Shown: in pieces, positions 1 through 64,000 of the stretch
How the letters are laid out: each line of letters opens with the position of its first letter
Numbering within the stretch: position 1 is the first letter of the stretch
DNA from: Bacillota bacterium
GTDB taxonomy: Bacteria; Bacillota; Sulfobacillia; SLMV01
Assembly: GCA_046483165.1 (NCBI GenBank)
Contig: JAWODQ010000096.1
Coordinates: forward strand, 7,667 to 71,666
Length of the DNA: 64,000 nt
Direction of reading: 5' to 3'
Made by a program: the position numbers and the translations under genes
The notes under the pieces: generated by a model
What the model saw: only the letters and a program-made list of their open reading frames with translations
Databases searched by the model: none
Told to the model about the DNA's origin: nothing

Positions 1-563
1 GAATTCGTGTGATCGGATGCCCATCTAACAAACAATGCCCTCCCCTAGCGACGCCGATCGTGGCGAATCGCTTGCAACCAACCGGCCACTATCGAGGTCA
101 GAAGGGATTGAGAACGGCAACCGGATCGGATGCGAATCCCCGCAAATGTGCCAAGTCTCATGCAATAGAGTACCATTTAGAGAAAATCTATCAAGAAGAG
201 AAGTCGTTCGCCCCCCTGTCGCGCCGTAATGGTTCTTACCGTCGCAGGTACGAGAACGTATCGGGCCCGCGAGCCGTGAAGGACCATATTGGGGCTTCAG
301 CTCCCGGAGTATTGGCCTGGTGGTAATTGCCTCCAACTTGAACCTTATCCGCAGCTATTGTAGCTTCTAAATGAACTGAGCCGATGAAATCGAAGATGAA
401 TTGTTACCTGGAGATTTGTAGTCACGAAAATCCACGGCGACACCCGATCTTCGTCCCTCTCTCATTGAAACCGGAGCTCGGGTCCCCAGATGAGCGGCCA
501 AAAATCGAGTGAAGCGAAGTCGTTTGACCGACCAGATTACCGCAATCAGGAGGGTCAATATTT

Positions 564-1655
564 ATGTGGAAAACCAAATTCAGGCACATGCCACTGATCA
601 TGATCACCATCTCACTTGCCGTAGTGATAGTTGCAGTTATGGGGTGTGCCCAGGCGTTGCAGGAAGACGAGGGAAAGGATCCAATAATCTTCAGCGACCG
701 ACAATGGGAATCAGTTTGGGCCGCGAATGAGATCGCTCAGTTCATCATCGAGGAGGGCTACGAACATCCGACGGAAACCGAGACCGTTTCCAGCGAGGCC
801 TTCCAGATCGGGATGGAAAAGGGAGATGTCGACGTCGATATGGAACTTTGGCGGATGAATCTTCCGGAATGGTACGATGAAGCGACGGAAGAAGGTTTCT
901 TGATCGATGTCGGACCGATATATGAACGATCAGTGCAGGCGTGGTACGTGCCGCGTTACGTCGTCGAGGGAGATGAAGAGCGCGGCATTGAGCCCATGGC
1001 TCCGGATCTCGAGACGGTTGAGGATCTCAAAGACTATGCCGACTTGTTCGAGGACCCCGATGACCCCGACCGCGGCCGGTTCATAAACGGCATTAGCGGG
1101 TGGGAGGTTACCGAGGTCAACTCCGTCAAGATGGAGATCTATGGTTTGGACGAGCACTACAACATCGTCGAACCCGGAAGTGCGAGCGCTCTGGATTCGG
1201 CCATCGCCAGCGCTTTCGAGGCGGGTGAACCCCTGTTCTTCTACTACTGGGAGCCCACATGGTTGCTCGGTAAATACGATGTGGTCCGTATAGAGGAGCC
1301 CGAGTACGATCCCGACGTACGAAAGCAGCTGGACCTGATCGTGGAAGGGGAACTCTCTGTCGATGAAGTCGACGAAGCCTGCGCGTTTATCGAAACCGAT
1401 ATCAGGACCGGCGTGCATTCCAGCCTGCAGGATAGGGCTCCGGGGGTTTTCGAATTCCTGGAAGAAATGGAGATCGGGACGGACCCCATCAATCAAGTCC
1501 TAGCCTACATGCAGGATGAGGAAGCGGATCCCGAAGAGGCCGCCATGTGGTACTTCGAAAACTTTGAGGAAGACTGGAGATCCTGGTTACCCACCGATGT
1601 AGAAGAAAACGTGGAGGATGCATTGAGCGAGGCCGGAGTTGAACTTTCGGGCTAA
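564..1655 (+). CDS. Glycine betaine/proline-type ABC transporter substrate-binding lipoprotein (OpuAC/ProX family)
   Basis: 363 aa. N-terminal signal peptide with lipobox-like VMGCAQ. The WEPTWLLGKYD region is typical of glycine-betaine binding proteins. SD AGGAGGG sits 8 nt upstream of the ATG. No ATPase or permease gene is adjacent. Confidence 0.75.
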   Translation: MWKTKFRHMPLIMITISLAVVIVAVMGCAQALQEDEGKDPIIFSDRQWESVWAANEIAQFIIEEGYEHPTETETVSSEAFQIGMEKGDVDVDMELWRMNLPEWYDEATEEGFLIDVGPIYERSVQAWYVPRYVVEGDEERGIEPMAPDLETVEDLKDYADLFEDPDDPDRGRFINGISGWEVTEVNSVKMEIYGLDEHYNIVEPGSASALDSAIASAFEAGEPLFFYYWEPTWLLGKYDVVRIEEPEYDPDVRKQLDLIVEGELSVDEVDEACAFIETDIRTGVHSSLQDRAPGVFEFLEEMEIGTDPINQVLAYMQDEEADPEEAAMWYFENFEEDWRSWLPTDVEENVEDALSEAGVELSG

Positions 1656-3334
1656 GAGTGATGTGGTAACTCCGCGATTCCCACAATGTCGATGCTGCGA
1701 GGTGCCGGGCGTATCCCCAGTCCGGCACCATTACGTCAAAGCGAATGATCATCCTCGATGATTCGTCTCCGAAGAGTCCAAAGTGATCAACCGAGAGCTG
1801 TTGAGCGCGTCGCGTAGTCATCGCCCGTGGGTATTGGGGGTTATTGAAAATGGAAGGAGGTGAGGGCGTTCGCAATTTGGCGATAGGTGAGGCTTGTGCG
1901 GGGGAGGCTCTTGGGTGACGAAAAACAAAGGAGGCCGGGTGAAACGTCCCGACCTCCAAAGGATTTTACCTACGGGATCGTCATCAGAGGAAAAAACTCT
2001 GACCTAAGAGGGGAGGTGCTTCACTCGCGGTTTGCGAAACGGTCACTGTATCCCAAAACTGGGTTGAAGTGGTCCTTACCAGTTCCATGTTTTCGGCACC
2101 GAGCACTTCCTGTTGCCCACAGCCCGTACTCGAGACGATGAACATTATTACGAGGTAACCGAGGAGGGCCACGAGAAACGCTAGGACTACTCTTTTTGAA
2201 TTGATACTAACCAGCCTCCTTCTGTTGCCGATTACACGGTAATGCCGGAATCGGCTCGTGTTTGGGTTTGCAGGTATCCGTCGCGCAGCGCTAGTAGTTT
2301 TCTATTCATGAAGCCTCGCTACCATAAAGGCCAGAGCGCAGTCAGCCGAGCCCTTCAAGGTGAGGATATCGACCGAATGAACATCGCAAATACGTAACCA
2401 CGATCAAACTCGCGATTGGACCAAAACGCCGTCACACTACGAAAATACCCGAAAGGATTGATCCTGGAGCGACTACGCACACGATTGCATCAATATCAAG
2501 CGTGCGCCGACACCATTAATTACACTCGGTCTCGATTCAAGCTCCGTACGCAAGCTAGCACCTGGTTTGTCCGGAGTCAAGACGAGAAAAGGTCGCCACG
2601 CGAGAAGCAGGGAGAATCAATGGTGAACGCCAAATTCTCGCGGAAGGTGCGAGAATTTTCCGTATCTTATATCATATTGATACAAACATATGCATGTTTA
2701 CCTATCCTTTGATAAGAAATCCAGAGTCTGGCTGGCTATCAACGACCGAAAGCACAAGCGCGATCCAGTGGCATCGCGTTCTTCGGGTTTTCGTTGGGGC
2801 GGAAGGTGCGAGCGAGCCCAAACTCATCGCACACTCGATACGGAAGTGAAGTCGTACTTCCACATAGGCACGTGATTAAATGCGTATATGCTTGTTTTCT
2901 GTAGTTGTCAGGATTCTATAGCCTGCCACACAACCTGTGCATCTATGATCCCTTGCACAATCCTGTGTGAGGGATTCAAGTATTGTTAGGGTCCAGGCTT
3001 TGAGTCCTCGACCGTGGTGATAACAATTGTTATACTCAATTGGGATTGTCGTCATGAGTCTTTCTAAATCTATTGCGATATGCGCCGACCGGGAGCGTTG
3101 GCCTTGTGCCATCATTGCGGAGTACGCGGCCGGGATCTATCTGTTCTGCATAGGGATGCGCTTATGTTGCTTTGCGAAGGAGGGATTTGGTAATAGCGCC
3201 TGGTCGTTCGTCGTCAAATGGGCGCGGTCTCTCAAACAATCTCCAATCTTTTTGGTTGTCGAGGTATTTGGCGCGGATGGGTACGTTCTCTGAGACTGAC
3301 CTTTGTTGATTCGTATCGATGGGAAGGTGAGATC

Positions 3335-4555
3335 ATGGATTTTAGCGATGCACCAAGATGGGCATGTGTTCTGGCATTGATTCTTGCGGTTGCTGTGGGT
3401 GTCGGAGTGGGCTATGCCGTTACTTCCTCTGCGGCGCAGGAGATGCCCGAGTCACCGGAGGGTATTACCGAAGCTCAGTTGCAAGAGATGCAGGGGGATT
3501 TGGAGCGAAACTTCAGTGAAGAGATTTCCGCCCTCGAGGGCCGCCTGGAGTCCCTCTCTACTGAATCTGGAGTGAGTGAAGTCCCCGACCAACCCTGGCC
3601 GTACGTGAAACTCGATGTGGAAGAGGCGCGTAAACGTGGACATCAGGGGTACTACGAGAAGAACTGTGGATACGGGCCCTTCTACGCTATCGTGTCAATG
3701 CTCCGAGAGGAGATCGGATATCCGTACGATCAGATTCCCATGGGCACACTCTCCATCGGTGGAGGCGGTCTGGTGGGTGAAGAGTCCGTGTGTGGTACCG
3801 TGCTCGGAACCGTGACGGCCATCAGCCTCATAGTTGGTGACGACTATGGTCCCCTCGCCCGAGAGGTCATCGACTACTACAAGGAGACGCCTTTGCCAAC
3901 CGACACGGCCAACGAATACGCGAAAAACCACGAGTTCTTGGTGGACGATTATCTTAGCGATGCAGTTTTGCCGCAGAGTATCGCCGGTAGCGTGGACTGT
4001 GATAAGTCTAAAGAAGTGTGGATCGACGAATCGGGTTACGAAATGGGAGACGATGAGCGTAAGGAGCGCTGCGCGAGGATGACCGGCGATATGGCCGCAA
4101 AAGCCGTCGAGGTTCTTAACGCCTGGTATGATGAGATGAATAGCGATGCCGAGGCGAACGTAACCGATATCTTTGCCGAAATCTTTCCCGAAGCCGACTT
4201 CGAACTACTGGAAAACGAAGTCTATGAGGCCGTCGAGGGTGGAGAAGCCGTCGGTTATGCCACCATCGGGGAATGCCAGGGACACGAAGACATCATTTCC
4301 GTGGCCGTAGGTGTCGATATCGATGGGACCATACGTGGCGTGAGAATCGTCGATCACGCCGAGACGGCGGGCATAGGGGATGTCATCGAGGACGGAGAAT
4401 TCCTCGATCAGTTTGAAGGGCTCTCCGAGACGGAAATTGCAACCACGGACGAAGGTGGCGCGATCGATGCCATCTCCGGCGCTACAGTGAGCACCGAAGC
4501 AGTTGTTGGGATAGTGGCCGATAGAGTAGAAGTCCTGCAGGATTACCTCGATTAG
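3335..4555 (+). CDS. Membrane-anchored C_GCAxxG_C_C domain protein with C-terminal FMN-binding (FMN_bind) domain
   Basis: Internal ATG at 3335 (MDFSDAPRW...) follows SD GGAAGGTGAG and is followed by one hydrophobic anchor helix. The central region (CGYGPFYAIVSML...GGGG...CGTV) resembles the C_GCAxxG_C_C family. The C-terminus (DAISGATVSTEAV) is an FMN_bind domain carrying the SGAT flavinylation-type motif. Confidence 0.7.
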   Translation: MDFSDAPRWACVLALILAVAVGVGVGYAVTSSAAQEMPESPEGITEAQLQEMQGDLERNFSEEISALEGRLESLSTESGVSEVPDQPWPYVKLDVEEARKRGHQGYYEKNCGYGPFYAIVSMLREEIGYPYDQIPMGTLSIGGGGLVGEESVCGTVLGTVTAISLIVGDDYGPLAREVIDYYKETPLPTDTANEYAKNHEFLVDDYLSDAVLPQSIAGSVDCDKSKEVWIDESGYEMGDDERKERCARMTGDMAAKAVEVLNAWYDEMNSDAEANVTDIFAEIFPEADFELLENEVYEAVEGGEAVGYATIGECQGHEDIISVAVGVDIDGTIRGVRIVDHAETAGIGDVIEDGEFLDQFEGLSETEIATTDEGGAIDAISGATVSTEAVVGIVADRVEVLQDYLD

Positions 4556-4589
4556 TATCGGGCGAAGCCGATAGGTAAGTCCGGGAACT

Positions 4590-4626
4590 AAAGTGTGGCG
4601 TCCCTCGTCGAGGGACGCCACACTTT
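4590..4626. terminator. Perfect 37-nt palindrome between convergent genes, likely a bidirectional intrinsic terminator
   Basis: aaagtgtggcgtccctcg-tcga-cgagggacgccacacttt lies between the stop of the 3335..4555 gene and the stop of the cupin gene, with A/T flanks. Confidence 0.55.
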
Positions 4627-4637
4627 CAATTATTCGA

Positions 4638-5021
4638 TCAACTGCGCTCGATTTCACCGAGCCAGTCCTGCGGGACCAGGCATATGAATCGCAAGACGCC
4701 CTCGCCGGTATTCCGAATCTGGTGCTTCTCTCCTCCCGGAACCAGCATGGTGTATCCGGCCCCTATGGGTTTTTCTCCCTCCTGGGTCGCGACCGTTCCC
4801 GCGCCTTCCAGGATGAATATTTCGTGTTCCCACCAGTGTTCGTGGTGAAAAGTGGCCCGGCCAGGTTTCACTTCAAAAACCCGTAGATTGAAATGGGGTG
4901 CGCCATCGTCCGGTCCCACAACCACGCGCATGGTTACCCCGTCGGCGACCTGTGTTTCTTCCACATCCGTGAAATGCCTTCTAATGATCATGTTGCCTCC
5001 CATCGCGTGTCGTTTCGACAT
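4638..5021 (-). CDS. Cupin domain protein
   Basis: The C-terminal ~115 aa carry cupin motifs (HxH...E...H-like FHHEHWWEHEIFILEG...GGEKHQIRNTG). I chose the start at the Met giving MSKRHAMGG; an alternative ATG at 4991 is possible. Confidence 0.65.
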   Translation of the reverse strand: MSKRHAMGGNMIIRRHFTDVEETQVADGVTMRVVVGPDDGAPHFNLRVFEVKPGRATFHHEHWWEHEIFILEGAGTVATQEGEKPIGAGYTMLVPGGEKHQIRNTGEGVLRFICLVPQDWLGEIERS

Positions 5022-5379
5022 ATCTAACCTGGCCAGAGTTTCTCGAAGGGAGAGTTTGAATCCTGCAGAGTAGTTTTCGCGGACTGTGGTCCTAAAGAAT
5101 GGGAGGGCCTGACGAATTGGCTGCGATTCATCGATGTCGGATACAATTTGAGTAGGATTCTCTTCTAGGGCTAGAAGAGAGATGATTGGCCGATTACATG
5201 GACGAATACTCCGGGAATATGCGGTATTCGTGACGAATGGCATAAAGGAGATGGCACATGTTTCGAGCTGGATGACCGAGATCTGGATGAATGTCCCATT
5301 GTGCCGGGTGACAGGATGTTTAATCAAAAATGGGTGCTACGCATTCAGTCAAATCGATCGCGGCCTTAAGTCAGAACAG

Positions 5380-5903
5380 TGTGCTCATAAGTACATTACT
5401 GCGGACTTTGGGGAGAAGAACCGCGAAGCGGAAATTCATATGGAGTGCGCGATCCAAGTGGCTCCGTCGATACGTAAGACGACTGGATTGTCGAGGTTGG
5501 GTTTGAACAAGCTGTCCGAGGTGGTGCACCTGCACCACTCCGGCAATGCAAAGATCCGCGAAGGCATCCTGTCGGAAAAGGAGGCGCTGACGCCAGAAGA
5601 ATAGGACACTATAAAGGCATATGCGAAAAAGGGATACCGTCCCATGCGATCGACGGGCTAATTGGTATAGGTGCCGGGGAGATATTGCCCCACCACGATA
5701 GGTGGGAGGGATCCGGATATCCCCGAGGAGTCCCAAGTAACGACATCCCGCTTCGCGCCAGGATAGTCGGCATCGCCGACGTTTATGAGGTTATGATCAA
5801 CGGAGGTCCGTTTCGGTGTCCCGTCCGCTCCGGCCCTGAAGGAATTGAGGGCGCACGCGGGGAAGCAATTGGACCCGGAGCTGGTAAGCGTAACCTTCGA
5901 ATG
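5380..5903 (+). pseudogene. Decayed HD-GYP phosphohydrolase gene (in-frame stop plus at least two frameshifts)
   Basis: The ORF 5182..5604 ends in an HD-domain-like stretch (LGL...VVHLHHSGNAKIREGILSEKEALTPEE) with HD replaced by HH, then hits a TAG stop. A different frame at 5685.. gives HHDRWEGSGYPRGV...IPLRARIVGIADVYEVM (HD-GYP signature). A further +1 frame at ~5826.. gives ALKELRAHAGKQLDPELVSVTFE, the conserved HD-GYP C-terminus. Confidence 0.5.
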
Positions 5904-6093
5904 ATTGAGCCGATCTGAGGGGAAATGAATTCGGCCGTGGAAGATTCGGAGCAGCGACTTGGATGGCCGGGCCTGGAGCACACGGGGCAAGCGGTGAATT
6001 CCCATAGGCATCGAGGGACGATGTAGGGGCAGGCATAGCCTCGAGTTCGCCACAGTCTATTGCAGCCCATTATCTGAGGGGACTGAGTACCTT

Positions 6094-6765
6094 ATGGAGG
6101 CGACACCGGAGATAACAAAATTGGCGGCGGCGCTGTTGATCGGTGGCCTCATCGGGATAGAGCGATCTTTCGGAGATCATCCCGCCGGCTTGAGGACTCA
6201 CATACTGGTTTGCACCGGCGCGACTTTGATCATGATAATATCCCTCGATGTTCCCACGCGTTTCTTCGGCCTCACGGAGAGTGATCCCGCAAGGATTGCC
6301 GCTCAGGTCGTAAGCGGGATCGGGTTCCTGGGGGCTGGCACCATTCTGCGAGAAGGAGCAACGGTACGCGGATTGACCACCGCGGCGAGTCTTTGGATCA
6401 CCGCGGCCTTGGGATTGGCCGTCGGAGCCGGTCTGTACTTGGAGGCCGGGGTTGGCCTCGCCCTGACTCTCATAACTCTTCATCTGCTTTACAAGCTCGA
6501 AGTCTATTTGGCCGTAAAACGGGCTAGAGGTCAACTCGTGATCGTGGCCGAGGAGGGTCCGGGTCTTCTCGGAGAGGTCGCAGGTATTTTGGGGAACTAC
6601 CGGATAAACATAACGGGAGTGGAGTTCGGCCCAAAAAGTGAAGCTCGGGTACGGATCAGATTCGACATTCAGGTTCCCTCGGGTACGGATACCAGCGACG
6701 TTATCGGAGACATCGTCGATATACCGCGCGTTAAGGAGGTGTCCATGGAAGATGAGCGACACTGA
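6094..6765 (+). CDS. MgtC/SapB family membrane protein with C-terminal ACT-like domain
   Basis: 223 aa. GIERSFGDHPAGLRTH...VSGIGFLGAGTIL matches the MgtC family. A soluble C-terminal domain follows. Confidence 0.8.
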   Translation: MEATPEITKLAAALLIGGLIGIERSFGDHPAGLRTHILVCTGATLIMIISLDVPTRFFGLTESDPARIAAQVVSGIGFLGAGTILREGATVRGLTTAASLWITAALGLAVGAGLYLEAGVGLALTLITLHLLYKLEVYLAVKRARGQLVIVAEEGPGLLGEVAGILGNYRINITGVEFGPKSEARVRIRFDIQVPSGTDTSDVIGDIVDIPRVKEVSMEDERH

Positions 6766-6777
6766 CCCATTAGTCTT

Positions 6778-7627
6778 TCAAATCTCGGCCCCCATGGTGG
6801 CTCGAATTGCATATCCGATGAAGAGGGTCAGGATGGCCACTCCGAGACTTATGGCCGTCATCTCCAGGAACCTGGCGCGAAAATCGTAGTCTTTGGCCAC
6901 CGATATGTAGTAGTCGAAGACCGCAATTATAAGTATCGCCGCCAGCACGGTTGTGGCCAGGGCCCGATAGTGATTGCCCATCGTCAGGTAGGGCAGAATG
7001 AGGATGATTGCGGTCACTATGTAGGTCATCCCCGTGTACGCGGCGGATTTCAAGGTCCTTTGCGCGTGATCTTCCGTCTTCTGCGACAAATACTCCGAAG
7101 CCGCCAGGGATAACGACGCGGCGACTCCCGTGATCAAGCCCGACAACGCGATCAATCCGGTATTTTTGCAGCGCGAAAATCAAGCCCGCCAGCACTCCAG
7201 TGAGCTCTACCAGAGCATCGTTTAAGCCTAGTACCGCCGATCCGGCGTATTCCAATCTCTCTTCTTCGAACATTTCTATTAGCCGGGCCTCGTGAAGATC
7301 CTCCTCCCCGGCAATTTGTGCCCCTCCGGCGACGTGGCCGTCGGCCTCAGGATAATTATCCTGGGCTCGTTCTTCACCGCGTTCCAGCAATTTGATTGCA
7401 AAGGTCAATCCCAGGAACCTCGCCATCCAGTAGAATTTGAGCACCATTACTCTGTCCGGTGCGACGTCGCGGCGTGTATTCTCGCGCCAGAAATCGTAAT
7501 GCCGACGTTCGTCCCGGGCGTTGCGCTCGAGGATTTCTCCGTTGTCTCCCGGATTTAGATCCGCCAGTCGGGAGTAGATCTCGTATTCAGTGATCTCGTT
7601 TTTCTGGAATTCGAGCACCTGATCCAC
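6778..7627 (-). pseudogene. Membrane-bound ferritin-like/VIT1 (MbfA-like) gene interrupted by a frameshift
   Basis: The N-terminal ferritin-like (erythrin) domain is in the 6770..7627 frame up to ...GLNDALVELTGVLAGLIFALQ. The VIT1 transmembrane domain (ITGVAASLSLAASEY...) continues in the 6778..7155 frame. Removing one A from the A5 run (complement of ttttt at 7163..7167) restores a continuous sensible protein. Confidence 0.55.
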
Positions 7628-7893
7628 GATTTCGGCTGCCAGCGCACTCGGATGTGTCGGTTCACTAAACTTCGTTTCCTCCTCGATAGCTGTCGAACAA
7701 TGCCTCTGGAAATCGCCACCACGAGGGAGTAAAGATCCCTTGTCTCAAGTGACATTGGCCCGTCTCGAACGGCTCCCGATCAGATTATGGCTCCCCGAAA
7801 AGAGCGTTACCACCCGGTAGGTGGGATGAGGTTCGGTATCGTGGAGGAACGAAAGCCGGTCGGTAGAATAGCTCCCCGAAGAGGTGATCGCAC

Positions 7894-8715
7894 ATGCAGA
7901 TGCGTGTCGGGATACAGGGATGTGGAACCATAGGATCCTATCTTTTGGAAAGCCTCTACTCCGGTGCCATAGAAGGAGCACATCCCGTGGTCGTTATGGG
8001 GAGAAATAACCGTTCTCGCGGGCGTGAGAGGGTAAGAGATCTCGGAATTCCCTGGGTGGCGGATGCGGAGGCACTGATAGATCATCGCCCCGACGTAGTC
8101 GTCGAGGCGGCATCGCACCAGGCGGTTCGCGAGAATGCGCTGCAAATCATCGAGGCCGGAATAGACTATATACCACTCAGCCTGGGAGCACTTGTAGATT
8201 CCGATCTCCTGCTGCGGCTGTCCGATGCGGCGGAGAAAAGTGATTCCCTATTCTACGTTCCTTCGGGAGGAATCGGTGGTCTCGATGCTCTGGCCCAGGC
8301 AATGTGCGGGAAGGTCCACTCGGTGACGATGACGTCGAGGAAGCCTCCCCGGGCCTGGAAGGGAATCGAATACGTGGACAGAATGGAAGTTAATCTGGAT
8401 TCCCTGGAGGAACCATTCATCCTTTACGAGGGACCGGCCAAAGACTGCGTGAGGGAATTTCCCCAGAATATAAACATTGCAGCCGCCCTGAGTCTGGCGG
8501 GCGTGGGCTTCGACGATACCAGGATCGAAATAGTCGCCGACCCCACCGTGACGGTAAATAAACATGAAATTGTCTGTGAGGCGGAATCCGGGAGATTCAG
8601 TATCGTAATGGAAAACGCCCCGGTTCCCGAAAACCCCAAGACGACATATATGGCGTGCCTGAGCGCCGTGGCAGCGGTGCGTCGCCTCCGCGGCAATGTT
8701 CGCATCGGTACCTGA
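7894..8715 (+). CDS. Aspartate dehydrogenase domain-containing protein (NadX-like NAD(P)-dependent oxidoreductase)
   Basis: 273 aa. N-terminal Rossmann GCGTIGS motif and an Asp-DH-like C-terminal domain. SD GAGGTG upstream. Confidence 0.65.
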   Translation: MQMRVGIQGCGTIGSYLLESLYSGAIEGAHPVVVMGRNNRSRGRERVRDLGIPWVADAEALIDHRPDVVVEAASHQAVRENALQIIEAGIDYIPLSLGALVDSDLLLRLSDAAEKSDSLFYVPSGGIGGLDALAQAMCGKVHSVTMTSRKPPRAWKGIEYVDRMEVNLDSLEEPFILYEGPAKDCVREFPQNINIAAALSLAGVGFDDTRIEIVADPTVTVNKHEIVCEAESGRFSIVMENAPVPENPKTTYMACLSAVAAVRRLRGNVRIGT

Positions 8716-8898
8716 ACGCGTGGAGAAGTGCGATTCTCCGATGACCAACTTCCCGCCGTATCGTCAGTGTGCAAAGTGCGAGGATAAGCCGTACGAGTGT
8801 GGCAAATGCCAGCGGGTGAAACCGGTTGCGAACGATACGATGACTACTCCGGATTATTGGCAGAAGACGGCATCTCCTGGATTGTGAATGGTCCGAAT

Positions 8899-9354
8899 CT
8901 AGGGGATGTCCTCAACCTCTTCGAGCCATCCATGTCGACGCAGTACGGAAAGGGCCAAACGTTCCGCCGTCGTCACGAATTCCGCACACTTCATCTTGCG
9001 TTCCGGGCTGGAGAAATAGGTTTTGCGTTCGTCTGCTTCGCAGAACATGTCTTCGACGGGAATGAGACGGTTACAATCTCTGGCCCCGTGTTCTCCCTCG
9101 AAAAGCGCGAGGAGTTCTCCGACCATACGTTTGAAGTCACCTCCGCGCCTGGTATCGTAGGATCTCAGCTGTGCCCGGGCCCCCATGCCCATGACGGCGC
9201 CGGTGAGGGCTCCACATACGTCGCCACTTCCACCGATTCCACCACCAAAGCCAGCAGCGAGACTATTGCAGGCGTCAATTTCGCCGATTACTCCGGCGAG
9301 TACAGATTCGGCACAGTTATACTCGCCGGACAAGAAGACGTCTCGGGCGTTCAT
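8899..9354 (-). CDS. C_GCAxxG_C_C family protein (putative redox-active, unknown function)
   Basis: 151 aa: YNCAESVLAGV...CNSLAAGFGGGIGGSGDVCGALTGAVMG matches the family signature. Paralogous to the N-terminal domain of the 3335..4555 gene. Confidence 0.75.
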   Translation of the reverse strand: MNARDVFLSGEYNCAESVLAGVIGEIDACNSLAAGFGGGIGGSGDVCGALTGAVMGMGARAQLRSYDTRRGGDFKRMVGELLALFEGEHGARDCNRLIPVEDMFCEADERKTYFSSPERKMKCAEFVTTAERLALSVLRRHGWLEEVEDIP

Positions 9355-9495
9355 AGGCTCTCCCTACTCTCAAATTGATCGGTAATGAACACACAGATTC
9401 GCCACGCGGTCATTACATTTCCTGCCCGTGGCCGCCACTTCACCCGGAGGTCCGCCGGATCCATATGATTTGGCAGACATTAGATATCCCCTGGG

Positions 9496-10416
9496 ATGGA
9501 TAAAAGAAACGGGATCGCGACCTCTTTCCCGGGGGAGAATCTGTCGGGTAACATGGGGGAGGAGCCTCCTGGAGGGAAGTGGTTGATCATCGAATCCGAT
9601 CGGAATAACTCCGTTAGCATGCTCACTGTGAGGTTGATGTTTTTGCTCATCGCGTCGGTGGGGTATCTTTATCTCTCCGGACTCTGGGCCGTCGCGGTAT
9701 CCTCGCAGAGCCCCACTGCGGTCGTTTTGAACATTTTGCGCCTTCTGTTGCCGGCGATAGGAGGTACGCTCGCGGCGGGGATGGGGGAGAGATGGACTCG
9801 GTCGACGCCGGGATCACTGCTTTTTTGGGGATTTACGGCGGCCTGGATCCTGATCGTATTCCTTCCCACCCTGGGTGTTCCGATACCCGGTATAAGGATG
9901 TCGGCGATACCGGGAATGGTTTGTTTGCTCGGATGGTTCGCCGGCCTGAGCCCCACGGTACCCGAGGAACGATTCGACTGGGGGCGGATCGTCGCGTTGG
10001 TTGCGATCGCCGTTGCCGCTCTCATCGCCCACAATTTCCTGGTGGGAGATTGGCAGATGCACATAGTAAGTGGAGTCGGCGGAGCATTCCTTAGGCTCCT
10101 GGGGGGCGTGGTGGCTCTATTTGCCGCGGGAGCCCTCTTCGAAGTACTCGCTCCCGGGGGAGATATCGCCGACGGGCGACGGGTTGCCCTCGTGGCGATG
10201 CTGTTGTGGCTGGTTCCACTGGTAACGATCGCCTACGACCTGGTCACACTCGATATAACGAATACGGTTTATGGCATGGCGCCGTGGCCGGATACCTGGA
10301 GGGCATTTTATGCTCCCATCATGTTGGCGATAATCAGCGGGCCGGTGGGCACCATGGCGGTTCGAGGATTTAGGGCAGGATCTTTTCACGAAGACGACGG
10401 TCCATTCCCCGGATAA
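9496..10416 (+). CDS. Hypothetical polytopic membrane protein
   Basis: Long ORF with about 7 hydrophobic segments and no recognisable motif. The start is uncertain; internal Met MLTVRLMFLL is possible. Divergent from the C_GCAxxG gene. Confidence 0.45.
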   Translation: MDKRNGIATSFPGENLSGNMGEEPPGGKWLIIESDRNNSVSMLTVRLMFLLIASVGYLYLSGLWAVAVSSQSPTAVVLNILRLLLPAIGGTLAAGMGERWTRSTPGSLLFWGFTAAWILIVFLPTLGVPIPGIRMSAIPGMVCLLGWFAGLSPTVPEERFDWGRIVALVAIAVAALIAHNFLVGDWQMHIVSGVGGAFLRLLGGVVALFAAGALFEVLAPGGDIADGRRVALVAMLLWLVPLVTIAYDLVTLDITNTVYGMAPWPDTWRAFYAPIMLAIISGPVGTMAVRGFRAGSFHEDDGPFPG

Positions 10417-10474
10417 GGCGAATGGACCGATGGAATCTAAGCGCGCGGCAGCGACGATACGTAGGCGCGAATTC

Positions 10475-10903
10475 TCATTCGATGTCGACATCCACAATCT
10501 GGCCGCGCAGGGATTCCTTCAGTGGCAGAGATATCCTGAGGACCCCGTTATCGAAGCGAGCCTTAATGCTCTCCACCTTCTCCACCTCGGGAGGCACCGG
10601 GAAGGTGCGCTGGAACCGCCCGTACCGGCGTCCCATGTGGAGGTAGTCGTCGGTGTTAACTTCCTCATCACGCTGGATTTCGCCTTTGACGATCAGACGA
10701 TCGTTCTCGATGCGTACGCTGATGTCATCCTTACTCAATCCCGGCAGTTCGATGTCGTAATGGAGGGCATTATCCTTTTCGTAAATATCCGCCCTTCCGA
10801 GGGCCGTACCGAACAAACCTTCTCCGGTCAAATCACCGAAAAGCCGTTCGAAACGATCTGGCATCTTCAAAGCGTCTTCCCAAAGGCTTGGGAGCAGAGA
10901 CAT
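10475..10903 (-). CDS. Hsp20/alpha-crystallin family small heat-shock protein
   Basis: Alpha-crystallin domain (DIYEKDNALHYDIELPGLSKDDISVRIENDRLIVKGE...RFDNGVLRISLP). Start placed at the Met (MSLLPSLW) preceded by SD TAAGGAGGGA at 8-nt spacing. Confidence 0.85.
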   Translation of the reverse strand: MSLLPSLWEDALKMPDRFERLFGDLTGEGLFGTALGRADIYEKDNALHYDIELPGLSKDDISVRIENDRLIVKGEIQRDEEVNTDDYLHMGRRYGRFQRTFPVPPEVEKVESIKARFDNGVLRISLPLKESLRGQIVDVDIE

Positions 10904-10951
10904 ATCTCGATCCCTCCTTATCGATATCTGAAGGTCTTCGATCATCTTTGA

Positions 10952-10978
10952 TTAGCACTCTCCTTAGGGGAGTGCTAA
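10952..10978. promoter_or_regulatory. CIRCE operator (HrcA binding site) in the hsp20 leader
   Basis: TTAGCACTC-tccttaggg-GAGTGCTAA is a perfect 9-N9-9 match to the CIRCE consensus. It lies ~50 nt upstream of the hsp20 start and just downstream of the predicted -10. Confidence 0.8.
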
Positions 10979-10988
10979 TTCACTTATT

Positions 10989-11017
10989 ATTATGGTTCGC
11001 TCACGATTTTGAGTCAA
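10989..11017 (-). promoter_or_regulatory. Sigma-A-type promoter for hsp20
   Basis: On the minus strand: TTGACT (11012..11017 rc), 17-nt spacer, CATAAT (10989..10994 rc). CIRCE lies immediately downstream. Confidence 0.5.
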
Positions 11018-11304
11018 CATTTCCATATGGCAATGTGAGATCCTGAATACGGATTGGGAGCGATATACTACAAATAGAATCTCAAGATATCCTGTGGCGC
11101 TTCTGCACACGAAGTCTCACACCCTCGATCGCTTCGCGGGTTCTCGGGTTCTCGATATCCGGTGGGGGAATTCCTTCTTTTTTGGGTAAGGTAAGCTCAG
11201 AGGCGAACTTTTTGTGTCGGGATTCGTCTGTAGATATGCGTGTCAGAGATGGGAAAAGATTTCCGCAATGTCAGGTCATAGTTGAATTGAAAGGGGTATC
11301 AGGT

Positions 11305-12603
11305 ATGTTTAAAAAGATTACGGCAGCAATGTTATGCACGGTGTTTCTGTTCGCGGTCGGGGCGGGAGGAGTATTCGCAGCGGAGCACGAGATCGATTGG
11401 GAGATCGTGGATTCGGAGGACGCCCCGCAAGAGGTCCAGACGTGGCTCCAATCCAACGTCGAAGAGAGAGGTGTCTATCTCCTCGGTGCCGGTGATGTGT
11501 GCTACCTACTCATAAGCTGGGGTGAAAAACCCACCGGCGGTTACGTCCTCGACGTCGAGGACGTCGGGTGGCATCTCGAAGAAAACGTCCGAGTTAACGT
11601 CAATCTCAGTGAACCCGATCCCGATGACGTCGTGACGCAGGCACTGACCTACCCTCACGCGCTGCTCGCGCTGGAGAACGGTGACGAGACCGTAATGGTC
11701 AATTTCACTGGCGCCGACTGGTTAGAAGGGGAAGTTGCCGAGGTATCGGAAGATGATCCCTCCATAGTGCTGCGGGCCTTGACTGGCGAAGAAGAAGTCG
11801 CGCCAAATCCGCTGAGAGTGGAGGGTCGGGCCCGCGTTTTCGAGGCCACTTTCCAGGTGGTGGTGGAGGACGGACATTATCATCTCAGTGCGGATACTCT
11901 CACGGCGGCCGTGGCCGGTCCCGAGTGGGCCGAGTTCGCCCTGGTCATACCCTACGCCGCCCCGACCAATCCCAGCGGCATGCTTATCGGATCATACACG
12001 GATGCGCAATCGGGGGATTTGGTGGAAGAGGCACAAGTTCCGCTGTCCTTCGGTAACGCTTCGGAACCGCTGGATGACATTCGGGGTCACTGGGCCGAAG
12101 CGTCCATACGTCTCGGAGTCTCGGCGGGCTTCATAGATGGTTATCCCGAGGGCGATTTCCGTCCTGAGAACCGGGTCACGCGCGCGGAGTTTCTCAAGAT
12201 GCTCGTCGCCTCGCAGACCGATCGGGAGGACGAAAGTGACGCCTCCGTACCCTTCGAAGATGTGTTGGGACACTGGGTTGAACCGTATATGAGATGGGCA
12301 GTTCAAGAGGGATGGGTTCCCGAGGGAGAATTCGGTGATGCCTTCAGCCCTAATTCCGTCATAACCCGGGAAGAGATGGCACTGTTGTCCGCGATGGCCG
12401 CCGGTCTCAGCGCCTCCGAAGAGGCTCCCGATTTCGCCGACGCGGAGGATATCGATGAGGGTATTGCTGGCTGGGTACAAGCTGCCTCCGAAGAGGGCCT
12501 GCTCGTCGGATATCCCGACGGCACTTTCGCGCCAAAGTCCGGTCTGAAGCGTTCTGAAGCGGTCACGGTAGTATGGCGTGCCGTACGGCATCTGGATGAG
12601 TGA
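11305..12603 (+). CDS. S-layer homology (SLH) domain protein with N-terminal PrcB-like domain
   Basis: Signal peptide MFKKITAAMLCTVFLFAVGAGGVFA. A PrcB_C-like segment (YLLGAGDVCYLLISWGEKPTGGYVLDV). Three C-terminal SLH repeats (FxDxxxHWAxxxI..., FEDVLGHWVEPYM..., FADAEDIDEGIAGWV...). SD AAAGGGG upstream. Confidence 0.8.
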   Translation: MFKKITAAMLCTVFLFAVGAGGVFAAEHEIDWEIVDSEDAPQEVQTWLQSNVEERGVYLLGAGDVCYLLISWGEKPTGGYVLDVEDVGWHLEENVRVNVNLSEPDPDDVVTQALTYPHALLALENGDETVMVNFTGADWLEGEVAEVSEDDPSIVLRALTGEEEVAPNPLRVEGRARVFEATFQVVVEDGHYHLSADTLTAAVAGPEWAEFALVIPYAAPTNPSGMLIGSYTDAQSGDLVEEAQVPLSFGNASEPLDDIRGHWAEASIRLGVSAGFIDGYPEGDFRPENRVTRAEFLKMLVASQTDREDESDASVPFEDVLGHWVEPYMRWAVQEGWVPEGEFGDAFSPNSVITREEMALLSAMAAGLSASEEAPDFADAEDIDEGIAGWVQAASEEGLLVGYPDGTFAPKSGLKRSEAVTVVWRAVRHLDE

Positions 12604-12701
12604 TAGATCCAGCCAGGACTCTCCAGTGGTATCGAGGTAGCGTATCGGTGTGAAATGTCGCGTTCTTTAGAGAGAGATGACGCGAAGGCAGGCAAATAGA
12701 T

Positions 12702-12740
12702 AAACGGCAGCGTCCCTAGGGACGCTGCCGTTTTGTTCGA
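12702..12740. terminator. Intrinsic terminator hairpin between the SLH gene and the cold-shock gene
   Basis: aaacggcagcgtcc-ctag-ggacgctgccgttt followed by TTTTGTT on the + strand. It sits between convergent genes. Confidence 0.6.
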
Positions 12741-12751
12741 AGCCTACACTA

Positions 12752-12979
12752 TTAGAAGGGGAAAGAAGAACCTTCGTCGTCGATGACCTTGATGTTCGTG
12801 GCCTGTAGTCCCTTGGGGGACTCGACGATCTCGAAGCTTACCCGCTGGTTTTCCTCGAGCGTCTTAAAGCCTTCCTGATCGATCTCCGAGAAGTGGGCGA
12901 AGACGTCGTCTCCGTCCTCTCTCTCGATGAAACCATAACCTTTTGCCGCGTCGAACCATTTAACTGTTCCTTCTGGCAA
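12752..12979 (-). CDS. csp: Cold-shock protein (CspA family)
   Basis: 75 aa: [30 protein letters not shown] carries the RNP1/RNP2 cold-shock domain motifs. A ~430-nt AT-richer leader lies upstream (12980..13413), typical of csp genes. Confidence 0.85.
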
Positions 12980-13413
12980 TCCTATACCTCCGTACGAGCG
13001 ACTAGCTGCCTTCCACGCACATTATTCGGGAAGGATGAAGCGTGGCAACCTCGCCCAAATTATTCTTGGATCTCTTAAAGATCCACTGTACCTCTGTTGC
13101 TTCATCCCGGCACAGTCTAAATGCATTGTACTCCATGACTCGCTGTTGCGCAACAGTCGACGAGCAACTCGACGAGCAACTCCCAGATATCTTCCACCAA
13201 AAGAAGGACTGCCAAAACCAATTGACGAATCTCCAACACAAGACCTCATCCTTTCCTTGGGCGGGATTACGTTTGCGAAACAACTACAACCGGGTGAGGT
13301 CTTCTTCTACCCAATCCCCACCACACCTACTAAAACTTTACACTTACCTCGGCTCGTTGCCCGGGAGAGTTCGCTTTTGGTGCCTAACCCCCTGAGCGCT
13401 TAGCGCGGAGGAG

Positions 13414-14277
13414 TCAATCCCGCCGGATGCGGAAAGCATCTTGCAGGTGCTCCCGAGTGGTCGGGTCAAAATCTCGAAATGCCGGCGCCCCCTCTCCATC
13501 GTACCCCAGGGTGTCTTCGAAGGTTCGGTGTTCCGATCTGTAGAATATGCCGATCGGTATTTCCTCGCCCCAAACTTCCGCGAGTCTCCTGGCCTCCTCC
13601 AGGTCCGAGATATCGTGACTCTCGTCGATCTTTCTCACGCGCTCCCGATACCAGGCAAAGGTGTTGTGGCGGTTGAAAGTTACGCAGGGCTGCAGTATGT
13701 CCAACAGAGCATAACCGCGGTAGGTAATCGCCGCCTTCATTAATTCCTTCAGGTGGTCGGGATCTCCGCTGAATCCTCGGGCCACGAATCCGGCACCGGC
13801 CGCCAGCGCGATATATAGGGGGTTCAGCGGCGAGCTCTTCACTCCATCCGTTTGCACGGGGGTCTGCATGCCCGGATCGCTGGTGGGACTCGCCTGGCCT
13901 TTGGTCAGGCCGTAAATCTGGTTATTGTGCACGAAATGGGCCAGGTTGGGGTTTCTCCGAACGTTGTGCAGGAAATGATTCCCACCCTCCCCGTAGGTGT
14001 CTCCGTCGCCCGATTCCACTATACAGACCAGGTTGGGATTGGCTACCCGTGAGCCCAATGCTACGGGAAGAGCGCGGCCGTGAAGACCGTTGAATCCATT
14101 TACCCGAACGTAATGGGGAGTTTTCGCCGCCTGCCCGATGCCGGAACATATCAACACTTCGTGGGGCTCCAGTTCGAGTTCCGCGAGGGTCTCTTCGAGT
14201 GTTTTTAGGATGGCGAAATTGCCGCATCCGGGGCACCAGGCCGGGGTGTCCACTCCCTTCGTGAAAGGGTTAGACAT
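13414..14277 (-). CDS. korB: 2-oxoacid:ferredoxin oxidoreductase beta subunit (TPP-binding)
   Basis: 287 aa: AWCPGCGNF...GIGQAA...GDGDTYGEGGNHF matches the TPP-binding fold of KorB/OorB. It overlaps the korA stop by 8 nt. Confidence 0.85.
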   Translation of the reverse strand: MSNPFTKGVDTPAWCPGCGNFAILKTLEETLAELELEPHEVLICSGIGQAAKTPHYVRVNGFNGLHGRALPVALGSRVANPNLVCIVESGDGDTYGEGGNHFLHNVRRNPNLAHFVHNNQIYGLTKGQASPTSDPGMQTPVQTDGVKSSPLNPLYIALAAGAGFVARGFSGDPDHLKELMKAAITYRGYALLDILQPCVTFNRHNTFAWYRERVRKIDESHDISDLEEARRLAEVWGEEIPIGIFYRSEHRTFEDTLGYDGEGAPAFRDFDPTTREHLQDAFRIRRD

Positions 14278-15949
14278 ATTGTGCTACCTCCTCTTGGATA
14301 TCTTGCGGTGTGAACGGTCTTCCATCGTAGCGCAAGATGCTGTGGTCGAATTGCAGTCCAGTCTCACGGCGCACCAAATCGGCCAGCTGAGCGGTGTAAT
14401 TTGCTTCGACGCATATGCTCATAGATGCTCTTTGGACCATCTCTTCGAGTCTTTGGGTCGGTAAGGGCCATAGGTCGGTGAAATGTAGATGACCGACGGA
14501 CGAATCCTGTCCTTCGAGCCGCTGGCGCGCCTCGCGTAGCGCTCCGTAGGTAGAACCCCATCCGATCAGCAATAGATCCGGATCGTCGGGACCGATATAC
14601 GTGGGTTCGTCCATCGCCTCGGCCAGCCGTGCCGATTTGGACATGCGCTTTCGCATCATGGCCCGTCGCGTCGAGGCATCTTCGACGATGAATCCCCGTT
14701 CGTCGTGTTCGTCGGAATCTACCAGGACGACCTCGCCGGGGAATTGACCGGGTATCGCCCGGGGAGAGATCCCGTCTTCGGCCAGGCGATACCGGGCGTA
14801 GGGTTTCTCCAACTCGCGGGCGAGATATCTGTCGTGGGAGAGTTTTCCGAAATCGAACGGGGGAATAGTTCGAGCGGTGTCGGCGAAGTTTTGATCCGAT
14901 AGGAATATGACCGGAATCTGAAATTGGTCCGCCAGGGCGAAAGCCTTGTTGAGCCGGTAGAAGGCGTCCTCGAGGTGGGTGGCCGAGGTTACGACGCGGG
15001 GAAATTCTCCGTGTCCCGCATCGATCACGAAGGAGAGATCTCCCTGGTCGGTGCGAGTGGGAAAACCGGTCGCCGGCCCGGGGCGCATAGCCAAAACGAT
15101 CACCGCCGGCGTTTCCGTCATTCCCGCGAGAGATAATCCTTCCACCATGAGAGAAAAGCCTCCGCCGGAGGTCGCCGTCATGGCTCGTATACCGGCGTAG
15201 GAGGCGCCGAGCACCGAATTGATCGCCGCGATCTCATCCTCGGGCTGCTCCACTACTACCTCCGAGTCGCGCAGTGAAGCAAGGTAAGTCATGATTCCCG
15301 TGGCCGGGGTCATGGGATACGCGGAGTAGAAACGACAGCCACTGGCAGCGGCCGACATGCCCAGAGTTTGATTCCCGTCGAGAAAGATGGGGGATTGCTC
15401 TTCGGGGTCGGGTGGATCTATGGCAAGGGGAGTCCACTGCACACTCTCATATCCGGAAAGTAGGGCCTCGACGTTTTGTTCTCCCACCCTATCCTTGTGC
15501 GAGAAAGTCTCCAACAGTATGTTCTCAGCCCTTCGGGTGGACAGTCCGAGCAGGGCCAGGGCGGCACCCAGTGCCACCGTGTTGGCCATGATGCGTCCCC
15601 CGGCATCGCGCGCCAGCCGGTCGATGGACACCGCAACTCCCCTGTCGTCATCCGATTTGAAGTGCTTTGGATCGTAGACGAACACACCATCTTCATCCAG
15701 TTCATCCAGGTGTCGTGAGTAAGTTTCCTCATCGAGACAAAGGAGGAGGTTACAGCGATTTTCGAAGGCCCAGGGGGTGTGGGCGGCGGCGCGCAATATG
15801 GAGAAGTTGTGACCGCCCCTCACCCGCGACATGTAGTCTTTGGTGGAAAGGACTCCATATCCCTCGGCGGCGAGGATATGGCCGAGGGATGCCGCCAGCG
15901 TGTCCATTCCCTGGCCGGCCGCCCCTCCTATCATTATGTGTATATCCAT
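14270..15949 (-). CDS. korA: 2-oxoacid:ferredoxin oxidoreductase alpha subunit (fused gamma-alpha type)
   Basis: N-terminal gamma-like domain (MIGGAAGQGMDTLAASLG) fused to the pyruvate-flavodoxin/ferredoxin oxidoreductase alpha core. Start at MDIHIMIGG with SD GAAGGGATGG. Confidence 0.85.
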   Translation of the reverse strand: MDIHIMIGGAAGQGMDTLAASLGHILAAEGYGVLSTKDYMSRVRGGHNFSILRAAAHTPWAFENRCNLLLCLDEETYSRHLDELDEDGVFVYDPKHFKSDDDRGVAVSIDRLARDAGGRIMANTVALGAALALLGLSTRRAENILLETFSHKDRVGEQNVEALLSGYESVQWTPLAIDPPDPEEQSPIFLDGNQTLGMSAAASGCRFYSAYPMTPATGIMTYLASLRDSEVVVEQPEDEIAAINSVLGASYAGIRAMTATSGGGFSLMVEGLSLAGMTETPAVIVLAMRPGPATGFPTRTDQGDLSFVIDAGHGEFPRVVTSATHLEDAFYRLNKAFALADQFQIPVIFLSDQNFADTARTIPPFDFGKLSHDRYLARELEKPYARYRLAEDGISPRAIPGQFPGEVVLVDSDEHDERGFIVEDASTRRAMMRKRMSKSARLAEAMDEPTYIGPDDPDLLLIGWGSTYGALREARQRLEGQDSSVGHLHFTDLWPLPTQRLEEMVQRASMSICVEANYTAQLADLVRRETGLQFDHSILRYDGRPFTPQDIQEEVAQYV

Positions 15950-16091
15950 TTTGATCCATCCCTTCAAGTGCACAAGATATACGCATTTTTACCACGCAAA
16001 CCGGGTTGCTCAAACCGAAGGTCCGGGGAGGGGATTGATGGGGTCGAAGCGAAGCGCGAGTTAATGCATTGCGGGAGGGTTGGTCGTCATT

Positions 16092-17297
16092 ATGCGAATT
16101 CTACATACCTCTGATTGGCACCTCGGAAGGACGCTGGAGGGCAGATCGCGCGCCGGCGAGCAGGAGGCGATGTTGGAAGAGATCGCCTCTTTGGTGGAAG
16201 AATGCCGGATCGATATGTTGCTGGTTGCGGGAGACGTGTTTGACGCCTACAATCCTCCCGCGGCCGCCGAAGAAATGTACTACCATTATCTCGAGCGTTT
16301 CGCCTCCGCGGGGCGGACGGCCGTGGTGGTGGCGGCGGGCAATCACGACAGCCCGGAGAGAATCCGGGCGGCAAATCCGCTCGCAGTTCGACACGGCATA
16401 TCTTTGTTCGGTCTACCGGGAGAAAGACTGGGAACGACCGCACCGGTAGGGCGCATCCGGCGAATCGACGCCGGTTTGGGTTGGACGGATATCCGCATCG
16501 CCGACGAAGTGGTCCGGATCGTGGTCCTTCCCTATCCCTCGGAGGTACGGTTAGGCGAGGTATTGAGTCGCGAGATGGATGCCGAGATCCGCCGTGCCGC
16601 GTACTCGGATAGAGTGGCCGCCCTCCTCAGGAGTGCTCTCGACGAGCGGCCGACCTGTTCGCCGCGCCTTATGATGGGGCACATCTACGTTGCGGGGGGT
16701 TCGGAATCGGAATCCGAAAGACCCATACACATCGGGGGAGCATTGACCGTAGACCGGGATGCGATACCCCCTGAGTTCAGCTACGTCGCCCTGGGACACC
16801 TGCATCGACCCCAGCGGGTGGGAAGAAATGAGAAGTGCCGCTACAGTGGCTCGCCGCTGGCTTTCAGTTTTTCCGAGACCGGTGACTCCCGGGAAGTGGT
16901 CATGGTCGACCTTCAACCCGACGGAGATGCCGAGGTGGAAAGAATTCCCCTGAGTTGTGGGCGTCCCCTGTTGCGAAGGCGCGTGCGGGGATGGGAAGAA
17001 CTCACGCGGGTGGTTGAGGACGCCGAGGGCGCCTGGTTGCAGGTGGACGTGGAGCTCGATGAGCCGCTCAGTCCGGCACAGCTGGGAGAACTCAGAAGGG
17101 AAAACCCCCACGTAGTCATAATACGGGTGCTGCTACCCCAATCCGAGGCGGGCGAAGATCGCAAACCCCTTACCGAGCTAAGCCTCCAGGAGAGATTCGC
17201 GCGGTTTTATGCGGAGCGGGAGGGTGGGGATCCGCCCGAGGAACTCGTGGATCTCTTCTTGCAGTTGGTGCAAAGGGAGGAGGGTGAAGAGCAATGA
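16092..17297 (+). CDS. sbcD: Exonuclease SbcCD nuclease subunit D (Mre11-like phosphoesterase)
   Basis: MRILHTSDWHLG...LLVAGDVFD...GNHDS are calcineurin-like phosphoesterase motifs. The 4-nt ATGA overlap with sbcC suggests translational coupling. Confidence 0.85.
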   Translation: MRILHTSDWHLGRTLEGRSRAGEQEAMLEEIASLVEECRIDMLLVAGDVFDAYNPPAAAEEMYYHYLERFASAGRTAVVVAAGNHDSPERIRAANPLAVRHGISLFGLPGERLGTTAPVGRIRRIDAGLGWTDIRIADEVVRIVVLPYPSEVRLGEVLSREMDAEIRRAAYSDRVAALLRSALDERPTCSPRLMMGHIYVAGGSESESERPIHIGGALTVDRDAIPPEFSYVALGHLHRPQRVGRNEKCRYSGSPLAFSFSETGDSREVVMVDLQPDGDAEVERIPLSCGRPLLRRRVRGWEELTRVVEDAEGAWLQVDVELDEPLSPAQLGELRRENPHVVIIRVLLPQSEAGEDRKPLTELSLQERFARFYAEREGGDPPEELVDLFLQLVQREEGEEQ

Positions 17298-20200
17298 GGC
17301 CGGAATTGCTCGTTTTCTCCGGATTGCACAGTTATCGGGACAGGCAGACGCTGGACTTTCGTTCCCTGGGAGCCGACGGTCTGTTCGGAATATTCGGACC
17401 CACCGGAAGTGGCAAATCGACCATTTTGGATGCCATAACCCTGGCCCTTTATGGTTCCGTCGATCGGGCTTTGTTGCGAACTCGCGGGATCATAAACCTG
17501 GCGGAAGAATCCGCCGAGACTTCGTTTACCTTCCGACTGGCGAACGAGCGGTACCGGGCAGAGCGAATCTTCAGCCGTGATCCTGGAGATCGAGACAGCG
17601 CACACTGCGACCATGCGAGGTTGATTCGAGACCCCGAAGGTGAAGATGAAGTCCTCGCCTCGGCGGCCAAGGCGACGACGGGCGCCGTGGAGGAATTGTT
17701 GGGACTCAGCTCCTCCGAATTTGCTCGGGCAGTGGTATTGCCCCAGGGAAAATTCGATCAATTCCTGCGCCTGACCGGAGGGGAGCGGGCACGCATGCTG
17801 GAACACATCTTTCGCCTCGAAATGTATGGGGATCGCCTGGCGACGCGGGCGAAGGGTTATACGCAACGAGTGTCGGGGGAGATAGATTCGCTGGATCGCG
17901 CGATGACGGAATTGGGAGATTGTTCATGCGATCGACTCGTGGATCTCCGCGAAGAATATCGCGAAACCTATCTCGAGTACCGCGAGGCGGTGCGCGATAC
18001 CGAAGAATTGGCGAAGACTCTAGAAGAACTCAAGAAACTGCACGATATGACCGAAGATTTGCATTGCGCCGATGAGAAATTGCGGCAACTAGGAGCACGA
18101 GAGGAACGAATCTCGCATCTGCGGGAAAGATTGCGGCAGGGGCGGAGCGCCGAGACGATGCGCTCGGTGTTGAATCGGGTCAAAGACCAGCGAAAAAGAG
18201 TCGGGGAATTGGAGGCGCAAAAGCGGAATCTAAAACGAAAACTGCAGCGCGCAGTTTCGGTATACGAGCGGGTGTTGCGAAGGTACGAAGAGGGACGGGC
18301 CGAGGGCCAGGAGCGATTGCGGGATCTGGAGAACCTCTCCGATCGTCTGAGGCGGGTGACCAAAGACGCGGAGGAGCTGGAAAATCTGCACGGCCGATTG
18401 GCCGAAGTAGACGAGAACTGCCAGGAGCTCGAAGAAGAAATCTGCCGATTGAAGAAGCATCGTGCAGACCTTGCCGATCGCCGGACGCGGCATAATCTTA
18501 CCGCGGAGGAGATGGATGCGTCGCGGGCGGAGATTGAGTTTTCCGAAGCGGAGGAGGAAGAGCTCGGTGCCCTGCGAGATGCGAGTCGGCGTTTCGGAGA
18601 AATCGGTGAGGAACTCGTGGAGGTGGAAGAATCTTTGCGTCGCGAGGCCGAATCCTGCCGGCGGCAGCGGGAGGAAATTGTGACGCTTTACCGGGAGATG
18701 GATCCCGAGACATCGATCGCGGAACCCGAGGAAATGCCCGCCGCAGCGAAGCAATTGCTGGAGGCTGCCACTCTCCAGGTAAGTGAGGCTGAGGAGGAAT
18801 GGCGCGAACGGTTCGTGCGCCAAACCGCCGCCGAACTGGCCGTACGCCTGCGCCGAGGAGAGCCATGCCCCGTATGTGGGTCCCGCGAACATCCGAATCC
18901 CGCGCGGGAATCGTCCTCCGAGGACGGGGAAGGAGAAGAGCACCTGCGAGCTGCGCGGGAACGACGGGAACGTATCGATACCTGGCACCGAAAGATCATC
19001 ACTCGCTGTGACCGCTGGAAGGCCCTCCGGGATAGGGCGTTGCAACTACGCGAGGAATACTCCTCTTTGCGTCGTCGTCGTCGGGAACTTCGAGAAACCT
19101 TCGGCGGAGCGGATGGAAGCGATCCTGCAACTCAGTGGCGTAGAGTTTGCGATCGAAGAGAGAGGCGAATGGATCGGGTGAAAACTCTGCGCGAAAGTGC
19201 CAAGAGAACGCGGAGACAACTGGGAGAGATCCGTGAAGACATGGCACGCCTCGATCGAGAGTTGGAGCAATCGGAGACGCAGCTGCAAGACGTCCGTCTG
19301 GAACGGGAGAGATTGAGGTCTCGTGGCGGCGCACTGCGAGATGCCGTCGCGGAGGTGGCCGGCTCGGAGGCACCCGCGAAACTCAGAGTCCGCGTATGCG
19401 AGGAGGCAGCGCGATTGCGTCACAGCCTCGAGACCGCCGAGCGCGCGGAGGCGGAGGCCCGCGACTATCGCGATCGAATGCAGGGGGAGCTGCAAGTCGT
19501 AAAAGCCCGCCTGGAAGATGCCAGCGAGTCTCTCGTGGCGGGCGAAGAGGAACTCCGTCACGGCATAGAAAAGGCCTCATTTGCCGACGAAGAGGGACTT
19601 GAGAACTGTTTGCTCGAGCCCGGCGAGGACGAACTCCTGGAGCGCGAGATCGTAGAATATGGTCGCAAGAAAGATACCCTTCGTGCCGAGATCGATCGGC
19701 TGGAGAAGACCCTGGATGGACGTAGAGTCCGGCGAGAAGAACTGGATGCGGCCGCCGCAGATCTCGAGGCAGCTCGCCAAAGACTGGACGAACTGACACG
19801 CCGCAGGGGCTCGACGTCGGATGCATTGCGCCGAATGGTCGGCAACCGCAGGCGGCATCGCGAATTGAACGAGGAGAAGGAATGCTTACGCCAACGTCGC
19901 GATACCGGGGAACATCTGGTCTCACTGCTTTCGGGACGAAAGCTCGTGACTTTTCTCGCCTCCGAGCATCTCGCCGACATGACGGACGAGGCTTCGCGGC
20001 GCCTGCGCCAGTTGACGGGGGGAAGATTCGGTTTGGAGATGGACGAATCCTCGGAATTTGCCGTTCGAGATGAGCACAACGGTGGACTGTTGCGTCCGGC
20101 GGGAAGTCTGTCGGGAGGGGAGACGTTTTTGGCGTCCCTGTCTCTCGCGCTGGCCCTGTCCTCCAAGATCCAGTTGCGCGGGCGCTATCCCCTCGGATTC

Positions 20201-20416
20201 TTCTTTTTGGACGAAGGGTTTGGCACCTTGGACGAATCGCGGCTGGAAGTGGTTATGAATTCTCTGGAGAGATTGAAGGATAATGAACGCATGGTGGGTT
20301 TGATCAGCCACGTCGCCGAGATCAAGCATCGTCTGTCCCGTTTTGCAGAAGTGATCCCGCCCGGCCATGCAGGTCAGGGAAGTAAAGTGGTTACCCGTGG
20401 TTTGCCGGGCTATTAG
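17294..20416 (+). CDS. sbcC: Exonuclease SbcCD ATPase subunit C (Rad50-like SMC ATPase)
   Basis: 1040 aa. Walker A GPTGSGKST. Long coiled coils. Zinc hook CPVCGS. C-terminal signature LSGGETFLASLSLAL and Walker B FFFLDEGFG. Confidence 0.85.
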   Translation: MRPELLVFSGLHSYRDRQTLDFRSLGADGLFGIFGPTGSGKSTILDAITLALYGSVDRALLRTRGIINLAEESAETSFTFRLANERYRAERIFSRDPGDRDSAHCDHARLIRDPEGEDEVLASAAKATTGAVEELLGLSSSEFARAVVLPQGKFDQFLRLTGGERARMLEHIFRLEMYGDRLATRAKGYTQRVSGEIDSLDRAMTELGDCSCDRLVDLREEYRETYLEYREAVRDTEELAKTLEELKKLHDMTEDLHCADEKLRQLGAREERISHLRERLRQGRSAETMRSVLNRVKDQRKRVGELEAQKRNLKRKLQRAVSVYERVLRRYEEGRAEGQERLRDLENLSDRLRRVTKDAEELENLHGRLAEVDENCQELEEEICRLKKHRADLADRRTRHNLTAEEMDASRAEIEFSEAEEEELGALRDASRRFGEIGEELVEVEESLRREAESCRRQREEIVTLYREMDPETSIAEPEEMPAAAKQLLEAATLQVSEAEEEWRERFVRQTAAELAVRLRRGEPCPVCGSREHPNPARESSSEDGEGEEHLRAARERRERIDTWHRKIITRCDRWKALRDRALQLREEYSSLRRRRRELRETFGGADGSDPATQWRRVCDRRERRMDRVKTLRESAKRTRRQLGEIREDMARLDRELEQSETQLQDVRLERERLRSRGGALRDAVAEVAGSEAPAKLRVRVCEEAARLRHSLETAERAEAEARDYRDRMQGELQVVKARLEDASESLVAGEEELRHGIEKASFADEEGLENCLLEPGEDELLEREIVEYGRKKDTLRAEIDRLEKTLDGRRVRREELDAAAADLEAARQRLDELTRRRGSTSDALRRMVGNRRRHRELNEEKECLRQRRDTGEHLVSLLSGRKLVTFLASEHLADMTDEASRRLRQLTGGRFGLEMDESSEFAVRDEHNGGLLRPAGSLSGGETFLASLSLALALSSKIQLRGRYPLGFFFLDEGFGTLDESRLEVVMNSLERLKDNERMVGLISHVAEIKHRLSRFAEVIPPGHAGQGSKVVTRGLPGY

Positions 20417-20467
20417 TCCGAAATCCGGCGACAAAGCTCCCTCAATACGACGATAATTGACACGAAG

Positions 20468-20497
20468 ATCTCTTCGCGTCTATAATTGTCCCACGAT
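20468..20497 (+). promoter_or_regulatory. Near-consensus sigma-A promoter
   Basis: TTGACA (20468..20473), 18-nt spacer, TATAAT (20492..20497). It lies ~50 nt upstream of the 20547 ORF. Confidence 0.55.
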
Positions 20498-20546
20498 GGT
20501 GAGGTATGTTGGGATCATCCGTGTCACCCGGGAGGAGGCAAAGTTT

Positions 20547-20903
20547 ATGACTGTGCCGCCCTTTGTCGTACCAAAGGATCGAGTCATCATATTGTCTTCG
20601 GGGGCCCAGGATCGCATTTCACTTACCGATGCCGTAACCGCCGTATTGAGACACCTCAACGCCGACTGGGGTCAGGTCAACGACAGCGACAGGATGATGA
20701 ACGACTTCAACCTGGCTCGAAAGGGTATGCTCTTTTCGGAATACCTGACGGACGACGATACGAGGTTTTGGGTGATAACGGAATCGGGACATAAGAGGAC
20801 GATGGTGATGCTTCCACGGGAGTATGGAAAAGATGATGTCGACGATCGAACCGGATATATCCTCCACGGTGTAATGCGCCGGGATGATGGTTGCACCGGG
20901 TGA
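20547..20903 (+). CDS. Hypothetical protein (118 aa, no recognisable domain)
   Basis: Strong SD GGAGGAGG at 8-nt spacing. Acidic protein (MTVPPFVVPKDRVIIL...TDDDTRFWVITESGHKRTMVMLPREYG). Function unknown. Confidence 0.5.
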   Translation: MTVPPFVVPKDRVIILSSGAQDRISLTDAVTAVLRHLNADWGQVNDSDRMMNDFNLARKGMLFSEYLTDDDTRFWVITESGHKRTMVMLPREYGKDDVDDRTGYILHGVMRRDDGCTG

Positions 20904-21152
20904 TCCCGGGTCCACGAAAATCGTACGAGAGAATCTGAGCGAGACTGGGTGTCGTGATATCCCCACGTCCGGATTTGCATTCGCATCCGGACAAAGGCCG
21001 GGGGATGTCACGGCACCCGCGTTTATACTGCTCCGCCGGACGGATGTCGGTCATGTCTCTTCCCCCAAGGGAGCAGGATATCGCGACTTTTGGTCGTAGT
21101 CCTTCGGGGAAACCCAATTGGGCGCAACGAGAAAGGGAATGGGGGTGGTACC

Positions 21153-22589
21153 GTGGCGGTAAAGGCGAAGGTAGCCGCCCGGTATATCGACGAAAATGGC
21201 GACTTCATAGCCGAAGTGGCGGATGAGCTTTGGGAATTGGCTGAGGTTGCCCTCCGCGAGTTCCAATCTGCGGAGTATCTGGCCGAGAAATTGGAAGAGG
21301 AAGGATTCGAAGTCGAGCGAGGGGTAGGGGGATTGCCGACGGCGTTTTTGGCCAGCTGGGGTAGCGGAAAGCCCGTGGTGGGCTTTTTGGGCGAGTACGA
21401 TGCCCTGGCCGGAATGTCGCAAAAGCCCGTGCCACACCGCGAACCGTTGGTGCCGGGGGGAGCAGGTCAGGCCTGTGGTCACAACTTGCTGGGAGCGGGA
21501 GCCTTCGGAGCGGCGATAGCGTTGAAGCGGCAAATGCAGGACGAGAATATGGATGGAACGGTGCGCTTTTACGGCTGTCCCGCCGAGGAAAACCTGTCTG
21601 GTAAAGCATTCATGGCCCGCGACGGCATTTTCGACGATTGTGATGTCTGTCTAACCTGGCATCCCGGGGCCCTGAATAGGGTTCGCAACACTTCCTCGCT
21701 GGCCAACAATGCCGTCAATGTCACCTTTCTGGGGCAGTCTGCCCACGCGGCGGGAGAACCCCAAAACGGGCGCAGCGCCTTGGACGCGGTACAACTTATG
21801 AACATAGGCGTGGAATTCCTTCGGGAGCACATGCCGCAGCAGGCTCGAATTCACTACGTGATAACCGAGGGTGGCGGACAGCCCAACGTGGTTCCCGATC
21901 GCGCCAAAGTGTGGTACCTCGTTCGGGCTCCGCAAAGACACGAAGTGGATGATCTGTACGAACGCGTTCTCAACTGCGCCGGCGGTGCGGCGCAAATGAC
22001 CGATACCGATTACGAGCTGGAATTGCTCAAAGCGATATGGAACGTGTTGCCCAACGCGCCGCTCGAGGACTTGCTCGAGGAATGCATGAATAGAGTGGGT
22101 CCTCCCCAATTCGATGAAGAAGAACGGGACTTCGCCAAAAAGATCATAGCAACGTTCCCCGAGGGAAGAGTGGAGTCGTTCCTCGAGGGCCAGTATCTGA
22201 CGGAAGAACAAATCGAACAGCTCAAAGACCGCGAGTTAAATGACACCGTCTTGTCCCGTTCTCCCGTGCGCGGAGAACCCAAAGGATCGACGGACGTCGG
22301 CGACGTCAGCTGGTGTGCCCCCACGGCCCAATTCACGACCGCATGTAATGCCCTGGGGACGCCGGGCCATTCCTGGCAGTACGCCGCCCAGGCCGGTATG
22401 GGCATCGGTCGAAAGGGTGCCCTTTTGGCAGCGCGAGTCCTGGCCGAAGCGGGTTACGAGGCGATGACCAATCCGTCCTGGATCGAAAAGGCGCGAGCGG
22501 ACTTCGAACGAAGAACTGGGGGACGCAGCTATCGTTCTGCCATGCCCCCCGGACACGAGCCCGCTTTCGACCAATTCAGTGAAGAATAG
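21153..22589 (+). CDS. M20-family amidohydrolase (AbgB / aminobenzoyl-glutamate utilisation protein B-like)
   Basis: GFLGEYDALAG...GHNLLGAGAFGAAIALK...YGCPAEE are M20 metal-binding motifs. Start proposed at GTG 21153 (MAVKAKVAARYIDE...) with SD GGGGTGG. The ORF extends upstream to 21090. Confidence 0.75.
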   Translation: MAVKAKVAARYIDENGDFIAEVADELWELAEVALREFQSAEYLAEKLEEEGFEVERGVGGLPTAFLASWGSGKPVVGFLGEYDALAGMSQKPVPHREPLVPGGAGQACGHNLLGAGAFGAAIALKRQMQDENMDGTVRFYGCPAEENLSGKAFMARDGIFDDCDVCLTWHPGALNRVRNTSSLANNAVNVTFLGQSAHAAGEPQNGRSALDAVQLMNIGVEFLREHMPQQARIHYVITEGGGQPNVVPDRAKVWYLVRAPQRHEVDDLYERVLNCAGGAAQMTDTDYELELLKAIWNVLPNAPLEDLLEECMNRVGPPQFDEEERDFAKKIIATFPEGRVESFLEGQYLTEEQIEQLKDRELNDTVLSRSPVRGEPKGSTDVGDVSWCAPTAQFTTACNALGTPGHSWQYAAQAGMGIGRKGALLAARVLAEAGYEAMTNPSWIEKARADFERRTGGRSYRSAMPPGHEPAFDQFSEE

Positions 22590-22658
22590 TACCGATCCGG
22601 GGCGATCTCTCGGTCGCCCCGGAAGGACTCCACCCCCGCATGCGAGAACTGTTTTACC

Positions 22659-23246
22659 ATGTATTACCATCTCACGACGCGGCAAAGAAAGATAGCGGCG
22701 ATCGCTCTCGTCTTTTTGGGCTTCGGCCTGTTCTTGCGAATCCGTGGTCCAAGATGGGACTCTCTCACTTCACGATTTCCCGAGGATCGGATAATGACCT
22801 CGCTTGGGGCGGAGGAGCTTCCCGAGAGCGAATCTGGAGGGCGCCTGCGAGTTCACGTGGTGGGCGCGGTGGCTCGACCGGGCGTCTATTCCCTTCCCGA
22901 GGAAGCGAGGGTCGAGGACGCACTGAAGAAAGCGGGTGGTCCTCTCTCCACCGCCGATCCGCACGCTCTAAACCTGGCTGCCACAGTCGCCGACGGGGAT
23001 CGAATAGAGGTTCCACGAGAGAGTGGGGACGTCCCGGGCGAAGCGGGGGACGGGCCGGTGAACATAAATGTCGCCGATTCCGAGGAATTGCAGCGCCTTC
23101 ACGGTATCGGCCCTGCGCTGGCGGAAGAGGTAATTGCACTGCGGCGGCGGCGGGGGGAGTTTGAGGCGGTGGAAGAGCTCCTCGAAGTACCCGGTATCGG
23201 TCCGGTAACCCTCGAAAGAATTAGGGACGAGATTACTCTCCGGTGA
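22659..23246 (+). CDS. comEA: Competence protein ComEA (SLBB + helix-hairpin-helix DNA-binding)
   Basis: N-terminal TM anchor. SLBB-like (VHVVGAVARPGVYSLPE...). C-terminal tandem HhH (LQRLHGIGPALAEEVIALR...LLEVPGIGPVTLERI). Confidence 0.8.
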   Translation: MYYHLTTRQRKIAAIALVFLGFGLFLRIRGPRWDSLTSRFPEDRIMTSLGAEELPESESGGRLRVHVVGAVARPGVYSLPEEARVEDALKKAGGPLSTADPHALNLAATVADGDRIEVPRESGDVPGEAGDGPVNINVADSEELQRLHGIGPALAEEVIALRRRRGEFEAVEELLEVPGIGPVTLERIRDEITLR

Positions 23247-24497
23247 TCAAAAACCTTTCAGGGCGACCAGCAGAATTATTGTGGCTGCTACGGAGATGGC
23301 CACCGGGTAGTAGATCTTGAAGACTTTTCCGAGGGACACCCCGAAATAGTGGTTCGTGAGAATCTGGCAAAGGTGCAGAGGCGAGATTAGGTAAGCCAGG
23401 AACGCCGATGAGTATATCAGGAGCACGTAGGTTTCGGCGTTGGCGCCGGCGGCCCGGGCCGCCGGTATTATGAGGGGGAACAATACCGCAATCGTACTCG
23501 CGTGGGAGGCCGATATGTAACCGATCACCACGGCGAGTAGGCCGGCGACCAAATAGAGGGGTACCCCGGCGTCCATCATGGAAGCCATCAATTGGTTGAA
23601 TGCAGTCGTTTCGTTGACGGAACCGCGGAATACCATTATGGCGGCCATGGTGCCGACCAGGGAAAAGTCGATTCCGTCCCACATCATCCCGGGTATCTCT
23701 TTAGGAGATAATTGTCGGGAACTGTTCAAGAACAACATCTGTACCAGCGCCACCGACAGGCCGACCATCAGCGAGATGGCCAGATGCAGGCGAAAACCCA
23801 TGTAGAGGGCCAGGCCGACGATCAAAGGTGACGCGTAACGAAGGAAGGTGACGAAAGCTGCCCGGAAACTATCCTCTTCGAGGCCGGGACCGGAGTCTTC
23901 CGGTAAGTCGGTCAGACCGGGCCGCAGGATGAAGATGTAGCCCGTCACCATCATTACCAACGTCAGGGGCCAGTGCATGGCGATCATCTCGTAAATCTCG
24001 ATGTCGACCAATCGCGAAGCCATTATGTACGTGGGGAGGAAAGGAAATATGAAATACCAGCTGTGTCGGAATATTAGGTTGGCCGCGGACTGGCGTTCCG
24101 GTGACAGTTGAATCTGTTTGCCCAGCCCCCACACCATTGGTGCGGATACTATGGCGCCGCCAGTCATGGGCATACAGCCCACGAGACCGGGTATGAACAT
24201 CAGGGTCAGGGCATCACTGCGAAGCAGCACTCGCAGCGAGTCTACCATTTTGTCGAAGTAACCACATTTCTGCAGGACGTGAGACATGATAGTTATCGCG
24301 GCGACTATAGTCATGAGGTCCATCGTGTCCCGGTGCGTAATCGCCTCGCCGACCACCTGGGCGATGCGGATCGGTGCCGCTCCGGCGAATACGAGCACCA
24401 CCAGAGATGCCATAAGCATGGCGGCCCAAAGTGGCACACGCCGGTTGATCATTACCATCAGGCCAACGAAAGCTATCAGGATGCCTACGAGCTCCAT
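23247..24497 (-). CDS. Polytopic membrane permease (about 12 TM, ion-transporter-superfamily-like, family uncertain)
   Basis: 416 aa, hydrophobic throughout. SD GGGAGAT upstream. No confident family assignment from sequence alone; possibly DUF401-like. Confidence 0.55.
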   Translation of the reverse strand: MELVGILIAFVGLMVMINRRVPLWAAMLMASLVVLVFAGAAPIRIAQVVGEAITHRDTMDLMTIVAAITIMSHVLQKCGYFDKMVDSLRVLLRSDALTLMFIPGLVGCMPMTGGAIVSAPMVWGLGKQIQLSPERQSAANLIFRHSWYFIFPFLPTYIMASRLVDIEIYEMIAMHWPLTLVMMVTGYIFILRPGLTDLPEDSGPGLEEDSFRAAFVTFLRYASPLIVGLALYMGFRLHLAISLMVGLSVALVQMLFLNSSRQLSPKEIPGMMWDGIDFSLVGTMAAIMVFRGSVNETTAFNQLMASMMDAGVPLYLVAGLLAVVIGYISASHASTIAVLFPLIIPAARAAGANAETYVLLIYSSAFLAYLISPLHLCQILTNHYFGVSLGKVFKIYYPVAISVAATIILLVALKGF

Positions 24498-24660
24498 GCG
24501 GATTATCTCCCATCCCGGAAATATTTCGAGCTACGAATTTCAACACGGATATGCTATCACTTGGGAAGAGGTCTGTGAAGAAGCGGGACAGGAGTGTTCT
24601 CGGAGGAAGTCGAAGATGCTTGGGTGACTCACGCAATGAATCGCTTCGTCCGGCGGGAGG

Positions 24661-26913
24661 GTGAACAGCGTACCAATTATGGCAAACGTGAAAAAGAATC
24701 GAGACACATTGTCCGCTCGCGTGCTCAACGTCCGATATTCCTCGCCCGATTCCCTGTGGAAAGTGGTTTCGGTCGAAAGTGACGCGGGGGTTGCCACCGT
24801 AGTCGGGGAATTTCACGAGATAGAGGAAGGCCTGGAATATACTTTCGAGGGACGCTGGGACGTTCATCCGAAGTTCGGCGAACAGTTTCGCGCCGAAAGT
24901 TATCGGCCGAGTCCACCGACGACTCGTCGGGGTATGATAGCCTATCTTTCCAGTGGGCTGATTCGAGGTATCGGCCCGAAGATGGCGGCCCGGATAGTGG
25001 AGCGTTTCGGCGAGGATACATTCGACGTGATCAGCAATTCTCCCGGCCGACTGTTGGAAGTGCCCGGGATAGCGGAAAAGAAGAAGGAACAGCTGATCGA
25101 TTCTTTCGAACAACATAGAAATCTACAGGAGGTCGTCACCTACCTCACCGGATTGGGACTGACGGCGAACATGGCCGTAAAGCTCTATGAAGAGTACGGT
25201 GACGATACCGTCGCGGTAATCCAGGGTGATCCCTACAGGCTCACCAGAGACATTTTCGGCATAGGTTTCAAGAGGGCCGACGCCATCGCCTCCGCGGCGG
25301 GAGTCGATCCGCGGGCACCGAGCCGGTTGCGGGCTGCCCTCGTCTACGTTCTGCGCAGGAGCGCTGAATCCGAGGGCCATACCTATCTTCCTCGCGATGT
25401 ACTCCTCGAGCGCACCTGTCGGCTCCTCGGCGTGGGGCAGGGTGGTGCTGAACCGGACGTTCCGACGCTGGACGACGTCCGAGGCGCCCTGATCATGTGT
25501 GAGAGTACGGGGGAAGTAGTGACGGTGGACGAGGCCATCTACCTGCCCCATTACCTGGAGGCGGAACGCCGGGTTGCCGCACGACTGAGTCACATTCACG
25601 AGGCCGGCGCCGTCACGGCACCTTCTTCCGAGTTGATAGCCCGCGCCACGGAAATGGCCGAATCCCGCCTCGGCATCGAATACGCGGAAGAGCAGAAGAA
25701 GGCCGTCGCCGGGAGCTTTTCCGCGGGGGTCATGGTGGTCACCGGAGGACCGGGCACCGGGAAGACAACCATAGTCCGGGGCATAATCGAGACCTCAGAA
25801 TACCTCGCTGGCGGTTTGCGGGTATTGCTCGCCGCTCCCACTGGAAGGGCGGCCCGGCGTCTGGGTGAGGTGGCGGAACGCGAGGCTACCACCATACATC
25901 GACTGCTGGGTTACGGATTCGTCGAGGGGCAACCGATATTTCGCAACGACGCGGAAAACCCCCTCGAGGGTGACGTATTGATCGTGGACGAGTCCTCCAT
26001 GGTGGACATCGAGTTGGCCGCCCACCTGCTCGACGCCATACCGGATTCCATGCGGGTAATCTTCGTCGGGGATGCCGACCAGCTCCCATCGGTGGGGCCG
26101 GGAAACTTCCTTCGGGACCTCATCGAATCCCGCGCACTCCCCGTCGTTCGTCTCAGCAGGATTTACCGCCAGGACGAGGTTTCCGACATCGTGATCAATG
26201 CCCACCGCATAAATAATGGAGAGATGCCGCGCTTTTCCCCCGGAGGCCAAAGCCATTTCGTCTCCCGCGATGACCCCACGAGCATCTGCAAGGCGGTCGT
26301 CAAGCTGGTGGACGACCTCGTCAATCGGGGTCCGTATTCGTTATCCGATCTCCAGGTCCTGAGCCCGATGCACCGTGGCCCGGCCGGCGTCAGCAACCTC
26401 AATGCCGCCATACAGGAGCGTATGAATCCCGGTCGACCCACCCTACCCGAGGTCAAGGTTGGTGCGGTTACCTATCGGTTGGGTGATAAGGTCATGTGCC
26501 TCCGCAACAATTATGAAAAGGGTCAATTCGGTATCTTCAACGGTAATCAGGGCATCGTGGTAGATGTCCTCTCGCCCGACGAAGAGGAAGTGGACGAGGA
26601 CACGCTGGAGATCGACTTCGACGGGGAATTCGTGCGCTACGGGCGACGGGAGCTCAACGAAATCACCCTGGCGTATGCGAGCACCGTCCACAAGTCGCAG
26701 GGCAGTGAATACCCCGCCGTCATCGCGGTCGTCAGCCTCAGCCATTACGTAATGTTGCAGAGGAATCTCCTATACACTGCGGTAACCAGGGCGCAGAACC
26801 TGCTAATGCTGGTGGGACAGGCGAAGGCGGTCGGCATCATGATCGCCAACGATCGGGTCCGCGAGCGCTACTCGCGAATGGCGGATATGCTGGCCGAGGG
26901 TAGTTTCACGTAG
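24661..26913 (+). CDS. recD2: ATP-dependent RecD-like DNA helicase (RecD2)
   Basis: 750 aa. N-terminal OB/HhH region. Walker A GGPGTGKTT. VDESSMVD (Walker B). A C-terminal SH3-like segment and motif VHKSQGSEY. Confidence 0.85.
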   Translation: MNSVPIMANVKKNRDTLSARVLNVRYSSPDSLWKVVSVESDAGVATVVGEFHEIEEGLEYTFEGRWDVHPKFGEQFRAESYRPSPPTTRRGMIAYLSSGLIRGIGPKMAARIVERFGEDTFDVISNSPGRLLEVPGIAEKKKEQLIDSFEQHRNLQEVVTYLTGLGLTANMAVKLYEEYGDDTVAVIQGDPYRLTRDIFGIGFKRADAIASAAGVDPRAPSRLRAALVYVLRRSAESEGHTYLPRDVLLERTCRLLGVGQGGAEPDVPTLDDVRGALIMCESTGEVVTVDEAIYLPHYLEAERRVAARLSHIHEAGAVTAPSSELIARATEMAESRLGIEYAEEQKKAVAGSFSAGVMVVTGGPGTGKTTIVRGIIETSEYLAGGLRVLLAAPTGRAARRLGEVAEREATTIHRLLGYGFVEGQPIFRNDAENPLEGDVLIVDESSMVDIELAAHLLDAIPDSMRVIFVGDADQLPSVGPGNFLRDLIESRALPVVRLSRIYRQDEVSDIVINAHRINNGEMPRFSPGGQSHFVSRDDPTSICKAVVKLVDDLVNRGPYSLSDLQVLSPMHRGPAGVSNLNAAIQERMNPGRPTLPEVKVGAVTYRLGDKVMCLRNNYEKGQFGIFNGNQGIVVDVLSPDEEEVDEDTLEIDFDGEFVRYGRRELNEITLAYASTVHKSQGSEYPAVIAVVSLSHYVMLQRNLLYTAVTRAQNLLMLVGQAKAVGIMIANDRVRERYSRMADMLAEGSFT

Positions 26914-27173
26914 AGATCGAGAATGGAGGTTATCTCGCACCGGCAATCGGTGGGGGAGGCCGGACCGTGTGACATCGGTCGCATCCATATCGAGATATGT
27001 CCAAGATGCAAATGAGAGGTAAAGAGGATTATGCTCACTTCAGCCCCGCCACCACACTATGCGATTAACTCCACAGAGACACCGCCGGGGTGGTTCCCCG
27101 AGGTCAACACCTTCCATCCAACATACCCGACCGCCGTCGCGGTCACCCTCGAGGTTGCGAAACTCATTTGATC

Positions 27174-27215
27174 ATGTGAATTGCGTCACTAATTAGATTG
27201 TGATATGGTTCACAT
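27174..27215. promoter_or_regulatory. Two tandem Rex-like operator sites (candidate redox-responsive repressor sites)
   Basis: Site 1 is ATGTGAAttgcGTCACTA (27174..27191). Site 2 is TTGTGATatggTTCACAT (27198..27215), matching 16/18 of TTGTGAAnnnnTTCACAA. They lie ~100 nt upstream of the ECF-S gene, which precedes the hydrogenase operon. Confidence 0.4.
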
Positions 27216-27316
27216 GGATTGGGAGAGCCGACGCAACGCCGCCGAAAGGGGCGTGCCGGACTCTCCGAGTAATGGAAGCACGATGCATTTTCTTGATTCG
27301 AGAGGGTGACGGTATT

Positions 27317-27820
27317 ATGAGTGTCGATTCGAGCAGCAATGCCTCGTCCACAACGCGATGGATCACCCGTACCGCCCTGCTGTTGGCGCTGACTCTGGCA
27401 TTTCAGATGATCGGGCTGCCGCAACCGGTGACCGGACCGGCCGTAAACGCGATGTTGATCCTCAGTGCGCTAGTCGTCGGACCCGTGTCCGGAGTCATAA
27501 TCGGAAGCCTCACTCCGGTAATTGCCTTCCAGCGCGGCATCCTGGCGGCTCCGCTGGGCCCGATGATTCCCTTTATTGCCCTGGCTAACGCGGTATTGGT
27601 GCTGCTTTTCGCCCTGGTGCGGAAGCGTCAACCGGTACTGGCGGTGGTGGTAGCGGCCGTAGCGAAATTTGCCGTTTTGGCCACGGCAGTTCGCGTGTTC
27701 GTCGCGGTGCCTCCGCCCATCGCCGTGGCGATGGGAACTCCGCAACTATTGACCGCACTGATCGGTGGAGGCGTGGCACTTATTGCATATCGAGCCATAG
27801 GTCGCATACTGAAGGACTGA
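27317..27820 (+). CDS. ECF transporter substrate-specific (S) component, ThiW/QueT-like small membrane protein
   Basis: 167 aa with 5-6 TM. SD GAGAGGGTGA upstream. No A/T components are adjacent, so it is a solitary S component. Substrate not assignable. Confidence 0.6.
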   Translation: MSVDSSSNASSTTRWITRTALLLALTLAFQMIGLPQPVTGPAVNAMLILSALVVGPVSGVIIGSLTPVIAFQRGILAAPLGPMIPFIALANAVLVLLFALVRKRQPVLAVVVAAVAKFAVLATAVRVFVAVPPPIAVAMGTPQLLTALIGGGVALIAYRAIGRILKD

Positions 27821-27893
27821 AGGCAGATTTATGGCACTCGGTGGGCGAATTCGGTAGGGGTTTCGGCCCCGGTGAAGGGAGAGATATTTCACC

Positions 27894-28427
27894 ATGAATA
27901 GTTTCGATGTCTGTCGCTGTACGGAAGTACCCACGCGGCACCTGTCACCGCCCTCGGTCGTTACCTCGGGTGAACGAGGGCAGTTTGACCCGGCGGATCC
28001 GGGGGGGCTGATTCCTCTGATGCAGGCCACTCAGGAGGAGTTCGGATATCTGCCGCGGTCAGAAGTTGCCCGCATCGCGGATTATCTGGGATTGTCCGAA
28101 GCTCGAGTGTACGGCGTGGCGACTTTTTACAACCAATTTCGTCTCGAACCCCTGGGCAAGAATTACGTTCAGATTTGTACCGGGACCGCCTGTCACGTGA
28201 AGGGGGCGGCCGAGATACACTCGGTACTGCGGGCCGAACTCGGCCTGGAGGGTGAGAGTACCACGACCCGAGATGGGCTCTTCACTTTGGATACGGTCGC
28301 CTGCCTGGGTGCCTGCAGTATGGCTCCCCTGGTGAATGTCAACGACGAGTTTCACGGACACATGACACCGCAAAAAGCCCTCAAATTGATTCGCGGCCTT
28401 CGGTCGAAGGAGCGTGAAGCGCGATGA
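27894..28427 (+). CDS. hydC: [FeFe]-hydrogenase complex NuoE-like [2Fe-2S] subunit (HydC/HndA type)
   Basis: Thioredoxin-like 2Fe-2S fold (CTGTACHVKGA...CLGACSMAP). The ATGA overlap with the next gene suggests coupling. Confidence 0.8.
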   Translation: MNSFDVCRCTEVPTRHLSPPSVVTSGERGQFDPADPGGLIPLMQATQEEFGYLPRSEVARIADYLGLSEARVYGVATFYNQFRLEPLGKNYVQICTGTACHVKGAAEIHSVLRAELGLEGESTTTRDGLFTLDTVACLGACSMAPLVNVNDEFHGHMTPQKALKLIRGLRSKEREAR

Positions 28428-30274
28428 ATCGAGAAGATAGCGGCTACACCACAATCATCGTCGGTACCGGTACCTGCGGATTGGCCGCGGGAGCCCGCCA
28501 GATCTACGATTACTTCGCGGAACGGATCGCGGAATCGGGCTCGGAAGATCTCGTCCTCAAAAAGACCGGTTGTCTCGGCTATTGCACCATGGAACCCATG
28601 GTAGACGTCGAGTTGCCGAAATGGCCCCGGGTGTCCTTCGGTCCGGTAACACCGGAGAACGTCGAGTTTCTTTGGGACATGATTGCCAGTGGGGGCGCCG
28701 TGCCGAAGGACTTCATTTTGGGCACGCACTCTCCGGCGGACGGCATTCATGAACTTCACGATGTCCCGCTGCTTTGGGACACGCCCTTCTTTCGTCGGCA
28801 AAAGAGGCTGGTCTTGCGCAACTCGGGCATCATAGATCCGGAATCCCTCGAGGAATACGTGGGGGTCGGAGGGTACGAGGGTCTACGATCTGCTCTAAAG
28901 ATGTCTCCCAAAGAAGTGATCGAGGAGGTCAGGCGAGCCGGGCTGCGCGGCCGCGGCGGAGCCGGTTTCCCCACCGGGTTGAAATGGCAATTCGCTCACG
29001 AAGCGGAAGGTGATGAGAAATTTATCATCTGCAACGCGGACGAAGGCGACCCCGGAGCATTTATGGATCGCTCCATACTGGAAGGTGACCCGCACGCGGT
29101 CATAGAGGGTTTGGTCATCGCCGCCTACGCCATCGGAGCCTCGGAGGGGTACGTATACTGCCGCGCCGAGTATCCCCTCGCCATCGCGCGTCTTACGGGC
29201 GCGATATCGCAGGCCAAAAGTGCCGGCTATCTCGGAGACGACATCGGCGGCAAGGGATTTTCTTTCAATCTTAAGATTAAAAAGGGTGCCGGGGCTTTCG
29301 TCTGCGGTGAAGAGACTGCGCTGATCGCCTCCATTGAGGGAAGACGAGGTATGCCCCGTCCCCGTCCACCCTACCCGGCGCAATCGGGCCTTTGGGGTAA
29401 GCCGACCAACATCAACAACGTCGAGACTATCGCGAACGTCCCGCTGATTTTGGGCGGGGGAGCCGAAGCATTTCGTAACTACGGGACGGAGAACAGTCCC
29501 GGCACCAAGGTATTCGCTCTCGCGGGGAAGGTTAAGCGAAGCGGCCTGGTCGAGGCTCCCATGGGCATGCCCCTGCGGGATATCATTTTCGATATCGGTG
29601 GTGGTGTGGCGGATGACAGGGAGTTCAAGGCCGTCCAGATAGGTGGGCCTTCCGGGGGATGCCTGCCCGAGGAGCTTTTGGATACCCCGGTTGACTACGA
29701 CTCACTGGTCGAAGTCGGAGCCATGATGGGATCCGGCGGTATGGTGGTCATGGATGAAGATACCTGCATGGTCGACGTGGCTCGTTTCTTCCTGAACTTC
29801 ACCGCCTCCGAATCCTGTGGCAAGTGCCTACCCTGCCGCGAGGGCGTGGCGCGTTTGCGGGAAACCCTAAACGGTATCGTGAGAGCTCACCGCGACGAAT
29901 CCCCCGAGGAGAGCCTGCTACGCTTCCAGGGGGTCACGATGATGGAAGAACTCGCGGAAGTCATTCAGGGGACCGCAGCGTGCGGATTAGGCCAGACGGC
30001 TCCGAATCCGGTCTTGAGTACCCTCAAGTATTTCCGCGACGAGTACGATGCCCACGTGTTCGAAAGGCGCTGTCCCGCCGGCGTATGCTCTGCGCTGTTG
30101 GAGTACTACATCGATCCCGACGTTTGTACGGGCTGCGGCCTGTGCGTGCGCAAGTGTCCCGACGACGCCATAATCGGTGAGAAACGCCACCCGCACTACA
30201 TCGCGGCGGACAAATGCATAAGTTGCGGTACCTGCCGCCAGTTCTGCCCCTTCGGTGCCATCAAGGTAAGGTAG
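28424..30274 (+). CDS. hydB: [FeFe]-hydrogenase complex NuoF-like flavoprotein subunit (HydB/HndC type; FMN + NAD(H) binding, Fe-S)
   Basis: N-terminal [2Fe-2S] thioredoxin-like domain (GTGTCGLAAGA). NuoF core (GRGGAGFPTGLKW, ...ESCGKCLPCREG). Two C-terminal ferredoxin-like Cys clusters (CTGCGLCVRKCP, CISCGTCRQFCP). Confidence 0.85.
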   Translation: MNREDSGYTTIIVGTGTCGLAAGARQIYDYFAERIAESGSEDLVLKKTGCLGYCTMEPMVDVELPKWPRVSFGPVTPENVEFLWDMIASGGAVPKDFILGTHSPADGIHELHDVPLLWDTPFFRRQKRLVLRNSGIIDPESLEEYVGVGGYEGLRSALKMSPKEVIEEVRRAGLRGRGGAGFPTGLKWQFAHEAEGDEKFIICNADEGDPGAFMDRSILEGDPHAVIEGLVIAAYAIGASEGYVYCRAEYPLAIARLTGAISQAKSAGYLGDDIGGKGFSFNLKIKKGAGAFVCGEETALIASIEGRRGMPRPRPPYPAQSGLWGKPTNINNVETIANVPLILGGGAEAFRNYGTENSPGTKVFALAGKVKRSGLVEAPMGMPLRDIIFDIGGGVADDREFKAVQIGGPSGGCLPEELLDTPVDYDSLVEVGAMMGSGGMVVMDEDTCMVDVARFFLNFTASESCGKCLPCREGVARLRETLNGIVRAHRDESPEESLLRFQGVTMMEELAEVIQGTAACGLGQTAPNPVLSTLKYFRDEYDAHVFERRCPAGVCSALLEYYIDPDVCTGCGLCVRKCPDDAIIGEKRHPHYIAADKCISCGTCRQFCPFGAIKVR

Positions 30275-30287
30275 GAGGAGAGGCCAA

Positions 30288-32042
30288 ATGTCAAAAATAA
30301 GGATGACCATAAACGAGAGACCCGTCGAGGTCGAATCCGGTGCCACGATCCTGGAGGCGGCCCGGCGCGCTCGAGTAAACATCCCCACTCTGTGTCATAT
30401 CGACGGATTGGAGCCCACGGGTTCGTGCCGAATCTGTTCGGTGGAGGTCGAAGGGCGGGCTAACCTGGTACCCTCCTGTGCCGAGCCGGCCTCGGATGGA
30501 ATGTCGGTTCGTACCAACAGCCCACGGGTCCTGACGGCCCGGCGCCATATGATTCAGTTGCTCCTGGCCAATCATCCCGACGATTGTTTGTACTGCGCGC
30601 GGGGTGGAGAATGCGACCTCCAGGACCTCGCCCAGAATGTGGGCATCAGGGAACGCGCCTGGCGACGCGGGAGACACCGGAGTCATCCCGTCGACCGCAG
30701 CAGCCCGAGCGTGGTTCGAGACCCGGAAAAATGCATTCTCTGCGGTAAGTGCGTGCGAGTGTGCGACGAAATTCAGGGTGTGGCTGCCATCGATCACGCC
30801 GGACGGGGTTTTGATAGTTTTGTCCTTCCCGCCTTCGATGACGAGCTGGCGTCTACGATTTGCGTAAACTGCGGACAGTGCGTCGCCATATGCCCCACCG
30901 GTGCCCTGGTGGAAAGAAACGACCTGGCCCGAGTCCGCCACTTCCTATCCGATGAGTCGCTGGTTACCGTGGTGCAGACGGCTCCGGCAGTCCGAGCGGC
31001 ACTGGCGTGGGAGTACGGTCTATCGGGTCGGGAGGCCGAAGCGAAGATGGTGACAGCGCTGCGGGATATGGGATTCTCCTACGTATTCGATACCCAATAC
31101 AGTGCCGACCTCACCATAATGGAGGAGGGTACGGAACTTCTGGATCGCATTCGAGAAGGTGGCCCTCTGCCGCTGATAACTTCCTGTTCGCCCGGATGGA
31201 TCAAGTTCGCAGAGCACTTCTATCCCGAACACCTGGACAATTTGTCCACGTGTAAGTCACCGCAGCAGATGCTCGGTGCCATGGTCAAGAATTACTGGGC
31301 GGAAAAGCAGGGGATCTCGCCGAAAGACATACGCGTGGTGTCGGTGATGCCCTGCACCGCCAAGAAGTTCGAGGCGGAGCGCCCCGAAATGGAAACGGTG
31401 GGCGGACGAGACGTCGACGCGGTGATAACCACCCGGGAACTGATATCCGCCTTCGCAGAGATGGGTCTGGATTTCGACGACGTGGAGGAGGGCCAATTCG
31501 ACGGCTTCCTCGGCGCCTCTTCCGGCGCCGGCGCGATATTCGGCACCACCGGTGGAGTGGCCGAGGCGGCATTGCGGACCGTCTATAATCTCCTGGTGGG
31601 GGAGAATCCGGGAGCAGATGATTTCTCCGCAGTACGAGGACCCGACGGCATAAAGGAGATAGAGATCTCCCTGCCGGAGGGAGGTTCCGTAAGAGGCGCC
31701 GTGGTACACGGGTTGCGTAACGCTCGCCGGGTCATGGACGCCATTTCTTCGGGCCAGGCGAACTACGCCTTCGTGGAGATAATGGCCTGCCCCGGCGGCT
31801 GTGTCGGTGGTGGCGGACAACCTTACGGCAACGACCGCGAGCGCACCGCGAAACTGGCGGCAGAATTGTACGAAATTGACGAGACGAGGACGATTCGCTT
31901 CTCGCACGAGAACCCGGATGTAATTCGGGCCTATCGAGAATACCTCGAGGCTCCGGGGGGGCCGGAGAGTCACCGGTTGTTACACACCACTTACCGCCCC
32001 CGGTCCCGGTATCGGGCGGAGGACGACGACCTGCTTGGCTAG
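30288..32042 (+). CDS. hydA: [FeFe] hydrogenase catalytic subunit (M3-type, HydA/HndD-like)
   Basis: N-terminal 2Fe-2S. His-ligated 4Fe-4S. Two ferredoxin-like 4Fe-4S clusters. H-cluster motifs L2 MPCTAKKFE and L3 EIMACPGGCVGGGG. The L1 motif reads TSCSPGW, with Ser where the second Cys of TSCCPxW is expected. Confidence 0.9.
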   Translation: MSKIRMTINERPVEVESGATILEAARRARVNIPTLCHIDGLEPTGSCRICSVEVEGRANLVPSCAEPASDGMSVRTNSPRVLTARRHMIQLLLANHPDDCLYCARGGECDLQDLAQNVGIRERAWRRGRHRSHPVDRSSPSVVRDPEKCILCGKCVRVCDEIQGVAAIDHAGRGFDSFVLPAFDDELASTICVNCGQCVAICPTGALVERNDLARVRHFLSDESLVTVVQTAPAVRAALAWEYGLSGREAEAKMVTALRDMGFSYVFDTQYSADLTIMEEGTELLDRIREGGPLPLITSCSPGWIKFAEHFYPEHLDNLSTCKSPQQMLGAMVKNYWAEKQGISPKDIRVVSVMPCTAKKFEAERPEMETVGGRDVDAVITTRELISAFAEMGLDFDDVEEGQFDGFLGASSGAGAIFGTTGGVAEAALRTVYNLLVGENPGADDFSAVRGPDGIKEIEISLPEGGSVRGAVVHGLRNARRVMDAISSGQANYAFVEIMACPGGCVGGGGQPYGNDRERTAKLAAELYEIDETRTIRFSHENPDVIRAYREYLEAPGGPESHRLLHTTYRPRSRYRAEDDDLLG

Positions 32043-32063
32043 ATTCGGGAAGGAGGGTCCAGG

Positions 32064-34139
32064 ATGAGTGTAGTTTTCACGCTGCCCGACAAATGTCGGC
32101 GTTGTTACTACTGCGTGCGGGAATGTCCCGTTAAGGCGATACGCGTCATCGGGGGACAGGCGGAGGTCGTGGAAGATCTCTGCATCTCCTGCGGGACATG
32201 CCTGCGAGTTTGCCATCAAAAGGCCAAAACCTACCGCGACGATGTGCCGCGATTGGAAAAGATGCTGGCCGAAGATCAGCCCATAGTCGCCATCCTGGCT
32301 CCCTCCTTCGTGGCTTCTTTTACCGACGTAAAGCCGGGCCAGGTGGTGGAAGCCACCTCGCAACTGGGCTTCGATGCCGTAGTGGAGGTGGCCTTCGGAG
32401 CCGAACTGGTGGCCGATGCCTACTCGAGTTTCGTGGACGATTTCGAAAGCGGCGCCGAGGTTGCCGGCAAAGCCCCCTACATCTCCACACCCTGCCCTGC
32501 GGTGGTGAATTTCGTGGAGAAGCACCATCCGGAGCTCATGCCACATATGGTGCCGATCGTGTCGCCGATGGTCGCCCTTTCGCGTTATCTGAAGGCTCGA
32601 GCGCGCGAGAAGGGAGAACCGGTGCCCTCCATAGCCTTCTTCGGACCGTGCACTGCGAAGAAGGCGGAGACGGACTGGGGTTTGCCCGAGGATGACGATC
32701 CGGAAATCGCCTTGACCTTCCGGGAACTCGCGGCGATGTTTTCCGATCGAGATATCGACGTGGCGAAGCTTCCGAGCCGGGAATTCGACCCCCCCCACCC
32801 GACCCTGGCCCGCCTGTTTCCGGTCTCCGGTGGGCTCATCAGATCGGCCGCCCTCGCCGCCGATATATTGGATTCCTCTATCTTGGTCGCCGAGGGCAAA
32901 GAAGACGTCGAAGACGTGATATCCTCGGTGGCCAATGGCCGCGTGGACTACCACTTCGTGGATTTGCTCTTTTGTGAGGGTTGTATAGATGGGCCAGTCA
33001 TAGATTCCGATCTTTCCCTCATGGAACGAAGGGAAAGGGTGGTCAAATACACGCGCGAGGCGAGAAAACTACGCGAGTCGGAACCGCGAGAACTACCCCG
33101 GGGACTGGACCTCTCTCGGCGTTTCCGCCCGAGAGACGTATCCCTGCCCCTACCCGACGAGTCGGAAATCCGTCGGATCCTGTCGCGAGTCGGCAAGCAC
33201 GACCCCTCGGACGAACTTAACTGTGGCGCCTGCGGGTATCCTACCTGCCGGGACAAGGCCATCGCCGTTTACCGAGGCCTGGCGGAGCCGGAGATGTGCC
33301 TTCCCTACATGGTGGAACAGCTGGAAGAAGCGCTGGAGGAGCTGGAGTACTCGTATGGGGAACTGCACAGCACCTACGACAAGCTTCAGGAAACCCAGGA
33401 AGAATTGGTCCAGGCGGAAAAACTATCTTCGCTCGGACAGCTTTCGGCGGGGGTGGCGCACGAGCTGAACAATCCCCTGGGCGGGATATTGCTCTACGCG
33501 GATTTGATACGCGAAGAACAGGCGCCCGGTGAGGTGGAAGACTACGTGAAGACCATCCGACGTGAGGCGGCGCGATGCCGCGACATAGTGACGGGACTTC
33601 TGAATTTCGCCCGGCAATCGCGAGTTCAAAAGGAAGAAGTGGCCCTGAACGAATACGTCGCCAGCGTCAGTGAGGATTTCGCACGCGGTCTACCCGAGGA
33701 TATTAAGCTTAGGCTCAATCTCGATTCCTCCGACCAACTGAGGGCTGAGCTCGATCCCGGGCAGATGCGCCGCGTCTTGATAAACCTGTTGGGCAACTCC
33801 CGAGATGCCGTCGGCGACGCCGGGGAGATCACGATCTCTACCCGATACCTGGAGGGCGAAGACGAGATATTGATAGCCGTAGAGGACGACGGGGTTGGCA
33901 TCCGCGAATCCGACATGTCTCGAGTGTTCACCCCATTCTTCACCACGAAGGAACCGGGTAAAGGCACCGGATTGGGGATGCCCATCGCCTACGGAATCGT
34001 GAAAATGCACCGGGGGAAGATCGAGGTTAACTCCGAAGAGGGTCGGGGGACGGAAGTAACCATATCGATACCCCGTCGCTCGGCCCCGGATACGACCCCC
34101 GAACTTCTGGGGGTAGATCGCGAAAGACCTTTTACTTAA
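32064..34139 (+). CDS. Sensory-type [FeFe]-hydrogenase domain (HydS-like) fused to a histidine kinase
   Basis: N-terminal 2x[4Fe-4S] ferredoxin Cys motifs. H-domain with STPCPAV, GPCTAKKAE and FCEGCIDG (all four H-cluster Cys present). Cx2Cx4Cx16C motif (CGACGYPTC...C). Coiled coil. HisKA (GVAHELNNPLGG) and HATPase_c (GTGLGMPIAYGIV). Confidence 0.8.
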   Translation: MSVVFTLPDKCRRCYYCVRECPVKAIRVIGGQAEVVEDLCISCGTCLRVCHQKAKTYRDDVPRLEKMLAEDQPIVAILAPSFVASFTDVKPGQVVEATSQLGFDAVVEVAFGAELVADAYSSFVDDFESGAEVAGKAPYISTPCPAVVNFVEKHHPELMPHMVPIVSPMVALSRYLKARAREKGEPVPSIAFFGPCTAKKAETDWGLPEDDDPEIALTFRELAAMFSDRDIDVAKLPSREFDPPHPTLARLFPVSGGLIRSAALAADILDSSILVAEGKEDVEDVISSVANGRVDYHFVDLLFCEGCIDGPVIDSDLSLMERRERVVKYTREARKLRESEPRELPRGLDLSRRFRPRDVSLPLPDESEIRRILSRVGKHDPSDELNCGACGYPTCRDKAIAVYRGLAEPEMCLPYMVEQLEEALEELEYSYGELHSTYDKLQETQEELVQAEKLSSLGQLSAGVAHELNNPLGGILLYADLIREEQAPGEVEDYVKTIRREAARCRDIVTGLLNFARQSRVQKEEVALNEYVASVSEDFARGLPEDIKLRLNLDSSDQLRAELDPGQMRRVLINLLGNSRDAVGDAGEITISTRYLEGEDEILIAVEDDGVGIRESDMSRVFTPFFTTKEPGKGTGLGMPIAYGIVKMHRGKIEVNSEEGRGTEVTISIPRRSAPDTTPELLGVDRERPFT

Positions 34140-34205
34140 ACCGGCGGGGTACGCAATGTCCGCTAGGGGCGAAAGATACCCGCAATAATTACTGGAGGTG
34201 GGAAG

Positions 34206-34598
34206 ATGGCCCGCATATTGATGGTAGATGACGACGCCGATTTTTTGGATTATGCCTCCCGGGTGCTACGACGCGGCGAGCACACGGTATCTACGGCCCA
34301 CAATGGCGTGGAGGCTCTGGAGATACTGAAGAGTGACTGCGAGTTCGACCTGGCCATTTTGGATCTTATGATGGAAAAGAGCGATGAAGGTTTCACTCTC
34401 GCTCACCGGGTTCGTGAGTTTTTGGGAGAAGACGGCCATATCATGATACTTACCGGGGTTCGCCGCACCCACGATTTGGGATTCGATCTGCACTCGGCCA
34501 GCGGTAGCAAGTGGATCGACGCCGACGATTTCGTCGAGAAGCCCATTTCCTCGGAAGATCTACTCGAACGAGTCCGCCGATTGGTCGGGGAGCAGTGA
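34206..34598 (+). CDS. Single-domain response regulator (receiver only)
   Basis: 130 aa CheY-like: MVDDDADF...LDLMME...KPI, with no output domain. SD GGAGGTGGGA upstream. Confidence 0.8.
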   Translation: MARILMVDDDADFLDYASRVLRRGEHTVSTAHNGVEALEILKSDCEFDLAILDLMMEKSDEGFTLAHRVREFLGEDGHIMILTGVRRTHDLGFDLHSASGSKWIDADDFVEKPISSEDLLERVRRLVGEQ

Positions 34599-36115
34599 TG
34601 GCGGACGAGGCTTTGAGCCCCGAGGAGACTCGGGATGTGCTCTCTTTCGAGGAAACCCCGGCGGTCATCGTAATGGATGATGAGGAGTCCATCAGGCTCG
34701 GCTGCGAGAAAGTCCTGAATCGCGAAGGATTCGAGGTAACTGTAGCCCCCGACGGAGAAACCGGTTGGGATCTCCTGCGAGATGGAGACTTCGATCTGGC
34801 ATTGATAGACCTGAAAATGCCGGGAATCGACGGCATGGGGATACTGAGCCTCATTAACGAAAACCTTCCCGACGTCGTCCCGATAGTCATAACCGGTTAC
34901 GCTTCGTACGAGACCGCCGTCGAGACGGTCAAGTTGGGAGCGTATGATTACATCCCGAAACCTTTCACACCGGATGAGCTGCGCAATGTGGTGCGACGCG
35001 GACTCGAGCGACGCTTTCTGCGCCTGGCAAATCGTCGCCTGCGCGAGGAACGGCGGCGTTTCCTCCTGGATCTCACCGAGGAACGCAGTCGCCTGATGAC
35101 GATACTCCGAGCGATGTCTGACGGCGTACTCGTGGTTAACCGGCGCGGGGAACTGGTCTTGACGAACCCGGTGGGCCGGCGTTTGCTGACCGACGATTTC
35201 GACGCATCCTCCGAGAAACCACCTTCGCTTGGGCGAGTGTTGAAGTACCCGGACATAGCCGATCTGGTGGCGCGAGTGGAGTCCGATCCCGAGCTCGAGG
35301 GCTGCGATGCGGAGGTGGATACTTCTGACGATCGCGTCTTCCACTCCACCGCCACGGCCGTCCGCGACGACGATGGTACCTATCTTGGTGCCGTCATAGT
35401 ATCGCGAGATGTGACCGAGCGGCGAGAGATCGAGAAGATGAAGAGCGCCTTCGTCCGGATGGTCTCTCACGAGCTAAAATCACCCCTGGCCGCGGTCCAG
35501 GGTTACCTCGAGCTCCTTATCGACGGCGACGTATCCGAAGAGGATCGCGATCATATGCTGCGGCGCTGCCGGACGAGACTGGAAGCATTGCAGGAGATGA
35601 TCGGGGATCTTCTGGATCTGTCCCGGATCGAAAGCGGGGCCTCGGGGCGTGAACTGCGGAAGCAGGGTGTCGGCGAGGTATTGGAGGATATCGTCGAGTT
35701 GCAGCGAGATCTCGCCGCCGCGCGGGAGATAGACATTCAGCTGGAGGTCGGCGGCAGGCCGGAAATCGTGGCGGATCGGCGGGAACTGGAGGAGATATTC
35801 ACAAACCTGGTTTCCAACGCGGTGAAATACAACCGGGATGGCGGCTCCGTCTCGGTAGAAGTTGAGGATTCGGGCGACCGGCTCGTGGCAACGGTTTCCG
35901 ATACCGGTATAGGGATGGATTCGGGATCTCTGGACCATGTGTTCGACGAATTCTACAGGGTCCGCAGTGCCCAAACTGCAAAAATAGCGGGAACTGGCCT
36001 TGGCCTGGCCATCGTCAAGCGTCTCGTGGAAGCCTATGATGGAGATATCGGGGTGGAGAGCTCGCCGGGAGAGGGGACGACTTTCCGGGTGGAGCTGCCC
36101 AAAAACCCCACGTAA
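34598..36115 (+). CDS. Hybrid sensor histidine kinase (N-terminal receiver + PAS + HisKA + HATPase_c)
   Basis: Start ATG overlaps the previous stop (TGATG). REC (VMDDEESI...DLALIDLKMPGIDG). PAS-like region. HisKA (VSHELKSPLAAV). HATPase (GTGLGLAIVKRLVEAYDGDIGVES). Confidence 0.8.
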   Translation: MADEALSPEETRDVLSFEETPAVIVMDDEESIRLGCEKVLNREGFEVTVAPDGETGWDLLRDGDFDLALIDLKMPGIDGMGILSLINENLPDVVPIVITGYASYETAVETVKLGAYDYIPKPFTPDELRNVVRRGLERRFLRLANRRLREERRRFLLDLTEERSRLMTILRAMSDGVLVVNRRGELVLTNPVGRRLLTDDFDASSEKPPSLGRVLKYPDIADLVARVESDPELEGCDAEVDTSDDRVFHSTATAVRDDDGTYLGAVIVSRDVTERREIEKMKSAFVRMVSHELKSPLAAVQGYLELLIDGDVSEEDRDHMLRRCRTRLEALQEMIGDLLDLSRIESGASGRELRKQGVGEVLEDIVELQRDLAAAREIDIQLEVGGRPEIVADRRELEEIFTNLVSNAVKYNRDGGSVSVEVEDSGDRLVATVSDTGIGMDSGSLDHVFDEFYRVRSAQTAKIAGTGLGLAIVKRLVEAYDGDIGVESSPGEGTTFRVELPKNPT

Positions 36116-36125
36116 ACGTGTGGCG

Positions 36126-36989
36126 ATGGGAGGAATTCAATTGAGTACCGTCTATCTGAACGGCCAATTCGTTCGAGACACCGAAGCCAGCATTTCCCCG
36201 GAGGACAGGGGGTTTCTGTTCGCCGACGCCCTCTACGAGGTAATCAGGATTTATGGGGGCAGGCCATTTTGTGCCCGGGACCATCTCGACAGATTGCGTT
36301 TCGGGGCCAGGGAACTCGGATTGGACGTACCCTTTGGCGACGAGGAGTTTTTTGATATTGTCGAAGAATTGCTTTCGGCGAACGAGCTCGGGGAAGCCGC
36401 CCTGTACCTCCAGGTAAGCCGTGGTGCCGAACCCCGTCAGCATCGCCTGCCGAAACAGTGTACCCCGACCGTATACGCAAATGTCCGCCCGGTGTCGCGG
36501 CCCGACCCGGAGATGGCGGAAGATGGCGTCAAGGTCATCACCCATCCCGACATCCGCGGCGGACTGTGTTACGTCAAGACGACGGCCCTGCTTTTCAACT
36601 GTCTTGCCGCCACCCGAGCAAAGGAAGCGGATGCTTTCGAAGCCCTCTTCGTGCGCCAGGGTTTCGTCACCGAAGGAAGCATGACCTCGGCGTTTTGCGT
36701 AATCGACGGGACGTTGTACACACATCCCCTCGCCAACATACTACCCGGCATAACCAGACTGAACGTCTTGAGATTGGCGCGGCGACACGGATGGGAGTAC
36801 GAGGAGAGGGCATTGCCGGTTGGCCGATTTATCGAGGCGGATGAGGCTTTCATCACCGGCACCGTCTCCGAGATAGTACCGGTCGTGCGGGTGGACGACG
36901 TGACCATAGGGGACGGCGGGATCGGCCCGGTGACCCAAAGGGTGCAGAGGGCGTTCGAGGACCTGATCCGCGAAGAATGTGACGGCTGA
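36126..36989 (+). CDS. Class IV aminotransferase (D-amino-acid / branched-chain aminotransferase family)
   Basis: 287 aa. ...FADALYEVIRIYGG...EAFITGTVSEIVPVVRVD matches the fold-type IV PLP enzyme pattern. Starts 10 nt after the hybrid kinase stop. Confidence 0.8.
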   Translation: MGGIQLSTVYLNGQFVRDTEASISPEDRGFLFADALYEVIRIYGGRPFCARDHLDRLRFGARELGLDVPFGDEEFFDIVEELLSANELGEAALYLQVSRGAEPRQHRLPKQCTPTVYANVRPVSRPDPEMAEDGVKVITHPDIRGGLCYVKTTALLFNCLAATRAKEADAFEALFVRQGFVTEGSMTSAFCVIDGTLYTHPLANILPGITRLNVLRLARRHGWEYEERALPVGRFIEADEAFITGTVSEIVPVVRVDDVTIGDGGIGPVTQRVQRAFEDLIREECDG

Positions 36990-37011
36990 GATTACCCGGC
37001 CACAAACCGTA

Positions 37012-37060
37012 GAGCCCCGAGATCTCAACACCCAGGAGATTATCGGGGCTCGCTTTTTGT
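37012..37060 (+). terminator. Rho-independent terminator ending the hydrogenase/sensor/aminotransferase transcription unit
   Basis: gagccccgagatctc-(10-nt loop)-agattatcggggctc followed by gcTTTTTg. Confidence 0.6.
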
Positions 37061-37140
37061 CGAATAGATCTCTGCTACAGCCTTGTCTTCGATCCTGAGA
37101 TGGAATATTATGCCAGATAGTTGGCCCCTCGGGAGACGGA

Positions 37141-39432
37141 ATGTCCTCTTCACTTCTGGCGTTGGTCATCGCGGCCTGCATGGGGATAGCCCTGGGTACG
37201 TTACTGAGCCCCCCGACCTTCATTCCGGCGTCCATCGTCGGATTGTCCGCATCTGCCCTCCTTCTCGCTTCTCGCAAACATCGATATGGGCGTTTGGCCT
37301 GGCTGCTCCTGGTGCTCGGAGTGGTGGGGCTCGGAATGCTCAGGGCCCAGGTGGCCCTAAGCGATGTCGCGATAATTCGAGACGAACTGTCGGAGGTGGA
37401 AGTGGAGGTCGTGCCTCGAAGGCCCGGCGTTTCGGAGGAACGCTGGTACGGGGTGATCGAGTCCGCCGGTTCCTCCGACGAACTCGAAGGAGCCAAAATA
37501 GTGGCGGAATCTCCGAGGGCACCCCGATCCTCCCGCTATCTCTTGCGGGGTGATTTGACACCTCCACCGCCGGCGCGCAACCCGGGAGCTTTCGACTACG
37601 GCGCCTACCTGAGAGAGCGGGGCATAGCTGGTGTATTGGAGGCCGATGAGATGCGCGCGATCGGTGAGGAGCAGGTGGCGGCACGACTCGCCGGGCGTGT
37701 CGCCAAGCGGCTCGAAGACAGCGGAATTCACCGCGGGGCCGCCGCTATGGTTCGCGCCCTATCCCTGGGAGATCGACGCGGGTTGCGTGAGGAAGATGAA
37801 GAGGCCATGCGCCGGATCGGCCTGGCGCATCTTCTGGCAGTATCGGGAATGCACGTGGCCATGGTTGGATACGTATTCCGACGCGGTATGGGGATCGTCT
37901 TCGGCGACGTGGTGGCGGGAGGTCTGGCAGTATGTATTGTAGGGGGATACGCCTTTTTGGTCGGTGCGACTCCCTCGGTACTCCGGGCTGCGGCGGTGTT
38001 CGCCATCTACACCCTCTCCGAGATGTTCGGCAGGAAGATAGCTCCCCATCATGCCCTGGCGTGGGCGGCATTAATCCTCCTGATCCGCGATCCCTTCGAC
38101 GCCGTCGAGGTGGGATTTCAGCTCTCTTTTGCGGCCGCGGCCGCAATTCTGCTCGCCCACCGCGCGGTGACGCGCTCGGACCGCGGGAAATTCGCCACGT
38201 TGTTGGCATGTTCCACGGCGGCGTGGCTCGCGACCGCGCCGTTCCTCCTCTATCATTTCGACCGCGTTGCTCCCCTGGGCCTCGTTCTAAGCCCGCTGGT
38301 ACTCCCCCTGTTTCCCGTCATCCTCGCCGCGGCCTGGATGGTCGCGGTGGGATCGCTGGCCGGTCTGGGTGGCTCCCTACTTGCGCTCTTGGCCACCCCA
38401 CTGACGTGGATGTCTCGTCTCTCGCGGATGGCGGCCGAGCTGGCCCCGACGATAGAAGCCCGCACTTCGTGGGTCGCCCCGGCGTTTTTGGGCGTGTCGG
38501 TCCTGGTCTTCATGCTGGATATGCGGAAATCGGGGGATAGGCTACCCGCGGTTCCCCGACGGTGCAACTTCATCTGCGGGGTCGTCGTAGCGACGCTTTG
38601 GTTGATGGCGCTTTGGGCGGTGTGGCTTCCGGAGATCCCGGATCCGGGAGCTTTGCGCATCGTCGTCTTCGACGTGGGTCAGGGTGATGCGATCCTGTTG
38701 GAGACGTCCGAGGGAGAGGTCGCAGTAGTGGACGTCGGTCCCATCTGGGGTGATCGAGCCGCTATAGAGTACTCCCTCATTCCTTACCTGCACGCTCGCG
38801 GGTATCGGAAGGTGGATCGCGCGTTTATAACGCACGGTCACCGCGACCACTACGGTGGGCTCGAAGCGCTGATCGAGGCGATGCCGGTGGAGGAGGTGGC
38901 CGTGGGTCCTTTGGATGGCACAAATCCGGCGGGGGACACTTCGACCGCTACGACTCGACTTCGCCGGGGAAGAATTGAAAGAATGGGGGCGGTGAACGTC
39001 AAATGCCTTTGGCCGCCCGAGATTGTGCCGGGTTCTTGGGGTTTGAATCCCCGTAGTGGGGTGCTCTCGGTGGGACTCGGAGGATACCGGATTCTCCTGG
39101 CGGGTGATCTTTGCGATGTCGGAGAGCGGGCACTGCTGGGAGCCTGTGATCCCGGGGAACTGGAGGCCGACTTCATCAAGGTGGGCCACCACGGGAGCGC
39201 CGACGCCTCCGGAGAGGAATTCTTGCGTCGGGTCGGGCCGGATGTGGCCGTATTGTCCGTGGGATACAATTCCTATGGTTTACCCGACCCCGAAACCGTA
39301 GCGCGCTTGCGCTCTCGGGCGAGCGCAGTGGTGAGTACGCGCGATCACGGGGCGGTTATAATCGAAAGCGACGGGCAGAAGTGGAAAACGGCCACGGTTG
39401 CCGCCCCACCTCCCGCGCCGGAGGTCCCTTGA
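37141..39432 (+). CDS. comEC: DNA internalisation competence protein ComEC/Rec2 (with C-terminal metallo-beta-lactamase domain)
   Basis: 763 aa. Polytopic competence domain (LAHLLAVSGMHVAMV). C-terminal MBL fold (VFDVGQGDAILL...FITHGHRDHYGGL...KVGHHGS). Confidence 0.85.
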   Translation: MSSSLLALVIAACMGIALGTLLSPPTFIPASIVGLSASALLLASRKHRYGRLAWLLLVLGVVGLGMLRAQVALSDVAIIRDELSEVEVEVVPRRPGVSEERWYGVIESAGSSDELEGAKIVAESPRAPRSSRYLLRGDLTPPPPARNPGAFDYGAYLRERGIAGVLEADEMRAIGEEQVAARLAGRVAKRLEDSGIHRGAAAMVRALSLGDRRGLREEDEEAMRRIGLAHLLAVSGMHVAMVGYVFRRGMGIVFGDVVAGGLAVCIVGGYAFLVGATPSVLRAAAVFAIYTLSEMFGRKIAPHHALAWAALILLIRDPFDAVEVGFQLSFAAAAAILLAHRAVTRSDRGKFATLLACSTAAWLATAPFLLYHFDRVAPLGLVLSPLVLPLFPVILAAAWMVAVGSLAGLGGSLLALLATPLTWMSRLSRMAAELAPTIEARTSWVAPAFLGVSVLVFMLDMRKSGDRLPAVPRRCNFICGVVVATLWLMALWAVWLPEIPDPGALRIVVFDVGQGDAILLETSEGEVAVVDVGPIWGDRAAIEYSLIPYLHARGYRKVDRAFITHGHRDHYGGLEALIEAMPVEEVAVGPLDGTNPAGDTSTATTRLRRGRIERMGAVNVKCLWPPEIVPGSWGLNPRSGVLSVGLGGYRILLAGDLCDVGERALLGACDPGELEADFIKVGHHGSADASGEEFLRRVGPDVAVLSVGYNSYGLPDPETVARLRSRASAVVSTRDHGAVIIESDGQKWKTATVAAPPPAPEVP

Positions 39433-39510
39433 GGTAGTATGTAGTAGGATATGAATGAAGATGGTCGTGAGATCGTCGTCCGTATGACCCAAGTGGGGAG
39501 GGAAGAGCAC

Positions 39511-40542
39511 ATGGATTACCGAAGCGCCCGCGAGGCTTTGGAGAACGGGGAAATCTCTCCGGTATATCTCGTCTTCGGGGAGGAGAGTTTCCTCATACGT
39601 GAGTTTTTGAAGGAGCTCGGGCGGCATTTGGGAATCGAGGAGGGAAACTCCCTCCGATATCAGCGCTTCGAGGGAGAGAGAATCGACGAAGCCCTGGCCG
39701 CCTGCATGACTCCGAGTTTCGATGGGCGTAGACGACTGGTACTTCTCGAGGATCCCCCCGCTCTGAAGGGAGGAGTTGGCGAAGAGCTCCTGGTGGATTA
39801 CCTGCAAAGACCGGACGAAGGGGCGGTGCTGGTGTTAGTCACGGACAAGGTAGATCGTCGCCGTCGCGCGTATTCACGCTTCAAATCGGCACGCCCGGCG
39901 CGAATCGTTGAATGTTCCCCTCTGCGCGGGAGAGATCTGGCTCGGTGGATCGCAGCCCGCCTTCGGCGCGCGGATAAGTCCGCCGACCCCGAGGCGTTGA
40001 GGGTATTGAGTTCGATGGACGTCTCCCTGGGGATTTTGGATTCGGAGATCCGGAAACTCTTGAGTTACGTGGGAGACGAGAAACGGGTCGAAGTGGCCGA
40101 CGTCATGCGGGTCGTCAACGTACCCGGGGAGACGAGCATATTCGCCCTGGTGGATGCGGTGGGGTCCGGAGACGCGAAAACGGCCGTCGCAGTGATGGGG
40201 GAGATCCTCGACGGCGGTGCCGATCCCCTCATGATACTGGGTATGGTGGCGCGGCAAATCCGATTGATCTGGCACGTGGGATACGAATTGGCGGCGGGCC
40301 GTTCGCCCAAGGCCATCGCCTCTTCTTTGGGACAGCATCCCTTCGTGGTGGAAAAATGCGCGCGACAGAGTGCGAACTTCGAAAGGGAAGAACTGGAACG
40401 ACATCTACGGCTGATACTCGAGACGGATCTGGGTATCAAGCGCGGAGTGTGGTCGGCGCGACTCGCGGTGGAGAGGCTGGTGGCGATTCTCGCCAGTCCG
40501 AGGTTGCGCGCTCGTGCCAGGGGTCTTCGGGTGGGGCGTTGA
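39511..40542 (+). CDS. holA: DNA polymerase III delta subunit
   Basis: Start at the Met preceded by SD GGGGAGGG (8-nt spacing), giving MDYRSAREALENGEISPVYLVFGEE, typical of HolA. An upstream in-frame ATG at 39451 is also possible. Confidence 0.8.
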   Translation: MDYRSAREALENGEISPVYLVFGEESFLIREFLKELGRHLGIEEGNSLRYQRFEGERIDEALAACMTPSFDGRRRLVLLEDPPALKGGVGEELLVDYLQRPDEGAVLVLVTDKVDRRRRAYSRFKSARPARIVECSPLRGRDLARWIAARLRRADKSADPEALRVLSSMDVSLGILDSEIRKLLSYVGDEKRVEVADVMRVVNVPGETSIFALVDAVGSGDAKTAVAVMGEILDGGADPLMILGMVARQIRLIWHVGYELAAGRSPKAIASSLGQHPFVVEKCARQSANFEREELERHLRLILETDLGIKRGVWSARLAVERLVAILASPRLRARARGLRVGR

Positions 40543-40702
40543 ATGGTCGGTTTCATCGAAAGGCGGGAATCTCCCCTGATGCGTCGCTTTGTCCCTCGCT
40601 CGAAGGAATGATGCGCTCCGGGTCCTGCCTGCCGGGACCTACCCGGCAGGGGAATCCAATCAACTCGAGCTCGGTGGAGAATCGGCGGACGGAGAGGATG
40701 CT

Positions 40703-40978
40703 TCAGCCGGTCTGAGCCTCGTTGTAGATCTTTTGAAGACGGGCCTTTTTGCGCGCGGCGTTGTTTTTGTGAATTACGCCCTTGCCGGCGGCGCGGTCGA
40801 TGACTCTAATAGCCTGCCTGAGAGCCTCTTCGGGGTCTCCCTCGCCGGAGGAGAGCGTGCTCTCGAAGCGTCGGGTGAAAGTCCTCATCTGACTTTTCAC
40901 GCGACGATTTCGCAGTCTACGTTTCTCGGAAGTCTTGATTCGCTTGATGGCAGATTTTATATTGGCCAATTTACTCAC
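40703..40978 (-). CDS. rpsT: 30S ribosomal protein S20
   Basis: ANIKSAIKRIKTSEKRRLRNRRVKSQMRT... is a clear S20 match. GTG start. Confidence 0.85.
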   Translation of the reverse strand: MSKLANIKSAIKRIKTSEKRRLRNRRVKSQMRTFTRRFESTLSSGEGDPEEALRQAIRVIDRAAGKGVIHKNNAARKKARLQKIYNEAQTG

Positions 40979-41184
40979 CTCCTAACGGATATTAACACAG
41001 GCGTGCTCGGCCATTCAACGCTTACGCAATCGCAATATTCCGCTCGATCCGGAGAAACTCCTGCCGTCGCGGCTCCGAGGGGATGTATCCCGCAGCCAGA
41101 CATATTTCGTTCCCGCGCCGATCACGAGTTGGACGAACCGAGAGTCTAACCACATCTTACCCTTTGTGAAAGGAGAGTGACACT

Positions 41185-41487
41185 ATGGCAATCGTGGCGG
41201 TGAGTACGGCACCTTTGGGTGAAGGAACTAGCGTCAGCGAATACGTGGCTTCCGCGATCGAAGTCCTGGAGGAACACCCGAACGTCGAATACCAGCTCGG
41301 ACCGATGTTCACCACCCTCGAGGGCGACCTCGACGAAGTACTTGCGGTGGTGCGGGAAATGCACGAGTCCGTATTTGAAGGAGGCGCCCTCCGCGTCAAC
41401 ACTTTGATCAAGATCGATGATCGCCGGGACAAAGACATCACGGTACAGGGCAAGTTGGATGCGGTAAATCGACGCCTGCGCGGGTGA
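41185..41487 (+). CDS. MTH1187/YkoF family protein (DUF77)
   Basis: 100 aa: MAIVAVSTAPLGEGTSVSEYVA...LGPMFTTLEGDLDEV matches the family pattern. SD AAAGGAGAG upstream. Confidence 0.7.
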   Translation: MAIVAVSTAPLGEGTSVSEYVASAIEVLEEHPNVEYQLGPMFTTLEGDLDEVLAVVREMHESVFEGGALRVNTLIKIDDRRDKDITVQGKLDAVNRRLRG

Positions 41488-41499
41488 AACCTTTCCCCC

Positions 41500-41545
41500 A
41501 ACGTTTCCCCGGCTGCAGCCGGGGAAACGTTACGGTCTTCCTTTC
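41500..41545 (+). terminator. Intrinsic terminator after the DUF77 gene
   Basis: Perfect 14-bp stem aacgtttccccggc-tgca-gccggggaaacgtt followed by a T-rich tract. Confidence 0.55.
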
Positions 41546-41653
41546 TCACGCGATCACAGCGGGCGCTCATACCCGTGCGTTCCCGGCTACCTTCGGGCAG
41601 GGTCCGCCCGTACCCCCAAAACTGCTTCGTTCCTTCGAGGCGCGCCGTTAGCG

Positions 41654-41682
41654 TTGACACCGTGACTTTCTGGTGGTATTTT
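41654..41682 (+). promoter_or_regulatory. Candidate sigma-A promoter of the hrcA-grpE-dnaK-dnaJ operon
   Basis: TTGACA, 17-nt spacer, TATTTT. It lies 12 nt upstream of the CIRCE element. Confidence 0.45.
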
Positions 41683-41693
41683 TTTGGGTAGCA

Positions 41694-41720
41694 TTAGCAC
41701 TCTCGTTGATAGAGTGCTAA
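41694..41720. promoter_or_regulatory. CIRCE operator upstream of hrcA
   Basis: TTAGCACTC-tcgttgata-GAGTGCTAA is a perfect consensus match. Confidence 0.85.
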
Positions 41721-41770
41721 GAAGGATTCTGGCCTGGTGTTCGGTCCATCTCCCGAACGGGGTGAAAAGC

Positions 41771-42796
41771 GTGGACCTCGATGAACGCAAACTTAAGGTA
41801 ATGCAGGCGGTGGTGGAAGCATATGTGATGAATGTCCAGCCCGTAGGGTCGCGCACCATCGCGAAAGAATACGATCTCGGCGTCAGTCCGGCCACGATAA
41901 GGAACGAAATGGCCGACCTCGAGGGTATGGGGCTTTTGGAACAGCCGCATACTTCCGCAGGAAGGATACCGTCCGATCTGGGGTATCGCGTGTATGTCGA
42001 TAAGATCGCGAAGATATCGCGCCCCAGTCGGAAGGACCTCAGTAAAGTCAGGAGTGCCCTGCACCGGCAGGTATCCGAAGTGGAAGGTGTCCTACGCGTA
42101 TCGGCGCGGGTACTCTCGGAGATGACGGATTGCCTCACCTTGCTCGCCGGTCCGGAGACCGGGGAGGCCGTATTGAATACCATCGACCTCGTCCCGCTTC
42201 GCTCGGGCCGCGTCATGGTGTTGGTCATAACCGAGGACGGATTCGTCCAAAGCCGGATGGTCGAATTGCCGGACGTTCCGGCGGAGGAGATGGAGCGTGC
42301 ATCCCGTTTGCTCAATGATCACTTCAGCGGTATGACGATCTCCGAGATTTTGCAGGGCTCCTCGCTCAAGGGTCTGCGCCGCGAGCTGAGGTATTGCTCC
42401 CGTTTGGCCGACGTGGTGGATGGTCTTCTGAAGCGCTCGGCGCAGGGTGAAGTGACCGATTACGTCATCGACGGCGCGGCCAACATAATGAAGCATCCGG
42501 AGTTTCGCGATGTGGCGAGGGCGCAAAGGGTTCTCGAAGCCCTCGCACGCCGCTCTCTCATAAGGGATTTGCTGAATCGCTTCTCCGGCGAGGAACTGGT
42601 TACACTGATCGGATCCGAGAACGTCAGCGAGGACATGAAAGAGTGTTCTCTGATATCGACGGTATACTACATCGGAGGCAGGCGCGGTGGTAGCATGAGT
42701 GTGATCGGGCCCCGGCGTATGGATTACGGACGGGTGATGGGCCTGCTGAAGACGGTGAGCGAGGTCGTCGGGGACGTGCTCGGTGACCGCAATTGA
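41771..42796 (+). CDS. hrcA: Heat-inducible transcription repressor HrcA
   Basis: GTG start giving VDLDERKLKVMQAVVEAYV...VGSRTIAKEY, the HrcA winged-helix N-terminus. The ORF extends upstream through CIRCE to 41684, which is unlikely to be translated. Confidence 0.85.
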   Translation: MDLDERKLKVMQAVVEAYVMNVQPVGSRTIAKEYDLGVSPATIRNEMADLEGMGLLEQPHTSAGRIPSDLGYRVYVDKIAKISRPSRKDLSKVRSALHRQVSEVEGVLRVSARVLSEMTDCLTLLAGPETGEAVLNTIDLVPLRSGRVMVLVITEDGFVQSRMVELPDVPAEEMERASRLLNDHFSGMTISEILQGSSLKGLRRELRYCSRLADVVDGLLKRSAQGEVTDYVIDGAANIMKHPEFRDVARAQRVLEALARRSLIRDLLNRFSGEELVTLIGSENVSEDMKECSLISTVYYIGGRRGGSMSVIGPRRMDYGRVMGLLKTVSEVVGDVLGDRN

Positions 42797-42899
42797 GCGT
42801 TCCTAATCCCCCGATTGTGCTGGGCGTTTTCCGGATCGGTTGAGTTCCGGAGGCGCCCTTTTGGGGGTAATAGAAAAGGAGAATCTGGAGGTTGATCAA

Positions 42900-43496
42900 G
42901 TGCCCAGCGACGCGAACTGTGTTCCCGAAGAGGAGCCGAAGGACGAGGTCCGCTCTCGCCGAAGAGAGGAAGAGTTGCGAGAGCAGCTCAGGCTGGTGGG
43001 CGAGGAAGCGGAGGATCTCAGGGAACAGGTAGATTCCCTGCGCGATGCCCTGGCCCGGGCGCGCGCGGATTACAAGAATTTGAAAAAACGGCAGAGTCGC
43101 CGCATGGAACAGATGCGGGATGAGATGCGGGGGGAGATCGTAGGCAGTTTTCTTCCCGTGATCGATGACCTGAATCAGGTTTTGCAAAACACCGCGGACC
43201 GATCGGATGACCCCGTGCGCCAGGGGGTGGAAATGATACTCGTCAAGATCGAAGATATCCTTTCCGATATGGATGTATCTCGAATCGAAACCGTGGGAGA
43301 GGATTTCGATCCCAACTGGCACGAGGCCTTGGAATACGTGCCCGCGGACGATCGACCGGATGGCACCGTGATTGCAGAATTGAGTGCGGGGTTTAGAATG
43401 AAAGATCGACTCCTCAGGCCGGCCCGGGTGCGAGTGGCTCGGAACGCGTCCGAGGAGAATTCAACAGATTCCCGCGACGACGTTAAGGAGGAGTAA
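42900..43496 (+). CDS. grpE: Nucleotide exchange factor GrpE
   Basis: GrpE coiled-coil and beta domain ([18 protein letters not shown]...[44 protein letters not shown]). Start chosen at GTG 42900 after GGAGG. The ORF extends to 42840. Confidence 0.8.
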
Positions 43497-43500
43497 AGAT

Positions 43501-45336
43501 ATGGCGAAAGTGTTGGGCATAGATCTCGGAACGACGAATTCGGCCATGGCCATAATGGAGGGTGGAGACCCGACCATAATCCCCAACGCGGAGGGTACCC
43601 GGACCACTCCGTCGGTCGTGGCGTTCAGCAAGGAAGGCGAAAGACTGGTCGGCCAGGTCGCCAAGCGTCAGGCGGTGGTCAACTCGGAACGGACCGTCAC
43701 CTCGATCAAGCGGAAGATGGGGACCGACCACCTGGTGAAAATCGACGATCGCGAGTACACGCCCCAGGAAATCTCGGCCTTCATACTGCAGAAGCTGAAG
43801 ACCGACGCCGAGGAATACCTCGGGGAAAGCATTCAGCAGGCGGTCATTACCGTACCCGCCTATTTCACGGACAGCCAGCGCCAGGCCACCAAGGATGCCG
43901 GAAAGATTGCCGGGCTCGAGGTACTTCGCATCATTAACGAGCCAACCGCGGCCTCTTTGGCCTACGGACTGGACCGGGAGGAAGAGGACACGACGATCCT
44001 GGTCTACGACCTGGGCGGCGGCACCTTCGATGTCTCCGTTTTGGAGCTCGGAGAGGGCGTATTCGAAGTCAAGGCCACCAGCGGAGACAATTTGTTGGGT
44101 GGCGACGATTTTGACCAGCGCGTCGTGGAGTGGATGATCGAAGAATTCAAAAAGGACCAGGGAATCGATCTCTCCAAGGATCGCCAGGCGAAACAACGCC
44201 TCATCGAGGCCGCCGAGAAGGCGAAAGTGGAACTCAGCAGCACGCTGCAAACCAACATCAGCTTGCCCTTCGTCACCGCGGATTCCTCCGGACCGAAGCA
44301 CCTCGAGCTGGTCCTGACTCGGGCCAAGCTGGAAGATCTCATATCGGATCTGGTGGAGAAGACCGTAGGCCCGATCAAGCGGGCTATGGAGGATGCCGGG
44401 GTCACGCCCGAGGACGTGGACAACGTGATTCTCGTCGGAGGCTCCACGCGCGTTCCGCTGGTGCAAAAGCGGGTCAAGGACGTGCTCGGCAAGGACCCCT
44501 TCAAGGGGATAAACCCCGACGAAGTGGTCGCCCTCGGCGCCGCGATTCAAGCTGGAGTACTGTCGGGCGAAGTCAAAGATGTACTGCTCTTGGACGTTAC
44601 ACCGCTGTCTTTGGGTATCGAAACCCTGGGCGGCGTGTTCACCAGGCTGATCGAGCGCAATACCACGATTCCCACCAAAACCAGCGAGATCTTCTCCACC
44701 GCCGCGGACAACCAGACCACGGTGGAGATACACGTCCTTCAGGGTGAGCGACCGATGGCGGCGGACAATCGTACCCTCGGCAGGTTTCGGTTGGAGGGAA
44801 TACCGCCGGCCCCGAGAGGCGTGCCGCAAATCGAGGTCACCTTCGACATAGATGCCAACGGAATCCTGAACGTTTCGGCCAAAGACAAGGCCACAGGCAA
44901 AGAGCAGAGCATCACGGTCGAGTCTTCCAGCGGTTTGGAGGAAGACGAGATCGAAAAGATGCGCAAGGAAGCCGAAGCGCACGCCGAAGAAGACCGCAGA
45001 CGCAAAGAGAGAGCCGAGGCCCGAAACGAGGCCGATACCGCGGCATACTCGGCGGAGCGCACCATCAAGGAGTTGGAAGATAAGGCGGATGAATCCCTCG
45101 TCGAAGAGGCGCGCAACAAGATGGAGAATCTCAAGGAAATCCTCGCCGATGATGAACCCGATATCGAGGCCATGAAGTCCGCTACCTCCGAACTCACGGA
45201 CGCCATTTATCGGCTGAGCTCCTCCGCGTACGAGGCTTCCGGTGACGAACAGGCCGCCGCCGGCGATGGCGACGGCGGAGACGCCGACGGAACTGATGGC
45301 GGAGACGTGGACGCGGACTACGAAGTGGAAGAATGA
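43501..45336 (+). CDS. dnaK: Chaperone DnaK (Hsp70)
   Basis: [14 protein letters not shown]...DLGGGTFD...EVKATSGD... matches over the full 611 aa. Confidence 0.97.
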
Positions 45337-45383
45337 GGCGAACGGACCGGTTTTGTGACCTCGGCCCGATGGGGGGAAGCTGA

Positions 45384-46541
45384 GTGCCCGAAGGCAAGGA
45401 CTACTACGAAATACTGGGCGTGTCGCGCGACGCAACCCAGGAAGAAATAAAGAAGGCCTATCGCCGGCTGGCGCGGGAGTCCCATCCCGATGCCAATCCG
45501 GACGATCCCGACGCCGAAGCGCGCTTCAAGGAAGTCAGCGAGGCGTATAGGATCCTGAGCGATCCGGAAAAGAGACGGCAATATGACCAATTCGGGCGTA
45601 CGGGTTCCACCGCCGGAGGTGGGTCAGCCGGATTCGATACCGGCGATTTCGGTTTCGGAGGCTTCGGGGATTTCGAAGATATCTTCGACGCGTTCTTCGG
45701 CGGTGGCCGACGCGGTCGCCGTTCCGCCGGGCCGGTGCGCGGTCCGGACTTGGAGACCCGCATAACGATCGATTTCGAACAGGCCGCCTTCGGGGTTGAG
45801 CGCGAGGTCGAAATCGAGCGCGAGGAGTCGTGTCCCACCTGTGGCGGTACCGGGGCCAAACCCGGCACCAGCCCCCGGACCTGTCCTCAATGTGGCGGCA
45901 CCGGCCAGGTCCGAACCAGCCGGAATACGCCTTTCGGACAGTTCGTAAGTGCGAGCCCGTGTCCTACCTGCAACGGTCGAGGGCAAATAATCGACGAGTT
46001 ATGTCCCGAGTGTCGCGGGCGAGGCCGGGTTGTCAAACGCCGAAAGATCAAGGTCAAAGTGCCGGCCGGCGTGAAGAGCGGTATGCGGCTGCGCATATCC
46101 GGCGAGGGCGGCCCGGGCGAACGCGGTGGGCCACCCGGTGACCTGTACGTATTGGTGAACGTCCGAGGACACGCGAAGTTTCGCCGAGACGGCAACGACG
46201 TTCACTCTGAGTTGGATATAAGTATGGTCGAGGCCGCGCTCGGTGCAAAAAAGGAGGTAGAGACCCTGGACGGAATGCAGAGTGTAACCATCCCCGCCGG
46301 TACCCAGGACGGGACCAGGATCCCCCTCAAGGACAAGGGGATACCTTTCCTGCGGGGTTACGGGCGCGGCGATCATATTGTCACCGTGCGGGTGAGAATA
46401 CCGAAGAAACTGACCGACGAGCAGAAGAGTCTGCTCTGGGAGTTCGCCGAATCGAGGGGAGAGGAAGTAGATCCCCCAGAAGAGGGCTTTTTCGATCGGG
46501 TGAAACGCGCCTTCGGTCGCGGAGCCGGTAGTGATGACTGA
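45384..46541 (+). CDS. dnaJ: Chaperone DnaJ
   Basis: J domain (YYEILGV...HPD). G/F-rich region. Four CxxCxGxG zinc-finger repeats. Confidence 0.95.
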
Positions 46542-47376
46542 CCGCGAGGATGGCGACGGTGAGGATCGTCTCAAAGAAGTGACCGTAACCGTTTCTCGCG
46601 ATGAGGCCGACGTTAGCCTCGCCCTTCTCCTGGGAATATCCCCGCGGGGAGTGATCGAGAGAAAGGGAACCGCAGACACCGTCGAATACGTTTTCTACTT
46701 GTCGGCGGAAACCGAGATTCCCGATCTGGCGGGAATGGACGTCCGATCTCGCCTCATCGCCAAAGTCGACTGGGAAGAACAGGCGCGGCGTCACTTCCAC
46801 CCGGTGGAGGTAGGTCCGCTGCGCGTTATCGCTCCGTGGATGCCGAGAAGAGATGAGCGGGATCTGTTCATAGAGCCCGGAGCCGCCTTCGGTACGGGGG
46901 GGCATGAAAGTACTCGCCTGGCCCTCGAGATGCTCGTGGGGGCGTTGGCCGACGAAACGGTGGACTCTATTTTGGATGTCGGCTGCGGTACCGGTATCCT
47001 CGCGCTCTCCGCCCTGAGACTGGGTGTGTCTCGGGCCTGGGCCTGCGACATCGACGATGCCGCCGTTCGCGCTGCTCGAAAGAATGCCGCGATCAATAAT
47101 CTAGAGGGTCGGTTGAATGCTTTCAAGCTGGACGTAACCGAACTCGATTTGGATGAGTTTCCGCTGGTTTTGGCCAACATCAACGCGCCCACCATAATCC
47201 TCCGGGCGAAGGCCCTCGCCCGATTGACTGCACCTCGTGGCCAGCTAATCGTCTCGGGGATTTACAAGGAGCAAACGGAGAGGGTTTTGTGTGGTTTACG
47301 GGAGAATTTCGAGGAGATGTCCCGGGCCCGCGAGGGTTCCTGGTGTGCCCTGCGACTTGCGCGAGGAGGGGATTGA
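46531..47376 (+). CDS. prmA: Ribosomal protein L11 methyltransferase
   Basis: SAM-binding [14 protein letters not shown] and PrmA-specific surrounding sequence. Overlaps the dnaJ end. Confidence 0.85.
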
Positions 47377-47377
47377 C

Positions 47378-48709
47378 TTGGCCATATCGCGATCGAGTGT
47401 GGCCTTCCACACCCTGGGCTGCAAAGTTAATCACAGTGACACTGCCCGCCTTGAGAGGGCATTCATCGGGGCGGGTTTTCGCGTGGTCGATTTCTCGGAT
47501 CTCGCCGATGTATTCATCATCAACTCCTGCACCGTGACCTCCACCGCTTCGAGGAAATCTCGCCAGATTCTTCGCCGGGCCCGGCGACAACACCCCGGGG
47601 CGATCGTCGCGCTGATCGGATGTTACCCCGAGGTTGCTCAAAAGATGGGCCCGGAATTTCCCGAATACGGTGCGGCATTTTCGCTACCGGCGGACGTCTT
47701 CGCGGGATTGGTGGAACCGGGAGAAGTCGTGGCGCGCGTCGAACGATTGCTGCACGCACCTCCCCCCGCCGGCGACGGTCATAGGGACATCCCGCGGCCG
47801 ACGCGGCCCGTCGTGGTCGCTCAGACGGGTTGTGACGGGAGATGTACCTACTGCATAATCCCGACCGCCCGCGGGCCCTTGAACAGTGTTCCCCTCGGGC
47901 GGGTGGTGGAAGAGGTGCGAGAGCACGTAGATTCGGGCGCCCGGGAGATCGTGCTCGCCGGAATTCATCTCGGTGCCTACGGGAAAGACGGCGGGAGCCA
48001 TGCGGGTTTGGGCCGGCTGGTGCAAAGTATCACATCGATTCCGGGAGAATGGCGTCTTCGACTTAGTTCGCTGGAGCCGATGGATTTGGATTCCCGTCTG
48101 CTCGAGGAAATCGCGGAAAATCCCAAGGTTGCACCGCACCTTCACCTGCCTTTGCAAAGCGGCTCCGATACCGTCCTCCGCCGCATGGGGCGAGGCTATA
48201 CCGCAAAACAGTATGGGGATCTTTTAGAACGCGCTCGCTCGCGTCGTCCCAACCTGGGCATCTCTACCGATATCATGGTCGGGTTTCCCGGCGAAAGCGA
48301 ATGCGAACATCGGGAGAGCCTGGAATTCGCCCGCAGCGCGGGCTTCACACGAACGCACGTTTTCCCCTATTCTCCGCGCCCCGGGACGCCGGCCGCGAGA
48401 CTACCGGACCGCGTCGACGGAGAAACGGTGCTTCGCCGACGTGACGAGTTCCTGCGTTTGGCCGAAGAGTCCGCGCTGAGTTTCCACCGGTCGCAGGTGG
48501 GTAGAACGGTGCGGGTGCTGTTGGAAGAAGAGTCGCGGGATTCTTGGGGTGACCCCCGCACTTTTCGGGGCTATGCCGGCAACTACTTGCCCGTAGAAGT
48601 GGATGCTAATCCCGGAGATCGCCCGGGGGACTTGGTTTCGGTGATCCTGGAGGCGGCCGACGGAACCGAATGTATAGGGCGCAGCCTATCGAAGGAACCG
48701 CTAAACTAA
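47378..48709 (+). CDS. mtaB: Radical-SAM methylthiotransferase (MtaB/MiaB family)
   Basis: MTTase N-terminal domain (AFHTLGCKVNHSD). Radical SAM CDGRCTYC. TRAM-like C-terminus. Start at TTG 47378 after GAGGAGGGG; GTG 47399 is an alternative. The ORF-track start at 47291 overlaps prmA. Confidence 0.75.
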   Translation: MAISRSSVAFHTLGCKVNHSDTARLERAFIGAGFRVVDFSDLADVFIINSCTVTSTASRKSRQILRRARRQHPGAIVALIGCYPEVAQKMGPEFPEYGAAFSLPADVFAGLVEPGEVVARVERLLHAPPPAGDGHRDIPRPTRPVVVAQTGCDGRCTYCIIPTARGPLNSVPLGRVVEEVREHVDSGAREIVLAGIHLGAYGKDGGSHAGLGRLVQSITSIPGEWRLRLSSLEPMDLDSRLLEEIAENPKVAPHLHLPLQSGSDTVLRRMGRGYTAKQYGDLLERARSRRPNLGISTDIMVGFPGESECEHRESLEFARSAGFTRTHVFPYSPRPGTPAARLPDRVDGETVLRRRDEFLRLAEESALSFHRSQVGRTVRVLLEEESRDSWGDPRTFRGYAGNYLPVEVDANPGDRPGDLVSVILEAADGTECIGRSLSKEPLN

Positions 48710-48751
48710 TATCATTGTAGGGAAATGGGCAGGATCTCGCGGAGGTGGCAA

Positions 48752-49825
48752 ATGAATAAAGATGAGCGCATAGGCCTGGGTGTCCTCTTCGGAGGTCCGT
48801 CGGGAGAGCACGAGGTATCCATCATGTCGGCTCGTGCGATTTGGGATGCCCTGGATCTGGACCGCTATCGACCCTACGCACTCCCGATTACGCGCGAAGG
48901 AATCTGGCATTGGATTTCAGATCCCGAGGACCTCTTCGAGCTGGGCCGGGTAGATCGCGATCCCGACGGCCATCGTCTCACAATGATTCCAGGACCCGAC
49001 GGGGGCCTTTTCGCGGGAGCGCAAAGACTCGAGATCGATGTGGCATTCCCGGTTTTGCACGGACCCTTCGGGGAAGATGGCTCCGTGCAGGGGCTACTCG
49101 AAATCCTGGGATTGCCCTACGTCGGAGCCGGTGTTGCCTCCTCCGGGGTGTCGATGGATAAACAACTCATGAAGGCTCTTTTCGCGACCGCTGGCATTTC
49201 GGTGGTCGACTACATATGTTTTCGTGGTGACGTTGGGGAGGATGAATACCGCAGTCGCGAAAGGCGAGTGGCGGCGTCCATCGGTTACCCCTGTTTCGTC
49301 AAACCCGCGGCCCTCGGATCCAGTCTGGGCATAACCCGGGTAGAAAGCCCCGACGCCTTCGACCAGGCCTTGAGGGATGCCCACCGATACGGAGACAAGG
49401 TGCTGGTGGAACGGGGCGTGACGGCGAGGGAACTGGAATGTAGTGTCTTGGGCAACGAAGTGCCGGAGGTCGCCGGGCCCGGAGAGGTTCTTCCCGCCGG
49501 TTCCTTCTATGACTACAAATCGAAGTATTTCGATGATCGTACTCGACTCCTCTTGCCCGCTCCCGTCGGCGAGTCCGTGGCGCGACGGGCCCGCGAGCTT
49601 TCCCTCGCAGCTTTCGAGGCGGTGGATGCCCGGGGGATGGCGAGGGTCGATATGTTTTACATCGAAGGGGAAGACCGACTCGTGGTCAACGAAATTAACA
49701 CCATCCCCGGTTTCACTCCCATGAGCATGTACCCGCGGTTGTGGATCCAGCGAGGGATGAGCTTCTCCGGCTTGGTCGATCGATTGATAGATTTGGCCCT
49801 CGAAGAGGGCGATACCCATGATTAA
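48752..49825 (+). CDS. ddl: D-alanine--D-alanine ligase
   Basis: MNKDERIGLGVLFGGPSGEHEVSIMSA is the Ddl N-terminus, followed by an ATP-grasp domain. Confidence 0.85.
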   Translation: MNKDERIGLGVLFGGPSGEHEVSIMSARAIWDALDLDRYRPYALPITREGIWHWISDPEDLFELGRVDRDPDGHRLTMIPGPDGGLFAGAQRLEIDVAFPVLHGPFGEDGSVQGLLEILGLPYVGAGVASSGVSMDKQLMKALFATAGISVVDYICFRGDVGEDEYRSRERRVAASIGYPCFVKPAALGSSLGITRVESPDAFDQALRDAHRYGDKVLVERGVTARELECSVLGNEVPEVAGPGEVLPAGSFYDYKSKYFDDRTRLLLPAPVGESVARRARELSLAAFEAVDARGMARVDMFYIEGEDRLVVNEINTIPGFTPMSMYPRLWIQRGMSFSGLVDRLIDLALEEGDTHD

Positions 49826-49855
49826 CTCATTTCGGGGTAAAAGAGATAGGGGGCG

Positions 49856-51226
49856 GTGATGCCGGTGCTTTGGACGTCGCGGCGCGGCGGTGCAATAATC
49901 TCGGGCATATCTGCTGTTCTTTTGTTTTTTGGAATTTTTATGGCTGGCAGTTTCTTCTCGACATCGGAAGCGGCGGAGACTGTCTCCGTCCACGAGGTCA
50001 CCCTCAGTGGAACCGTGGACGCGGGTCAGGCTTCACTCCTGCGTCGGGCAATATCCAGCGCGGAAGAAGACGGTTCCGACGTCCTGTTCGTTCGGATAAC
50101 CACCTTTGGTGGAGCAGTGAATGCGGCGGTCGACATGAAAGATATGTTGCTGGATTCCTCTCTGACTACAGTCGCCTTCGTATCCGGCAGGTCCTGGTCC
50201 GCGGGCGTCCTCCTGACCGTCGCATGCGATCACATATTCATGGCCCCCGGTTCCTCGCTCGGGGCCGCTCAGCCGATCCCGGCCGACGAAAAAACCATCT
50301 CCGCGGTGAAAGCGGAGATGGAGACCACGGCCAAGGCCCGGGGCAGGGATCCCGAAATCGTCGCCGCCATGGTCGACGAGAGACTGGAAATTGAAGACGT
50401 CATAGCCTCGGGAGAATTGCTTACCCTGACAGCGCAGAGGGCCGAGGAGCTGGGCTTTATAGACGGTATGGCATCCGATGTCGACGAAGCCCTGGAGAAA
50501 CTCGACTTCGCCCCCGGTTCCGTGACAGCGACCGAACCCACGACCACAGATCTGTTCGCCCAGTACGTAACGGACCCCTACATAGCGCCCCTCATTTTGG
50601 CCGTCGGTTTCGTCGGGGTCCTGGTGGAGATGTTCGTGCCGGGGTTCGGTTTCCCGGGCGGCCTCGGCCTGCTGGCGTTTGCCACGTATTTCGTCGGACA
50701 CATCGCTGCGGGTTATGCCGGCATGTCCATAGCCCTACTGTTTGTGGCCGGTATCGGATTGCTCGTGGCCGAAGTATTCGTTCCGGGATTCGGAGTCGTG
50801 GGTATAGGCGGCATCCTCGCGATGCTGGCCAGCATATACCTGGCATCTCCGACGCCGGCGGCGGCGACCTGGTCCATACTCGCGGCCATATTGGCAGTGA
50901 TTATTACCGCAGTAGTACTCGTCAAGATGGGAACTCGGCTCACTTTATGGCGTCGGTTATTACTGGATATGGAAGAAACCCAGGATCGCGGTTACGTCGC
51001 GCAAAGTGATTTGCGCGCATTGGAGGGACGGGAAGGTGTCGCCGTCACTTCATTGCGACCGGCGGGCACCATCGAAGTCGATGGAGAGCGAATAGATGTA
51101 GTTACGTTCGGGGAATACATTCCGAAAGACACTGCGGTTGAAGTGGTGAGGGTGGAAGGCCGACGGGTGATAGTCCGGGCGGCTTCAGCCCGGGAGGAAA
51201 GCTCTGGAGGAAGTGAGGGAGAATAA
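49856..51226 (+). CDS. nfeD: NfeD family membrane-bound ClpP-class serine protease
   Basis: ClpP-like domain ([20 protein letters not shown]), transmembrane segments, and a C-terminal OB (NfeD) domain. Confidence 0.8.
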
Positions 51227-52251
51227 TGGATGGTTTGATGTATACGTTGATCGTAGCCGGTCTCGGACTCATAGCCCTGGTGATATTGTTCAGTTTCATC
51301 CCCCTGGGATTGTGGATTTCTGCTCTGGCGGCCGGCGTGAAAATCAGCATAACCGGGCTCATAGGTATGAGGTTGCGTCGGGTCCCGCCGGCTCGAATCA
51401 TATTGCCCCTGATAAAGGCGAACAAGGCGGGCCTCGGATTGAGTGCCGACAAACTCGAAGCACACTTTCTGGCCGGAGGTAACGTGGACCGGGTCGTCGA
51501 CGCCTTAATCGCCGCGCAGAGGGCAGAGATAGATCTGGCCTTCGAGCGCGCGGCGGCCATAGATCTCGCCGGCCGTGATGTACTGCAGGCCGTACAGATG
51601 TCGGTAAACCCGAAGGTTATAGAAACTCCCGTGGTCGCGGCCGTGGCGAAGGACGGTATCGAAGTAAAGGCCAAGGCGCGGGTCACGGTGCGCGCGAACA
51701 TCGATCGCCTGGTTGGAGGTGCCGGCGAGGATACCATAATCGCCCGCGTAGGTGAGGGTATCGTCACTACCGTCGGTTCGGCCCCGGATCACGAGAAGGT
51801 CCTGGAGAACCCCGATTCCATCTCTTCGACGGTGTTGGGTAAGGGCTTGGATGCCGGGACGGCTTTCGAGATCCTCTCCATAGATATCGCCGACGTCGAC
51901 ATCGGAAGAAACATCGGTGCGGCGCTGCAAAGCGATCGCGCGGAGGCCGACAAGCGTATCGCCCAGGCCAAGGCCGAAGAACGGCGCGCCATGGCCGTAG
52001 CGGAAGAACGCGAGATGATCGCGCGGGTCGAGGAGATGAGGGCGCGCGTCGTAGAAGCCGAGGCGGAAGTGCCGCTGGCGATCGCCGCCGCTTTCCGAGA
52101 GGGACGACTGGGCGTGATGGACTATTACACCATGAAGAACATCCAGGCGGACACCAGTATGCGAGAAGGCTTCTCCAAGTTTGCCCCGGAGAGAGAAGAT
52201 GACAGTCCCGATGAGATGCGCCATCCTCCCGAAAAGGGAGAACAATCCTAG
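51226..52251 (+). CDS. floA: Flotillin-like protein FloA (SPFH domain, YqfA/UPF0365)
   Basis: N-terminal TM then SPFH domain. Strong similarity pattern to FloA ([28 protein letters not shown]...). Starts 1 nt after the nfeD stop. Confidence 0.85.
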
Positions 52252-52275
52252 AGGAAAATCCTCGGAGGTGATTGG

Positions 52276-52731
52276 ATGAACGTATCCGATCTGGTAGGAT
52301 TGCTCGTACTGCTGGTAGTATATCGCCTAATCCGCGGTGTTTTGGGCCGGGTGGGTCGAGCGGTGACGTCGCGCGATACCGCTCGATCCGGGCCAGGAGA
52401 CGGACGGGAAACCGTAGGAGATACGGGCTCCGTCCCCGAACCACCGCGCACCGATGCCCGTCGCCGCGCGGCTCGAATCCGATCTTCCGAAGGACACACC
52501 GTCGCGGCATCGCAACCCGGCGTGGCGGAAGTGCATCCCCGGGGTTCCGAAGGGGTGGATGACGAAGGACCCAAGCGGGCTTCGGGTGGGATGGACAAAC
52601 CGAAAGAGGGCGGGCGCGACGGGCCTTTCGATGAACTGATGCGGGAGTCCCCGCTCGTGGGGGGAATTGTAATGCGCGAAGTATTGGGACCTCCAAGGGC
52701 CGCCAATCCGTATCGTCCCCTCAAGCGTTAG
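52276..52731 (+). CDS. Hypothetical protein (N-terminal hydrophobic helix, Arg/Gly/Pro-rich low-complexity C-terminus)
   Basis: 151 aa ORF with SD GGAGGTGA. Synteny-wise sits at the position of B. subtilis yqfB. No motif. Confidence 0.4.
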   Translation: MNVSDLVGLLVLLVVYRLIRGVLGRVGRAVTSRDTARSGPGDGRETVGDTGSVPEPPRTDARRRAARIRSSEGHTVAASQPGVAEVHPRGSEGVDDEGPKRASGGMDKPKEGGRDGPFDELMRESPLVGGIVMREVLGPPRAANPYRPLKR

Positions 52732-52959
52732 CCCGGATTCGTTACCGCTCGGAGAACGGGTAAAGTCCCGCGCCACCGTCTTCTGAGGCGACCCGGGATA
52801 GAGGATAGAATATATGTGCGGCGAAGTCCCTTGCTAATGCGTCGAGATGTGACCGGTAGCCTGTAGTCACGTTTCTTGCGGTAGGTGCAATCACGATCAA
52901 GTCGGCCTCGTTTGGAGGCCGACGCAAAGATTTCGAATGGAGTGATGGAGAGTCAGCTG

Positions 52960-53943
52960 ATGAGCGCCTCCTCGAATGCGGAAGAAGTCATAAGAGCCAC
53001 TTTCCGAGTGGACGATAATGCCGATGCGGCCCAGCTATTTGGCCAGGGCGATCGCAACCTTAACGTTATCGAGGAAAGATTCCCCGTACGGTTTGTCAGC
53101 CGGGGTAACGAACTCGTTATCGTCGGTTCGCCCGAAGAGGTAGACCGCGTAAGTCGCCTCCTCGAGCGGCTTCTGTCCACCCTGCGCTCTGGAAACGAGA
53201 TAACCGAGCAGGTCCTTTCCCACGCCATAGATTTGACGCAGGCCGGCGACGAGGATCCGCTCGACGATATCTACGACGACACCATCATAACCACCGCCCG
53301 GGGGCGGAGAATAACGCCCAAGACCCGGGGGCAAAAGGAGTACCTAAAGGCCATGCGGGCCAATCCGCTGGCTTTCGCCATCGGACCCGCCGGGACCGGT
53401 AAGACTTTCCTGGCCATGGCCCAGGCCAACGCGGCCCTGAAGGCCGGTACCGTCAATCGCATAATCCTGACTCGCCCGGCCGTCGAGGCGGGGGAACATC
53501 TCGGATTTCTCCCCGGAGACCTGCAGGAGAAAGTGGACCCCTATCTGCGCCCGCTCTACGACGCACTCTACGACATCATAGGGGTGAACCGGTTCGAAAA
53601 GGAGATGAGCCGGGGCGTGATCGAGGTGGCACCACTTGCCTACATGAGGGGCAGAACCCTCGACGATTCCTTCATAATCCTGGACGAGGCACAAAACACT
53701 ACGCCGGAGCAGATGAAGATGTTCCTGACCCGTCAGGGCTTCGGCTCCAGAGTAGTCGTGACCGGCGACATCACCCAGATCGATTTGCAGCGGGGTACCA
53801 GCGGGCTGGTTCAGGTCCAAAGCATCCTCAAGGGAATCAAGGGGATAGAGTTCGTATATCTTACGGAGGCCGACGTCGTGAGGCATCCCCTGGTAACCCA
53901 GATCATTAGGGCGTACGAGCGATATGCAGAACAGGAGGAGTGA
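52960..53943 (+). CDS. phoH: PhoH-like ATPase (YbeZ family)
   Basis: Walker A GPAGTGKTF and Walker B ILDEAQN. Start chosen at the ATG with best SD spacing. The ORF extends to 52885. Confidence 0.8.
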   Translation: MSASSNAEEVIRATFRVDDNADAAQLFGQGDRNLNVIEERFPVRFVSRGNELVIVGSPEEVDRVSRLLERLLSTLRSGNEITEQVLSHAIDLTQAGDEDPLDDIYDDTIITTARGRRITPKTRGQKEYLKAMRANPLAFAIGPAGTGKTFLAMAQANAALKAGTVNRIILTRPAVEAGEHLGFLPGDLQEKVDPYLRPLYDALYDIIGVNRFEKEMSRGVIEVAPLAYMRGRTLDDSFIILDEAQNTTPEQMKMFLTRQGFGSRVVVTGDITQIDLQRGTSGLVQVQSILKGIKGIEFVYLTEADVVRHPLVTQIIRAYERYAEQEE

Positions 53944-54049
53944 CCAGGGCGGCGCAACCCGGCTTAGACGATCCGGGAAGAGACGCGGGTTTGACCTCGG
54001 CGGCATCCTGAGGCATTTCACAAAGACGCCTCTCCGAGAGAATTCGCCG

Positions 54050-56164
54050 ATGCGGCGCCTACTGTGGGCCCTTCTGTTCACCGCGTTGCTGGCGTTGTTG
54101 TTTGCCAGTAGTGCCCTACCCCAGCGGCTCGACGTGACCGTCGGAGAACCGGCCCCACACAATATCAAGGCTCCCATGGAATTCGAAGATAGGCCGACCA
54201 CGGAAAGGTTGCGCGCCGAGGCAGCGTCGGAAGTCCCCGGGGTGTACGAGCAGGATCCGTCGGTCGGCGAAGACGTGTTGGAGCGACTCGACGAGGTTTA
54301 TACTACCATAAGGAGTATCCGTGCCGATCTGGGGGAGACGGAGGACACGCCCGTCGATGGGGAAGACGTGAGTGGAAATCGCGTCGCAGAAGTGGAGAGT
54401 GCGGCTCAGGCGCTCGGCGAAGTGGCACCCATTTCGGTAGGTCGGGAAGATATGCAGATTATCCTCGACGCGAGTGACTCCGAGATCGATGAGGCCCACG
54501 CTCAGTCCGAGAGTCTGCTGTCGTTCTTCTTCTCCCAGGGTGTCAAATCGGACGGGCTGAATGCCTTCCGGGATCAGATACGGGAATCTTTCGAACGCTC
54601 GGAACTTCCGGATGAATTCGCCGCCCTGATGGGGCGAATATCGGGGAATCTTTTGGTTTCCAACCTGGTTTACAATGCGGAAGAGACGGAAAATCGCCGC
54701 CGGGCTGCAGTCGAGAGCGTCGAACCCGTCATGATACTCAAGGGGCAGGTTCTCGTCTCCGATGGCGAGGTCATCACCTCCGAGGATATGGTGCGGCTTC
54801 GAGATGCCGGATTACTGGTCGATGATACCCCCTGGCGCATCTATCTTTCCTCGGTCGGGTACGCCCTAATCCTAGTAACCCTGGCGGGTTTCTATTTTCA
54901 CAGGTTGGATCCGGACATGATCGGTTCCGAATCGCGCCTCGTGCTGATAGGCCTGGTCTTTTTGGTCACCCTATTCATAGCCCGTTTGACCATGACCGTA
55001 TCTCCCTTCCTGGCACCTCTGGCCGCGGGGACGATACTGCTGGCGGTATTGCTGCATTCCCATGCCGCGATATTCCTCGGCATGCTGATGTCGTTGGGCC
55101 TGTTTTTGGTCTCGGGGGGCGACCTTCGTGTCGTGCTGGTGGGGTTGATCGGCGCCATTGCCGCCTCGCTGGCCGCGAGCCGCATCGAGGATAGGAACGA
55201 CCTCATGCGGGCCGGCATCACGGCATCGGTGGCCGGCATGATCGCCCTGGTAGCCTACATTTTTTACACCGGCGGCATCTCCATTCGCGATGCGAGTCTT
55301 TGGCGCGATCTCCTGTGGACCGGGGGTAACGGTGTCCTTTCGGCCGTGGTGGCCATCGGTACGTTGCCGTTCTTGGAAGCGCTATTTGGGATGATAACCC
55401 CGGTCAAATTGGTGGAGTTGGCCAGTCCCACCCAACCACTACTGCGCCGTTTGCTGCAGGAGGCACCGGGCACCTACCATCACAGTCTCATGGTGGCGAA
55501 CATGGCGGAGGCCGCCGTGGAGGCCGTCAGGGGTGATCCAGTTTTAACCCGGGTCGGAGCCTATTTCCACGATGTCGGCAAGGCCCGTAGGCCTTACTTT
55601 TTCGTTGAGAATCAATTTGCCAGCGAAAACCCGCACGACAAGCTTACGCCCAACCTGAGCGCGTTGATCGTCATCTCCCACGTCAAGGACGGAGTGGAGA
55701 TGGCGCGGGATGCCGGTCTTCCGGAACCGGTGATAGATTTCATAGCCACCCATCACGGGACGACTCTGGCGGGTTATTTCTATTCCCGGGCGAAAGAGGC
55801 GGCGGGCGAGGAGTCCGTATCGGAGGAAGGTTTCCGCTATCCCGGCCCGCGTCCCCAAAGCAAGGAGACGGCAGTGGTGATGCTGGCCGACGCCGTCGAA
55901 GCCACGGTCCGCTCGCTGTCGCGGCCCACTCCGGATAGAATTCGTGCCGTCGTTAGGGACATAATTCACGCGCGGCTGGAAGACGGCCAGTTGGATCGCT
56001 GCGATTTGACCCTTCGCGATTTGGATCGGGTAGGCGAAGTGTTCACCCAGGTGCTTTCGGGTGCCTTCCACAAGCGCCTCGAATATCCCGAATCCGTGGT
56101 CAAGGCCATGGAAGGCGAGAAGAAAGAGGTGCAGGATGATAGTCGAGATAAGGACGAGTCCTGA
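54050..56164 (+). CDS. pgpH: 7TM-receptor HD phosphohydrolase (PgpH/YqfF-type cyclic-di-AMP phosphodiesterase family)
   Basis: Extracellular and 7TM region followed by an HD domain (HSLMVANMA...YFHDVGKARRPYFFVENQ...). Start at MRRLLWALLF. Confidence 0.8.
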   Translation: MRRLLWALLFTALLALLFASSALPQRLDVTVGEPAPHNIKAPMEFEDRPTTERLRAEAASEVPGVYEQDPSVGEDVLERLDEVYTTIRSIRADLGETEDTPVDGEDVSGNRVAEVESAAQALGEVAPISVGREDMQIILDASDSEIDEAHAQSESLLSFFFSQGVKSDGLNAFRDQIRESFERSELPDEFAALMGRISGNLLVSNLVYNAEETENRRRAAVESVEPVMILKGQVLVSDGEVITSEDMVRLRDAGLLVDDTPWRIYLSSVGYALILVTLAGFYFHRLDPDMIGSESRLVLIGLVFLVTLFIARLTMTVSPFLAPLAAGTILLAVLLHSHAAIFLGMLMSLGLFLVSGGDLRVVLVGLIGAIAASLAASRIEDRNDLMRAGITASVAGMIALVAYIFYTGGISIRDASLWRDLLWTGGNGVLSAVVAIGTLPFLEALFGMITPVKLVELASPTQPLLRRLLQEAPGTYHHSLMVANMAEAAVEAVRGDPVLTRVGAYFHDVGKARRPYFFVENQFASENPHDKLTPNLSALIVISHVKDGVEMARDAGLPEPVIDFIATHHGTTLAGYFYSRAKEAAGEESVSEEGFRYPGPRPQSKETAVVMLADAVEATVRSLSRPTPDRIRAVVRDIIHARLEDGQLDRCDLTLRDLDRVGEVFTQVLSGAFHKRLEYPESVVKAMEGEKKEVQDDSRDKDES

Positions 56165-56651
56165 GCTGGAGGTAGATCCCATCGCCACCCCGGCCATGCG
56201 TAGAGTGTTGCGAAGACTGATTGCCCGGGTGCGGGATCGAAGCCCCGTGGCTCTTTGCGGCGGAAAACCCCAGATAGATGTCACTTTGGTAGATGAGGAT
56301 GAAGTCCGCAGGCTCAACGCGAAATACCGGCAGGAGGACCGGGCCACCGACGTCCTCGCTTTCCCCCTGTTGGAGGAGTTGGACGACGCCTCGGGACCCT
56401 TCGATACCGTACTCCTCGGAGACGTCGTGATAGCGGTCCCGGTGGCGGCGGAATCCGCCGAAGAGCGAAGCATATCCCTGTTGCACGAGCTCGCGTTTTT
56501 GGCCTGCCACGGGGCGCTCCATCTCCTCGGATGGGACCACCCGGACGAACGATCTTTGCAGGATATGCACTCTATGTCCCACGATGCGATGGATTCGGTC
56601 TTCTTGACCGAATACGCCGACGATTGGGACCGTGAGGGAGAGGGTGACTGA
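56136..56651 (+). CDS. ybeY: rRNA maturation endoribonuclease YbeY
   Basis: H-x-x-x-H-x-x-x-x-x-H zinc motif region (HGALHLLGWDH). Overlaps the pgpH end. Confidence 0.85.
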   Translation: MIVEIRTSPELEVDPIATPAMRRVLRRLIARVRDRSPVALCGGKPQIDVTLVDEDEVRRLNAKYRQEDRATDVLAFPLLEELDDASGPFDTVLLGDVVIAVPVAAESAEERSISLLHELAFLACHGALHLLGWDHPDERSLQDMHSMSHDAMDSVFLTEYADDWDREGEGD

Positions 56652-57807
56652 ACTGACGTCTTCGTTTTGGAAGTTGCGCCATACCGGACTACTCCCGCTG
56701 CTGATTCTGGTGTTTTTACTCGTATCGGTGTCTTTCGCCGGATGTGGATCGGAAGAAGAAGAGCCCCCGGAGCAGGAGCCGATCGAGGAAACACCCGAGC
56801 CAGAGGAAGAACCGGATGAAGAGGATGATGAGTCCGAAGAGGAGGACGAGAACGCTTCGCCTCGGCCCGAAGAGGGCGAAGCGGTGAATCCGTTGACCGG
56901 TCTATTTCAACGGGAAGAGCTCCTCGCCCGCCGCATTTTGGGCGTAGTGATAGACAATTCACCCCGCGCTCGTCCCCATCTCGGTTTGACCGACGCCGAG
57001 GTAGTCTTCGAGATGCTGGTCGAAGGGGGCGCAACGCGCTACGTCGCGCTGTTCCTGTCGGAGCATCCGGAAATGTTGGGCCCGGTGCGCAGTGCGCGCC
57101 ACTATTTCGTACAACTCATGGAGTCCCTCGACGCCGCGTTGGTCCACTGTGGCGGAAGTCCCCAGGCCTACACGATGATCCGGGAGCGAAACTTCGCCAA
57201 TCTGGACGACCTCCGCGGCGGAGGTAGCTTCGTGCGACGTCCCTCGCCGGGTGTACCGTACGAACACACTCTATTCACTCGGATGCCGGAAAATCGCGAG
57301 CAGCTCGCCGAACGCGGACTCGAGAGGGAAGACATTCCCGCGGCGCCCTGGGGGTTCGCCGGCGGTCGCGATGACCCCGGCATATCGGGGCAGGAGGGCC
57401 AGAAAATGGAGGAATTCCGAATCGATTTTCCCCGGGGTTATGAAAGTTACGCTACCTCTTACGTGTACGATGAAGAGGAGGACGTATACTGGAGGTCGCT
57501 GGCCGGAGAACCCCACGAGGACCGGGAGACGGGCGAAGAACTCTCCTTTTCGAACGTGATCGTCCTGTGGGCCGAGACGGAACCGATTCCCGGCGATCGC
57601 GAGGGAAGATTGAACATCGATCTCGACGGATCGGGTGAGGCGCTAATAATTACCGCCGGTCGCGGATTTAGCGGCCTGTGGTCCGCCGAGGAAGAATTCG
57701 GCGTGAGCGGTCCACAGGGTCGCGAAGTCCGACTGACTCCCGGGAAGACCTGGATAACTATACTGCCCCTCGATACTGCCATCGAAGTGGAGGGATTACA
57801 GCCGTGA
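56644..57807 (+). CDS. DUF3048 (YerB-like) lipoprotein with acidic low-complexity linker
   Basis: Signal peptide plus Cys (VSFAGCGSEEEE). Long Glu/Pro-rich spacer. DUF3048-like body. GTG start overlapping the ybeY stop. Confidence 0.65.
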   Translation: MTELTSSFWKLRHTGLLPLLILVFLLVSVSFAGCGSEEEEPPEQEPIEETPEPEEEPDEEDDESEEEDENASPRPEEGEAVNPLTGLFQREELLARRILGVVIDNSPRARPHLGLTDAEVVFEMLVEGGATRYVALFLSEHPEMLGPVRSARHYFVQLMESLDAALVHCGGSPQAYTMIRERNFANLDDLRGGGSFVRRPSPGVPYEHTLFTRMPENREQLAERGLEREDIPAAPWGFAGGRDDPGISGQEGQKMEEFRIDFPRGYESYATSYVYDEEEDVYWRSLAGEPHEDRETGEELSFSNVIVLWAETEPIPGDREGRLNIDLDGSGEALIITAGRGFSGLWSAEEEFGVSGPQGREVRLTPGKTWITILPLDTAIEVEGLQP

Positions 57808-58730
57808 ACGAGAACGAAGAATCCACTTTCAAGTCGGGCTTTGTCGCGGTCCTGGGCTACGCCAACGTCGGGAAGTCTACGCTGGTCAACTCCCTCGTTG
57901 GGAGCAAGGTAACGATCGTATCACCCCGGCCGCAAACGACCCGACACCGGATCATGGGGATTCTTCACCGTCCCGATGCCCAGGTAGTATTCCTGGATAC
58001 GCCCGGGATTCACGAACCGCAAGATCGGCTGGGCGAGGGAATGCTGCGCGGGGCTCGCGATGCCGTAATAGATGTCGATATGACCCTATTGGTGGTCGAC
58101 GCCTCCCGCACCCGCCCCGGATCGGGGGATTCTCGAGCTGCGGATATCTGCGAGTCGGCGGGAGCTCCGACGATATTGGTCGTCAACAAGATTGACGACA
58201 TCCCGACCGAAGAACGCGAGGACCGGATAGCGAGGTACGCTCGCATCGGTGACTTCGACGTCGTAGTCCCGGTATCCGCCCTGCGTGGCTGGAATCTGGA
58301 TACCCTCCTCTCAGAGATCCTCGAGAGACTTCCCGCCGGGGGACCTCGGTACTTTCCCGAGGACACCGTGACCGATCGGCCGACGACTTTCCTGGCCTCC
58401 GAGCTGGTCCGGGAGCGAGTCTTTTACCTCACCAAGGAGGAAGTGCCCCATTGCACCACGGTGGTAGTCCGCGAGGCCGAGGAGAGACCGGGTCCGATCC
58501 TGTATTTGGCCATGGATATCGTCGTCGAGCGAGCATCACAGAGGGGTATTCTCATCGGTCGCGGAGGGAAAATGATCAAGCGTATCGGCGAGACGGCCCG
58601 TTCCCAGGTAGAAGAATTGCTCGGTATTAAGGTATATCTGGATCTTTACGTTCGGGTGGAAAAGGGATGGCGCGACGATCCCAGGGCCCTCGATGAATTG
58701 GGTTTTTCCGACCATAAGCGGGATAATTGA
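57804..58730 (+). CDS. era: GTPase Era
   Basis: G1 GYANVGKST, G3 DTPG, G4 NKID. C-terminal KH domain. GTG start overlapping the previous stop (GTGA). Confidence 0.9.
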   Translation: MNENEESTFKSGFVAVLGYANVGKSTLVNSLVGSKVTIVSPRPQTTRHRIMGILHRPDAQVVFLDTPGIHEPQDRLGEGMLRGARDAVIDVDMTLLVVDASRTRPGSGDSRAADICESAGAPTILVVNKIDDIPTEEREDRIARYARIGDFDVVVPVSALRGWNLDTLLSEILERLPAGGPRYFPEDTVTDRPTTFLASELVRERVFYLTKEEVPHCTTVVVREAEERPGPILYLAMDIVVERASQRGILIGRGGKMIKRIGETARSQVEELLGIKVYLDLYVRVEKGWRDDPRALDELGFSDHKRDN

Positions 58731-59470
58731 TGTCAAACGTCGGCTACGTGGTCGAGGGAGTGGTCCTGGCCAGCAAGCCCCTGGGGGAAAAGGATCGGTT
58801 GATTACCCTCATGACCTCCACTCGCGGTCTCGTACGCGTCTCGGCCCGGGGAGGGAGGAGCACCGGCAGTAAACTGGCCGCATTGGTGCTGCCTTTCTCG
58901 CGAGTCGAGTTGCAGCTTTGGCACGGAAGATCCCTGGACGGCATCCGCGGAGGCGAAGTACTCGACTCCCATCGCCCTCTCCGAGAAGATCCCGAAAAGA
59001 TAGCTCACGCCTATTGCGTGGCCGAGATTGCCGCCTCGCTGGCTCAGGAAGGTGAAAGCGACCGACCTCTGTATCTCTTGGTGGCCACCACCCTCACCCT
59101 GATCGCGCGCGCGAATCCGGATCTGGCCCTGGCATTCTATTGTGTTCGCGCCGTAGGGGTCGCGGGGTTTTTCCCCCTTGTCGAGAATTGCGCGAATTGC
59201 GGACGCGACGCAGATGGCGGCTTTTTGTCCTTCGGGGCCGGTGAACTGACCTGTACCGAATGCCCACGTCGGCCCGGCGCCGGCGCCGAGGTGTCGGCCG
59301 ATTTGGTGCACACGATATTGCAGCTTCGCGACGTTCATCCACGAGAACTACCGCGATGGGAGGTCGACCCGGGTCAGTTGAGACGGGTTAGGGAACTGAT
59401 GCTCGACTACCTCGAGTATCACCTCGGTCGCGCGGTGAATTCGCGACGTTTTATCGATATACTAGCTTAG
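58727..59470 (+). CDS. recO: DNA repair protein RecO
   Basis: N-terminal OB fold, and a Cys4 zinc motif (CANCGR...CTEC). ATGA overlap with era. Confidence 0.85.
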   Translation: MMSNVGYVVEGVVLASKPLGEKDRLITLMTSTRGLVRVSARGGRSTGSKLAALVLPFSRVELQLWHGRSLDGIRGGEVLDSHRPLREDPEKIAHAYCVAEIAASLAQEGESDRPLYLLVATTLTLIARANPDLALAFYCVRAVGVAGFFPLVENCANCGRDADGGFLSFGAGELTCTECPRRPGAGAEVSADLVHTILQLRDVHPRELPRWEVDPGQLRRVRELMLDYLEYHLGRAVNSRRFIDILA

Positions 59471-59511
59471 GCCCCCGGGGGCCAACGTAATTGCCGAAGG
59501 AGGGCGCTGGG

Positions 59512-59961
59512 ATGGACGATCTGGAAAAAGTTGATGAGATACGAAGGAGAACTGGAGCCAGCTATCGCGAGGCCAAAGAGGCTTTGAAACGGGCCGAAGG
59601 CGACCTGCTGGAAGCCCTGATTGATCTGGAGGAGAGTAGGGAGAGGGATCGCTGGGCGGAGAGAATCCATGTCAGCGGTAGCGAGTTGGTGGACAAGGTT
59701 CGAGACCTGATCCACGAGGGCAACGTAAGGCGAGTTAAGGTGCGACACGACGGGCGCACCCTGTTGGAGTTTCCGGTTACCGTCGGCGCTTTGGGCGCGT
59801 TGTTCCTTCCCACTCTCGCCGCCCTCGGTGCCATCGCCGCCATGGTGACAGAGTGCACTGTGATAGTCGAGCGTGGTCCCGAGAGCGAATCGGGCGAAGA
59901 AGGAAACGGGAAACGGGAAGGTGCCGGGGAGCGCCTCGCCTCCGAGGACGACGAACTCTGA
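59512..59961 (+). CDS. DUF4342-like protein (N-terminal UBA-like helix bundle, hydrophobic beta-rich C-terminus)
   Basis: MDDLEKVDEIRRRTGASYREAKEALKRAEGDLLEALIDLEE then ...VKVRHDGRTLLEFPVTVGALGALFLPTLAALGAIAAMV. SD GAAGGAGGG. Confidence 0.6.
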   Translation: MDDLEKVDEIRRRTGASYREAKEALKRAEGDLLEALIDLEESRERDRWAERIHVSGSELVDKVRDLIHEGNVRRVKVRHDGRTLLEFPVTVGALGALFLPTLAALGAIAAMVTECTVIVERGPESESGEEGNGKREGAGERLASEDDEL

Positions 59962-60033
59962 GGGACGACGCGGGAACCGCAAACCGGGCTTTGAATCCGA
60001 ATAATCGATACTCAGTCGAAGGGTGATATCTCC

Positions 60034-60924
60034 ATGCACGTGACCTTTCAGGATGCCATCCTGAAACTCAACGAATTCTGGCGCGACCGCGGTTGCCTTC
60101 TGGAGCAACCATACGACATCGAGAAGGGAGCGGGGACCATGCACCCGACCACCTTTTTCCGGTCGTTGGGTCCCGAACCCTGGGCGGTTGCCTATACCGA
60201 GCCCTCGCGCCGACCGGTCGACGGTCGCTACGGGGAGAATCCCGTGCGCCTATACCGCCACTGGCAGTACCAGGTAATAATGAAGCCCTCACCCGAGGAC
60301 ATCCAGGAGATTTACCTCGAAAGCCTCGGAGCCCTGGGAATAGACTTTTCCCGCCACGACGTCCGCTTCGTCGAGGATAACTGGGAGGCACCCACCCTCG
60401 GAGCCTGGGGGCTTGGCTGGGAGGTATGGATCGACGCGATGGAGGTCACGCAGTTTACCTTCTTTCAGCAGATGGGGGGCATGGAGCTTTCGCCCATTGC
60501 CGTCGAGTTGACCTACGGATTGGAGCGGTTATCCAGCTTCCTGCAGGGCGTGGACGACGTCTTCGACCTCGATTGGAACGGATCCGTCGATTACGGCGAG
60601 GTTTTCCGCAGGGCCGAATACGAACATTCAAAATACTCTTTCGAGGTGGCGAACGTGGAGTTCCTTTTCGACGCTTTCGGCGCCTACGAACGCGAGGCGG
60701 AACGCTGCCTCGAGGAAGATCTGGTGCTTCCGGCCTACGATTATGCCCTGAAGTGTTCTCACGTATTCAACCTACTGGACAGTCGGGGGGCTTTGAGCGT
60801 AACCGAGAGGACCGGTTACATGGGACGCGTCAGGAATCTCGCCCGTCGATGTGCCCGGGCGTTCATGAAGCAAAGGGAAAGCGCCGGATTTCCCCTTGTC
60901 AAAGGCAAAGGGGAGGTGGGCTGA
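60034..60924 (+). CDS. glyQ: Glycine--tRNA ligase alpha subunit
   Basis: [12 protein letters not shown]...GAGTMHP...WGLGWEVW is a near-invariant GlyQ sequence. Confidence 0.95.
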
Positions 60925-60927
60925 TCC

Positions 60928-62994
60928 GTGGGTGAACAGGTGAGAGACGCCGTATTCGAAATTGGAACCGCCGAGATCCCGGCAGCCTATATGCCCGATG
61001 CCATGGAGCAGATGAAATCTATCCTCGAGGAGTCTCTGCGGGAGGGCGCCCTGGATGTGACAGATGTCACGATATGGGCGACTCCGCGTCGGCTCGTCGC
61101 CTATCTGCGTTCGGTGCCCCCGCGGGGCAGAGAGACCTCGGAGGAGGTGCGAGGGCCTTCCGAATCCGTGGCATTTACCGACGAGGAGCCCACCCGGGCC
61201 GCCCGGGGTTTCGCCCGCTCCCAGGGAGTGAATGTGGAGGAATTGGTAGTTCGAGATGATGAGAAGGGTCGTTACGTCTACGCGCAGAAGACGGACCCCG
61301 GAAGGGACTCCGGGGAAATCCTCTCCGAGACTTTCTCCGGCGTGCCGAACTCGCTGAACTTTCCGAGAACCATGCGCTGGGGGAGCGGTGAGCACTCTTT
61401 CGTGCGTCCTATCCGCTGGATAGTCGCTCTTTTGGGTGACAATATCATCCCCCTCGAGGTGGCCGGTATCGAATCGGATCGGATGACCGGTGGGCCGCGT
61501 TTTTGCCCCACCCTCATCGAGATAGCCCGCGCCGAGAGCTACCCAGCGGCCCTCGAAGATGCGGGAATAGTCCTAGATCCCGCGATGCGCCGCCAATCAA
61601 TCGTGGAGTCCGGGCGCGCTTTGGCCGAAGAGATAGGAGCCGAACCGGTTATGCCGGAAGAACTCCTGGAGGAAGTATCCCATCTTGTGGAACGGCCCGC
61701 GGTGCTTATGGGCAGCATACCCGAAGAATTCATGGAGGTTCCCCGGGTGGTAGTCGAGACCGCCATGATGCAGCATCTACGATTCTTCCCGGTGGAAGAC
61801 TCAGAGGGGAGACTGGTCCCGAGTTTTCTCTCCGTGATCAACGGAACCGAGGACATGATTCCGACGGTCCGGCCCGGGAATGAGCTGGTGCTCAACTCGC
61901 GCCTGGCCGACGCTCGCTTCTTCTGGGAGGAGGACGCCAAGAGATCCCTGGAGGATTACGCGACGGAGCTGGATTCCGTGGTCTTCCACGAGGGTTTGGG
62001 TAGTTTGGCCGACCGCACCCATCGGATGAGCCGGATGGCCGAAGCTTTCGCCGAGGCGGGTTTTTTGGAGGAAGAAGAGCGAGGGCAACTTCTGCGCTCG
62101 GTGGCGCTGGCCAAGGCCGACCTCGTCACGTTGATGGTAAATGAATTCCCGGATCTCCAGGGGCTGATGGGTGAAGAGTATGCCCGTCTCTGGGGAGAAC
62201 CGGAACCAGTATGCCGCGCCATCGGAGAACAATACCTGCCGGCCGGATCGGGCGACGATCTCCCCGACACCCGGTTGGGCCTTTGGCTGGCGCTTATAGA
62301 TAAGATCGATCACCTGGTCGGCGGTTTCCGCGAGTCGCTCGTGGGTAGCGGTTCCGAGGATCCGTACGGCATGAGGAGAACGGCGACGGGTATCGTGCGC
62401 ATCCTGGGCCAGATGAGAGGCGTCGCCGTAAGCGACGTCCTGCCGCCGGCGCTGAAGGTCCACGGGTGCAGCGGGGACGAGCCGCTACGGCGGGAAATCA
62501 AGGAGTATCTCACGCGAAGACTGGCCCGCATACTGGACGAGACCGGGTTCCGGCCCGAGGTCGTCTCCGCGGTTCTCGCCCGGGATTGGGATCTAGTACC
62601 GGACGTGTGGAGCCGCGTCCGTGCCGTCTCGGATTTCCTGCGACGGCCTGAATCGGAAGATCTTCTGGTGGCCTGGCGGCGTTGTCGCAATCTGGCCGCG
62701 GAGGCGGAACCGATAGAGACCCTGGATCCCGAAGAATTCGAGGCCGAAGAGGGGAGACGTCTGGCCAGTTCCCTGCGGGAGTTCGAAAGGGAGGCACTAC
62801 CTCTTCTGGAATCCGGAGAATACGGGGAAGTCTTCCGGCTTGGAACTCGATTGCGTCGGCCGGTGGACGAGTTCCTCGATTCGGTGATGGTCATGGTCCC
62901 CGATGAACGGGTAAAGGGTATGAGATTGGGGCTCTTGGCGAGAATAGATCGCCTGCTTTCTTCGATGGCGGAATGGAGTGAGATCCCCGGATGA
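60928..62994 (+). CDS. glyS: Glycine--tRNA ligase beta subunit
   Basis: 688 aa. GTG start after GGAGGTGGG. GlyS architecture throughout. Confidence 0.9.
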   Translation: MGEQVRDAVFEIGTAEIPAAYMPDAMEQMKSILEESLREGALDVTDVTIWATPRRLVAYLRSVPPRGRETSEEVRGPSESVAFTDEEPTRAARGFARSQGVNVEELVVRDDEKGRYVYAQKTDPGRDSGEILSETFSGVPNSLNFPRTMRWGSGEHSFVRPIRWIVALLGDNIIPLEVAGIESDRMTGGPRFCPTLIEIARAESYPAALEDAGIVLDPAMRRQSIVESGRALAEEIGAEPVMPEELLEEVSHLVERPAVLMGSIPEEFMEVPRVVVETAMMQHLRFFPVEDSEGRLVPSFLSVINGTEDMIPTVRPGNELVLNSRLADARFFWEEDAKRSLEDYATELDSVVFHEGLGSLADRTHRMSRMAEAFAEAGFLEEEERGQLLRSVALAKADLVTLMVNEFPDLQGLMGEEYARLWGEPEPVCRAIGEQYLPAGSGDDLPDTRLGLWLALIDKIDHLVGGFRESLVGSGSEDPYGMRRTATGIVRILGQMRGVAVSDVLPPALKVHGCSGDEPLRREIKEYLTRRLARILDETGFRPEVVSAVLARDWDLVPDVWSRVRAVSDFLRRPESEDLLVAWRRCRNLAAEAEPIETLDPEEFEAEEGRRLASSLREFEREALPLLESGEYGEVFRLGTRLRRPVDEFLDSVMVMVPDERVKGMRLGLLARIDRLLSSMAEWSEIPG

Positions 62995-63830
62995 TGGACT
63001 CGACCCCGAAGGAAGGCTACGTGTACGTCGTCTCCGACTCCGTGGGAGACACCGCGGAGTCCGTCGCGCGGGCCGCAATCAGTCAGTTTCAGGCCAACTC
63101 CGACCCTAGAATCATCCGGCGCATTCCCTTCGTTAACTCGCGAGACAGGGTCGAGGAGGCGGTGCGTCAGGTGGTACGCGAGGGCGGTGGGTTGATAATC
63201 TATACCCTGGTGGTACCGGAAATTCGAGCCTACATGGACGAGGTCTCGGCCCGGGCGGGGATCGATACCGTGGATCTAATGGGGCCGGTAATGAATTCGA
63301 TGGAGAAGCTCCTGGGAAGAAAACCCCGTCAGGAGCCCGGCATAATTCATAGGATGGACGAACAGTATTTCCGTCGCGTGGCCGCCGTCGAGTTTGCCGT
63401 CAAGTACGATGATGGCAAAGATCCGCGCGGGTTCTTGCTGGCGGACGTGATTTTGGTCGGGGTATCGCGGACGTCTAAGACGCCGGTGTGTATGTATTTG
63501 GCCCACCGGGAAAAGCGCGCGGCCAACTATCCGCTGACCCCGGAGATAACGCCTCCCCGGGAATTGTACCTGGCCCGGGATCGCATAATCGGTCTCACCA
63601 TTTCTGCCGAACAGCTTCAGGAAATCCGACGAGAGCGCATTCGGCGCCTCGGGCTCAAGGCGAATTCGGCGTACGACGATCCTAGAAGGATTCGCGAGGA
63701 GCTGGCCTTCGCCCGGGAAATCTTCTCCGAGCTGGAGTGTCCGGTCATCGATGTAACACACAAGGCCGTCGAAGAGACGGCGACGACGGTGCTCGAGATG
63801 ATGAGGAAGGGAGAGTGGAGTCGTGGGTGA
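62991..63830 (+). CDS. Pyruvate, phosphate dikinase regulatory protein (bifunctional kinase/pyrophosphorylase, DUF299/YqfL)
   Basis: [13 protein letters not shown]...[12 protein letters not shown] (P-loop) matches PDRP. Confidence 0.85.
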
Positions 63831-64000
63831 GGATACGGCCCGCAGCCGGTACATATACCGTTTCGAAGATGGCTCGCGCGATATGAAGGACTTGCTCGGG
63901 GGGAAAGGTGCCAATCTGGCGGAAATGACGAGCATGGGACTTCCCGTGCCTCCGGGGTTTACCATCACCACCCGGGCTGCGGTGAAATACCGGGAACTCG
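63823..64000 (+). CDS. ppdK: Pyruvate, phosphate dikinase, N-terminal fragment (runs off the window end)
   Basis: GTG start overlapping the upstream stop. ...[39 protein letters not shown] is the PPDK N-terminus. Confidence 0.75.

Follow-up and report, generated by a model that had tools for sequence, protein, structure and literature searches.

A predicted surface-anchored fusion of a split-Soret cytochrome c-like four-cysteine domain with an RnfG-like FMN-binding domain in a Bacillota genome

The protein encoded at 3335..4555 (+) is best described as a version of split-Soret cytochrome c that has no haem, is predicted to be wired by flavin and probably lies at the cell surface; it is itself neither an RnfG protein nor a split-Soret cytochrome. 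Its novelty lies in an uncharacterized combination of parts that are known already, and it does not represent a new type of system. Throughout, "the window" denotes the whole stretch of 64,000 nucleotides that was analyzed, and positions are counted from its first letter.

The gene and its product

The open frame spans positions 3218 to 4555 on the + strand and is intact up to its end at 4555; translation from the ATG at 3335 yields a coding sequence of 406 amino acids plus stop (3335..4555, +) for the anchored split-Soret-like/FMN-binding fusion protein. A strong ribosome-binding site, GGGAAGGTGA (3321..3330, +), identified by direct reading of the sequence, lies 4 nt 5' of this start codon. 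The start residue is the same in an 80%-identical orthologue (locus L010), and the nucleotide homology with the L010 locus begins only at 3321, that is, at the ribosome-binding site. A codon-by-codon comparison with the same orthologue gave a dN/dS ratio of 0.07, which marks 3335..4555 as a real gene under purifying selection. With regard to regulation, an Rfam search of positions 1..12000 returned no match to an upstream regulatory RNA, and promoter and terminator scans gave results no better than those from shuffled sequence.

The 406-residue product is identical to the NCBI protein MFO7942145.1 from a MAG labelled 'Bacillota bacterium', where it bears the name 'C-GCAxxG-C-C family (seleno)protein', and it is very acidic, with aspartate and glutamate together amounting to 21% of its residues. 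All of the strings quoted from the protein in a preliminary description of this DNA (CVLALILAVAVGVGVGYAV, NCGYGPF, GGGG, VCGTV and ISGATVST) were found in it.

The four-cysteine domain

The first of the two domains of the protein (residues 84-267; 3584..4135, +) had been described as a C_GCAxxG_C_C-type domain of unknown function. Membership of that family is supported by Pfam (PF09719; 39.6 bits against a gathering cut-off of 27, E 6.6e-10, residues 118-259), but the domain is not an anonymous one, being specifically the N-terminal four-cysteine domain of split-Soret cytochrome c according to NCBIfam, the structure 1H21, the alignment of relatives and Foldseek. The best NCBIfam match for residues 84-267 is the split-Soret cytochrome c model NF047622 (E 4.6e-34, model positions 44-221 of 275), with 118 bits against a whole-protein cut-off of 400. 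In a PDB sequence search, residues 88-267 align with residues 19-192 of the 247-residue 1H21 at 33% identity (E 1.2e-23). The AF2 model of the protein has a mean pLDDT of 78.8 and a pTM of 0.54, with mostly >85 for the two globular domains, and a Foldseek search with it ranks 1h21_A first (E 1.5e-10, target TM 0.64, rmsd 3.0). TIGR01909 scores 23.4 bits against a cut-off of 47.4, the match being confined to residues 118-176; by such curated tests the product is only a marginally canonical C_GCAxxG_C_C protein.

Alignment A1 contains 21 fusion proteins and their four nearest non-fused relatives, which are split-Soret-like cytochromes, and four cysteines are invariant in all 25 of these sequences. 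In the product of 3335..4555 they are Cys111 (codon 3665..3667, the first invariant cysteine, within NCGYG), Cys153 (codon 3791..3793, the second, within VCGTVLG at the 'GCAxxG' position), Cys222 (codon 3998..4000, the third) and Cys246 (codon 4070..4072, the fourth, within ERCAR), all on the + strand. An iron centre is named in the title of PDB entry 1H21, and the non-haem iron centre of the Desulfovibrio split-Soret protein was reportedly recognized as a [2Fe-2S] cluster by Abreu and co-workers in 2003. Decades after they were first described, neither split-Soret cytochrome c nor the C_GCAxxG_C_C family at large is known to have been assigned a function. Split-Soret cytochrome c mutants of D. 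alaskensis showed no phenotype (PMC4215793).

Canonical C_GCAxxG_C_C proteins (PF09719/TIGR01909) are putative redox proteins of approximately 140 amino acids that have the four-cysteine signature in common with the fusion, whereas the domain of the fusion is approximately 40 residues longer, predicted to be exported, and fused. One canonical member is encoded in the window at 8899..9354 (-) (Pfam E 4.6e-19), and since it has no signal sequence it appears to be the ordinary cytoplasmic form. This gene had previously been regarded as a stand-alone paralogue of the fusion's domain; it does belong to the same family, but BLASTP of its product against the four-cysteine domain of 3335..4555 gave an insignificant similarity (E 0.3), by which a close paralogue is ruled out and the protein is only a distant family member, with no sign of a functional link to the fusion gene.

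Exchange of haems for a flavin domain

In alignment A1, the non-fused relatives have a helix ending in 'LNAW' that is followed by two CxxCH sites, and in the fusions an RnfG-like domain begins at the same point. Relatives P0022-P0025 have two CxxCH sites each; the product of 3335..4555 has none and is thus not a cytochrome. When the four-cysteine domain alone was searched, without a profile, against 1.84 billion representatives, 450 matches were obtained at E <=1e-3, including 241 at <=1e-10. Haem-type proteins predominate among the 150 best representatives, of which 102 contain at least one CxxCH or CxxxCH site and no [ST]GA[ST] motif (88 with exactly two sites), and another two contain CxxCH along with an incidental TGAS. 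SGAT with no haem motif was found in four of the 150, and neither motif in 42, comprising fragments and stand-alone exported forms.

In addition, there is a second and distant fusion group (P0139, P0163, P0153 and P0179), with Tat signals, in which the four-cysteine domain is linked to an FMN_bind domain of another, short type (DAVSGATKTS); Pfam confirmed three of these four proteins. As FMN_bind occurs at this position in two separate groups, the replacement of haem by flavin appears to be a recurrent event. The exchange in one lineage, taken together with the second group and its different FMN domain, points to the cysteine domain as the conserved functional core of the family, which haems or flavin only serve to wire.

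The split-Soret cytochrome c (Ssc) of Desulfovibrio desulfuricans ATCC 27774, represented by 1H21, is extracytoplasmic and has a homologous four-cysteine domain, of which the fusion keeps all four family-invariant cysteines. Unlike Ssc, the fusion is devoid of CxxCH sites, carries an FMN-binding domain in the place of the dihaem tail, and has a non-Tat membrane anchor where Ssc has a Tat signal. Interchange of cytochrome and flavinylated modules was described for other extracytosolic systems by Meheust et al. 2021 (PMC8238504), and the evolutionary logic is the same in both cases, with a conserved redox module being wired via either c-type haems or an ApbE-flavinylated domain. Neither split-Soret proteins nor PF09719 are mentioned in that flavinylation survey or its accessible supplements; they are likewise unmentioned in the 2024 follow-up to the survey. 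The fusion would constitute a new architecture among flavinylated extracytosolic electron carriers, found in uncultured bacteria, and it offers a simpler, haem-free protein for finding out what the four-cysteine core does.

The FMN-binding domain and its flavinylation motif

Residues 274-403 (4154..4543, +) form an RnfG/NqrC-like FMN-binding domain. Pfam FMN_bind (PF04205) matches residues 316-396 with 53.1 bits against a gathering cut-off of 22 (E 5e-14), residues 274-403 align in both sequence and fold with the RnfG chains of solved Rnf complexes (PDB 9eri_G, 8rb9_G and 7zc6_G), and RnfG and NqrC are the Foldseek matches that follow 1h21_A. The recognition motif of ApbE is D-x-x-[S/T]-G-A-[S/T], with FMN being placed on the last residue (PMC12052999). 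The sequence D378-A-I-S-G-A-T384 (4466..4486, +) fits this motif completely, with Thr384 (codon 4484..4486) as the predicted FMN acceptor, and across the 21 fusions A383 and T384 never vary, while S381 and G382 are kept in at least 90%. The FMN_bind domain with an SGAT flavinylation motif that had been proposed earlier is thus upheld, and the motif and its conservation suggest that Thr384 is covalently flavinylated. The earlier statement that the window encodes no flavin transferase also holds, as ApbE (PF02424) was absent from the 52 window ORFs scanned by Pfam, which included every ORF of at least 200 amino acids. Nor was ApbE found near the gene in the related loci examined in detail, so its absence from the window is uninformative.

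The resemblance to RnfG allows another reading, namely that the protein is a variant RnfG subunit whose extra domain is accessory and which docks on an Rnf (or Nqr-like) complex with genes at another site. The best named matches of the C-terminal half are RnfG models (TIGR01947/NF041840, E 1e-21) and RnfG chains, and some sources call homologues 'RnfG'. The fold, the D-x-x-S-G-A-T motif and the presence of one N-terminal anchor are common to the fusion and to RnfG and NqrC, the periplasmic subunits of Rnf and Na+-NQR that carry covalent flavin; like them, the fusion is expected to depend on ApbE. However, its scores lie far under the family cut-offs (75.3 against 102 and 77.1 against 230 bits), it is encoded outside any rnf or nqr operon, no rnf gene adjoins it here or in those related loci that were studied closely, and several of its relatives are lipoproteins without a helix. 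Moreover, approximately 240 residues, made up of a stalk and the extra redox domain, keep the FMN domain away from the anchor and off the membrane, whereas the FMN domain of Rnf sits on membrane subunits. A role as an Rnf subunit is therefore very improbable.

Anchor, stalk and orientation

The protein has a single hydrophobic segment (Kyte-Doolittle maximum 2.54, residues 11-29) coinciding with a helix at residues 8-30 of the AF2 model, in agreement with the single N-terminal anchor helix of the preliminary description. The anchor itself (residues 9-30; 3359..3424, +) is predicted from helix, hydropathy and charges to be oriented N-in/C-out, and has no twin-arginine motif. Beyond it lies an acidic helical stalk or linker (residues 46-77; 3470..3565, +), which AF2 models as a long helix at low confidence (pLDDT 55-62) and in whose place the lipoprotein sisters of alignment A1 have linkers rich in Gly and Ser. 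Such a stalk or linker between the anchor and the domains is more in keeping with a protein tethered at the surface than with a subunit of a membrane complex.

The net charge is 0 ahead of the anchor helix and -6 over the 30 residues that follow it. In all full-length fusions the charge is net negative over the 30 residues past the helix, and the N-terminal flank is neutral to +4, except for +8 in one fusion whose N-terminus is considerably extended. In no fewer than five sister proteins the helix gives way to a lipoprotein signal with a lipobox cysteine at its end, and one relative has a C-terminal T9SS secretion tail. The cytochrome relatives carry Tat signals (RRxFL) together with haem sites of the c type, whose maturation takes place outside the cytoplasm. 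An outward orientation of both domains, as had been predicted earlier, is likely in view of the charge bias, the lipoboxes of the sisters and the Tat-exported cytochrome relatives.

Conversely, the helix might be inserted N-out, or not at all, with both domains residing in the cytoplasm and a cytosolic ApbE carrying out the flavinylation. Little credence can be given to this arrangement, considering the -6 flank behind the helix and its net negative counterparts in every full-length fusion, the lipoboxes of the sisters, the Tat-exported c-type cytochromes among the nearest non-fused relatives, and the FMN domain of RnfG and NqrC, which is periplasmic in the solved complexes. It would agree with the lack of an export signal in most short C_GCAxxG_C_C proteins, including that at 8899..9354, with the lack of net positive charge at the N-terminus of the fusion and with the existence of cytosolic ApbE enzymes (PMC12052999), and the problem of exporting an Fe-S centre would vanish.

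A feature overlooked in the preliminary description is the missing Tat motif, in which the protein differs from most relatives of its four-cysteine domain. Its N-terminus (MDFSDAPRWACV...) contains no RR, just 'PRW', and just three proteins of the clade (P0011, P0013 and P0020) have RR at this place, the sisters having KR, NR or NS; Tat (RRxFL) signals are found on most of the best 150 domain representatives. As the twin-arginine motif is not conserved in the clade, insertion via Sec is the simplest reading. An Fe-S centre is normally built in the cytoplasm and then exported in a folded protein via Tat, a route in keeping with the RR signals of most relatives. A Sec-inserted protein would be unable to carry a cytoplasmically assembled cluster with it, and so the four cysteines may hold something else in this case. 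It may be that they are without a cluster here, that a cluster is acquired outside, or that the export is unconventional. The protein thus raises the concrete question of whether a surface protein inserted via Sec can have an Fe-S centre at all and, if so, by what means.

Proposed electron relay

The most likely mechanism, and one that is reasonably probable, is an electron relay outside the membrane from FMN to the four-cysteine centre. The protein would act as a redox protein on the outer face of the cytoplasmic membrane, held there by the N-terminal helix and the acidic stalk, and an ApbE-type flavin transferase from elsewhere in the genome would load FMN covalently on Thr384 after export. 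The FMN would take over the job of the haems in the cytochrome form, accepting electrons from a membrane or surface donor and handing them to the four-cysteine centre, or else receiving them from it. The four-cysteine centre, as the conserved business end of the family, would in turn meet an extracytoplasmic partner or substrate. In this scheme the flavinylation itself, the cofactor on the four cysteines, the way in which the electrons flow and the partner in the cell are all putative. Its core, an anchored and outward-facing substrate of ApbE type fused to a cysteine-rich redox domain, is the reading already offered in the preliminary description, and at the level of sequence it is supported by domain searches, motif conservation and topology evidence. 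Genes for ApbE, a membrane electron donor or an acceptor are lacking in the vicinity, both here and at those related loci that were studied closely, so that the proposed circuit draws no support from gene context. As long as no partner or substrate has been identified, the practical impact is modest.

Electron relay outside the membrane through flavinylated FMN_bind domains is known from the Listeria extracellular electron-transfer system, in which PplA is an FMN-binding surface lipoprotein. This system is described in PMC8238504. Similarly to PplA, the fusion would be a surface-tethered protein of a monoderm with an FMN_bind domain of the flavinylated type. PplA, unlike the fusion, has two FMN domains and no cysteine-rich domain, and is encoded together with a flavin transferase and membrane donors, whereas the fusion gene is isolated.

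Gene context and the DsbD_2 association

The gene at 3335..4555 is effectively solitary and has no conserved operon. Upstream in the window there is an OpuAC binding protein gene followed by 1.7 kb without convincing genes, and downstream there are genes or remnants for a cupin (on the opposite strand), HD-GYP (remnants), MgtC, VIT1, aspartate dehydrogenase and the canonical C_GCAxxG_C_C protein. Only the cupin and MgtC are common to the window and the locus of the closest orthologue, L010, and in other related loci the gene is located among housekeeping or sugar-metabolism genes. The cytochrome-type relatives adjoin the haem-attachment genes CcsA and ResB, cytochrome b561, or a 4Fe-4S protein.

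A link with glycine-betaine transport, suggested by the OpuAC gene here and an OpuAC-ABC operon upstream of the fusion gene in L003, was considered and rejected as coincidence. The two OpuACs share only 31% identity, remnants of ABC or permease genes are absent from the window, and the locus of the closest orthologue has no OpuAC.

In five Spirochaete-clade loci (L003, L008, L015, L016 and L017) the fusion gene is directly followed by convergent genes for DsbD_2 and a small anchored CxxCxxxC protein (Pfam E 5.6e-12 and 7e-19 for DsbD_2 neighbours), and a diverged DsbD_2/CxxC pair (34% identity) is located 1 kb downstream in the unrelated locus L009. Homologues of DsbD_2 or its CxxC partner were not detected by tblastn in the window, and the partners are absent from L010, the lipoprotein clade (L001/L007), the P0007 locus (L005/L006) and the Thermotogota locus L012. 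The DsbD_2 link could represent a thiol electron supply, the upkeep of reduced ligand cysteines, or a leftover from cytochrome maturation. The DsbD-associated flavinylation systems described previously consist of DsbD, DUF3570, a thioredoxin-like protein and DUF4266 (PMC8238504). The six fusion relatives are similar to them in that they adjoin a DsbD-superfamily transporter and a small exported protein with a cysteine motif, which suggests that thiol-derived electrons meet a flavinylated protein; they differ in the families involved (DsbD_2 PF13386, FMN_bind and an AF_1845-like protein), and the association is missing in the window and in several other clades.

These loci bear on the main rival to the proposed relay, a thiol-based protein in which the cysteines, being cluster-free after Sec insertion, form dithiol/disulfide pairs that DsbD_2 and the anchored CxxC protein reduce or feed, and in which FMN couples two-electron thiol chemistry to one-electron partners. 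Besides the adjoining genes in the five Spirochaete-clade loci and the diverged pair in L009, the absence of a conserved Tat motif in the clade argues for it, as do the name '(seleno)protein' given by NCBI to the wider family and a selenoprotein member listed in a review, both of which would suit reactive cysteines, and the precedent of DsbD-linked flavinylation systems such as DsbD-DUF3570 (PMC8238504). Nevertheless, the thiol-based alternative is rather unlikely, as the window and the four other loci or locus pairs named above have no DsbD_2 or CxxC partner, the four cysteines are not arranged in CxxC pairs, and the homologous domain of 1H21 has an iron centre according to the entry title. 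Moreover, DsbD_2 could equally keep cluster-ligand cysteines reduced or, given the presence of CcsA and ResB at cytochrome-type loci, be a remnant of cytochrome maturation.

The relay from FMN to the four-cysteine centre remains the preferred mechanism. A bolder proposal is speculative and decidedly doubtful. The four-cysteine domain would be a catalytic or cluster-bearing extracytoplasmic centre that is fed interchangeably by haems or covalent FMN, and the Sec-inserted clade would gain or maintain this centre outside the cytoplasm, via either post-export Fe-S assembly in sulfidic, iron-bearing sediment or DsbD_2-driven thiol chemistry. If true, either of these would amount to a way of supplying a cofactor that has not been described for surface redox proteins of bacteria, and would offer a first functional handle on the split-Soret cytochromes.

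Taxonomic distribution

Genes for pyruvate:ferredoxin oxidoreductase and for an [FeFe]-hydrogenase of HydABC type give the metabolism encoded in the window a fermentative appearance, and the ORF scan revealed no cytochrome or rnf genes; the fermentative character and the lack of cytochromes speak in favour of the proposed relay. Approximately 21 clusters of the fusion were obtained at 90% identity, all of them from uncultured genomes. Full-length matches are distributed over approximately 10 species-level MAGs of Clostridia, Thermotogota and Spirochaetaceae/Spirochaetales and one Bacteroidetes bin. Judging by isolate names, several of the MAGs that carry the fusion apparently come from soda-lake or hypersaline sediments.

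Relatives of the cysteine domain

The preliminary description had regarded the gene at 8899..9354 (minus strand) as a stand-alone paralogue of the C_GCAxxG domain in the fusion protein. Its 150-aa product is indeed a canonical C_GCAxxG_C_C protein (family match E 4.6e-19) and lacks a signal sequence; however, since it matches the domain of the studied protein with a BLASTP E-value of only 0.3, it is a remote member of the family rather than a recent paralogue.

Among relatives from outside the window, the cysteine domain occurs behind CARDB-like repeats in a protein with a C-terminal anchor (P0034), as a tandem duplicate (P0040), and preceded by a DUF5060 domain in a protein that also carries FMN_bind (P0153). 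In four metagenome contigs (L091-L094), the gene for the Tat-type fusion P0139, which combines the same cysteine domain with a short FMN_bind domain, forms a divergent pair with one for an HxlR-family regulator. This arrangement is a hint of redox- or electrophile-responsive regulation within the P0139 group.

Regions flanking the fusion gene

Upstream of the studied gene, a stretch of 46 nt (2536..2581) is 93% identical to positions 4331..4376 of L010, the locus of the closest orthologue; the surrounding intergenic DNA is otherwise unconserved relative to L010, and the stretch has no match in Rfam. Further upstream, a 62-aa ORF with a lipoprotein-like signal (MALLGYLVIMFIVSSTGC...) was read at 1984..2172 (minus strand), directly followed by a strong terminator-like hairpin of 10 pairs, including 8 G-C (1930..1957). 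Positions 2040..2268 share 80% identity with L010, which has a 65-aa gene call there.

On the downstream side, a 229-aa ORF at 4638..5327 (minus strand) contains a Cupin_2 domain confined to its C-terminal ~115 residues; its L010 orthologue is called at 114 aa, and the ORF in the window is probably over-extended. The adjacent HD-GYP-type remnant (5371..6053; HD_5 E 8e-10; motif HHDRWEGSGYP at 5685..5918) sits amid short overlapping ORFs and resembles a signalling gene that has decayed; the equivalent stretch of L010 contains PAS and GGDEF fragments.

A VIT1-family iron-transporter gene (6770..7627, minus strand) is seemingly split by a frameshift near 7155, with the C-terminal membrane half (6778..7155) matching VIT1 in one frame (E 7e-9) and the N-terminal part lying in another frame with no Pfam match. 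Some flavinylation clusters contain VIT1 genes (Meheust et al., PMC8238504); a link to the VIT1 gene of the window is not established.

Other genes in the window

The region 27894..36115 is probably a hydrogen-sensing regulatory unit. After a HydABC-type [FeFe]-hydrogenase set (NuoE-like 2Fe-2S protein, NuoF-like protein and HydA) comes a histidine kinase with a fused hydrogenase-like domain (32064..34139; Fe_hyd_lg_C, FeS, HisKA and HATPase_c), and beyond it lie a response regulator and a hybrid kinase. Spurious antisense frames of dnaK are well known, and the ORF matching 'NAD-GH' (PF10712) at 43483..45435 (minus strand), which overlaps the grpE-dnaJ interval, is probably such a frame and not a real gene.

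Follow-up and report, generated by a model that had tools for sequence, protein, structure and literature searches.

Two tandem palindromes upstream of an [FeFe] hydrogenase operon in an uncultured member of the Bacillota are functional protein-binding DNA sites, as a comparison of related loci shows. The motif, together with published control of [FeFe] hydrogenase genes by Rex, makes Rex the most likely binder, and we put the probability that Rex binds the sites at about 60%. Rex is a repressor that senses the NADH/NAD+ ratio. The pair had been described as tandem Rex-like operators in an earlier, sequence-only reading, and this description as Rex-type, operator-like sites is upheld by the phylogenetic footprint and by the gene content of the locus.

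Organization of the hydrogenase locus

The window, meaning the whole 64-kb stretch of DNA that was analysed, has a G+C content of 58.4% and comes from an organism known from metagenomes. The genes around the palindromes are the following.

24661-26913: recD2-type helicase gene, the 5' neighbour of the ECF-S gene
27317-27820, + strand: gene for an ECF transporter S component (ECF-S), 167 aa, first gene of the putative operon (PF12822)
27894-28427, + strand: hydC, NuoE-like thioredoxin-like 2Fe-2S subunit (PF01257, E = 2e-46)
28424-30274, + strand: hydB, NuoF-like FMN/NADH subunit carrying additional 4Fe-4S domains (PF01512, PF10589, Fer4)
30288-32042, + strand: hydA, catalytic subunit of [FeFe] hydrogenase (PF02906 with E = 6e-92, PF13510, PF10588, PF02256)
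32064-34139, + strand: hydS-HK, fusion of a sensory-type [FeFe] hydrogenase domain with a histidine kinase (PF02906, PF04060, HisKA, HATPase_c)
34206-36115: two further phosphorelay proteins, a stand-alone receiver and a Rec-PAS-kinase, 3' of hydS-HK

Both inverted repeats lie inside the 403-nt gap that separates the helicase gene from the ECF-S gene. The intergenic distances between hydC, hydB, hydA and hydS-HK are -4, 13 and 21 nt. The hydrogenase genes closely follow the ECF-S gene, as had been proposed, with a gap of 73 nt (27821-27893) rather than 74 nt; the start of the ECF-S gene, previously given as 27318, is the ATG at 27317. A terminator scan across 26800-28000, which includes the gap between ECF-S and hydC, detected no terminator-like site. 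The short distances between the genes and the absence of a terminator between ECF-S and hydC indicate that ECF-S, hydC, hydB, hydA and hydS-HK most likely form a single operon.

Two other coding possibilities in the region were rejected. An N-terminal extension of ECF-S from a GTG at 27200 would read through leaders that differ by indels among the relatives, and alignments with the homologues begin at the ATG at 27317. A small ORF at 27032-27163, located behind an RBS-like sequence, has no Pfam match, and its start codon has no counterpart in locus L001.

Two palindromes upstream of the ECF-S gene

The gap contains three matches to a TGTGA-type inverted repeat.

27174-27191, no strand: putative operator site 1, the weaker Rex-type inverted repeat, ATGTGAATTGCGTCACTA (assigned by consensus and conservation)
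27198-27215, no strand: putative operator site 2, Rex-type inverted repeat with an exact core, TTGTGATATGGTTCACAT (assigned by consensus and conservation)
26968-26983, no strand: third, weak TGTGA-like match, TGTGACATCGGTCGCA, with one core mismatch

The Rex consensus is TTGTGAANNNNTTCACAA (PMC6391272). Compared with TTGTGAA-N4-TTCACAA, site 1 matches at 11 of 14 informative positions and site 2 at 12 of 14; within the core TGTGA-N6-TCACA the values are 9/10 and 10/10, so that site 1 is indeed the weaker of the two. The match of site 2 to the consensus had been counted as 16 of 18 positions. The match stands, and the count needs correction, as it includes four N. Six bases (27192-27197) lie between the sites, in agreement with the spacing first noted, and their centres are 24 bp apart.

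The two sites are the two top-scoring matches to TTGTGAA-N4-TTCACAA when the 64-kb window is scanned. Site 2 is the sole exact TGTGA-N6-TCACA in the window, where an estimate from base composition predicts ~0.04 exact matches per 64 kb. With one mismatch or fewer allowed in the core, the window contains 4 matches against 0.91 expected, a number reached by none of 100 shuffles, and three of the four fall within 26968-27214. Matches of such quality number ~1.7 per 100 kb in unrelated locus sequence totalling ~700 kb. By our estimate, this background rate would give fewer than 0.001 tandem pairs within 40 nt per window.

Short palindromes do arise by chance, and the weak match at 26968-26983 is probably an example, its palindrome being kept in neither L001 nor L004. 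The idea that sites 1 and 2 are likewise chance matches with no function conflicts with the two estimates above, for the exact core and for the tandem pair. It is also contradicted by the near-perfect retention of both sites in relatives whose ECF-S proteins are 73-76% identical to that of the window and whose flanks are ~30% identical. This footprint, laid out below, already refutes the idea.

Conservation of the sites in related loci

An alignment of ECF-S homologues was used to scan one genome per species, yielding 80 loci. The gene order recD2, ECF-S, hydC, hydB, hydA, hydS-kinase is common to six of these within the reach of their contigs (L001, L002-L004, L017 and L060). Identity of the ECF-S protein to that of the window is 90% in L001 and 73-76% in L002-L004. 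Palindromes resembling site 1 and site 2 are located ~120-155 nt 5' of the start codon in the same-order loci, with L060 keeping one of them. Pairwise identities of the individual segments were calculated from an alignment of the window with L001-L004.

Site 1: 0.91
Site 2: 0.98
Inter-site spacer (6 nt): 0.28
Upstream flank: 0.32
Leader: 0.33

Between the window and L001, the sites are 100% identical. The alignment shows that both sites are under strong purifying selection while their surroundings have diverged. Identities of 0.91-0.98 within the sites, compared with ~0.3 in the spacer, flank and leader, identify them as real protein-binding DNA sites.

Where the sites vary, the changes break the palindrome with no compensating change, as in the TCAC to TAAC substitution in L002. 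The right half of site 1 is itself imperfect as a palindrome and is uncompensated. Such breaks point to recognition of DNA by a protein and not to pairing within an RNA.

A further, partly conserved block lies just 5' of site 1.

27155-27167, no strand: partly conserved block, TTGCGAAACTCAT in the window

The block reads TTCCGAAATTCGT in L001 and L002 and appears as variants in L003 and L004. Pairwise identity over 27153-27173 is 0.57, compared with 0.32 farther upstream.

Genes that the sites accompany

In the metagenome contig L165, which has no ECF-S gene, a tandem pair, likewise spaced by 24 bp, lies directly 5' of hydC-hydB-hydA. One member of this pair is a perfect TTGTGAATCAGTTCACAA. 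Two Atribacterota loci, L019 and L077, have single Rex-like sites 5' of hydrogenase genes. The ECF-S genes of Mahella, Halothermothrix and Geochorda, which lie in other gene contexts, have no Rex-type site upstream. Outside the clade of the window, a Rex-type match within 300 nt upstream is present in only four other ECF-S loci of the 80-locus set. The presence of the pair in L165, where ECF-S is missing, and the absence of sites from most other ECF-S homologues show, at the level of these genome comparisons, that the sites track the hydrogenase operon and not the ECF-S family.

A scan of metagenomes for the tandem pattern gave at least 120 contigs. Among the matches listed, two adjoin hydrogenase genes, and the others occur in unrelated contexts that are uninformative for the window locus.

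Candidate promoters

The promoter scan of 26800-28000 found no consensus promoter. A candidate promoter that falls below the scan threshold, P1, can be read by eye within the sites themselves.

27181-27186, + strand: candidate -35 element of P1, TTGCGT, in the spacer of site 1
27201-27209, + strand: candidate extended -10 element of P1, TGaTATGGT, in the spacer of site 2

The hexamers are 17 nt apart and the candidate is weak: beside the TG, 3 of 6 and 4 of 6 positions match. At the putative -35, L001-L004 and L017 have TTGCGT or TTGCAT. At the -10 position, the window, L001, L003 and L004 have TATGGT, L002 has TACGGT and L017 has TATAAA. This conservation does not extend to the six bases that separate the sites.

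In L002-L004 and L060, an element that looks more like a promoter (TTGACx, 17 nt, TAGnnT) lies 3' of the sites, ahead of the start codon, and L165 contains TTGACA-18-TATAAA, 4 nt after its proximal site. The position of the downstream element suits an upstream activator or an arrangement of two promoters as well as it suits a simple repressor. Judging from the aligned loci, the simplest reading is that the relatives would have two promoters. The window and L001 have no such downstream element and keep identical sites, which indicates that the sites are independent of it.

Identity of the regulator

The core TGTGA-N6-TCACA is common to Rex operators and to sites of the CRP/FNR type. A match to this 5+6+5 core therefore does not discriminate between the two families, and other features of the sites and of the genes behind them have to be considered. 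The outer TT...AA of the 18-bp Rex consensus recurs in the sites of L017, L060, L165, L019 and L077. The genes located 3' of the sites, encoding NuoE-like and NuoF-like subunits and HydA, fit the class of Rex targets that function in NADH re-oxidation and fermentation. The sites thus combine a consensus match, conservation upstream of orthologous operons and a target-gene class in agreement with Rex operators.

Control of such genes by Rex is documented in other organisms. In Caldicellulosiruptor bescii, gel shifts demonstrate binding of Rex upstream of [FeFe] hydrogenase genes (PMC6391272). The targets found for Clostridium thermocellum Rex by DAP-seq include the Fe-only hydrogenase operon as well as a gene listed as 'energy-coupling factor transport protein' (PMC8457756). 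A preprint describes fusions of H domains to kinases with Rex genes nearby in Elusimicrobia (10.1101/765248).

A search by tblastn with a Bacillus subtilis Rex sequence, confirmed by Pfam to contain PF06971 and PF02629, found no Rex gene in the 64-kb window or in the fetched loci. Pfam likewise identified no Rex-like or CRP/FNR-like protein among 49 ORFs of the window, all but a few small or terminal ones. Because no regulator gene is present in the window, we infer both the identity of the regulator and the sign of its control.

It is conceivable, but rather unlikely, that a member of the CRP/FNR family or another dimeric regulator binds the sites as an upstream activator, acting on a promoter located 3' of them and before the start codon. 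In its core, site 2 fits the CRP/FNR type perfectly, and a good TTGACx-17/18-TAnnnT element follows the sites in L002-L004, L060 and L165. In L002-L004, the proximal site would be centred at an estimated -83 to -92, near the positions used by class I activators. Activator sites have a fixed geometry relative to the promoter, at about -41.5, -61.5 and so on. The distances from the centre of the proximal site to the -35 of the downstream element, however, are 13.5, 47.5, 50.5, 56.5 and 76.5 nt across the five lineages (L002-L004, L060 and L165). No clear helical phasing is visible in them, which speaks against a strict activator geometry. The loss of the downstream promoter from the window and L001, whose sites are 100% identical, speaks against this reading too, as do the outer TT...AA bases of the Rex consensus in the five loci named above and the absence of a CRP/FNR gene among the window ORFs scanned.

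The genes at the 3' end of the locus raise another possibility. The operon ends in a hydrogenase-kinase fusion followed by the two phosphorelay proteins at 34206-36115, and the hydS-histidine kinase, the stand-alone receiver and the Rec-PAS-kinase could form an H2-sensing relay. If the terminal response regulator of this relay bound the sites, H2 rather than NADH would set expression, and an autoregulatory loop of this kind would be plausible. We consider it improbable: a DNA-binding domain is absent from all proteins of the relay, TGTGA-N6-TCACA is not known as a motif of response regulators, and L165 has the same type of site beside an arrangement that is phosphatase-linked and not kinase-linked.

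With Rex as the favoured regulator, we propose the following mechanism. A dimeric transcription factor, most probably Rex, would bind both palindromes and control the ECF-S-hydC-hydB-hydA-hydS-HK unit. The sites would overlap the weak promoter P1, with a predicted transcription start near 27216. Because of this overlap with the candidate promoter, two Rex dimers could block RNA polymerase, covering both promoter elements when the NADH/NAD+ ratio is low. A rise in NADH would cause the dimers to leave, and the hydrogenase would be switched on, so that NADH and reduced ferredoxin would be disposed of as H2.

The leader

Two hairpins are predicted between the sites and the ECF-S start codon.

27221-27266, + strand: long GC-rich leader hairpin, GGGAGAGCC...GGACUCUCC (predicted fold)
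27286-27308, + strand: small hairpin, CAUUUUCUUG-AUU-CGAGAGGGUG, with the RBS in its 3' arm (centroid fold)

The leader of the window folds with -41.9 kcal/mol (z = -3.1), and none of 200 shuffles folds as well. The long hairpin noticed earlier in the ~100-nt leader is real and occupies 27221-27266. In the small hairpin, 27286-27295 pairs with 27299-27308. It is kept in L001, where a U-to-C change converts a G-U pair to G-C, and is not found in L002-L004. For this helix over the RBS, the analysis recognised neither a competing pairing nor a ligand-binding domain.

The sequence-only reading had suggested an attenuator or a riboswitch in this region. A leader (27216-27316) that senses the substrate of ECF-S would agree with the folding energy of the window sequence and with a second hairpin that covers the RBS and is kept in L001. 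Several observations contradict such a function. Rfam 15 gives no matches at the gathering threshold for the whole window, and none even at E<=10 for 26900-27950. The terminator scan of 26800-28000 was negative, and the U-tract reported downstream of the long hairpin is no terminator tail: the T-run at 27288-27291, ~20 nt after this hairpin, belongs to the 5' arm of the small hairpin.

The sequence of the long hairpin is present as a single copy in the window and is found elsewhere only in contigs of the same organism; the hairpin does not occur in L001-L004 or L017. For the relatives, the leader folds are no more stable than those of shuffles (z-scores from -0.8 to +0.65), and RNAalifold finds essentially no shared structure in five leaders (-1.46 kcal/mol, 6 pairs), whose pairwise identity is the 0.33 listed above. 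At 12 distant and diverse ECF-S loci, Rfam detected no known riboswitch upstream of the gene, only tRNAs. With no Rfam match, terminator or conserved structure, and with a long hairpin restricted to one organism, the riboswitch or attenuator reading is not supported and is largely refuted; we regard it as very improbable.

In the alignment, the long hairpin occupies the position of the downstream promoter-like element of the relatives. It is probably a recent, lineage-specific acquisition that replaced the second promoter-like element kept in L002-L004 and L060, and would serve at most as a stabilising stem close to the 5' end. The small RBS hairpin may mildly damp the translation of ECF-S.

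The ECF-S protein

The first protein of the putative operon matches PF12822 with 30.9 bits, just above the cut-off of 30.7, and 518 homologues were found. Its AlphaFold model (pLDDT 91.6) has seven predicted helices, one of them a short six-residue segment. The best fold matches of the model are RibU (3p5n, 5kbw) and ThiT (3rlb), with TM ~0.65 and 14-21% identity. A20 and A24 in the first helix are nearly invariant and fit the Ala-x3-Ala motif of S components. The predicted fold and the helix 1 motif agree with an S component, a class of small six-helix membrane proteins. No NCBIfam match assigns it to a substrate subfamily (RibU, ThiT, BioY, FolT etc.), and no sequence relative was found in the PDB, even by profile at E<=10. 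Both the model and the sequence comparisons indicate that ECF-S is a transporter S component outside the named substrate subfamilies.

The genomic surroundings of the family were recorded across the 80 loci. The family often adjoins genes for bifurcating hydrogenases in several phyla, and hydrogenase genes are present within 6 kb of ECF-S in 25 of the 80 species-level loci. ECF-S is located directly 5' of a nuoE-like gene in the Clostridia clade of the window, in several Atribacterota and in one Halanaerobiaceae genome.

We tentatively consider that the family could be tied to NuoE/NuoF-type (bifurcating) hydrogenases, importing a cofactor or precursor that they need under co-regulation by a redox sensor. 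This possibility is based on the 25 hydrogenase-linked loci, on the adjacency to nuoE-like genes and on the hypothetical ECF protein gene among the Rex targets of C. thermocellum (PMC8457756). A flavin as the substrate would be a guess from the RibU-like fold of the model and the FMN in HydB. In the literature searched, we found no paper linking ECF-S with HydABC.

Implications and comparison with known systems

If the sites are Rex operators, H2 production in this uncultured lineage would be coupled to the NADH/NAD+ ratio, as known from thermophilic Clostridia in culture. Such an assignment helps in the interpretation of metagenomes and leaves the understanding of Rex unchanged. Rex-type operators in front of a hydrogenase operon are a known type of regulatory site and ordinary biology. 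Three aspects go beyond the textbook: the phased pair of sites with promoter hexamers seemingly placed in their spacers, the apparent replacement of the second promoter-like element of the relatives by a hairpin in the lineage of the window, and an S component encoded by the first gene of hydrogenase operons in several phyla, which offers a testable clue to its substrate. As a lead, the ECF-S family with its link to hydrogenases is more novel than the operator sites.

Among known systems, S-component genes under riboswitch control include ribU with the FMN riboswitch and thiT with the TPP riboswitch. The ECF-S gene resembles these as a vitamin-type S-component gene behind a structured leader of ~100 nt, and its product is closest in fold to RibU and ThiT. 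It differs from them in that the window contains no known riboswitch and the leader structure is not conserved. Control appears to be exerted at the DNA level and to be shared with the hydrogenase genes.

Sites of the CRP/FNR type share the identical 5+6+5 core, which is perfect in site 2. Rex agrees better with the TT...AA flanks and the target genes, and the spacing to the promoter-like elements shows no clear phasing across lineages.

In their domains, hydC, hydB, hydA and the H-domain-kinase fusion correspond to trimeric bifurcating HydABC systems with HydS, a group assignment made by domains only. Unlike the H-domain-kinase loci of Elusimicrobia, the window has no adjacent Rex gene.

A further parallel is provided by the Rex operators (ROPs) of Caldicellulosiruptor and C. 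thermocellum. In those of C. bescii, C. saccharolyticus and C. thermocellum, the hydrogenase is de-repressed as NADH accumulates (PMC6391272, PMC8457756). As in these ROPs, an 18-bp repeat of the TTGTGAA-N4-TTCACAA type lies 5' of an NADH-linked Fe-only hydrogenase operon. The hosts of the ROPs are cultured, whereas the window comes from an uncultured Bacillota member with 58% G+C, in which Rex binding is predicted. The motif of the window is of the general TGTGA type and not of the TTGTTAA type of Clostridiaceae. Unlike the ROPs, the window has two predicted sites, 24 bp apart from centre to centre, and its operon differs from the ROP operons in starting with an ECF-S gene and ending with a hydrogenase-kinase fusion.

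Association of the ECF-S family with hydrogenase genes

The ECF S-component family encoded at 27317-27820 carries no NCBIfam name and has no sequence relative in the PDB; its predicted fold is RibU/ThiT-like. Genes for NuoE, NuoF or HydA repeatedly adjoin members of the family, at 25 of the 80 species-level loci with ECF-S homologues. The adjacency is found in the window and in L001-L005, L012, L013, L017, L019, L028, L030 and L050, and further in L060, L070, L072, L073, L077 and L080. Often a nuoE-like gene lies directly downstream of the ECF-S gene, as seen in Clostridia, Atribacterota and Halanaerobiaceae.

Rex-type sites at other loci

Overall, the region upstream of ECF-S genes shows an enrichment of the Rex-type motif of about 19-fold, with the window's own clade supplying most of the matches. 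Outside this clade, matches to at least 12 of the 14 informative positions (of the TTGTGAA or TTGTTAA variety) precede the ECF-S gene by 24-97 nt in one Thermoanaerobacteraceae, two Atribacterota and another Bacillota genome (L009 at 5971, L019 at 5888, L028 at 5901 and L076 at 1898).

An independent case of tandem Rex-type sites is present on the metagenome contig L165 (1088-1160), with 24-bp spacing and one site a perfect match. The sites end 4 nt 5' of a TTGACA-18-TATAAA element ahead of hydC-hydB-hydA. No ECF-S gene is present on this contig, and the ORF preceding the sites resembles, by eye, a PP2C-type phosphatase. Among the matches listed, the tandem TGTGA-N6-TCAC pattern occurs twice on each of four other metagenome contigs (L089, L113, L118 and L119); the two copies are separated by 48-82 nt, which gives four palindromes in a row.

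Sequence surrounding the operators

In relatives of the window, the stretch that separates the operators from the ECF-S start codon carries a conserved promoter-like element, TTGACx and TAGnnT separated by 17 nt.

Promoter-like element in the relatives
L002, 1343-1371
L003, 251-279
L004, 5927-5955
L060, 5937-5965

The element is absent from the window and L001, which have unrelated sequence at that position. In the window, its place is occupied by the long hairpin.

On the other side of the operators, a block at 27155-27167, 7-8 nt 5' of site 1, is conserved in part across the window and L001-L004. It reads TTCCGAAATTCGT in L001 and L002, including the near-palindrome CGAAATTCG; L003 and L004 contain variants, and the window's version is degenerate (TTGCGAAACTCAT). 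The block could be either UP-like or a further binding site. A third match to TGTGA-N6-TCACA, with one mismatch (TGTGACATCGGTCGCA, 26968-26983), is located about 200 nt upstream of the operator pair. As neither L001 nor L004 retains its palindrome, this match is probably due to chance.

Other genes of the window

The genes at the end of the hydrogenase operon and beyond it (32064-36115) look like a multi-step phosphorelay, with no DNA-binding output encoded nearby.

Features of the window
32064 (start), H-domain-histidine kinase fusion, last gene of the hydrogenase operon
34206-34598, stand-alone receiver protein, downstream of the fusion
about 34598-36115, Rec-PAS-HisKA-HATPase protein, after the receiver
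43483-45435 (-), 650-codon ORF with a Pfam 'NAD-GH' match
13414-15973 (-), two-subunit 2-oxoacid:ferredoxin oxidoreductase

The 'NAD-GH' ORF occupies the interval from grpE to dnaJ, on the strand opposite to these genes. It is the familiar antisense shadow ORF of dnaK and not a real gene. The region upstream of the 2-oxoacid:ferredoxin oxidoreductase genes (15974-16079) contains no Rex-type site; genes for this enzyme are a class of Rex target in other Clostridia.

Follow-up and report, generated by a model that had tools for sequence, protein, structure and literature searches.

The hydCBA locus and its surroundings

We analysed a 64-kb stretch of DNA (the window; 64,000 nucleotides) that carries a catalytic [FeFe]-hydrogenase gene, hydA. 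The genes hydC and hydB lie directly upstream of hydA on the same strand, giving the gene order hydC-hydB-hydA, and hydA is followed by genes for a HydS-histidine kinase, a receiver and a receiver-PAS-kinase:

27894..28427, + strand: hydC, NuoE-like thioredoxin-type [2Fe-2S] subunit, 177 aa (Pfam PF01257, E = 2e-46; NCBIfam NuoE-family matches)
28424..30274, + strand: hydB, 616 aa, NuoF-like subunit that binds FMN and NAD(H) and carries two [4Fe-4S] motifs at its C-terminus (Pfam Complex1_51K, NADH_4Fe-4S and two Fer4)
30288..32042, + strand: hydA, catalytic [FeFe]-hydrogenase subunit, 584 aa, with an M3-type F-domain, an H-domain and a small-subunit-like C-terminus
32064..34139, + strand: hydS-like gene, 691 aa, for a sensory [FeFe]-hydrogenase with a fused histidine kinase (Pfam Fer4, Fe_hyd_lg_C at 2e-47, FeS [PF04060], HisKA and HATPase_c)
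34206..34598, + strand: stand-alone response-regulator receiver, 130 aa (Pfam Response_reg, 5e-15)
34511..36115, + strand: hybrid receiver-PAS-histidine kinase (Pfam Response_reg, PAS_4, HisKA and HATPase_c)

The start of hydB overlaps the stop of hydC by 4 bases. We compared the locus with six syntenic loci (L001 to L006), the first of which comes from an independent assembly, GCA_964637305.1, that shares the gene order of the window at hydA. The position of hydC is the same in L001 and L003–L006, and a hydS-like gene is kept downstream of hydA in L001–L004 and L006. The stand-alone receiver recurs in L002–L004 and L006, as do equivalents of the hybrid kinase, so that the arrangement that follows hydA in the window is kept in syntenic MAGs. 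The listed GTG start of the hybrid kinase overlaps the preceding gene, and its true start therefore probably lies near 34600.

The HydS-like protein has STPCP as its L1 motif and is without the proton-relay Cys. Fused to its histidine kinase, it is a probable H2-responsive regulator of the hydCBA operon. Sensory [FeFe]-hydrogenases encoded beside bifurcating group A enzymes are a published pattern, which the present locus fits (PMC8163306).

The host of hydA is an uncultured Clostridia lineage belonging to a GC-rich MAG group; the nearest species-level genomes are the uncultured Clostridia MAGs CSSed165cm_110R1 (80% amino acid identity) and B1Sed10_200 (78%). The remainder of the window is ordinary Bacillota-type chromosome, with recD2, sbcCD, a 2-oxoacid:ferredoxin oxidoreductase, comEC, holA, hrcA-grpE-dnaK-dnaJ, prmA, ddl, floA, phoH, era, recO and glyQS. 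Gene annotation of the 64-kb window revealed no hydE, hydF or hydG maturase genes, which are usually encoded elsewhere.

Family and fold of HydA

HydA very probably forms the catalytic part of a heterotrimeric [FeFe]-hydrogenase of the HydABC type, linked to NAD(H) and ferredoxin (bifurcating or confurcating), and is of the Ser-type described below. From the N-terminus, its Pfam domains are Fer2_4 (a [2Fe-2S] domain), NADH-G_4Fe-4S_3 (a NuoG-type, His-ligated [4Fe-4S] domain) and Fer4_Nqo3 (two [4Fe-4S] clusters), followed by the two domains that define group A, the H-domain (PF02906, Fe_hyd_lg_C, E = 6e-92) and the small-subunit-like C-terminus (PF02256, Fe_hyd_SSU, E = 1e-18). The protein scores 487.8 bits against the group A model TIGR02512 (cutoff 405.95) and 798.5 bits against the NCBIfam model NF040763, 'NADH-dependent [FeFe] hydrogenase, group A6' (curated cutoff 765). 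The N-terminal cluster domains together with this above-cutoff score characterize the HydABC type (HydDB group A3; NCBIfam 'group A6'), as does the co-encoding of a NuoF-like HydB and a NuoE-like HydC, a pair that is kept in the syntenic loci.

An AlphaFold model of HydA (mean pLDDT 91.5) was compared with solved structures by Foldseek, giving TM scores of 0.93 to 8a6t_A and 0.92 to 7q4w_A. Among solved structures, HydA1 of Thermoanaerobacter kivui (8a6t), HydA1 of Acetobacterium woodii (7q4v) and HydA of Thermotoga maritima (7p5h) come closest, with sequence identities to solved enzymes of at most 47–48%. Judged from its homologues in A. woodii and T. kivui, the HydABC encoded in the window would couple H2 turnover to ferredoxin and NAD(P)+. 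An exact-sequence look-up of HydA returned no record, and a 99%-identical protein exists (P0001, the best database match), encoded in the independent assembly GCA_964637305.1.

A Ser at a ligand position of the L1 motif

Residue numbers in HydA equal those of the Clostridium pasteurianum enzyme CpI plus 1 throughout the L1–L2 region, which aligns to CpI without gaps. The segment of HydA around L1 reads PLPLITSCSPGWIKFAEHFYPEHLDNLSTCKSPQQ. The motifs and the downstream Cys considered here lie at the following positions:

31179..31199, + strand: L1 motif, ACT TCC TGT TCG CCC GGA TGG, in frame within hydA and encoding T298 S299 C300 S301 P302 G303 W304; Cys300 at 31185..31187 and Ser301 (TCG) at 31188..31190
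31251..31253, + strand: TGT codon of Cys322 in LSTCKSPQQ, aligned with CpI Ala321
31347..31373, + strand: L2 motif VMPCTAKKFE (coordinates of MPCTAKKFE), with Met354, the ligand Cys356 and Lys359
31776..31817, + strand: L3 motif EIMACPGGCVGGGG, with Met499, the ligand Cys501 and the bridging Cys505

Ser301 aligns with CpI Cys300, which we take, as established knowledge, to be a ligand of the [4Fe-4S] subcluster of the H-cluster ([4Fe-4S]H), and Cys300 aligns with CpI Cys299, the proton-relay Cys. That ligand role agrees with Katsyv et al. (2023) and Kertess et al. (2017). Compared with the textbook L1 motif TSCCPxW, which has both Cys, HydA has thus kept the relay Cys and has Ser in place of the ligand Cys. 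A sequence-only reading of the window had reported TSCSPGW here, with Ser for the second Cys of L1, and both the codons and the alignment to CpI confirm it.

The rest of the catalytic machinery is conventional. L2 and L3 were described as canonical in that same reading, and they are so in the hydA translation, in which the consensus patterns MPCxxKxxE and ExMxCxxGCxxGGGQP appear as VMPCTAKKFE and EIMACPGGCVGGGGQP. Cys356 and Lys359 align with CpI Cys355 and Lys358, and Cys356, Lys359, Glu362, Met499, Cys501 and Cys505 are all invariant in alignment A1. The proton pathway is intact, with Cys300, Glu280, Ser320, Glu283 and Arg287 corresponding to CpI C299, E279, S319, E282 and R286; these positions are invariant or nearly so in alignment A1.

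Conservation and frequency of the Ser-type motif

The same TCG codon is present in the independent assembly (L001; 99.0% nucleotide identity). The five other syntenic relatives, L002–L006, have 82, 72, 71, 64 and 60% nucleotide identity to the window and carry TCG, TCT, TCG, TCA and TCA, respectively, so that none of the six loci has TGC or TGT at this codon. In a broader set of 79 loci from species-representative genomes of many phyla (including Clostridia, Planctomycetota, Acidobacteriota, Bacteroidales and Myxococcota), the site encodes Ser in 68 and Cys in 11. All six Ser codons are used in the 68 loci (TCG 33, TCT 11, TCC 8, AGT 7, TCA 5 and AGC 4), and four of these six codons are one mutation away from a Cys codon. 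The pattern of codons points to strong purifying selection for Ser specifically.

At the protein level, Ser occupies the site in 119 of the 120 closest homologues, whose identities run from 99% to ~52%. Their L1 motifs take the forms TSCSP(G/A)W (112 sequences), SSCSPxW (5), TSCSAGW (2) and TSCCPGW (a single sequence, P0036). To sample group A more widely we used the H-domain as the only query and took the best 150 representatives of 50%-identity clusters, 136 of which could be scored; Ser was found in 20 of these (15%). This figure agrees with the ~20% of putative [FeFe]-hydrogenases that Kertess et al. (2017; PMC5855289) give as having Ser here. The suggestion that TSCSPGW is a rare natural Ser-ligand variant therefore holds as to its being natural and fails as to its rarity, given 119 of 120 close homologues and ~15–20% of group-A-like sequences.

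The Ser-type L1 is a normal, already published state of this HydA clade, neither an error nor a rarity, and the HydA of the window is an ordinary member of a known clade of Ser-type bifurcating hydrogenases. The premise that TSCCPxW is the sole canonical form of L1 has to be given up: with Ser in ~15–20% of the family, including the solved and active A. woodii enzyme (see below), the textbook pattern is too narrow, and Ser in L1 does not exclude membership of group A. A neighbour-joining tree of the 136 representatives, scored by Fitch parsimony, required 15 Ser/Cys changes against ~20 with shuffled tips, on a tree that is nearly star-like at 40–50% identity; this is weak evidence that the site may have switched more than once.

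Comparison with characterized enzymes

The closest characterized counterpart is HydA1 of A. woodii (PDB 7Q4V, 7Q4W and 8A5E), which has the same domain architecture as the HydA of the window, is of nearly the same length (583 versus 584 aa) and superimposes on it with a Foldseek TM score of 0.92 at 47% sequence identity. The two share an identical ITSCSPGWIKF segment in which the Ser is residue 301 of both proteins, the SS/TCKSPQ segment with the downstream Cys, L2 and L3, and HydB and HydC partners. A. woodii HydABC has been purified and solved by cryo-EM; it is highly active in bifurcation, its H-cluster gives a normal infrared signature, and its Ser301 is described as a ligand of [4Fe-4S]H (Katsyv et al., 2023; PMC10021017). 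The cryo-EM map behind the Ser-O-Fe bond is of moderate resolution, by the authors' own description, and no functional difference arising from the Ser is reported (Katsyv et al., 2023; PMC10021017). The two systems differ in their hosts, A. woodii being an acetogen and the host of the window an uncultured MAG lineage, and in that genes for a HydS-histidine kinase and response regulators follow the operon in the window.

The catalytic subunits of two further bifurcating HydABC complexes, HydA1 of T. kivui (PDB 8A6T and 8BEW) and HydA of T. maritima (PDB 7P5H), are like the HydA of the window, the former (8a6t_A) being its best overall match in sequence and fold (E = 1.6e-179; TM 0.93). Both differ from it in having TSCCP(S/A)W, with the Cys ligand, and Ala or Val in place of the downstream Cys. 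CpI (PDB 4XDC and 1FEH) shares the M3 architecture, the proton pathway, L2 and L3 (TM ~0.91), but it is monomeric and ferredoxin-dependent, has TSCCPGW with the ligand Cys300, has Ala321 at the position of the downstream Cys, and is only 37% identical to the HydA of the window.

In the engineered C115S variant of CrHydA1, which likewise carries the downstream Cys, Ser has replaced Cys at this very ligand position. The second Cys of TSCCP in that enzyme is C115 (T112 S113 C114 C115, in the expressed-protein numbering of Kertess et al.). The variant loses most of its [4Fe-4S] cluster, does not accept the [2Fe] subcluster and is inactive, with an activity of <1 µmol H2 per min per mg (Kertess et al., 2017; PMC5855289), which means that Ser is not tolerated in every scaffold. 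Kertess et al. found this outcome surprising, given the Ser in natural sequences, and suggested limited structural flexibility at the buried position (PMC5855289). Natural Ser-type enzymes, by contrast, are conserved, and that of A. woodii is active. The TSCSPGW form had already been seen in confurcating hydrogenases of Melainabacteria by Di Rienzi et al. (2013), who treated it as a deviation from the functional motif (PMC3787301); PMC9431212 makes no mention of the L1 motif.

Proposed ligation of the H-cluster and alternative explanations

We propose that Ser301, presumably through its serinate oxygen, is the first ligand of the [4Fe-4S] subcluster in the HydA of the window, in the place taken by Cys in CpI, CrHydA1, T. 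kivui HydA1 and T. maritima HydA. Cys356, Cys501 and the bridging Cys505 would complete the set of four ligands, and the second-sphere residues Met354, Lys359 and Met499 are intact. The alignment establishes the homologous position of Ser301, and we infer its role as a ligand from A. woodii (Katsyv et al., 2023). Because the proton relay and the second-sphere residues are all intact, we expect HydA to acquire a normal H-cluster and to work as an active enzyme, like the A. woodii HydABC with which it shares the ITSCSPGWIKF...SSCKSP segment.

The TCG codon differs from TGC by no more than a swap of two adjacent bases, and it had been suggested that the true codon is TGC (Cys), turned into TCG by a GC-to-CG inversion during sequencing or assembly. 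Such an artefact is vanishingly improbable. It would have to recur in the independent L001 assembly, and it is refuted further by the synonymous Ser codons of distant relatives: L002–L006 encode Ser by TCG, TCT or TCA, all six codons are in use across phyla, and the 119 of 120 closest proteins with Ser come from NCBI, JGI, ENA and Logan assemblies. The observation named as able to overturn a genuine Ser, TGC or TGT in relatives, was not made in any of the six syntenic loci that we checked, all of which have Ser. It is also extremely unlikely that the lost cluster ligand marks HydA as a degenerate paralogue, resembling a hydrogenase but inactive or confined to regulation. In CrHydA1, cluster binding is indeed abolished when the L1 ligand is lost (Kertess et al., 2017; PMC5855289), and the Melainabacteria copies were held to deviate from the functional motif (Di Rienzi et al., 2013; PMC3787301). 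Against this, invariance extends to every other catalytic and proton-pathway residue, hydA lies within a complete hydCBA operon, the site appears to be under strong selection for Ser in particular, and the A. woodii enzyme, whose motif is identical, has high activity (PMC10021017). A true sensory paralogue adjoins hydA and looks quite different, having STPCP and no proton relay.

The remaining alternative keeps the enzyme active and moves the ligand: Cys322, 21 residues after Ser301, would supply the fourth thiolate to [4Fe-4S]H, and Ser301 would be no ligand. The sequence-only reading had pointed to this Cys in LSTCKSPQQ, where CpI has Ala, which the ungapped alignment bears out, and had speculated that it might compensate for the Ser. 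Cys322 is found in 116 of the 117 close Ser-type homologues matched by pattern, and among the diverse representatives in 16 of 20 Ser-type against 65 of 116 (56%) Cys-type sequences (odds ratio 3.1; Fisher p = 0.05, a test that ignores phylogeny). These counts suggest a weak association of a Cys at this position with Ser301, and CrHydA1 C115S shows that, by itself, Ser may make a poor ligand. However, the position is Ala in 4 of the 20 diverse Ser-type representatives and in P0027, all with TSCSP kept, and the same Cys is present in many canonical TSCCP enzymes, including HydA2 of the T. kivui HDCR (TSCCPAW...STCKSP) and CrHydA1 (TSCCPGW...SSCKSP; VSSCKSPQ). The four cluster ligands of these enzymes are known, and the downstream Cys is not one of them. 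A scan of the H-domain for a position that cleanly separates Ser-type from Cys-type sequences found none (the best total-variation distance was 0.60, at residue 229), and position 322 ranked below the best discriminators. In A. woodii, the ligand that the authors of the structure assign is Ser301 itself (Katsyv et al., 2023; PMC10021017). Since CrHydA1 C115S is inactive although it carries the downstream Cys, that Cys by itself gives no rescue of Ser at the ligand site. Compensation by Cys322 thus finds no support, and we regard a swap of ligands as very unlikely compared with ligation by Ser301.

Implications of the proposed Ser ligation

TSCCPxW is no universal signature of active [FeFe]-hydrogenases. 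An annotation pipeline or a reader that takes TSCSPxW for a defect, the view implied by Di Rienzi et al. (2013) for the copies in Melainabacteria, will mislabel a large clade of bifurcating hydrogenases that is widespread ecologically. The same Cys-to-Ser exchange that is lethal to the cluster of CrHydA1 is tolerated, and apparently selected, in natural HydABC enzymes.

Ser ligation could be adaptive rather than neutral. In NADH-linked bifurcating hydrogenases it might, for example, tune the potential of [4Fe-4S]H, the catalytic bias or the enzyme's robustness, and it might also depend on structural context; we offer this tentatively, as a possibility that is rather doubtful at present. A dependence on structural context, if true, would explain why the same exchange destroys CrHydA1 in the C115S variant. 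The retention of Ser by 119 of the 120 close homologues, and its encoding by all six Ser codons, are compatible with an adaptive role.

Genomic context of the hydrogenase operon

Genes flanking the hydCBA operon include:

13414–15973, − strand, 2-oxoacid:ferredoxin oxidoreductase, alpha/gamma-fused and beta subunits, about 12 kb upstream of the operon
27200–27820, + strand, small ECF-transporter S-component-like membrane protein, directly 5' of hydC
32064–34139, + strand, HydS-like sensory [FeFe]-hydrogenase fused to a histidine kinase
34206–34598, + strand, stand-alone receiver, next after the HydS-like kinase gene
about 34600–36115, + strand, receiver-PAS-kinase, after the stand-alone receiver

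The HydS-like protein differs from a catalytic hydrogenase at its H-cluster motifs. Its L1 motif reads STPCP, with Pro in place of the proton-relay Cys and the ligand Cys retained, and L3 carries Leu at the position equivalent to Met497. A C-terminal FeS domain (PF04060) is also present. The hydrogenase part is joined directly to the HisKA and HATPase_c kinase module, and a PAS domain was not detected between the two. The gene order hydCBA, hydS-histidine kinase, response regulator is kept in five related MAG loci. This arrangement appears to be a group C-type H2 sensor, linked to a histidine kinase, that governs the bifurcating hydrogenase. The ECF-transporter S-component-like gene likewise keeps its place directly 5' of hydC in the syntenic loci L001 and L003–L006.

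The 2-oxoacid:ferredoxin oxidoreductase could plausibly supply confurcating H2 production with reduced ferredoxin. None of the maturase genes hydE, hydF and hydG lies within the 64-kb window (1–64000) around both hydrogenase genes, and they must therefore be encoded elsewhere in the genome.

Unusual HydA homologues

Two HydA homologues from outside the window, P0010 (56% identical) and P0014 (55% identical), have the L1 motif TSCSAGW; both are Ser-type (Ser at the [4Fe-4S]H ligand position) and additionally lack the otherwise invariant L1 Pro. P0121, a 4,122-residue protein from the representative library, also outside the window, contains seven HydA H-domains in tandem at a spacing of 444 residues, with L1 reading FTSCCASW, and looks like a polyprotein.

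Follow-up and report, generated by a model that had tools for sequence, protein, structure and literature searches.

A putative H2-sensing histidine kinase with a sensory-type [FeFe] hydrogenase module, encoded next to HydABC in a Bacillota bacterium

Introduction

The only sensory [FeFe] hydrogenases to have been studied biochemically are TmHydS and TamHydS, neither of which is fused to a kinase. TmHydS (Thermotoga maritima; putatively sensory, group C / M2f) resembles the 691-aa protein described here (HydS-HK) in its two-[4Fe-4S] N-terminus, full set of H-cluster ligands, C-terminal Cx2Cx4Cx16C motif and genomic link to a bifurcating hydrogenase, as well as in having Gly at M353 and a residue other than Cys at C299 (PMC10055695, PMC8163306; numbering of Clostridium pasteurianum hydrogenase I, CpI). 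It differs in possessing Ala at C299 and Ser at M497, where HydS-HK has Pro and Leu, and in ending with a PAS domain and no kinase, whereas the cluster domain of HydS-HK runs straight into HisKA-HATPase_c. TamHydS (Thermoanaerobacter mathranii, group D / M2e) shares with HydS-HK the lack of PAS, Leu at M497 and the three-cluster layout, and its gene is flanked by one for a kinase-like ATPase (PMC8163306); however, it is a stand-alone protein with Ser at M353, any kinase being the product of a separate gene, while HydS-HK has Gly at M353 and carries its kinase in the same chain.

Kinase-linked sensory hydrogenases had already been predicted in HydDB (2016, PMC5037454) and in a 2024 paper. Predicted H2 sensors with histidine kinases comprise HydDB [FeFe] group C1, "histidine kinase-linked (putative)," and kinase-domain BfuT (HydDB group C3; sub-type V BfuABC clusters), whose gene immediately follows that for the A3 hydrogenase in Hydrogenedentota, Caldithrix abyssi, and Bacteroidota (PMC5037454, PMC11406978). 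The rarity implied by the initial annotation of this DNA was therefore overstated, since a large family is noted in HydDB (PMC5037454) and BfuT lies beside A3 hydrogenase genes (PMC11406978); its statement that such proteins have been predicted but none characterized agrees with the literature (PMC13104023, PMC8924675). The downstream receiver and receiver-kinase, the heptad-phased linker and the partner logic set out below are absent from the HydDB and BfuT descriptions (PMC5037454, PMC11406978). HydS-HK very probably belongs to the same family as group C1 and kinase-domain BfuT, and is one member of a large, widespread, previously predicted group rather than unique.

In the HoxBC-HoxJ-HoxA system of Cupriavidus necator and the HupUV-HupT-HupR system of Rhodobacter capsulatus, hydrogenase genes are controlled through an NtrC-family regulator. 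Such [NiFe] regulatory hydrogenases (HydDB [NiFe] group 2b, PMC5037454) resemble HydS-HK in coupling a low-activity sensor hydrogenase to a histidine kinase, but the metal site and fold are unrelated. Furthermore, the Hox/Hup sensor is a protein of its own, connected to its kinase by PAS, whereas HydS-HK unites both in a single chain and a second kinase comes in between.

Locus organization

The window, i.e., the whole 64-kb stretch of DNA analyzed, carries six plus-strand genes in the order hydC-hydB-hydA-hydS_HK-REC-REC_HK, spaced by −4, 13, 21, 66, and −1 nt. The products of hydC (27894..28427; 2Fe-2S_thioredx, 158 bits) and hydB (28424..30274; Complex1_51K, NADH_4Fe-4S, Fer4), the genes of which overlap by 4 nt, are the NuoE-like 2Fe-2S subunit and the NuoF-like FMN/NADH subunit, with two C-terminal [4Fe-4S] clusters, of a HydABC-type hydrogenase. 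The catalytic group-A3-type [FeFe] hydrogenase is specified by hydA (30288..32042; Fer2_4, NADH-G_4Fe-4S_3, Fer4, Fe_hyd_lg_C at 308 bits, Fe_hyd_SSU), the nearest PDB relatives being A. woodii HydA1 and CpI. These three genes (27894..32042) lie directly 5′ of hydS-HK (32064..34139), which begins 21 nt after hydA with an ATG preceded by GGAAGGAGGG, and whose product is identical to NCBI MFO7942168.1 (MAG Bacillota bacterium). A 130-aa stand-alone receiver (34206..34598) and a 505-aa REC-PAS-HisKA-HATPase kinase (34598..36115) follow, the ATG of the latter at 34598 overlapping the receiver TGA (34596-34598) by 1 nt. The grouping of the signaling genes with the catalytic hydrogenase, and this start-stop overlap, are thus as first annotated.

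The hydrogenase module

Pfam analysis reveals the order two [4Fe-4S] clusters (Fer4, residues 8-54), H-cluster domain (Fe_hyd_lg_C, 73-311, 162 bits against a cut-off of 22), C-terminal cluster (FeS PF04060, 385-414), HisKA (457-518), and HATPase_c (564-672). No PAS domain was found by Pfam in the 691 residues. The same fused set of Fe_hyd_lg_C, FeS, HisKA, and HATPase_c is present in all of the best 120 database matches, nearly all at 94-100% coverage, which bears out the in-frame, PAS-less fusion originally described; a frameshift artefact was rejected on the same grounds.

The N-terminal ferredoxin domain (32085..32225) holds Cys11, Cys14, Cys17, and Cys21, which are at least 90% conserved with homologues missing the N-terminus as the exceptions, and Cys40, Cys43, Cys46, and Cys50, which are invariant among homologues. 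In the H-domain (32280..32996) the four H-cluster cysteines can be read directly, as they had been before, from S141-T-P143-C144-P-A-V, G194-P-C196-T-A-K199-K-A-E, and F-C304-E-G-C307-I-D-G. Across 119 sequences these cysteines, Lys199, Ala79, Pro80, Gly194 (CpI M353 position), and Leu302 (CpI M497 position) are invariant, Ser81 of the A79-P80-S81 motif is at least 90% conserved, and the cysteines of the C-terminal Cx2Cx4Cx16C motif (33216..33305; Cys387, Cys390, Cys395, Cys412) are likewise invariant. The AlphaFold2 model has a mean pLDDT of 85.8, exceeding 90 across most of the H-domain, which matches the Desulfovibrio desulfuricans, T. kivui, and CpI hydrogenases with Foldseek E-values of 1e-22 to 1e-17.

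Alignment to CpI through the window's own HydA places Pro143 (present in 111/120 family sequences) at C299, in agreement with the earlier reading that the proton-transfer Cys is replaced by Pro, together with Tyr at E279 and Val at S319. The adjacent HydA keeps E279, E282, R286, C299, and S319, and this pattern of retention in HydA and replacement in HydS-HK matches what has been described for TmHydS and TamHydS, two slow and putatively sensory enzymes (PMC10055695, PMC8163306). On these alignments the H-domain is a putative non-catalytic, sensory-type module. That HydS-HK is instead an ordinary, catalytically relevant hydrogenase, its kinase role unrelated or the adjacent signaling genes coincidental, is very improbable: TmHydS and TamHydS do keep measurable H2 turnover (PMC10055695, PMC8163306), but HydS-HK is devoid of the proton pathway, its linker is heptad-phased, and the fusion and downstream genes are kept across more than 10 phyla.

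It is also conceivable, albeit unlikely, that what the protein senses with its [4Fe-4S] clusters is not H2 itself but intracellular redox poise (ferredoxin/NADH, or HydABC electron load), the H-domain being a structural or redox relic or merely equilibrating with H2. The presence of three accessory clusters, those of a surface-type N-terminal ferredoxin domain among them, is congruent with this, and redox control is common for such operons, with Rex genes adjoining the hydrogenase cluster in nine related loci and Rex-like operators in the window. In TamHydS, H2 elicits a response from the N-terminal clusters only; at physiological pH it fails to reduce the C-terminal one, which has scarcely any effect on catalysis. 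The authors consider this result to challenge cluster-based signaling models (PMC13104023), and it counts against the cluster-driven switch proposed below. A relic is, however, hard to square with residues holding the [2Fe] subcluster that are all at least 90% conserved, and mostly invariant, at 44-76% sequence divergence; moreover, TmHydS and TamHydS both incorporate the H-cluster and react with H2 (PMC10055695, PMC8163306).

Linker helix and kinase core

Residues 413-469 (33300..33470) form a single DSSP helix in the AlphaFold2 model, which connects the last cluster Cys to the DHp helix. Of 140 homologues, 139 separate that Cys from the phospho-His (Cys412 and His466 here) by 40, 47, or 54 residues; model and spacing are compatible with a coiled coil that couples the cluster to the kinase. 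His466 (33459..33461) lies in the AHELNNPL motif of HisKA/DHp (33432..33617; 58 bits), where Asn469, Asn470, and Pro471 are, like it, invariant in the family alignment, as are the boxes of HATPase_c (33753..34079; 89 bits; N574/N578, D608-x-G610-x-G612, G634-T-G-L-G638). The top PDB match of the core is ZraS (9jfj, 120 bits), and the nearest non-HydS kinases adjoin NtrC-type regulators; the core is thus classed, by similarity, as ZraS/NtrB-like.

Receiver and second kinase

The stand-alone protein is a CheY-like receiver without an output domain, as annotated, Pfam Response_reg being its sole match. It has Asp9/Asp10, phospho-acceptor Asp53 (34362..34364), Thr83, and Lys112, plus an insertion of about 10 residues with a conserved Trp103, conservation being judged over 23 orthologues; its closest PDB receivers are of the OmpR family (YycF, DrrD), at only 41 bits. 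The second kinase has the REC-PAS-HisKA-HATPase architecture previously assigned, but its receiver is N-terminal and not C-terminal as is usual for a hybrid. This NtrC-type receiver (34664..34993; 93 bits; phospho-acceptor Asp71, 34808..34810) best matches those of NtrC1/NtrC4 (77 bits). Against a profile built from the regulators adjoining the nearest non-HydS kinases it scores 137 bits versus 56 for the stand-alone receiver, and family-wide the ranges are 99-160 versus 33-63 bits. PAS_4 (35108..35428; 36.5 bits) is dispensable, since 16 of the 26 orthologues lack it and only about 10 carry it. HisKA (His291 in SHELKSPL, 35468..35470) and HATPase_c (35438..36106; 61 and 108 bits) most resemble WalK/VicK/HK853-type kinases (117-125 bits), with H, N, G1, and G2 boxes conserved in 27 orthologues.

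The initial annotation proposed a multi-step phosphorelay. Pfam finds no HPt domain in the three signaling proteins, and the second His sits in a complete ATP-binding kinase, so the system is not a classical His-Asp-His-Asp phosphorelay but would be a kinase cascade. A ZraS/NtrB-like core together with an NtrC-like receiver in the second kinase suggests phosphoryl flow from HydS-HK to the receiver-kinase and then to the stand-alone receiver. The adjacent-gene partner rule would instead make the stand-alone receiver the first acceptor; family-level matching is indirect. The linker spacing, this core-receiver pairing, and the cascade are new here.

Promoter signals and synteny

Two tandem Rex-operator-like palindromes (27174..27215), ATGTGAATTGCGTCACTA with three and TTGTGATATGGTTCACAT with two mismatches to TTGTGAANNNNTTCACAA, lie 5′ of an ECF S-component gene and the hyd operon. 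Only four such matches occur in 64 kb (1.21 expected), and the tandem pair is a candidate for control by an unlinked Rex. A sigma54-like site 5′ of hydC is weak and at chance level. The window revealed no further genes for a receiver, kinase, sigma54 activator, or Rex, and no output regulator, consistent with the earlier remark that no DNA-binding output is encoded. The sole promoter-proximal regulatory signal found in the window is Rex-like and not two-component-like; this and the absence of an output regulator count against an H2-responsive kinase.

HydS-HK directly follows hydA in 20 of 29 species genomes (more than 10 phyla), a receiver-kinase orthologue lies 3′ of it in 26 of 29 related genomes, and the complete six-gene order recurs in Planctomycetota, Ignavibacteriota, Bacteroidota, Desulfobacterota, Myxococcota, Marinimicrobia, Bdellovibrionota, and Bacillota. 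This tight linkage, the 21-nt gap, the naming of a T subunit (PMC11406978), and a window devoid of DNA-binding output would suit a fourth, regulatory HydABC subunit ("BfuT") acting with the stand-alone receiver post-translationally rather than on transcription. Hydrogenase structural genes repeatedly have a stand-alone receiver beside them; loci L002-L006, for instance, show a second one before a second hydrogenase cluster. We consider such a subunit improbable: physical association with HydABC is without evidence, at least four loci (L014, L018, L026, L040) have HydS-HK without adjacent HydABC, and another (L008) is flanked by an NtrC-type regulator and a perfect sigma54 promoter, analogous to the Hox/Hup systems. 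Transcriptional outputs are likewise favored by the Fer4-Fe_hyd_lg_C-FeS-Sigma54_activat-HTH_8 enhancer-binding proteins of locus L028 and of Clostridiales (PMC6615313), which show that Fer4-H-FeS is a portable input module; there it precedes the output of a one-component transcription activator, whereas HydS-HK is a kinase.

Proposed function

We know of no experimental proof of H2 signaling for any HydS protein, which counts against an H2 sensor. Cross-phylum synteny, the invariant H-cluster and kinase residues, and the heptad-phased linker nevertheless strengthen the original idea that the putative kinase senses H2 and is tied to the catalytic hydrogenase. The H-domain would bind a normal H-cluster and, its proton pathway being disabled, turn over H2 slowly, and H2 would set the redox state of the accessory clusters. 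Since one continuous heptad-phased coiled-coil helix would join the C-terminal [4Fe-4S] domain to His466, the balance between autokinase and phosphatase in the dimeric ZraS/NtrB-type core could be switched whenever that cluster changes its redox state or conformation. The phosphoryl group would most likely pass to Asp71, gating the WalK/HK853-type kinase, which may in turn act on the 130-aa receiver, an unlinked response regulator, or both; the former may equally be a competing phosphate sink. We surmise, with some confidence, that HydS-HK serves in the cytoplasm as an H2 (redox) sensor kinase reporting on the neighboring electron-bifurcating-type HydABC hydrogenase, the expression or activity of which the end output would tune.

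Genes and domain architecture

The hydrogenase–histidine kinase fusion protein HydS-HK (691 aa) is encoded on the forward strand at 32064..34139, from an ATG with a strong ribosome-binding site that lies 21 nt past the hydA stop codon. Pfam analysis revealed Fer4 (residues 8-54), Fe_hyd_lg_C (73-311; 162 bits against a curated cut-off of 22.1), FeS/PF04060 (385-414), HisKA (457-518), and HATPase_c (564-672). The gene is followed on the same strand by that for a stand-alone receiver of 130 aa (34206..34598), which matches Response_reg only, and by a second kinase gene (34598..36115; 505 aa), the ATG of which shares one base with the TGA of the receiver and the product of which contains Response_reg, PAS_4, HisKA, and HATPase_c domains. 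The initial annotation, made from the sequence alone, had listed exactly these three ORFs as an Fe-only hydrogenase domain fused to HisKA and HATPase_c without PAS, a lone CheY-like receiver, and a REC-PAS-HisKA-HATPase kinase overlapping the receiver stop, and the Pfam results and ORF coordinates agree with it throughout.

The operon setting that it proposed, shared with a catalytic hydrogenase, was likewise recovered. Directly upstream on the same strand are the NuoE-like hydC, the NuoF-like hydB, and a full group-A-type hydA (Fer2_4, NADH-G, Fer4, Fe_hyd_lg_C at 308 bits, and Fe_hyd_SSU), the spacings along hydC/hydB/hydA/HydS-HK being -4, 13, and 21 nt; HydS proteins share this association with the operon of a group A hydrogenase. 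An identical protein sequence is present in GenBank from a Bacillota MAG (MFO7942168.1). An artefactual fusion, in which a frameshift had joined a separate kinase ORF to the hydrogenase, is ruled out by the recurrence of the same architecture in the best 120 database matches and in 29 species genomes. The gene fusion is genuine, and the earlier reading of it sound.

A gene for a class IV aminotransferase (36126..36989) starts about 10 nt past the stop codon of the second kinase. In this lineage it may share a transcript with the genes for signalling, since L081 and L082, the two closest relatives on long contigs, keep it at this position.

Active site and iron–sulfur clusters

HydS-HK was aligned with its 119 closest homologues and with the HydA of the same operon, which is gap-free over residues 247-401 of Clostridium pasteurianum hydrogenase I (CpI) and so provided the bridge to CpI numbering. 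The four H-cluster cysteines recognized in the initial annotation are C144, C196, C304, and C307, corresponding to CpI C300, C355, C499, and C503. Other residues holding the H-cluster are K199 (K358), E202 (E361), S167-P168 (S323-P324), and the cyanide-binding A-P-S loop (A79-P80-S81). All of these are invariant in the 119 homologues save S81 and E202, each of which is at least 90% conserved. The proline noted earlier in place of the proton-transfer cysteine is Pro143, which aligns with CpI C299 and is found in 111 of 120 family members. The remainder of the group A proton pathway has been replaced as well (E279 by Tyr120, E282 by Ser122, R286 by Asp126, and S319 by Val163), whereas the adjacent HydA retains every one of these residues. 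Two methionines are also substituted, M353 by Gly194 and M497 by Leu302; the glycine is shared with TmHydS of Thermotoga maritima and the leucine with TamHydS of Thermoanaerobacter mathranii (PMC10055695, PMC8163306).

HydS proteins are defined in part by an N-terminal two-[4Fe-4S] domain and a C-terminal Cx2Cx4Cx16C motif (PMC8163306). In HydS-HK all eight cysteines of the former are present, and the latter, which had been reported as an extra motif following the H-domain, consists of C387, C390, C395, and C412 (Pfam FeS, PF04060) and is invariant in the 119 homologues. An AlphaFold2 model built from the 119-sequence alignment has a mean pLDDT of 85.8, with values above 90 across most of the H-domain. 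Foldseek matched its hydrogenase part to the Desulfovibrio desulfuricans enzyme (E 4e-22) and CpI (E 3e-17), and its C-terminal part to the kinases ZraS, CckA, and HK853. The PAS domain that follows the C-terminal cluster as a hallmark of group C (M2f), and which TmHydS possesses, gave no Pfam match in HydS-HK; a hidden PAS between cluster and kinase is excluded by Pfam, by the length of the linker, and by the single helix modeled there. Where the PAS of a HydS would be stands a complete NtrB/ZraS-like kinase core. From the active-site residues, cluster motifs, and fold, HydS-HK thus shows every defining feature of the putatively sensory HydS hydrogenases except PAS.

The catalytic HydA has its own peculiarity, in that its P1 motif (31185..31205; residues about 298-304) reads TSCSPGW rather than TSCCPxW, placing Ser opposite the CpI cluster ligand C300. 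Acetobacterium woodii HydA1 (PDB 7q4v) has this motif as well, as do 14 of the 24 neighbouring HydAs, and it has been remarked upon before (PMC3787301).

Kinase core and cluster-to-histidine helix

HydS-HK is a full HisKA-type kinase, with the H box in the DHp helix (H466, in AHELNNPL) and the N (N574/N578), G1 (D608-G610-G612), F (F625), and G2 (G634-G638) boxes in HATPase_c, all of them invariant. The closest PDB match of this core is ZraS (120 bits). The number of residues between the last cluster cysteine and the phospho-histidine, counted in 140 homologues, is 47 in 114, 54 in 19 (including the protein from the window), 40 in six, and 44 in one; the main spacings of 40, 47, and 54 are exact heptad steps apart. 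In the AlphaFold2 model residues 413-469 form one unbroken helix. Judged from this model, the two properties are the signature of a predicted coiled-coil signalling helix whose register must be kept, which argues that the C-terminal [4Fe-4S] domain would act as a direct mechanical input to the DHp.

Fusions to other outputs exist. In a Geobacteraceae MAG (L028, 10001..12268) the Fer4-H-domain-FeS module is joined straight to Sigma54_activat and HTH_8, which would be a putative one-component "H2-sensing" enhancer-binding protein, and sigma54 activators bearing a HydS module have been listed for Clostridiales (PMC6615313). From these fusions the Fer4-H-FeS module behaves as a portable input domain.

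Distribution and gene order

A database search returned 7137 matches, the best 120 of which share 44-100% identity with HydS-HK at 94-100% coverage in nearly all cases (one partial match covers 70%); all 120 possess Fe_hyd_lg_C, FeS, HisKA, and HATPase_c. A scan of one genome per species revealed full-length homologues in 29, including members of the Planctomycetota (among them Kuenenia stuttgartiensis), Melioribacteraceae/Ignavibacteriota, Bacteroidota, Desulfobacterota, Myxococcota, Marinimicrobia, Bdellovibrionota, Spirochaetota, Elusimicrobiota, Syntrophorhabdaceae, and Bacillota. HydS-HK lies directly 3′ of hydC-hydB-hydA in 20 of these genomes and within 8 kb in two more. The REC-kinase is found downstream in 26, two of the three exceptions being cut by contig ends, and a receiver of about 130 aa separates the two kinases in 22. 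The orthologues conserve the phospho-acceptor Asp, the Lys, and the acidic-pocket residues of both receivers, together with the H, N, G1, and G2 boxes of the second kinase, the PAS of which is present in only about 10 of the 26. L081 and L082 share with the window the right-hand order of REC, REC-kinase, class IV aminotransferase, ComEC, holA, rpsT, hrcA, and grpE.

Some loci are more elaborate. In L082, from a related Bacillota MAG (GCA_003551215.1, 442..19071), a single cluster encodes two sensory hydrogenases, one a HydS of 560 aa that weakly matches DRTGG and the other a HydS-HK. The cluster also encodes two small proteins with a HATPase domain only and a NuoF fusion of 1022 aa, and hydG-hydF-hydE separate its HydS-HK from the receiver genes. 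In five Melioribacteraceae/Ignavibacteria loci (L002-L006; at about 13.9-19.5 kb in each) the trio is followed by a further stand-alone receiver and a second hydrogenase cluster (NuoE-like, a short 400-aa NuoF-like protein, and a 637-aa HydA), and then by a 474-aa kinase. This arrangement probably corresponds to Melioribacter roseus MROS_2480-2488, of which hydrogenase subunits MROS_2480-2482, 2487, and 2488 appeared exclusively in fermentative conditions (PMC5492636). The four genes lying between MROS_2482 and MROS_2487 may be those of the sensor.

Order of the signalling steps

The multi-step phosphorelay envisaged in the initial annotation does not hold in its classical His-Asp-His-Asp form: Pfam gave no Hpt match at E <= 0.01 in any of the three proteins for an HPt/Spo0B-type phosphotransferase, the window holds no linked output regulator, and the second phospho-His sits in a complete HisKA-HATPase_c kinase. 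Because no HPt domain is present, we favour a two-kinase cascade.

Clues to the partners came from related loci lacking the hydrogenase module. NtrC-type regulators number at least 18 in these loci, and the gene just upstream of most of them encodes the NtrB-like kinase matched by the query. A receiver profile built from these regulators scored 99-160 bits against the N-terminal receiver of the second kinase (137 in the window) and 33-63 bits against the stand-alone receiver (56 in the window). In PDB searches the former is closest to the NtrC1/NtrC4 receivers; the latter gave generic, weak matches, weakly nearest to WalR/OmpR-family receivers. The core of the second kinase is closest to WalK/VicK/HK853. 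On these sequence relationships, the most economical order would have HydS-HK phosphorylate Asp71 in the receiver of the second kinase, which would in turn pass the signal to Asp53 of the stand-alone receiver, to an unlinked regulator, or to both. Just as well, the stand-alone receiver may serve HydS-HK as a phosphate sink.

Output and regulatory signals

The window contains no other receiver or kinase and no sigma54 (GAFTGA) activator, Rex gene, or HydEFG gene; that no DNA-binding output is encoded among its genes, as first read, is correct. No Rfam element or regulatory RNA family was found anywhere in the 64 kb, and a scan of the cluster for sigma70 promoters and terminators did not exceed chance. 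Near the hyd operon, the sole regulatory signal found consists of two Rex-operator-like palindromes in tandem (ATGTGAATTGCGTCACTA and TTGTGATATGGTTCACAT; 27174..27215), which precede hydC and a small gene for an ECF-transporter S-component whose start is probably ATG 27318. Rex-like sites with three or fewer mismatches number four in the 64 kb, where 1.21 are expected, and two of the four fall within these 42 bp. Rex genes flank the cluster in nine related loci, and near-consensus Rex boxes precede rex or hyd genes in five, three of which have an adjacent rex.

Upstream of hydC the only sigma54 promoter candidate, TGGCAC-N5-GGGCG, was rejected: it has three mismatches, and chance alone yields such a site roughly every 2 kb. 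Perfect sites were found in two related loci only, L003 and L008. The latter (Thermoguttaceae) is also the only HydS-HK locus with a linked NtrC-type regulator, a divergent REC-sigma54-HTH protein, and its perfect -24/-12 promoter lies 64 nt before hydC. Elsewhere in the window the 3′-end of grpE contains a perfect sigma54 -24/-12 consensus (TGGCACCGTGATTGCA; 43361..43376, forward strand), with dnaK about 150 nt further downstream; chance would give about 0.06 such matches in the window.

In three Bacteroidota loci (L011, L015, and L016) the signalling genes are directly followed, downstream of the REC-kinase, by Rex and then a bifunctional riboflavin kinase/FAD synthetase (RibF). Together with the ECF S-component gene before hydC in the window, these neighbours suggest a possible connection between flavin supply and HydB, which contains flavin.

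Two candidate outputs remain, transcription via an unlinked regulator and control at the protein level by the stand-alone receiver. A further reading, which we consider improbable, is that HydS-HK, the REC-kinase, and the stand-alone receiver constitute a self-contained, non-transcriptional H2 feedback circuit, in which the phosphorylated terminal receiver would bind HydABC (or Rex) directly and throttle H2 production. Such a circuit would account for the missing linked DNA-binding output in most genomes, and the heptad-locked helix from [4Fe-4S] cluster to DHp would then be an undescribed conversion of metallocluster redox state to kinase output.

Relation to known systems and significance

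The family is widespread and already predicted, and HydS-HK is one member of it. In 2016 HydDB gave [FeFe] group C1 the label "histidine kinase-linked (putative)" (PMC5037454). Work on Hydrogenedentota published in 2024 reported a "BfuT" of group C3 that has a histidine-kinase domain and is encoded immediately 3′ of the A3 hydrogenase gene, in Caldithrix abyssi and Bacteroidota as well as in Hydrogenedentota; according to that paper kinase-domain homologues beside A3 genes classify as C3, and response regulators go unmentioned in it (PMC11406978). The statement that no kinase-linked sensory hydrogenase has been characterized agrees with the literature, where only TmHydS (group C, with PAS) and TamHydS (group D) have been studied biochemically and where the sensory role is still described as putative in work published between 2022 and April 2026 (PMC8924675, PMC10055695, PMC13104023). 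There is no measurable output for either protein, and H2 does not reduce the C-terminal cluster in TamHydS, a result that "challenges earlier hypotheses" on signalling and calls the proposed cluster-based mechanism into question (PMC13104023).

Pfam found no [NiFe] large or small subunit domains in the cluster. The [NiFe] regulatory hydrogenase acts with the HoxJ/HupT kinase and an NtrC-type regulator. This system is the closest functional analogue of HydS-HK, its fold being unrelated (PMC5037454), and the resemblance is one of functional analogy only.

What the present analysis adds to the literature found is the cross-phylum conservation of the three-gene signalling unit, the heptad-locked helix from cluster to histidine, and the inferred order of partners. 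At stake is whether "sensory" [FeFe] hydrogenases turn H2 into a cellular signal, and how. Fusion to a canonical histidine kinase in one polypeptide offers a simple, direct read-out, namely H2-dependent autophosphorylation and phosphotransfer to the two neighbouring receivers, while the heptad-phased linker and invariant cluster ligands single out the informative mutants; HydS-HK is therefore a well-suited system for a direct test of HydS signalling. Use as an H2 biosensor that can be encoded genetically is a further prospect. Many anaerobes have the module behind HydABC: Kuenenia, Melioribacteraceae MAGs, and Bacteroidota are among them, and the cultured species Melioribacter roseus and Caldithrix abyssi probably belong here too. 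Fermentative and syntrophic H2 production may therefore have a general feedback control in this module.
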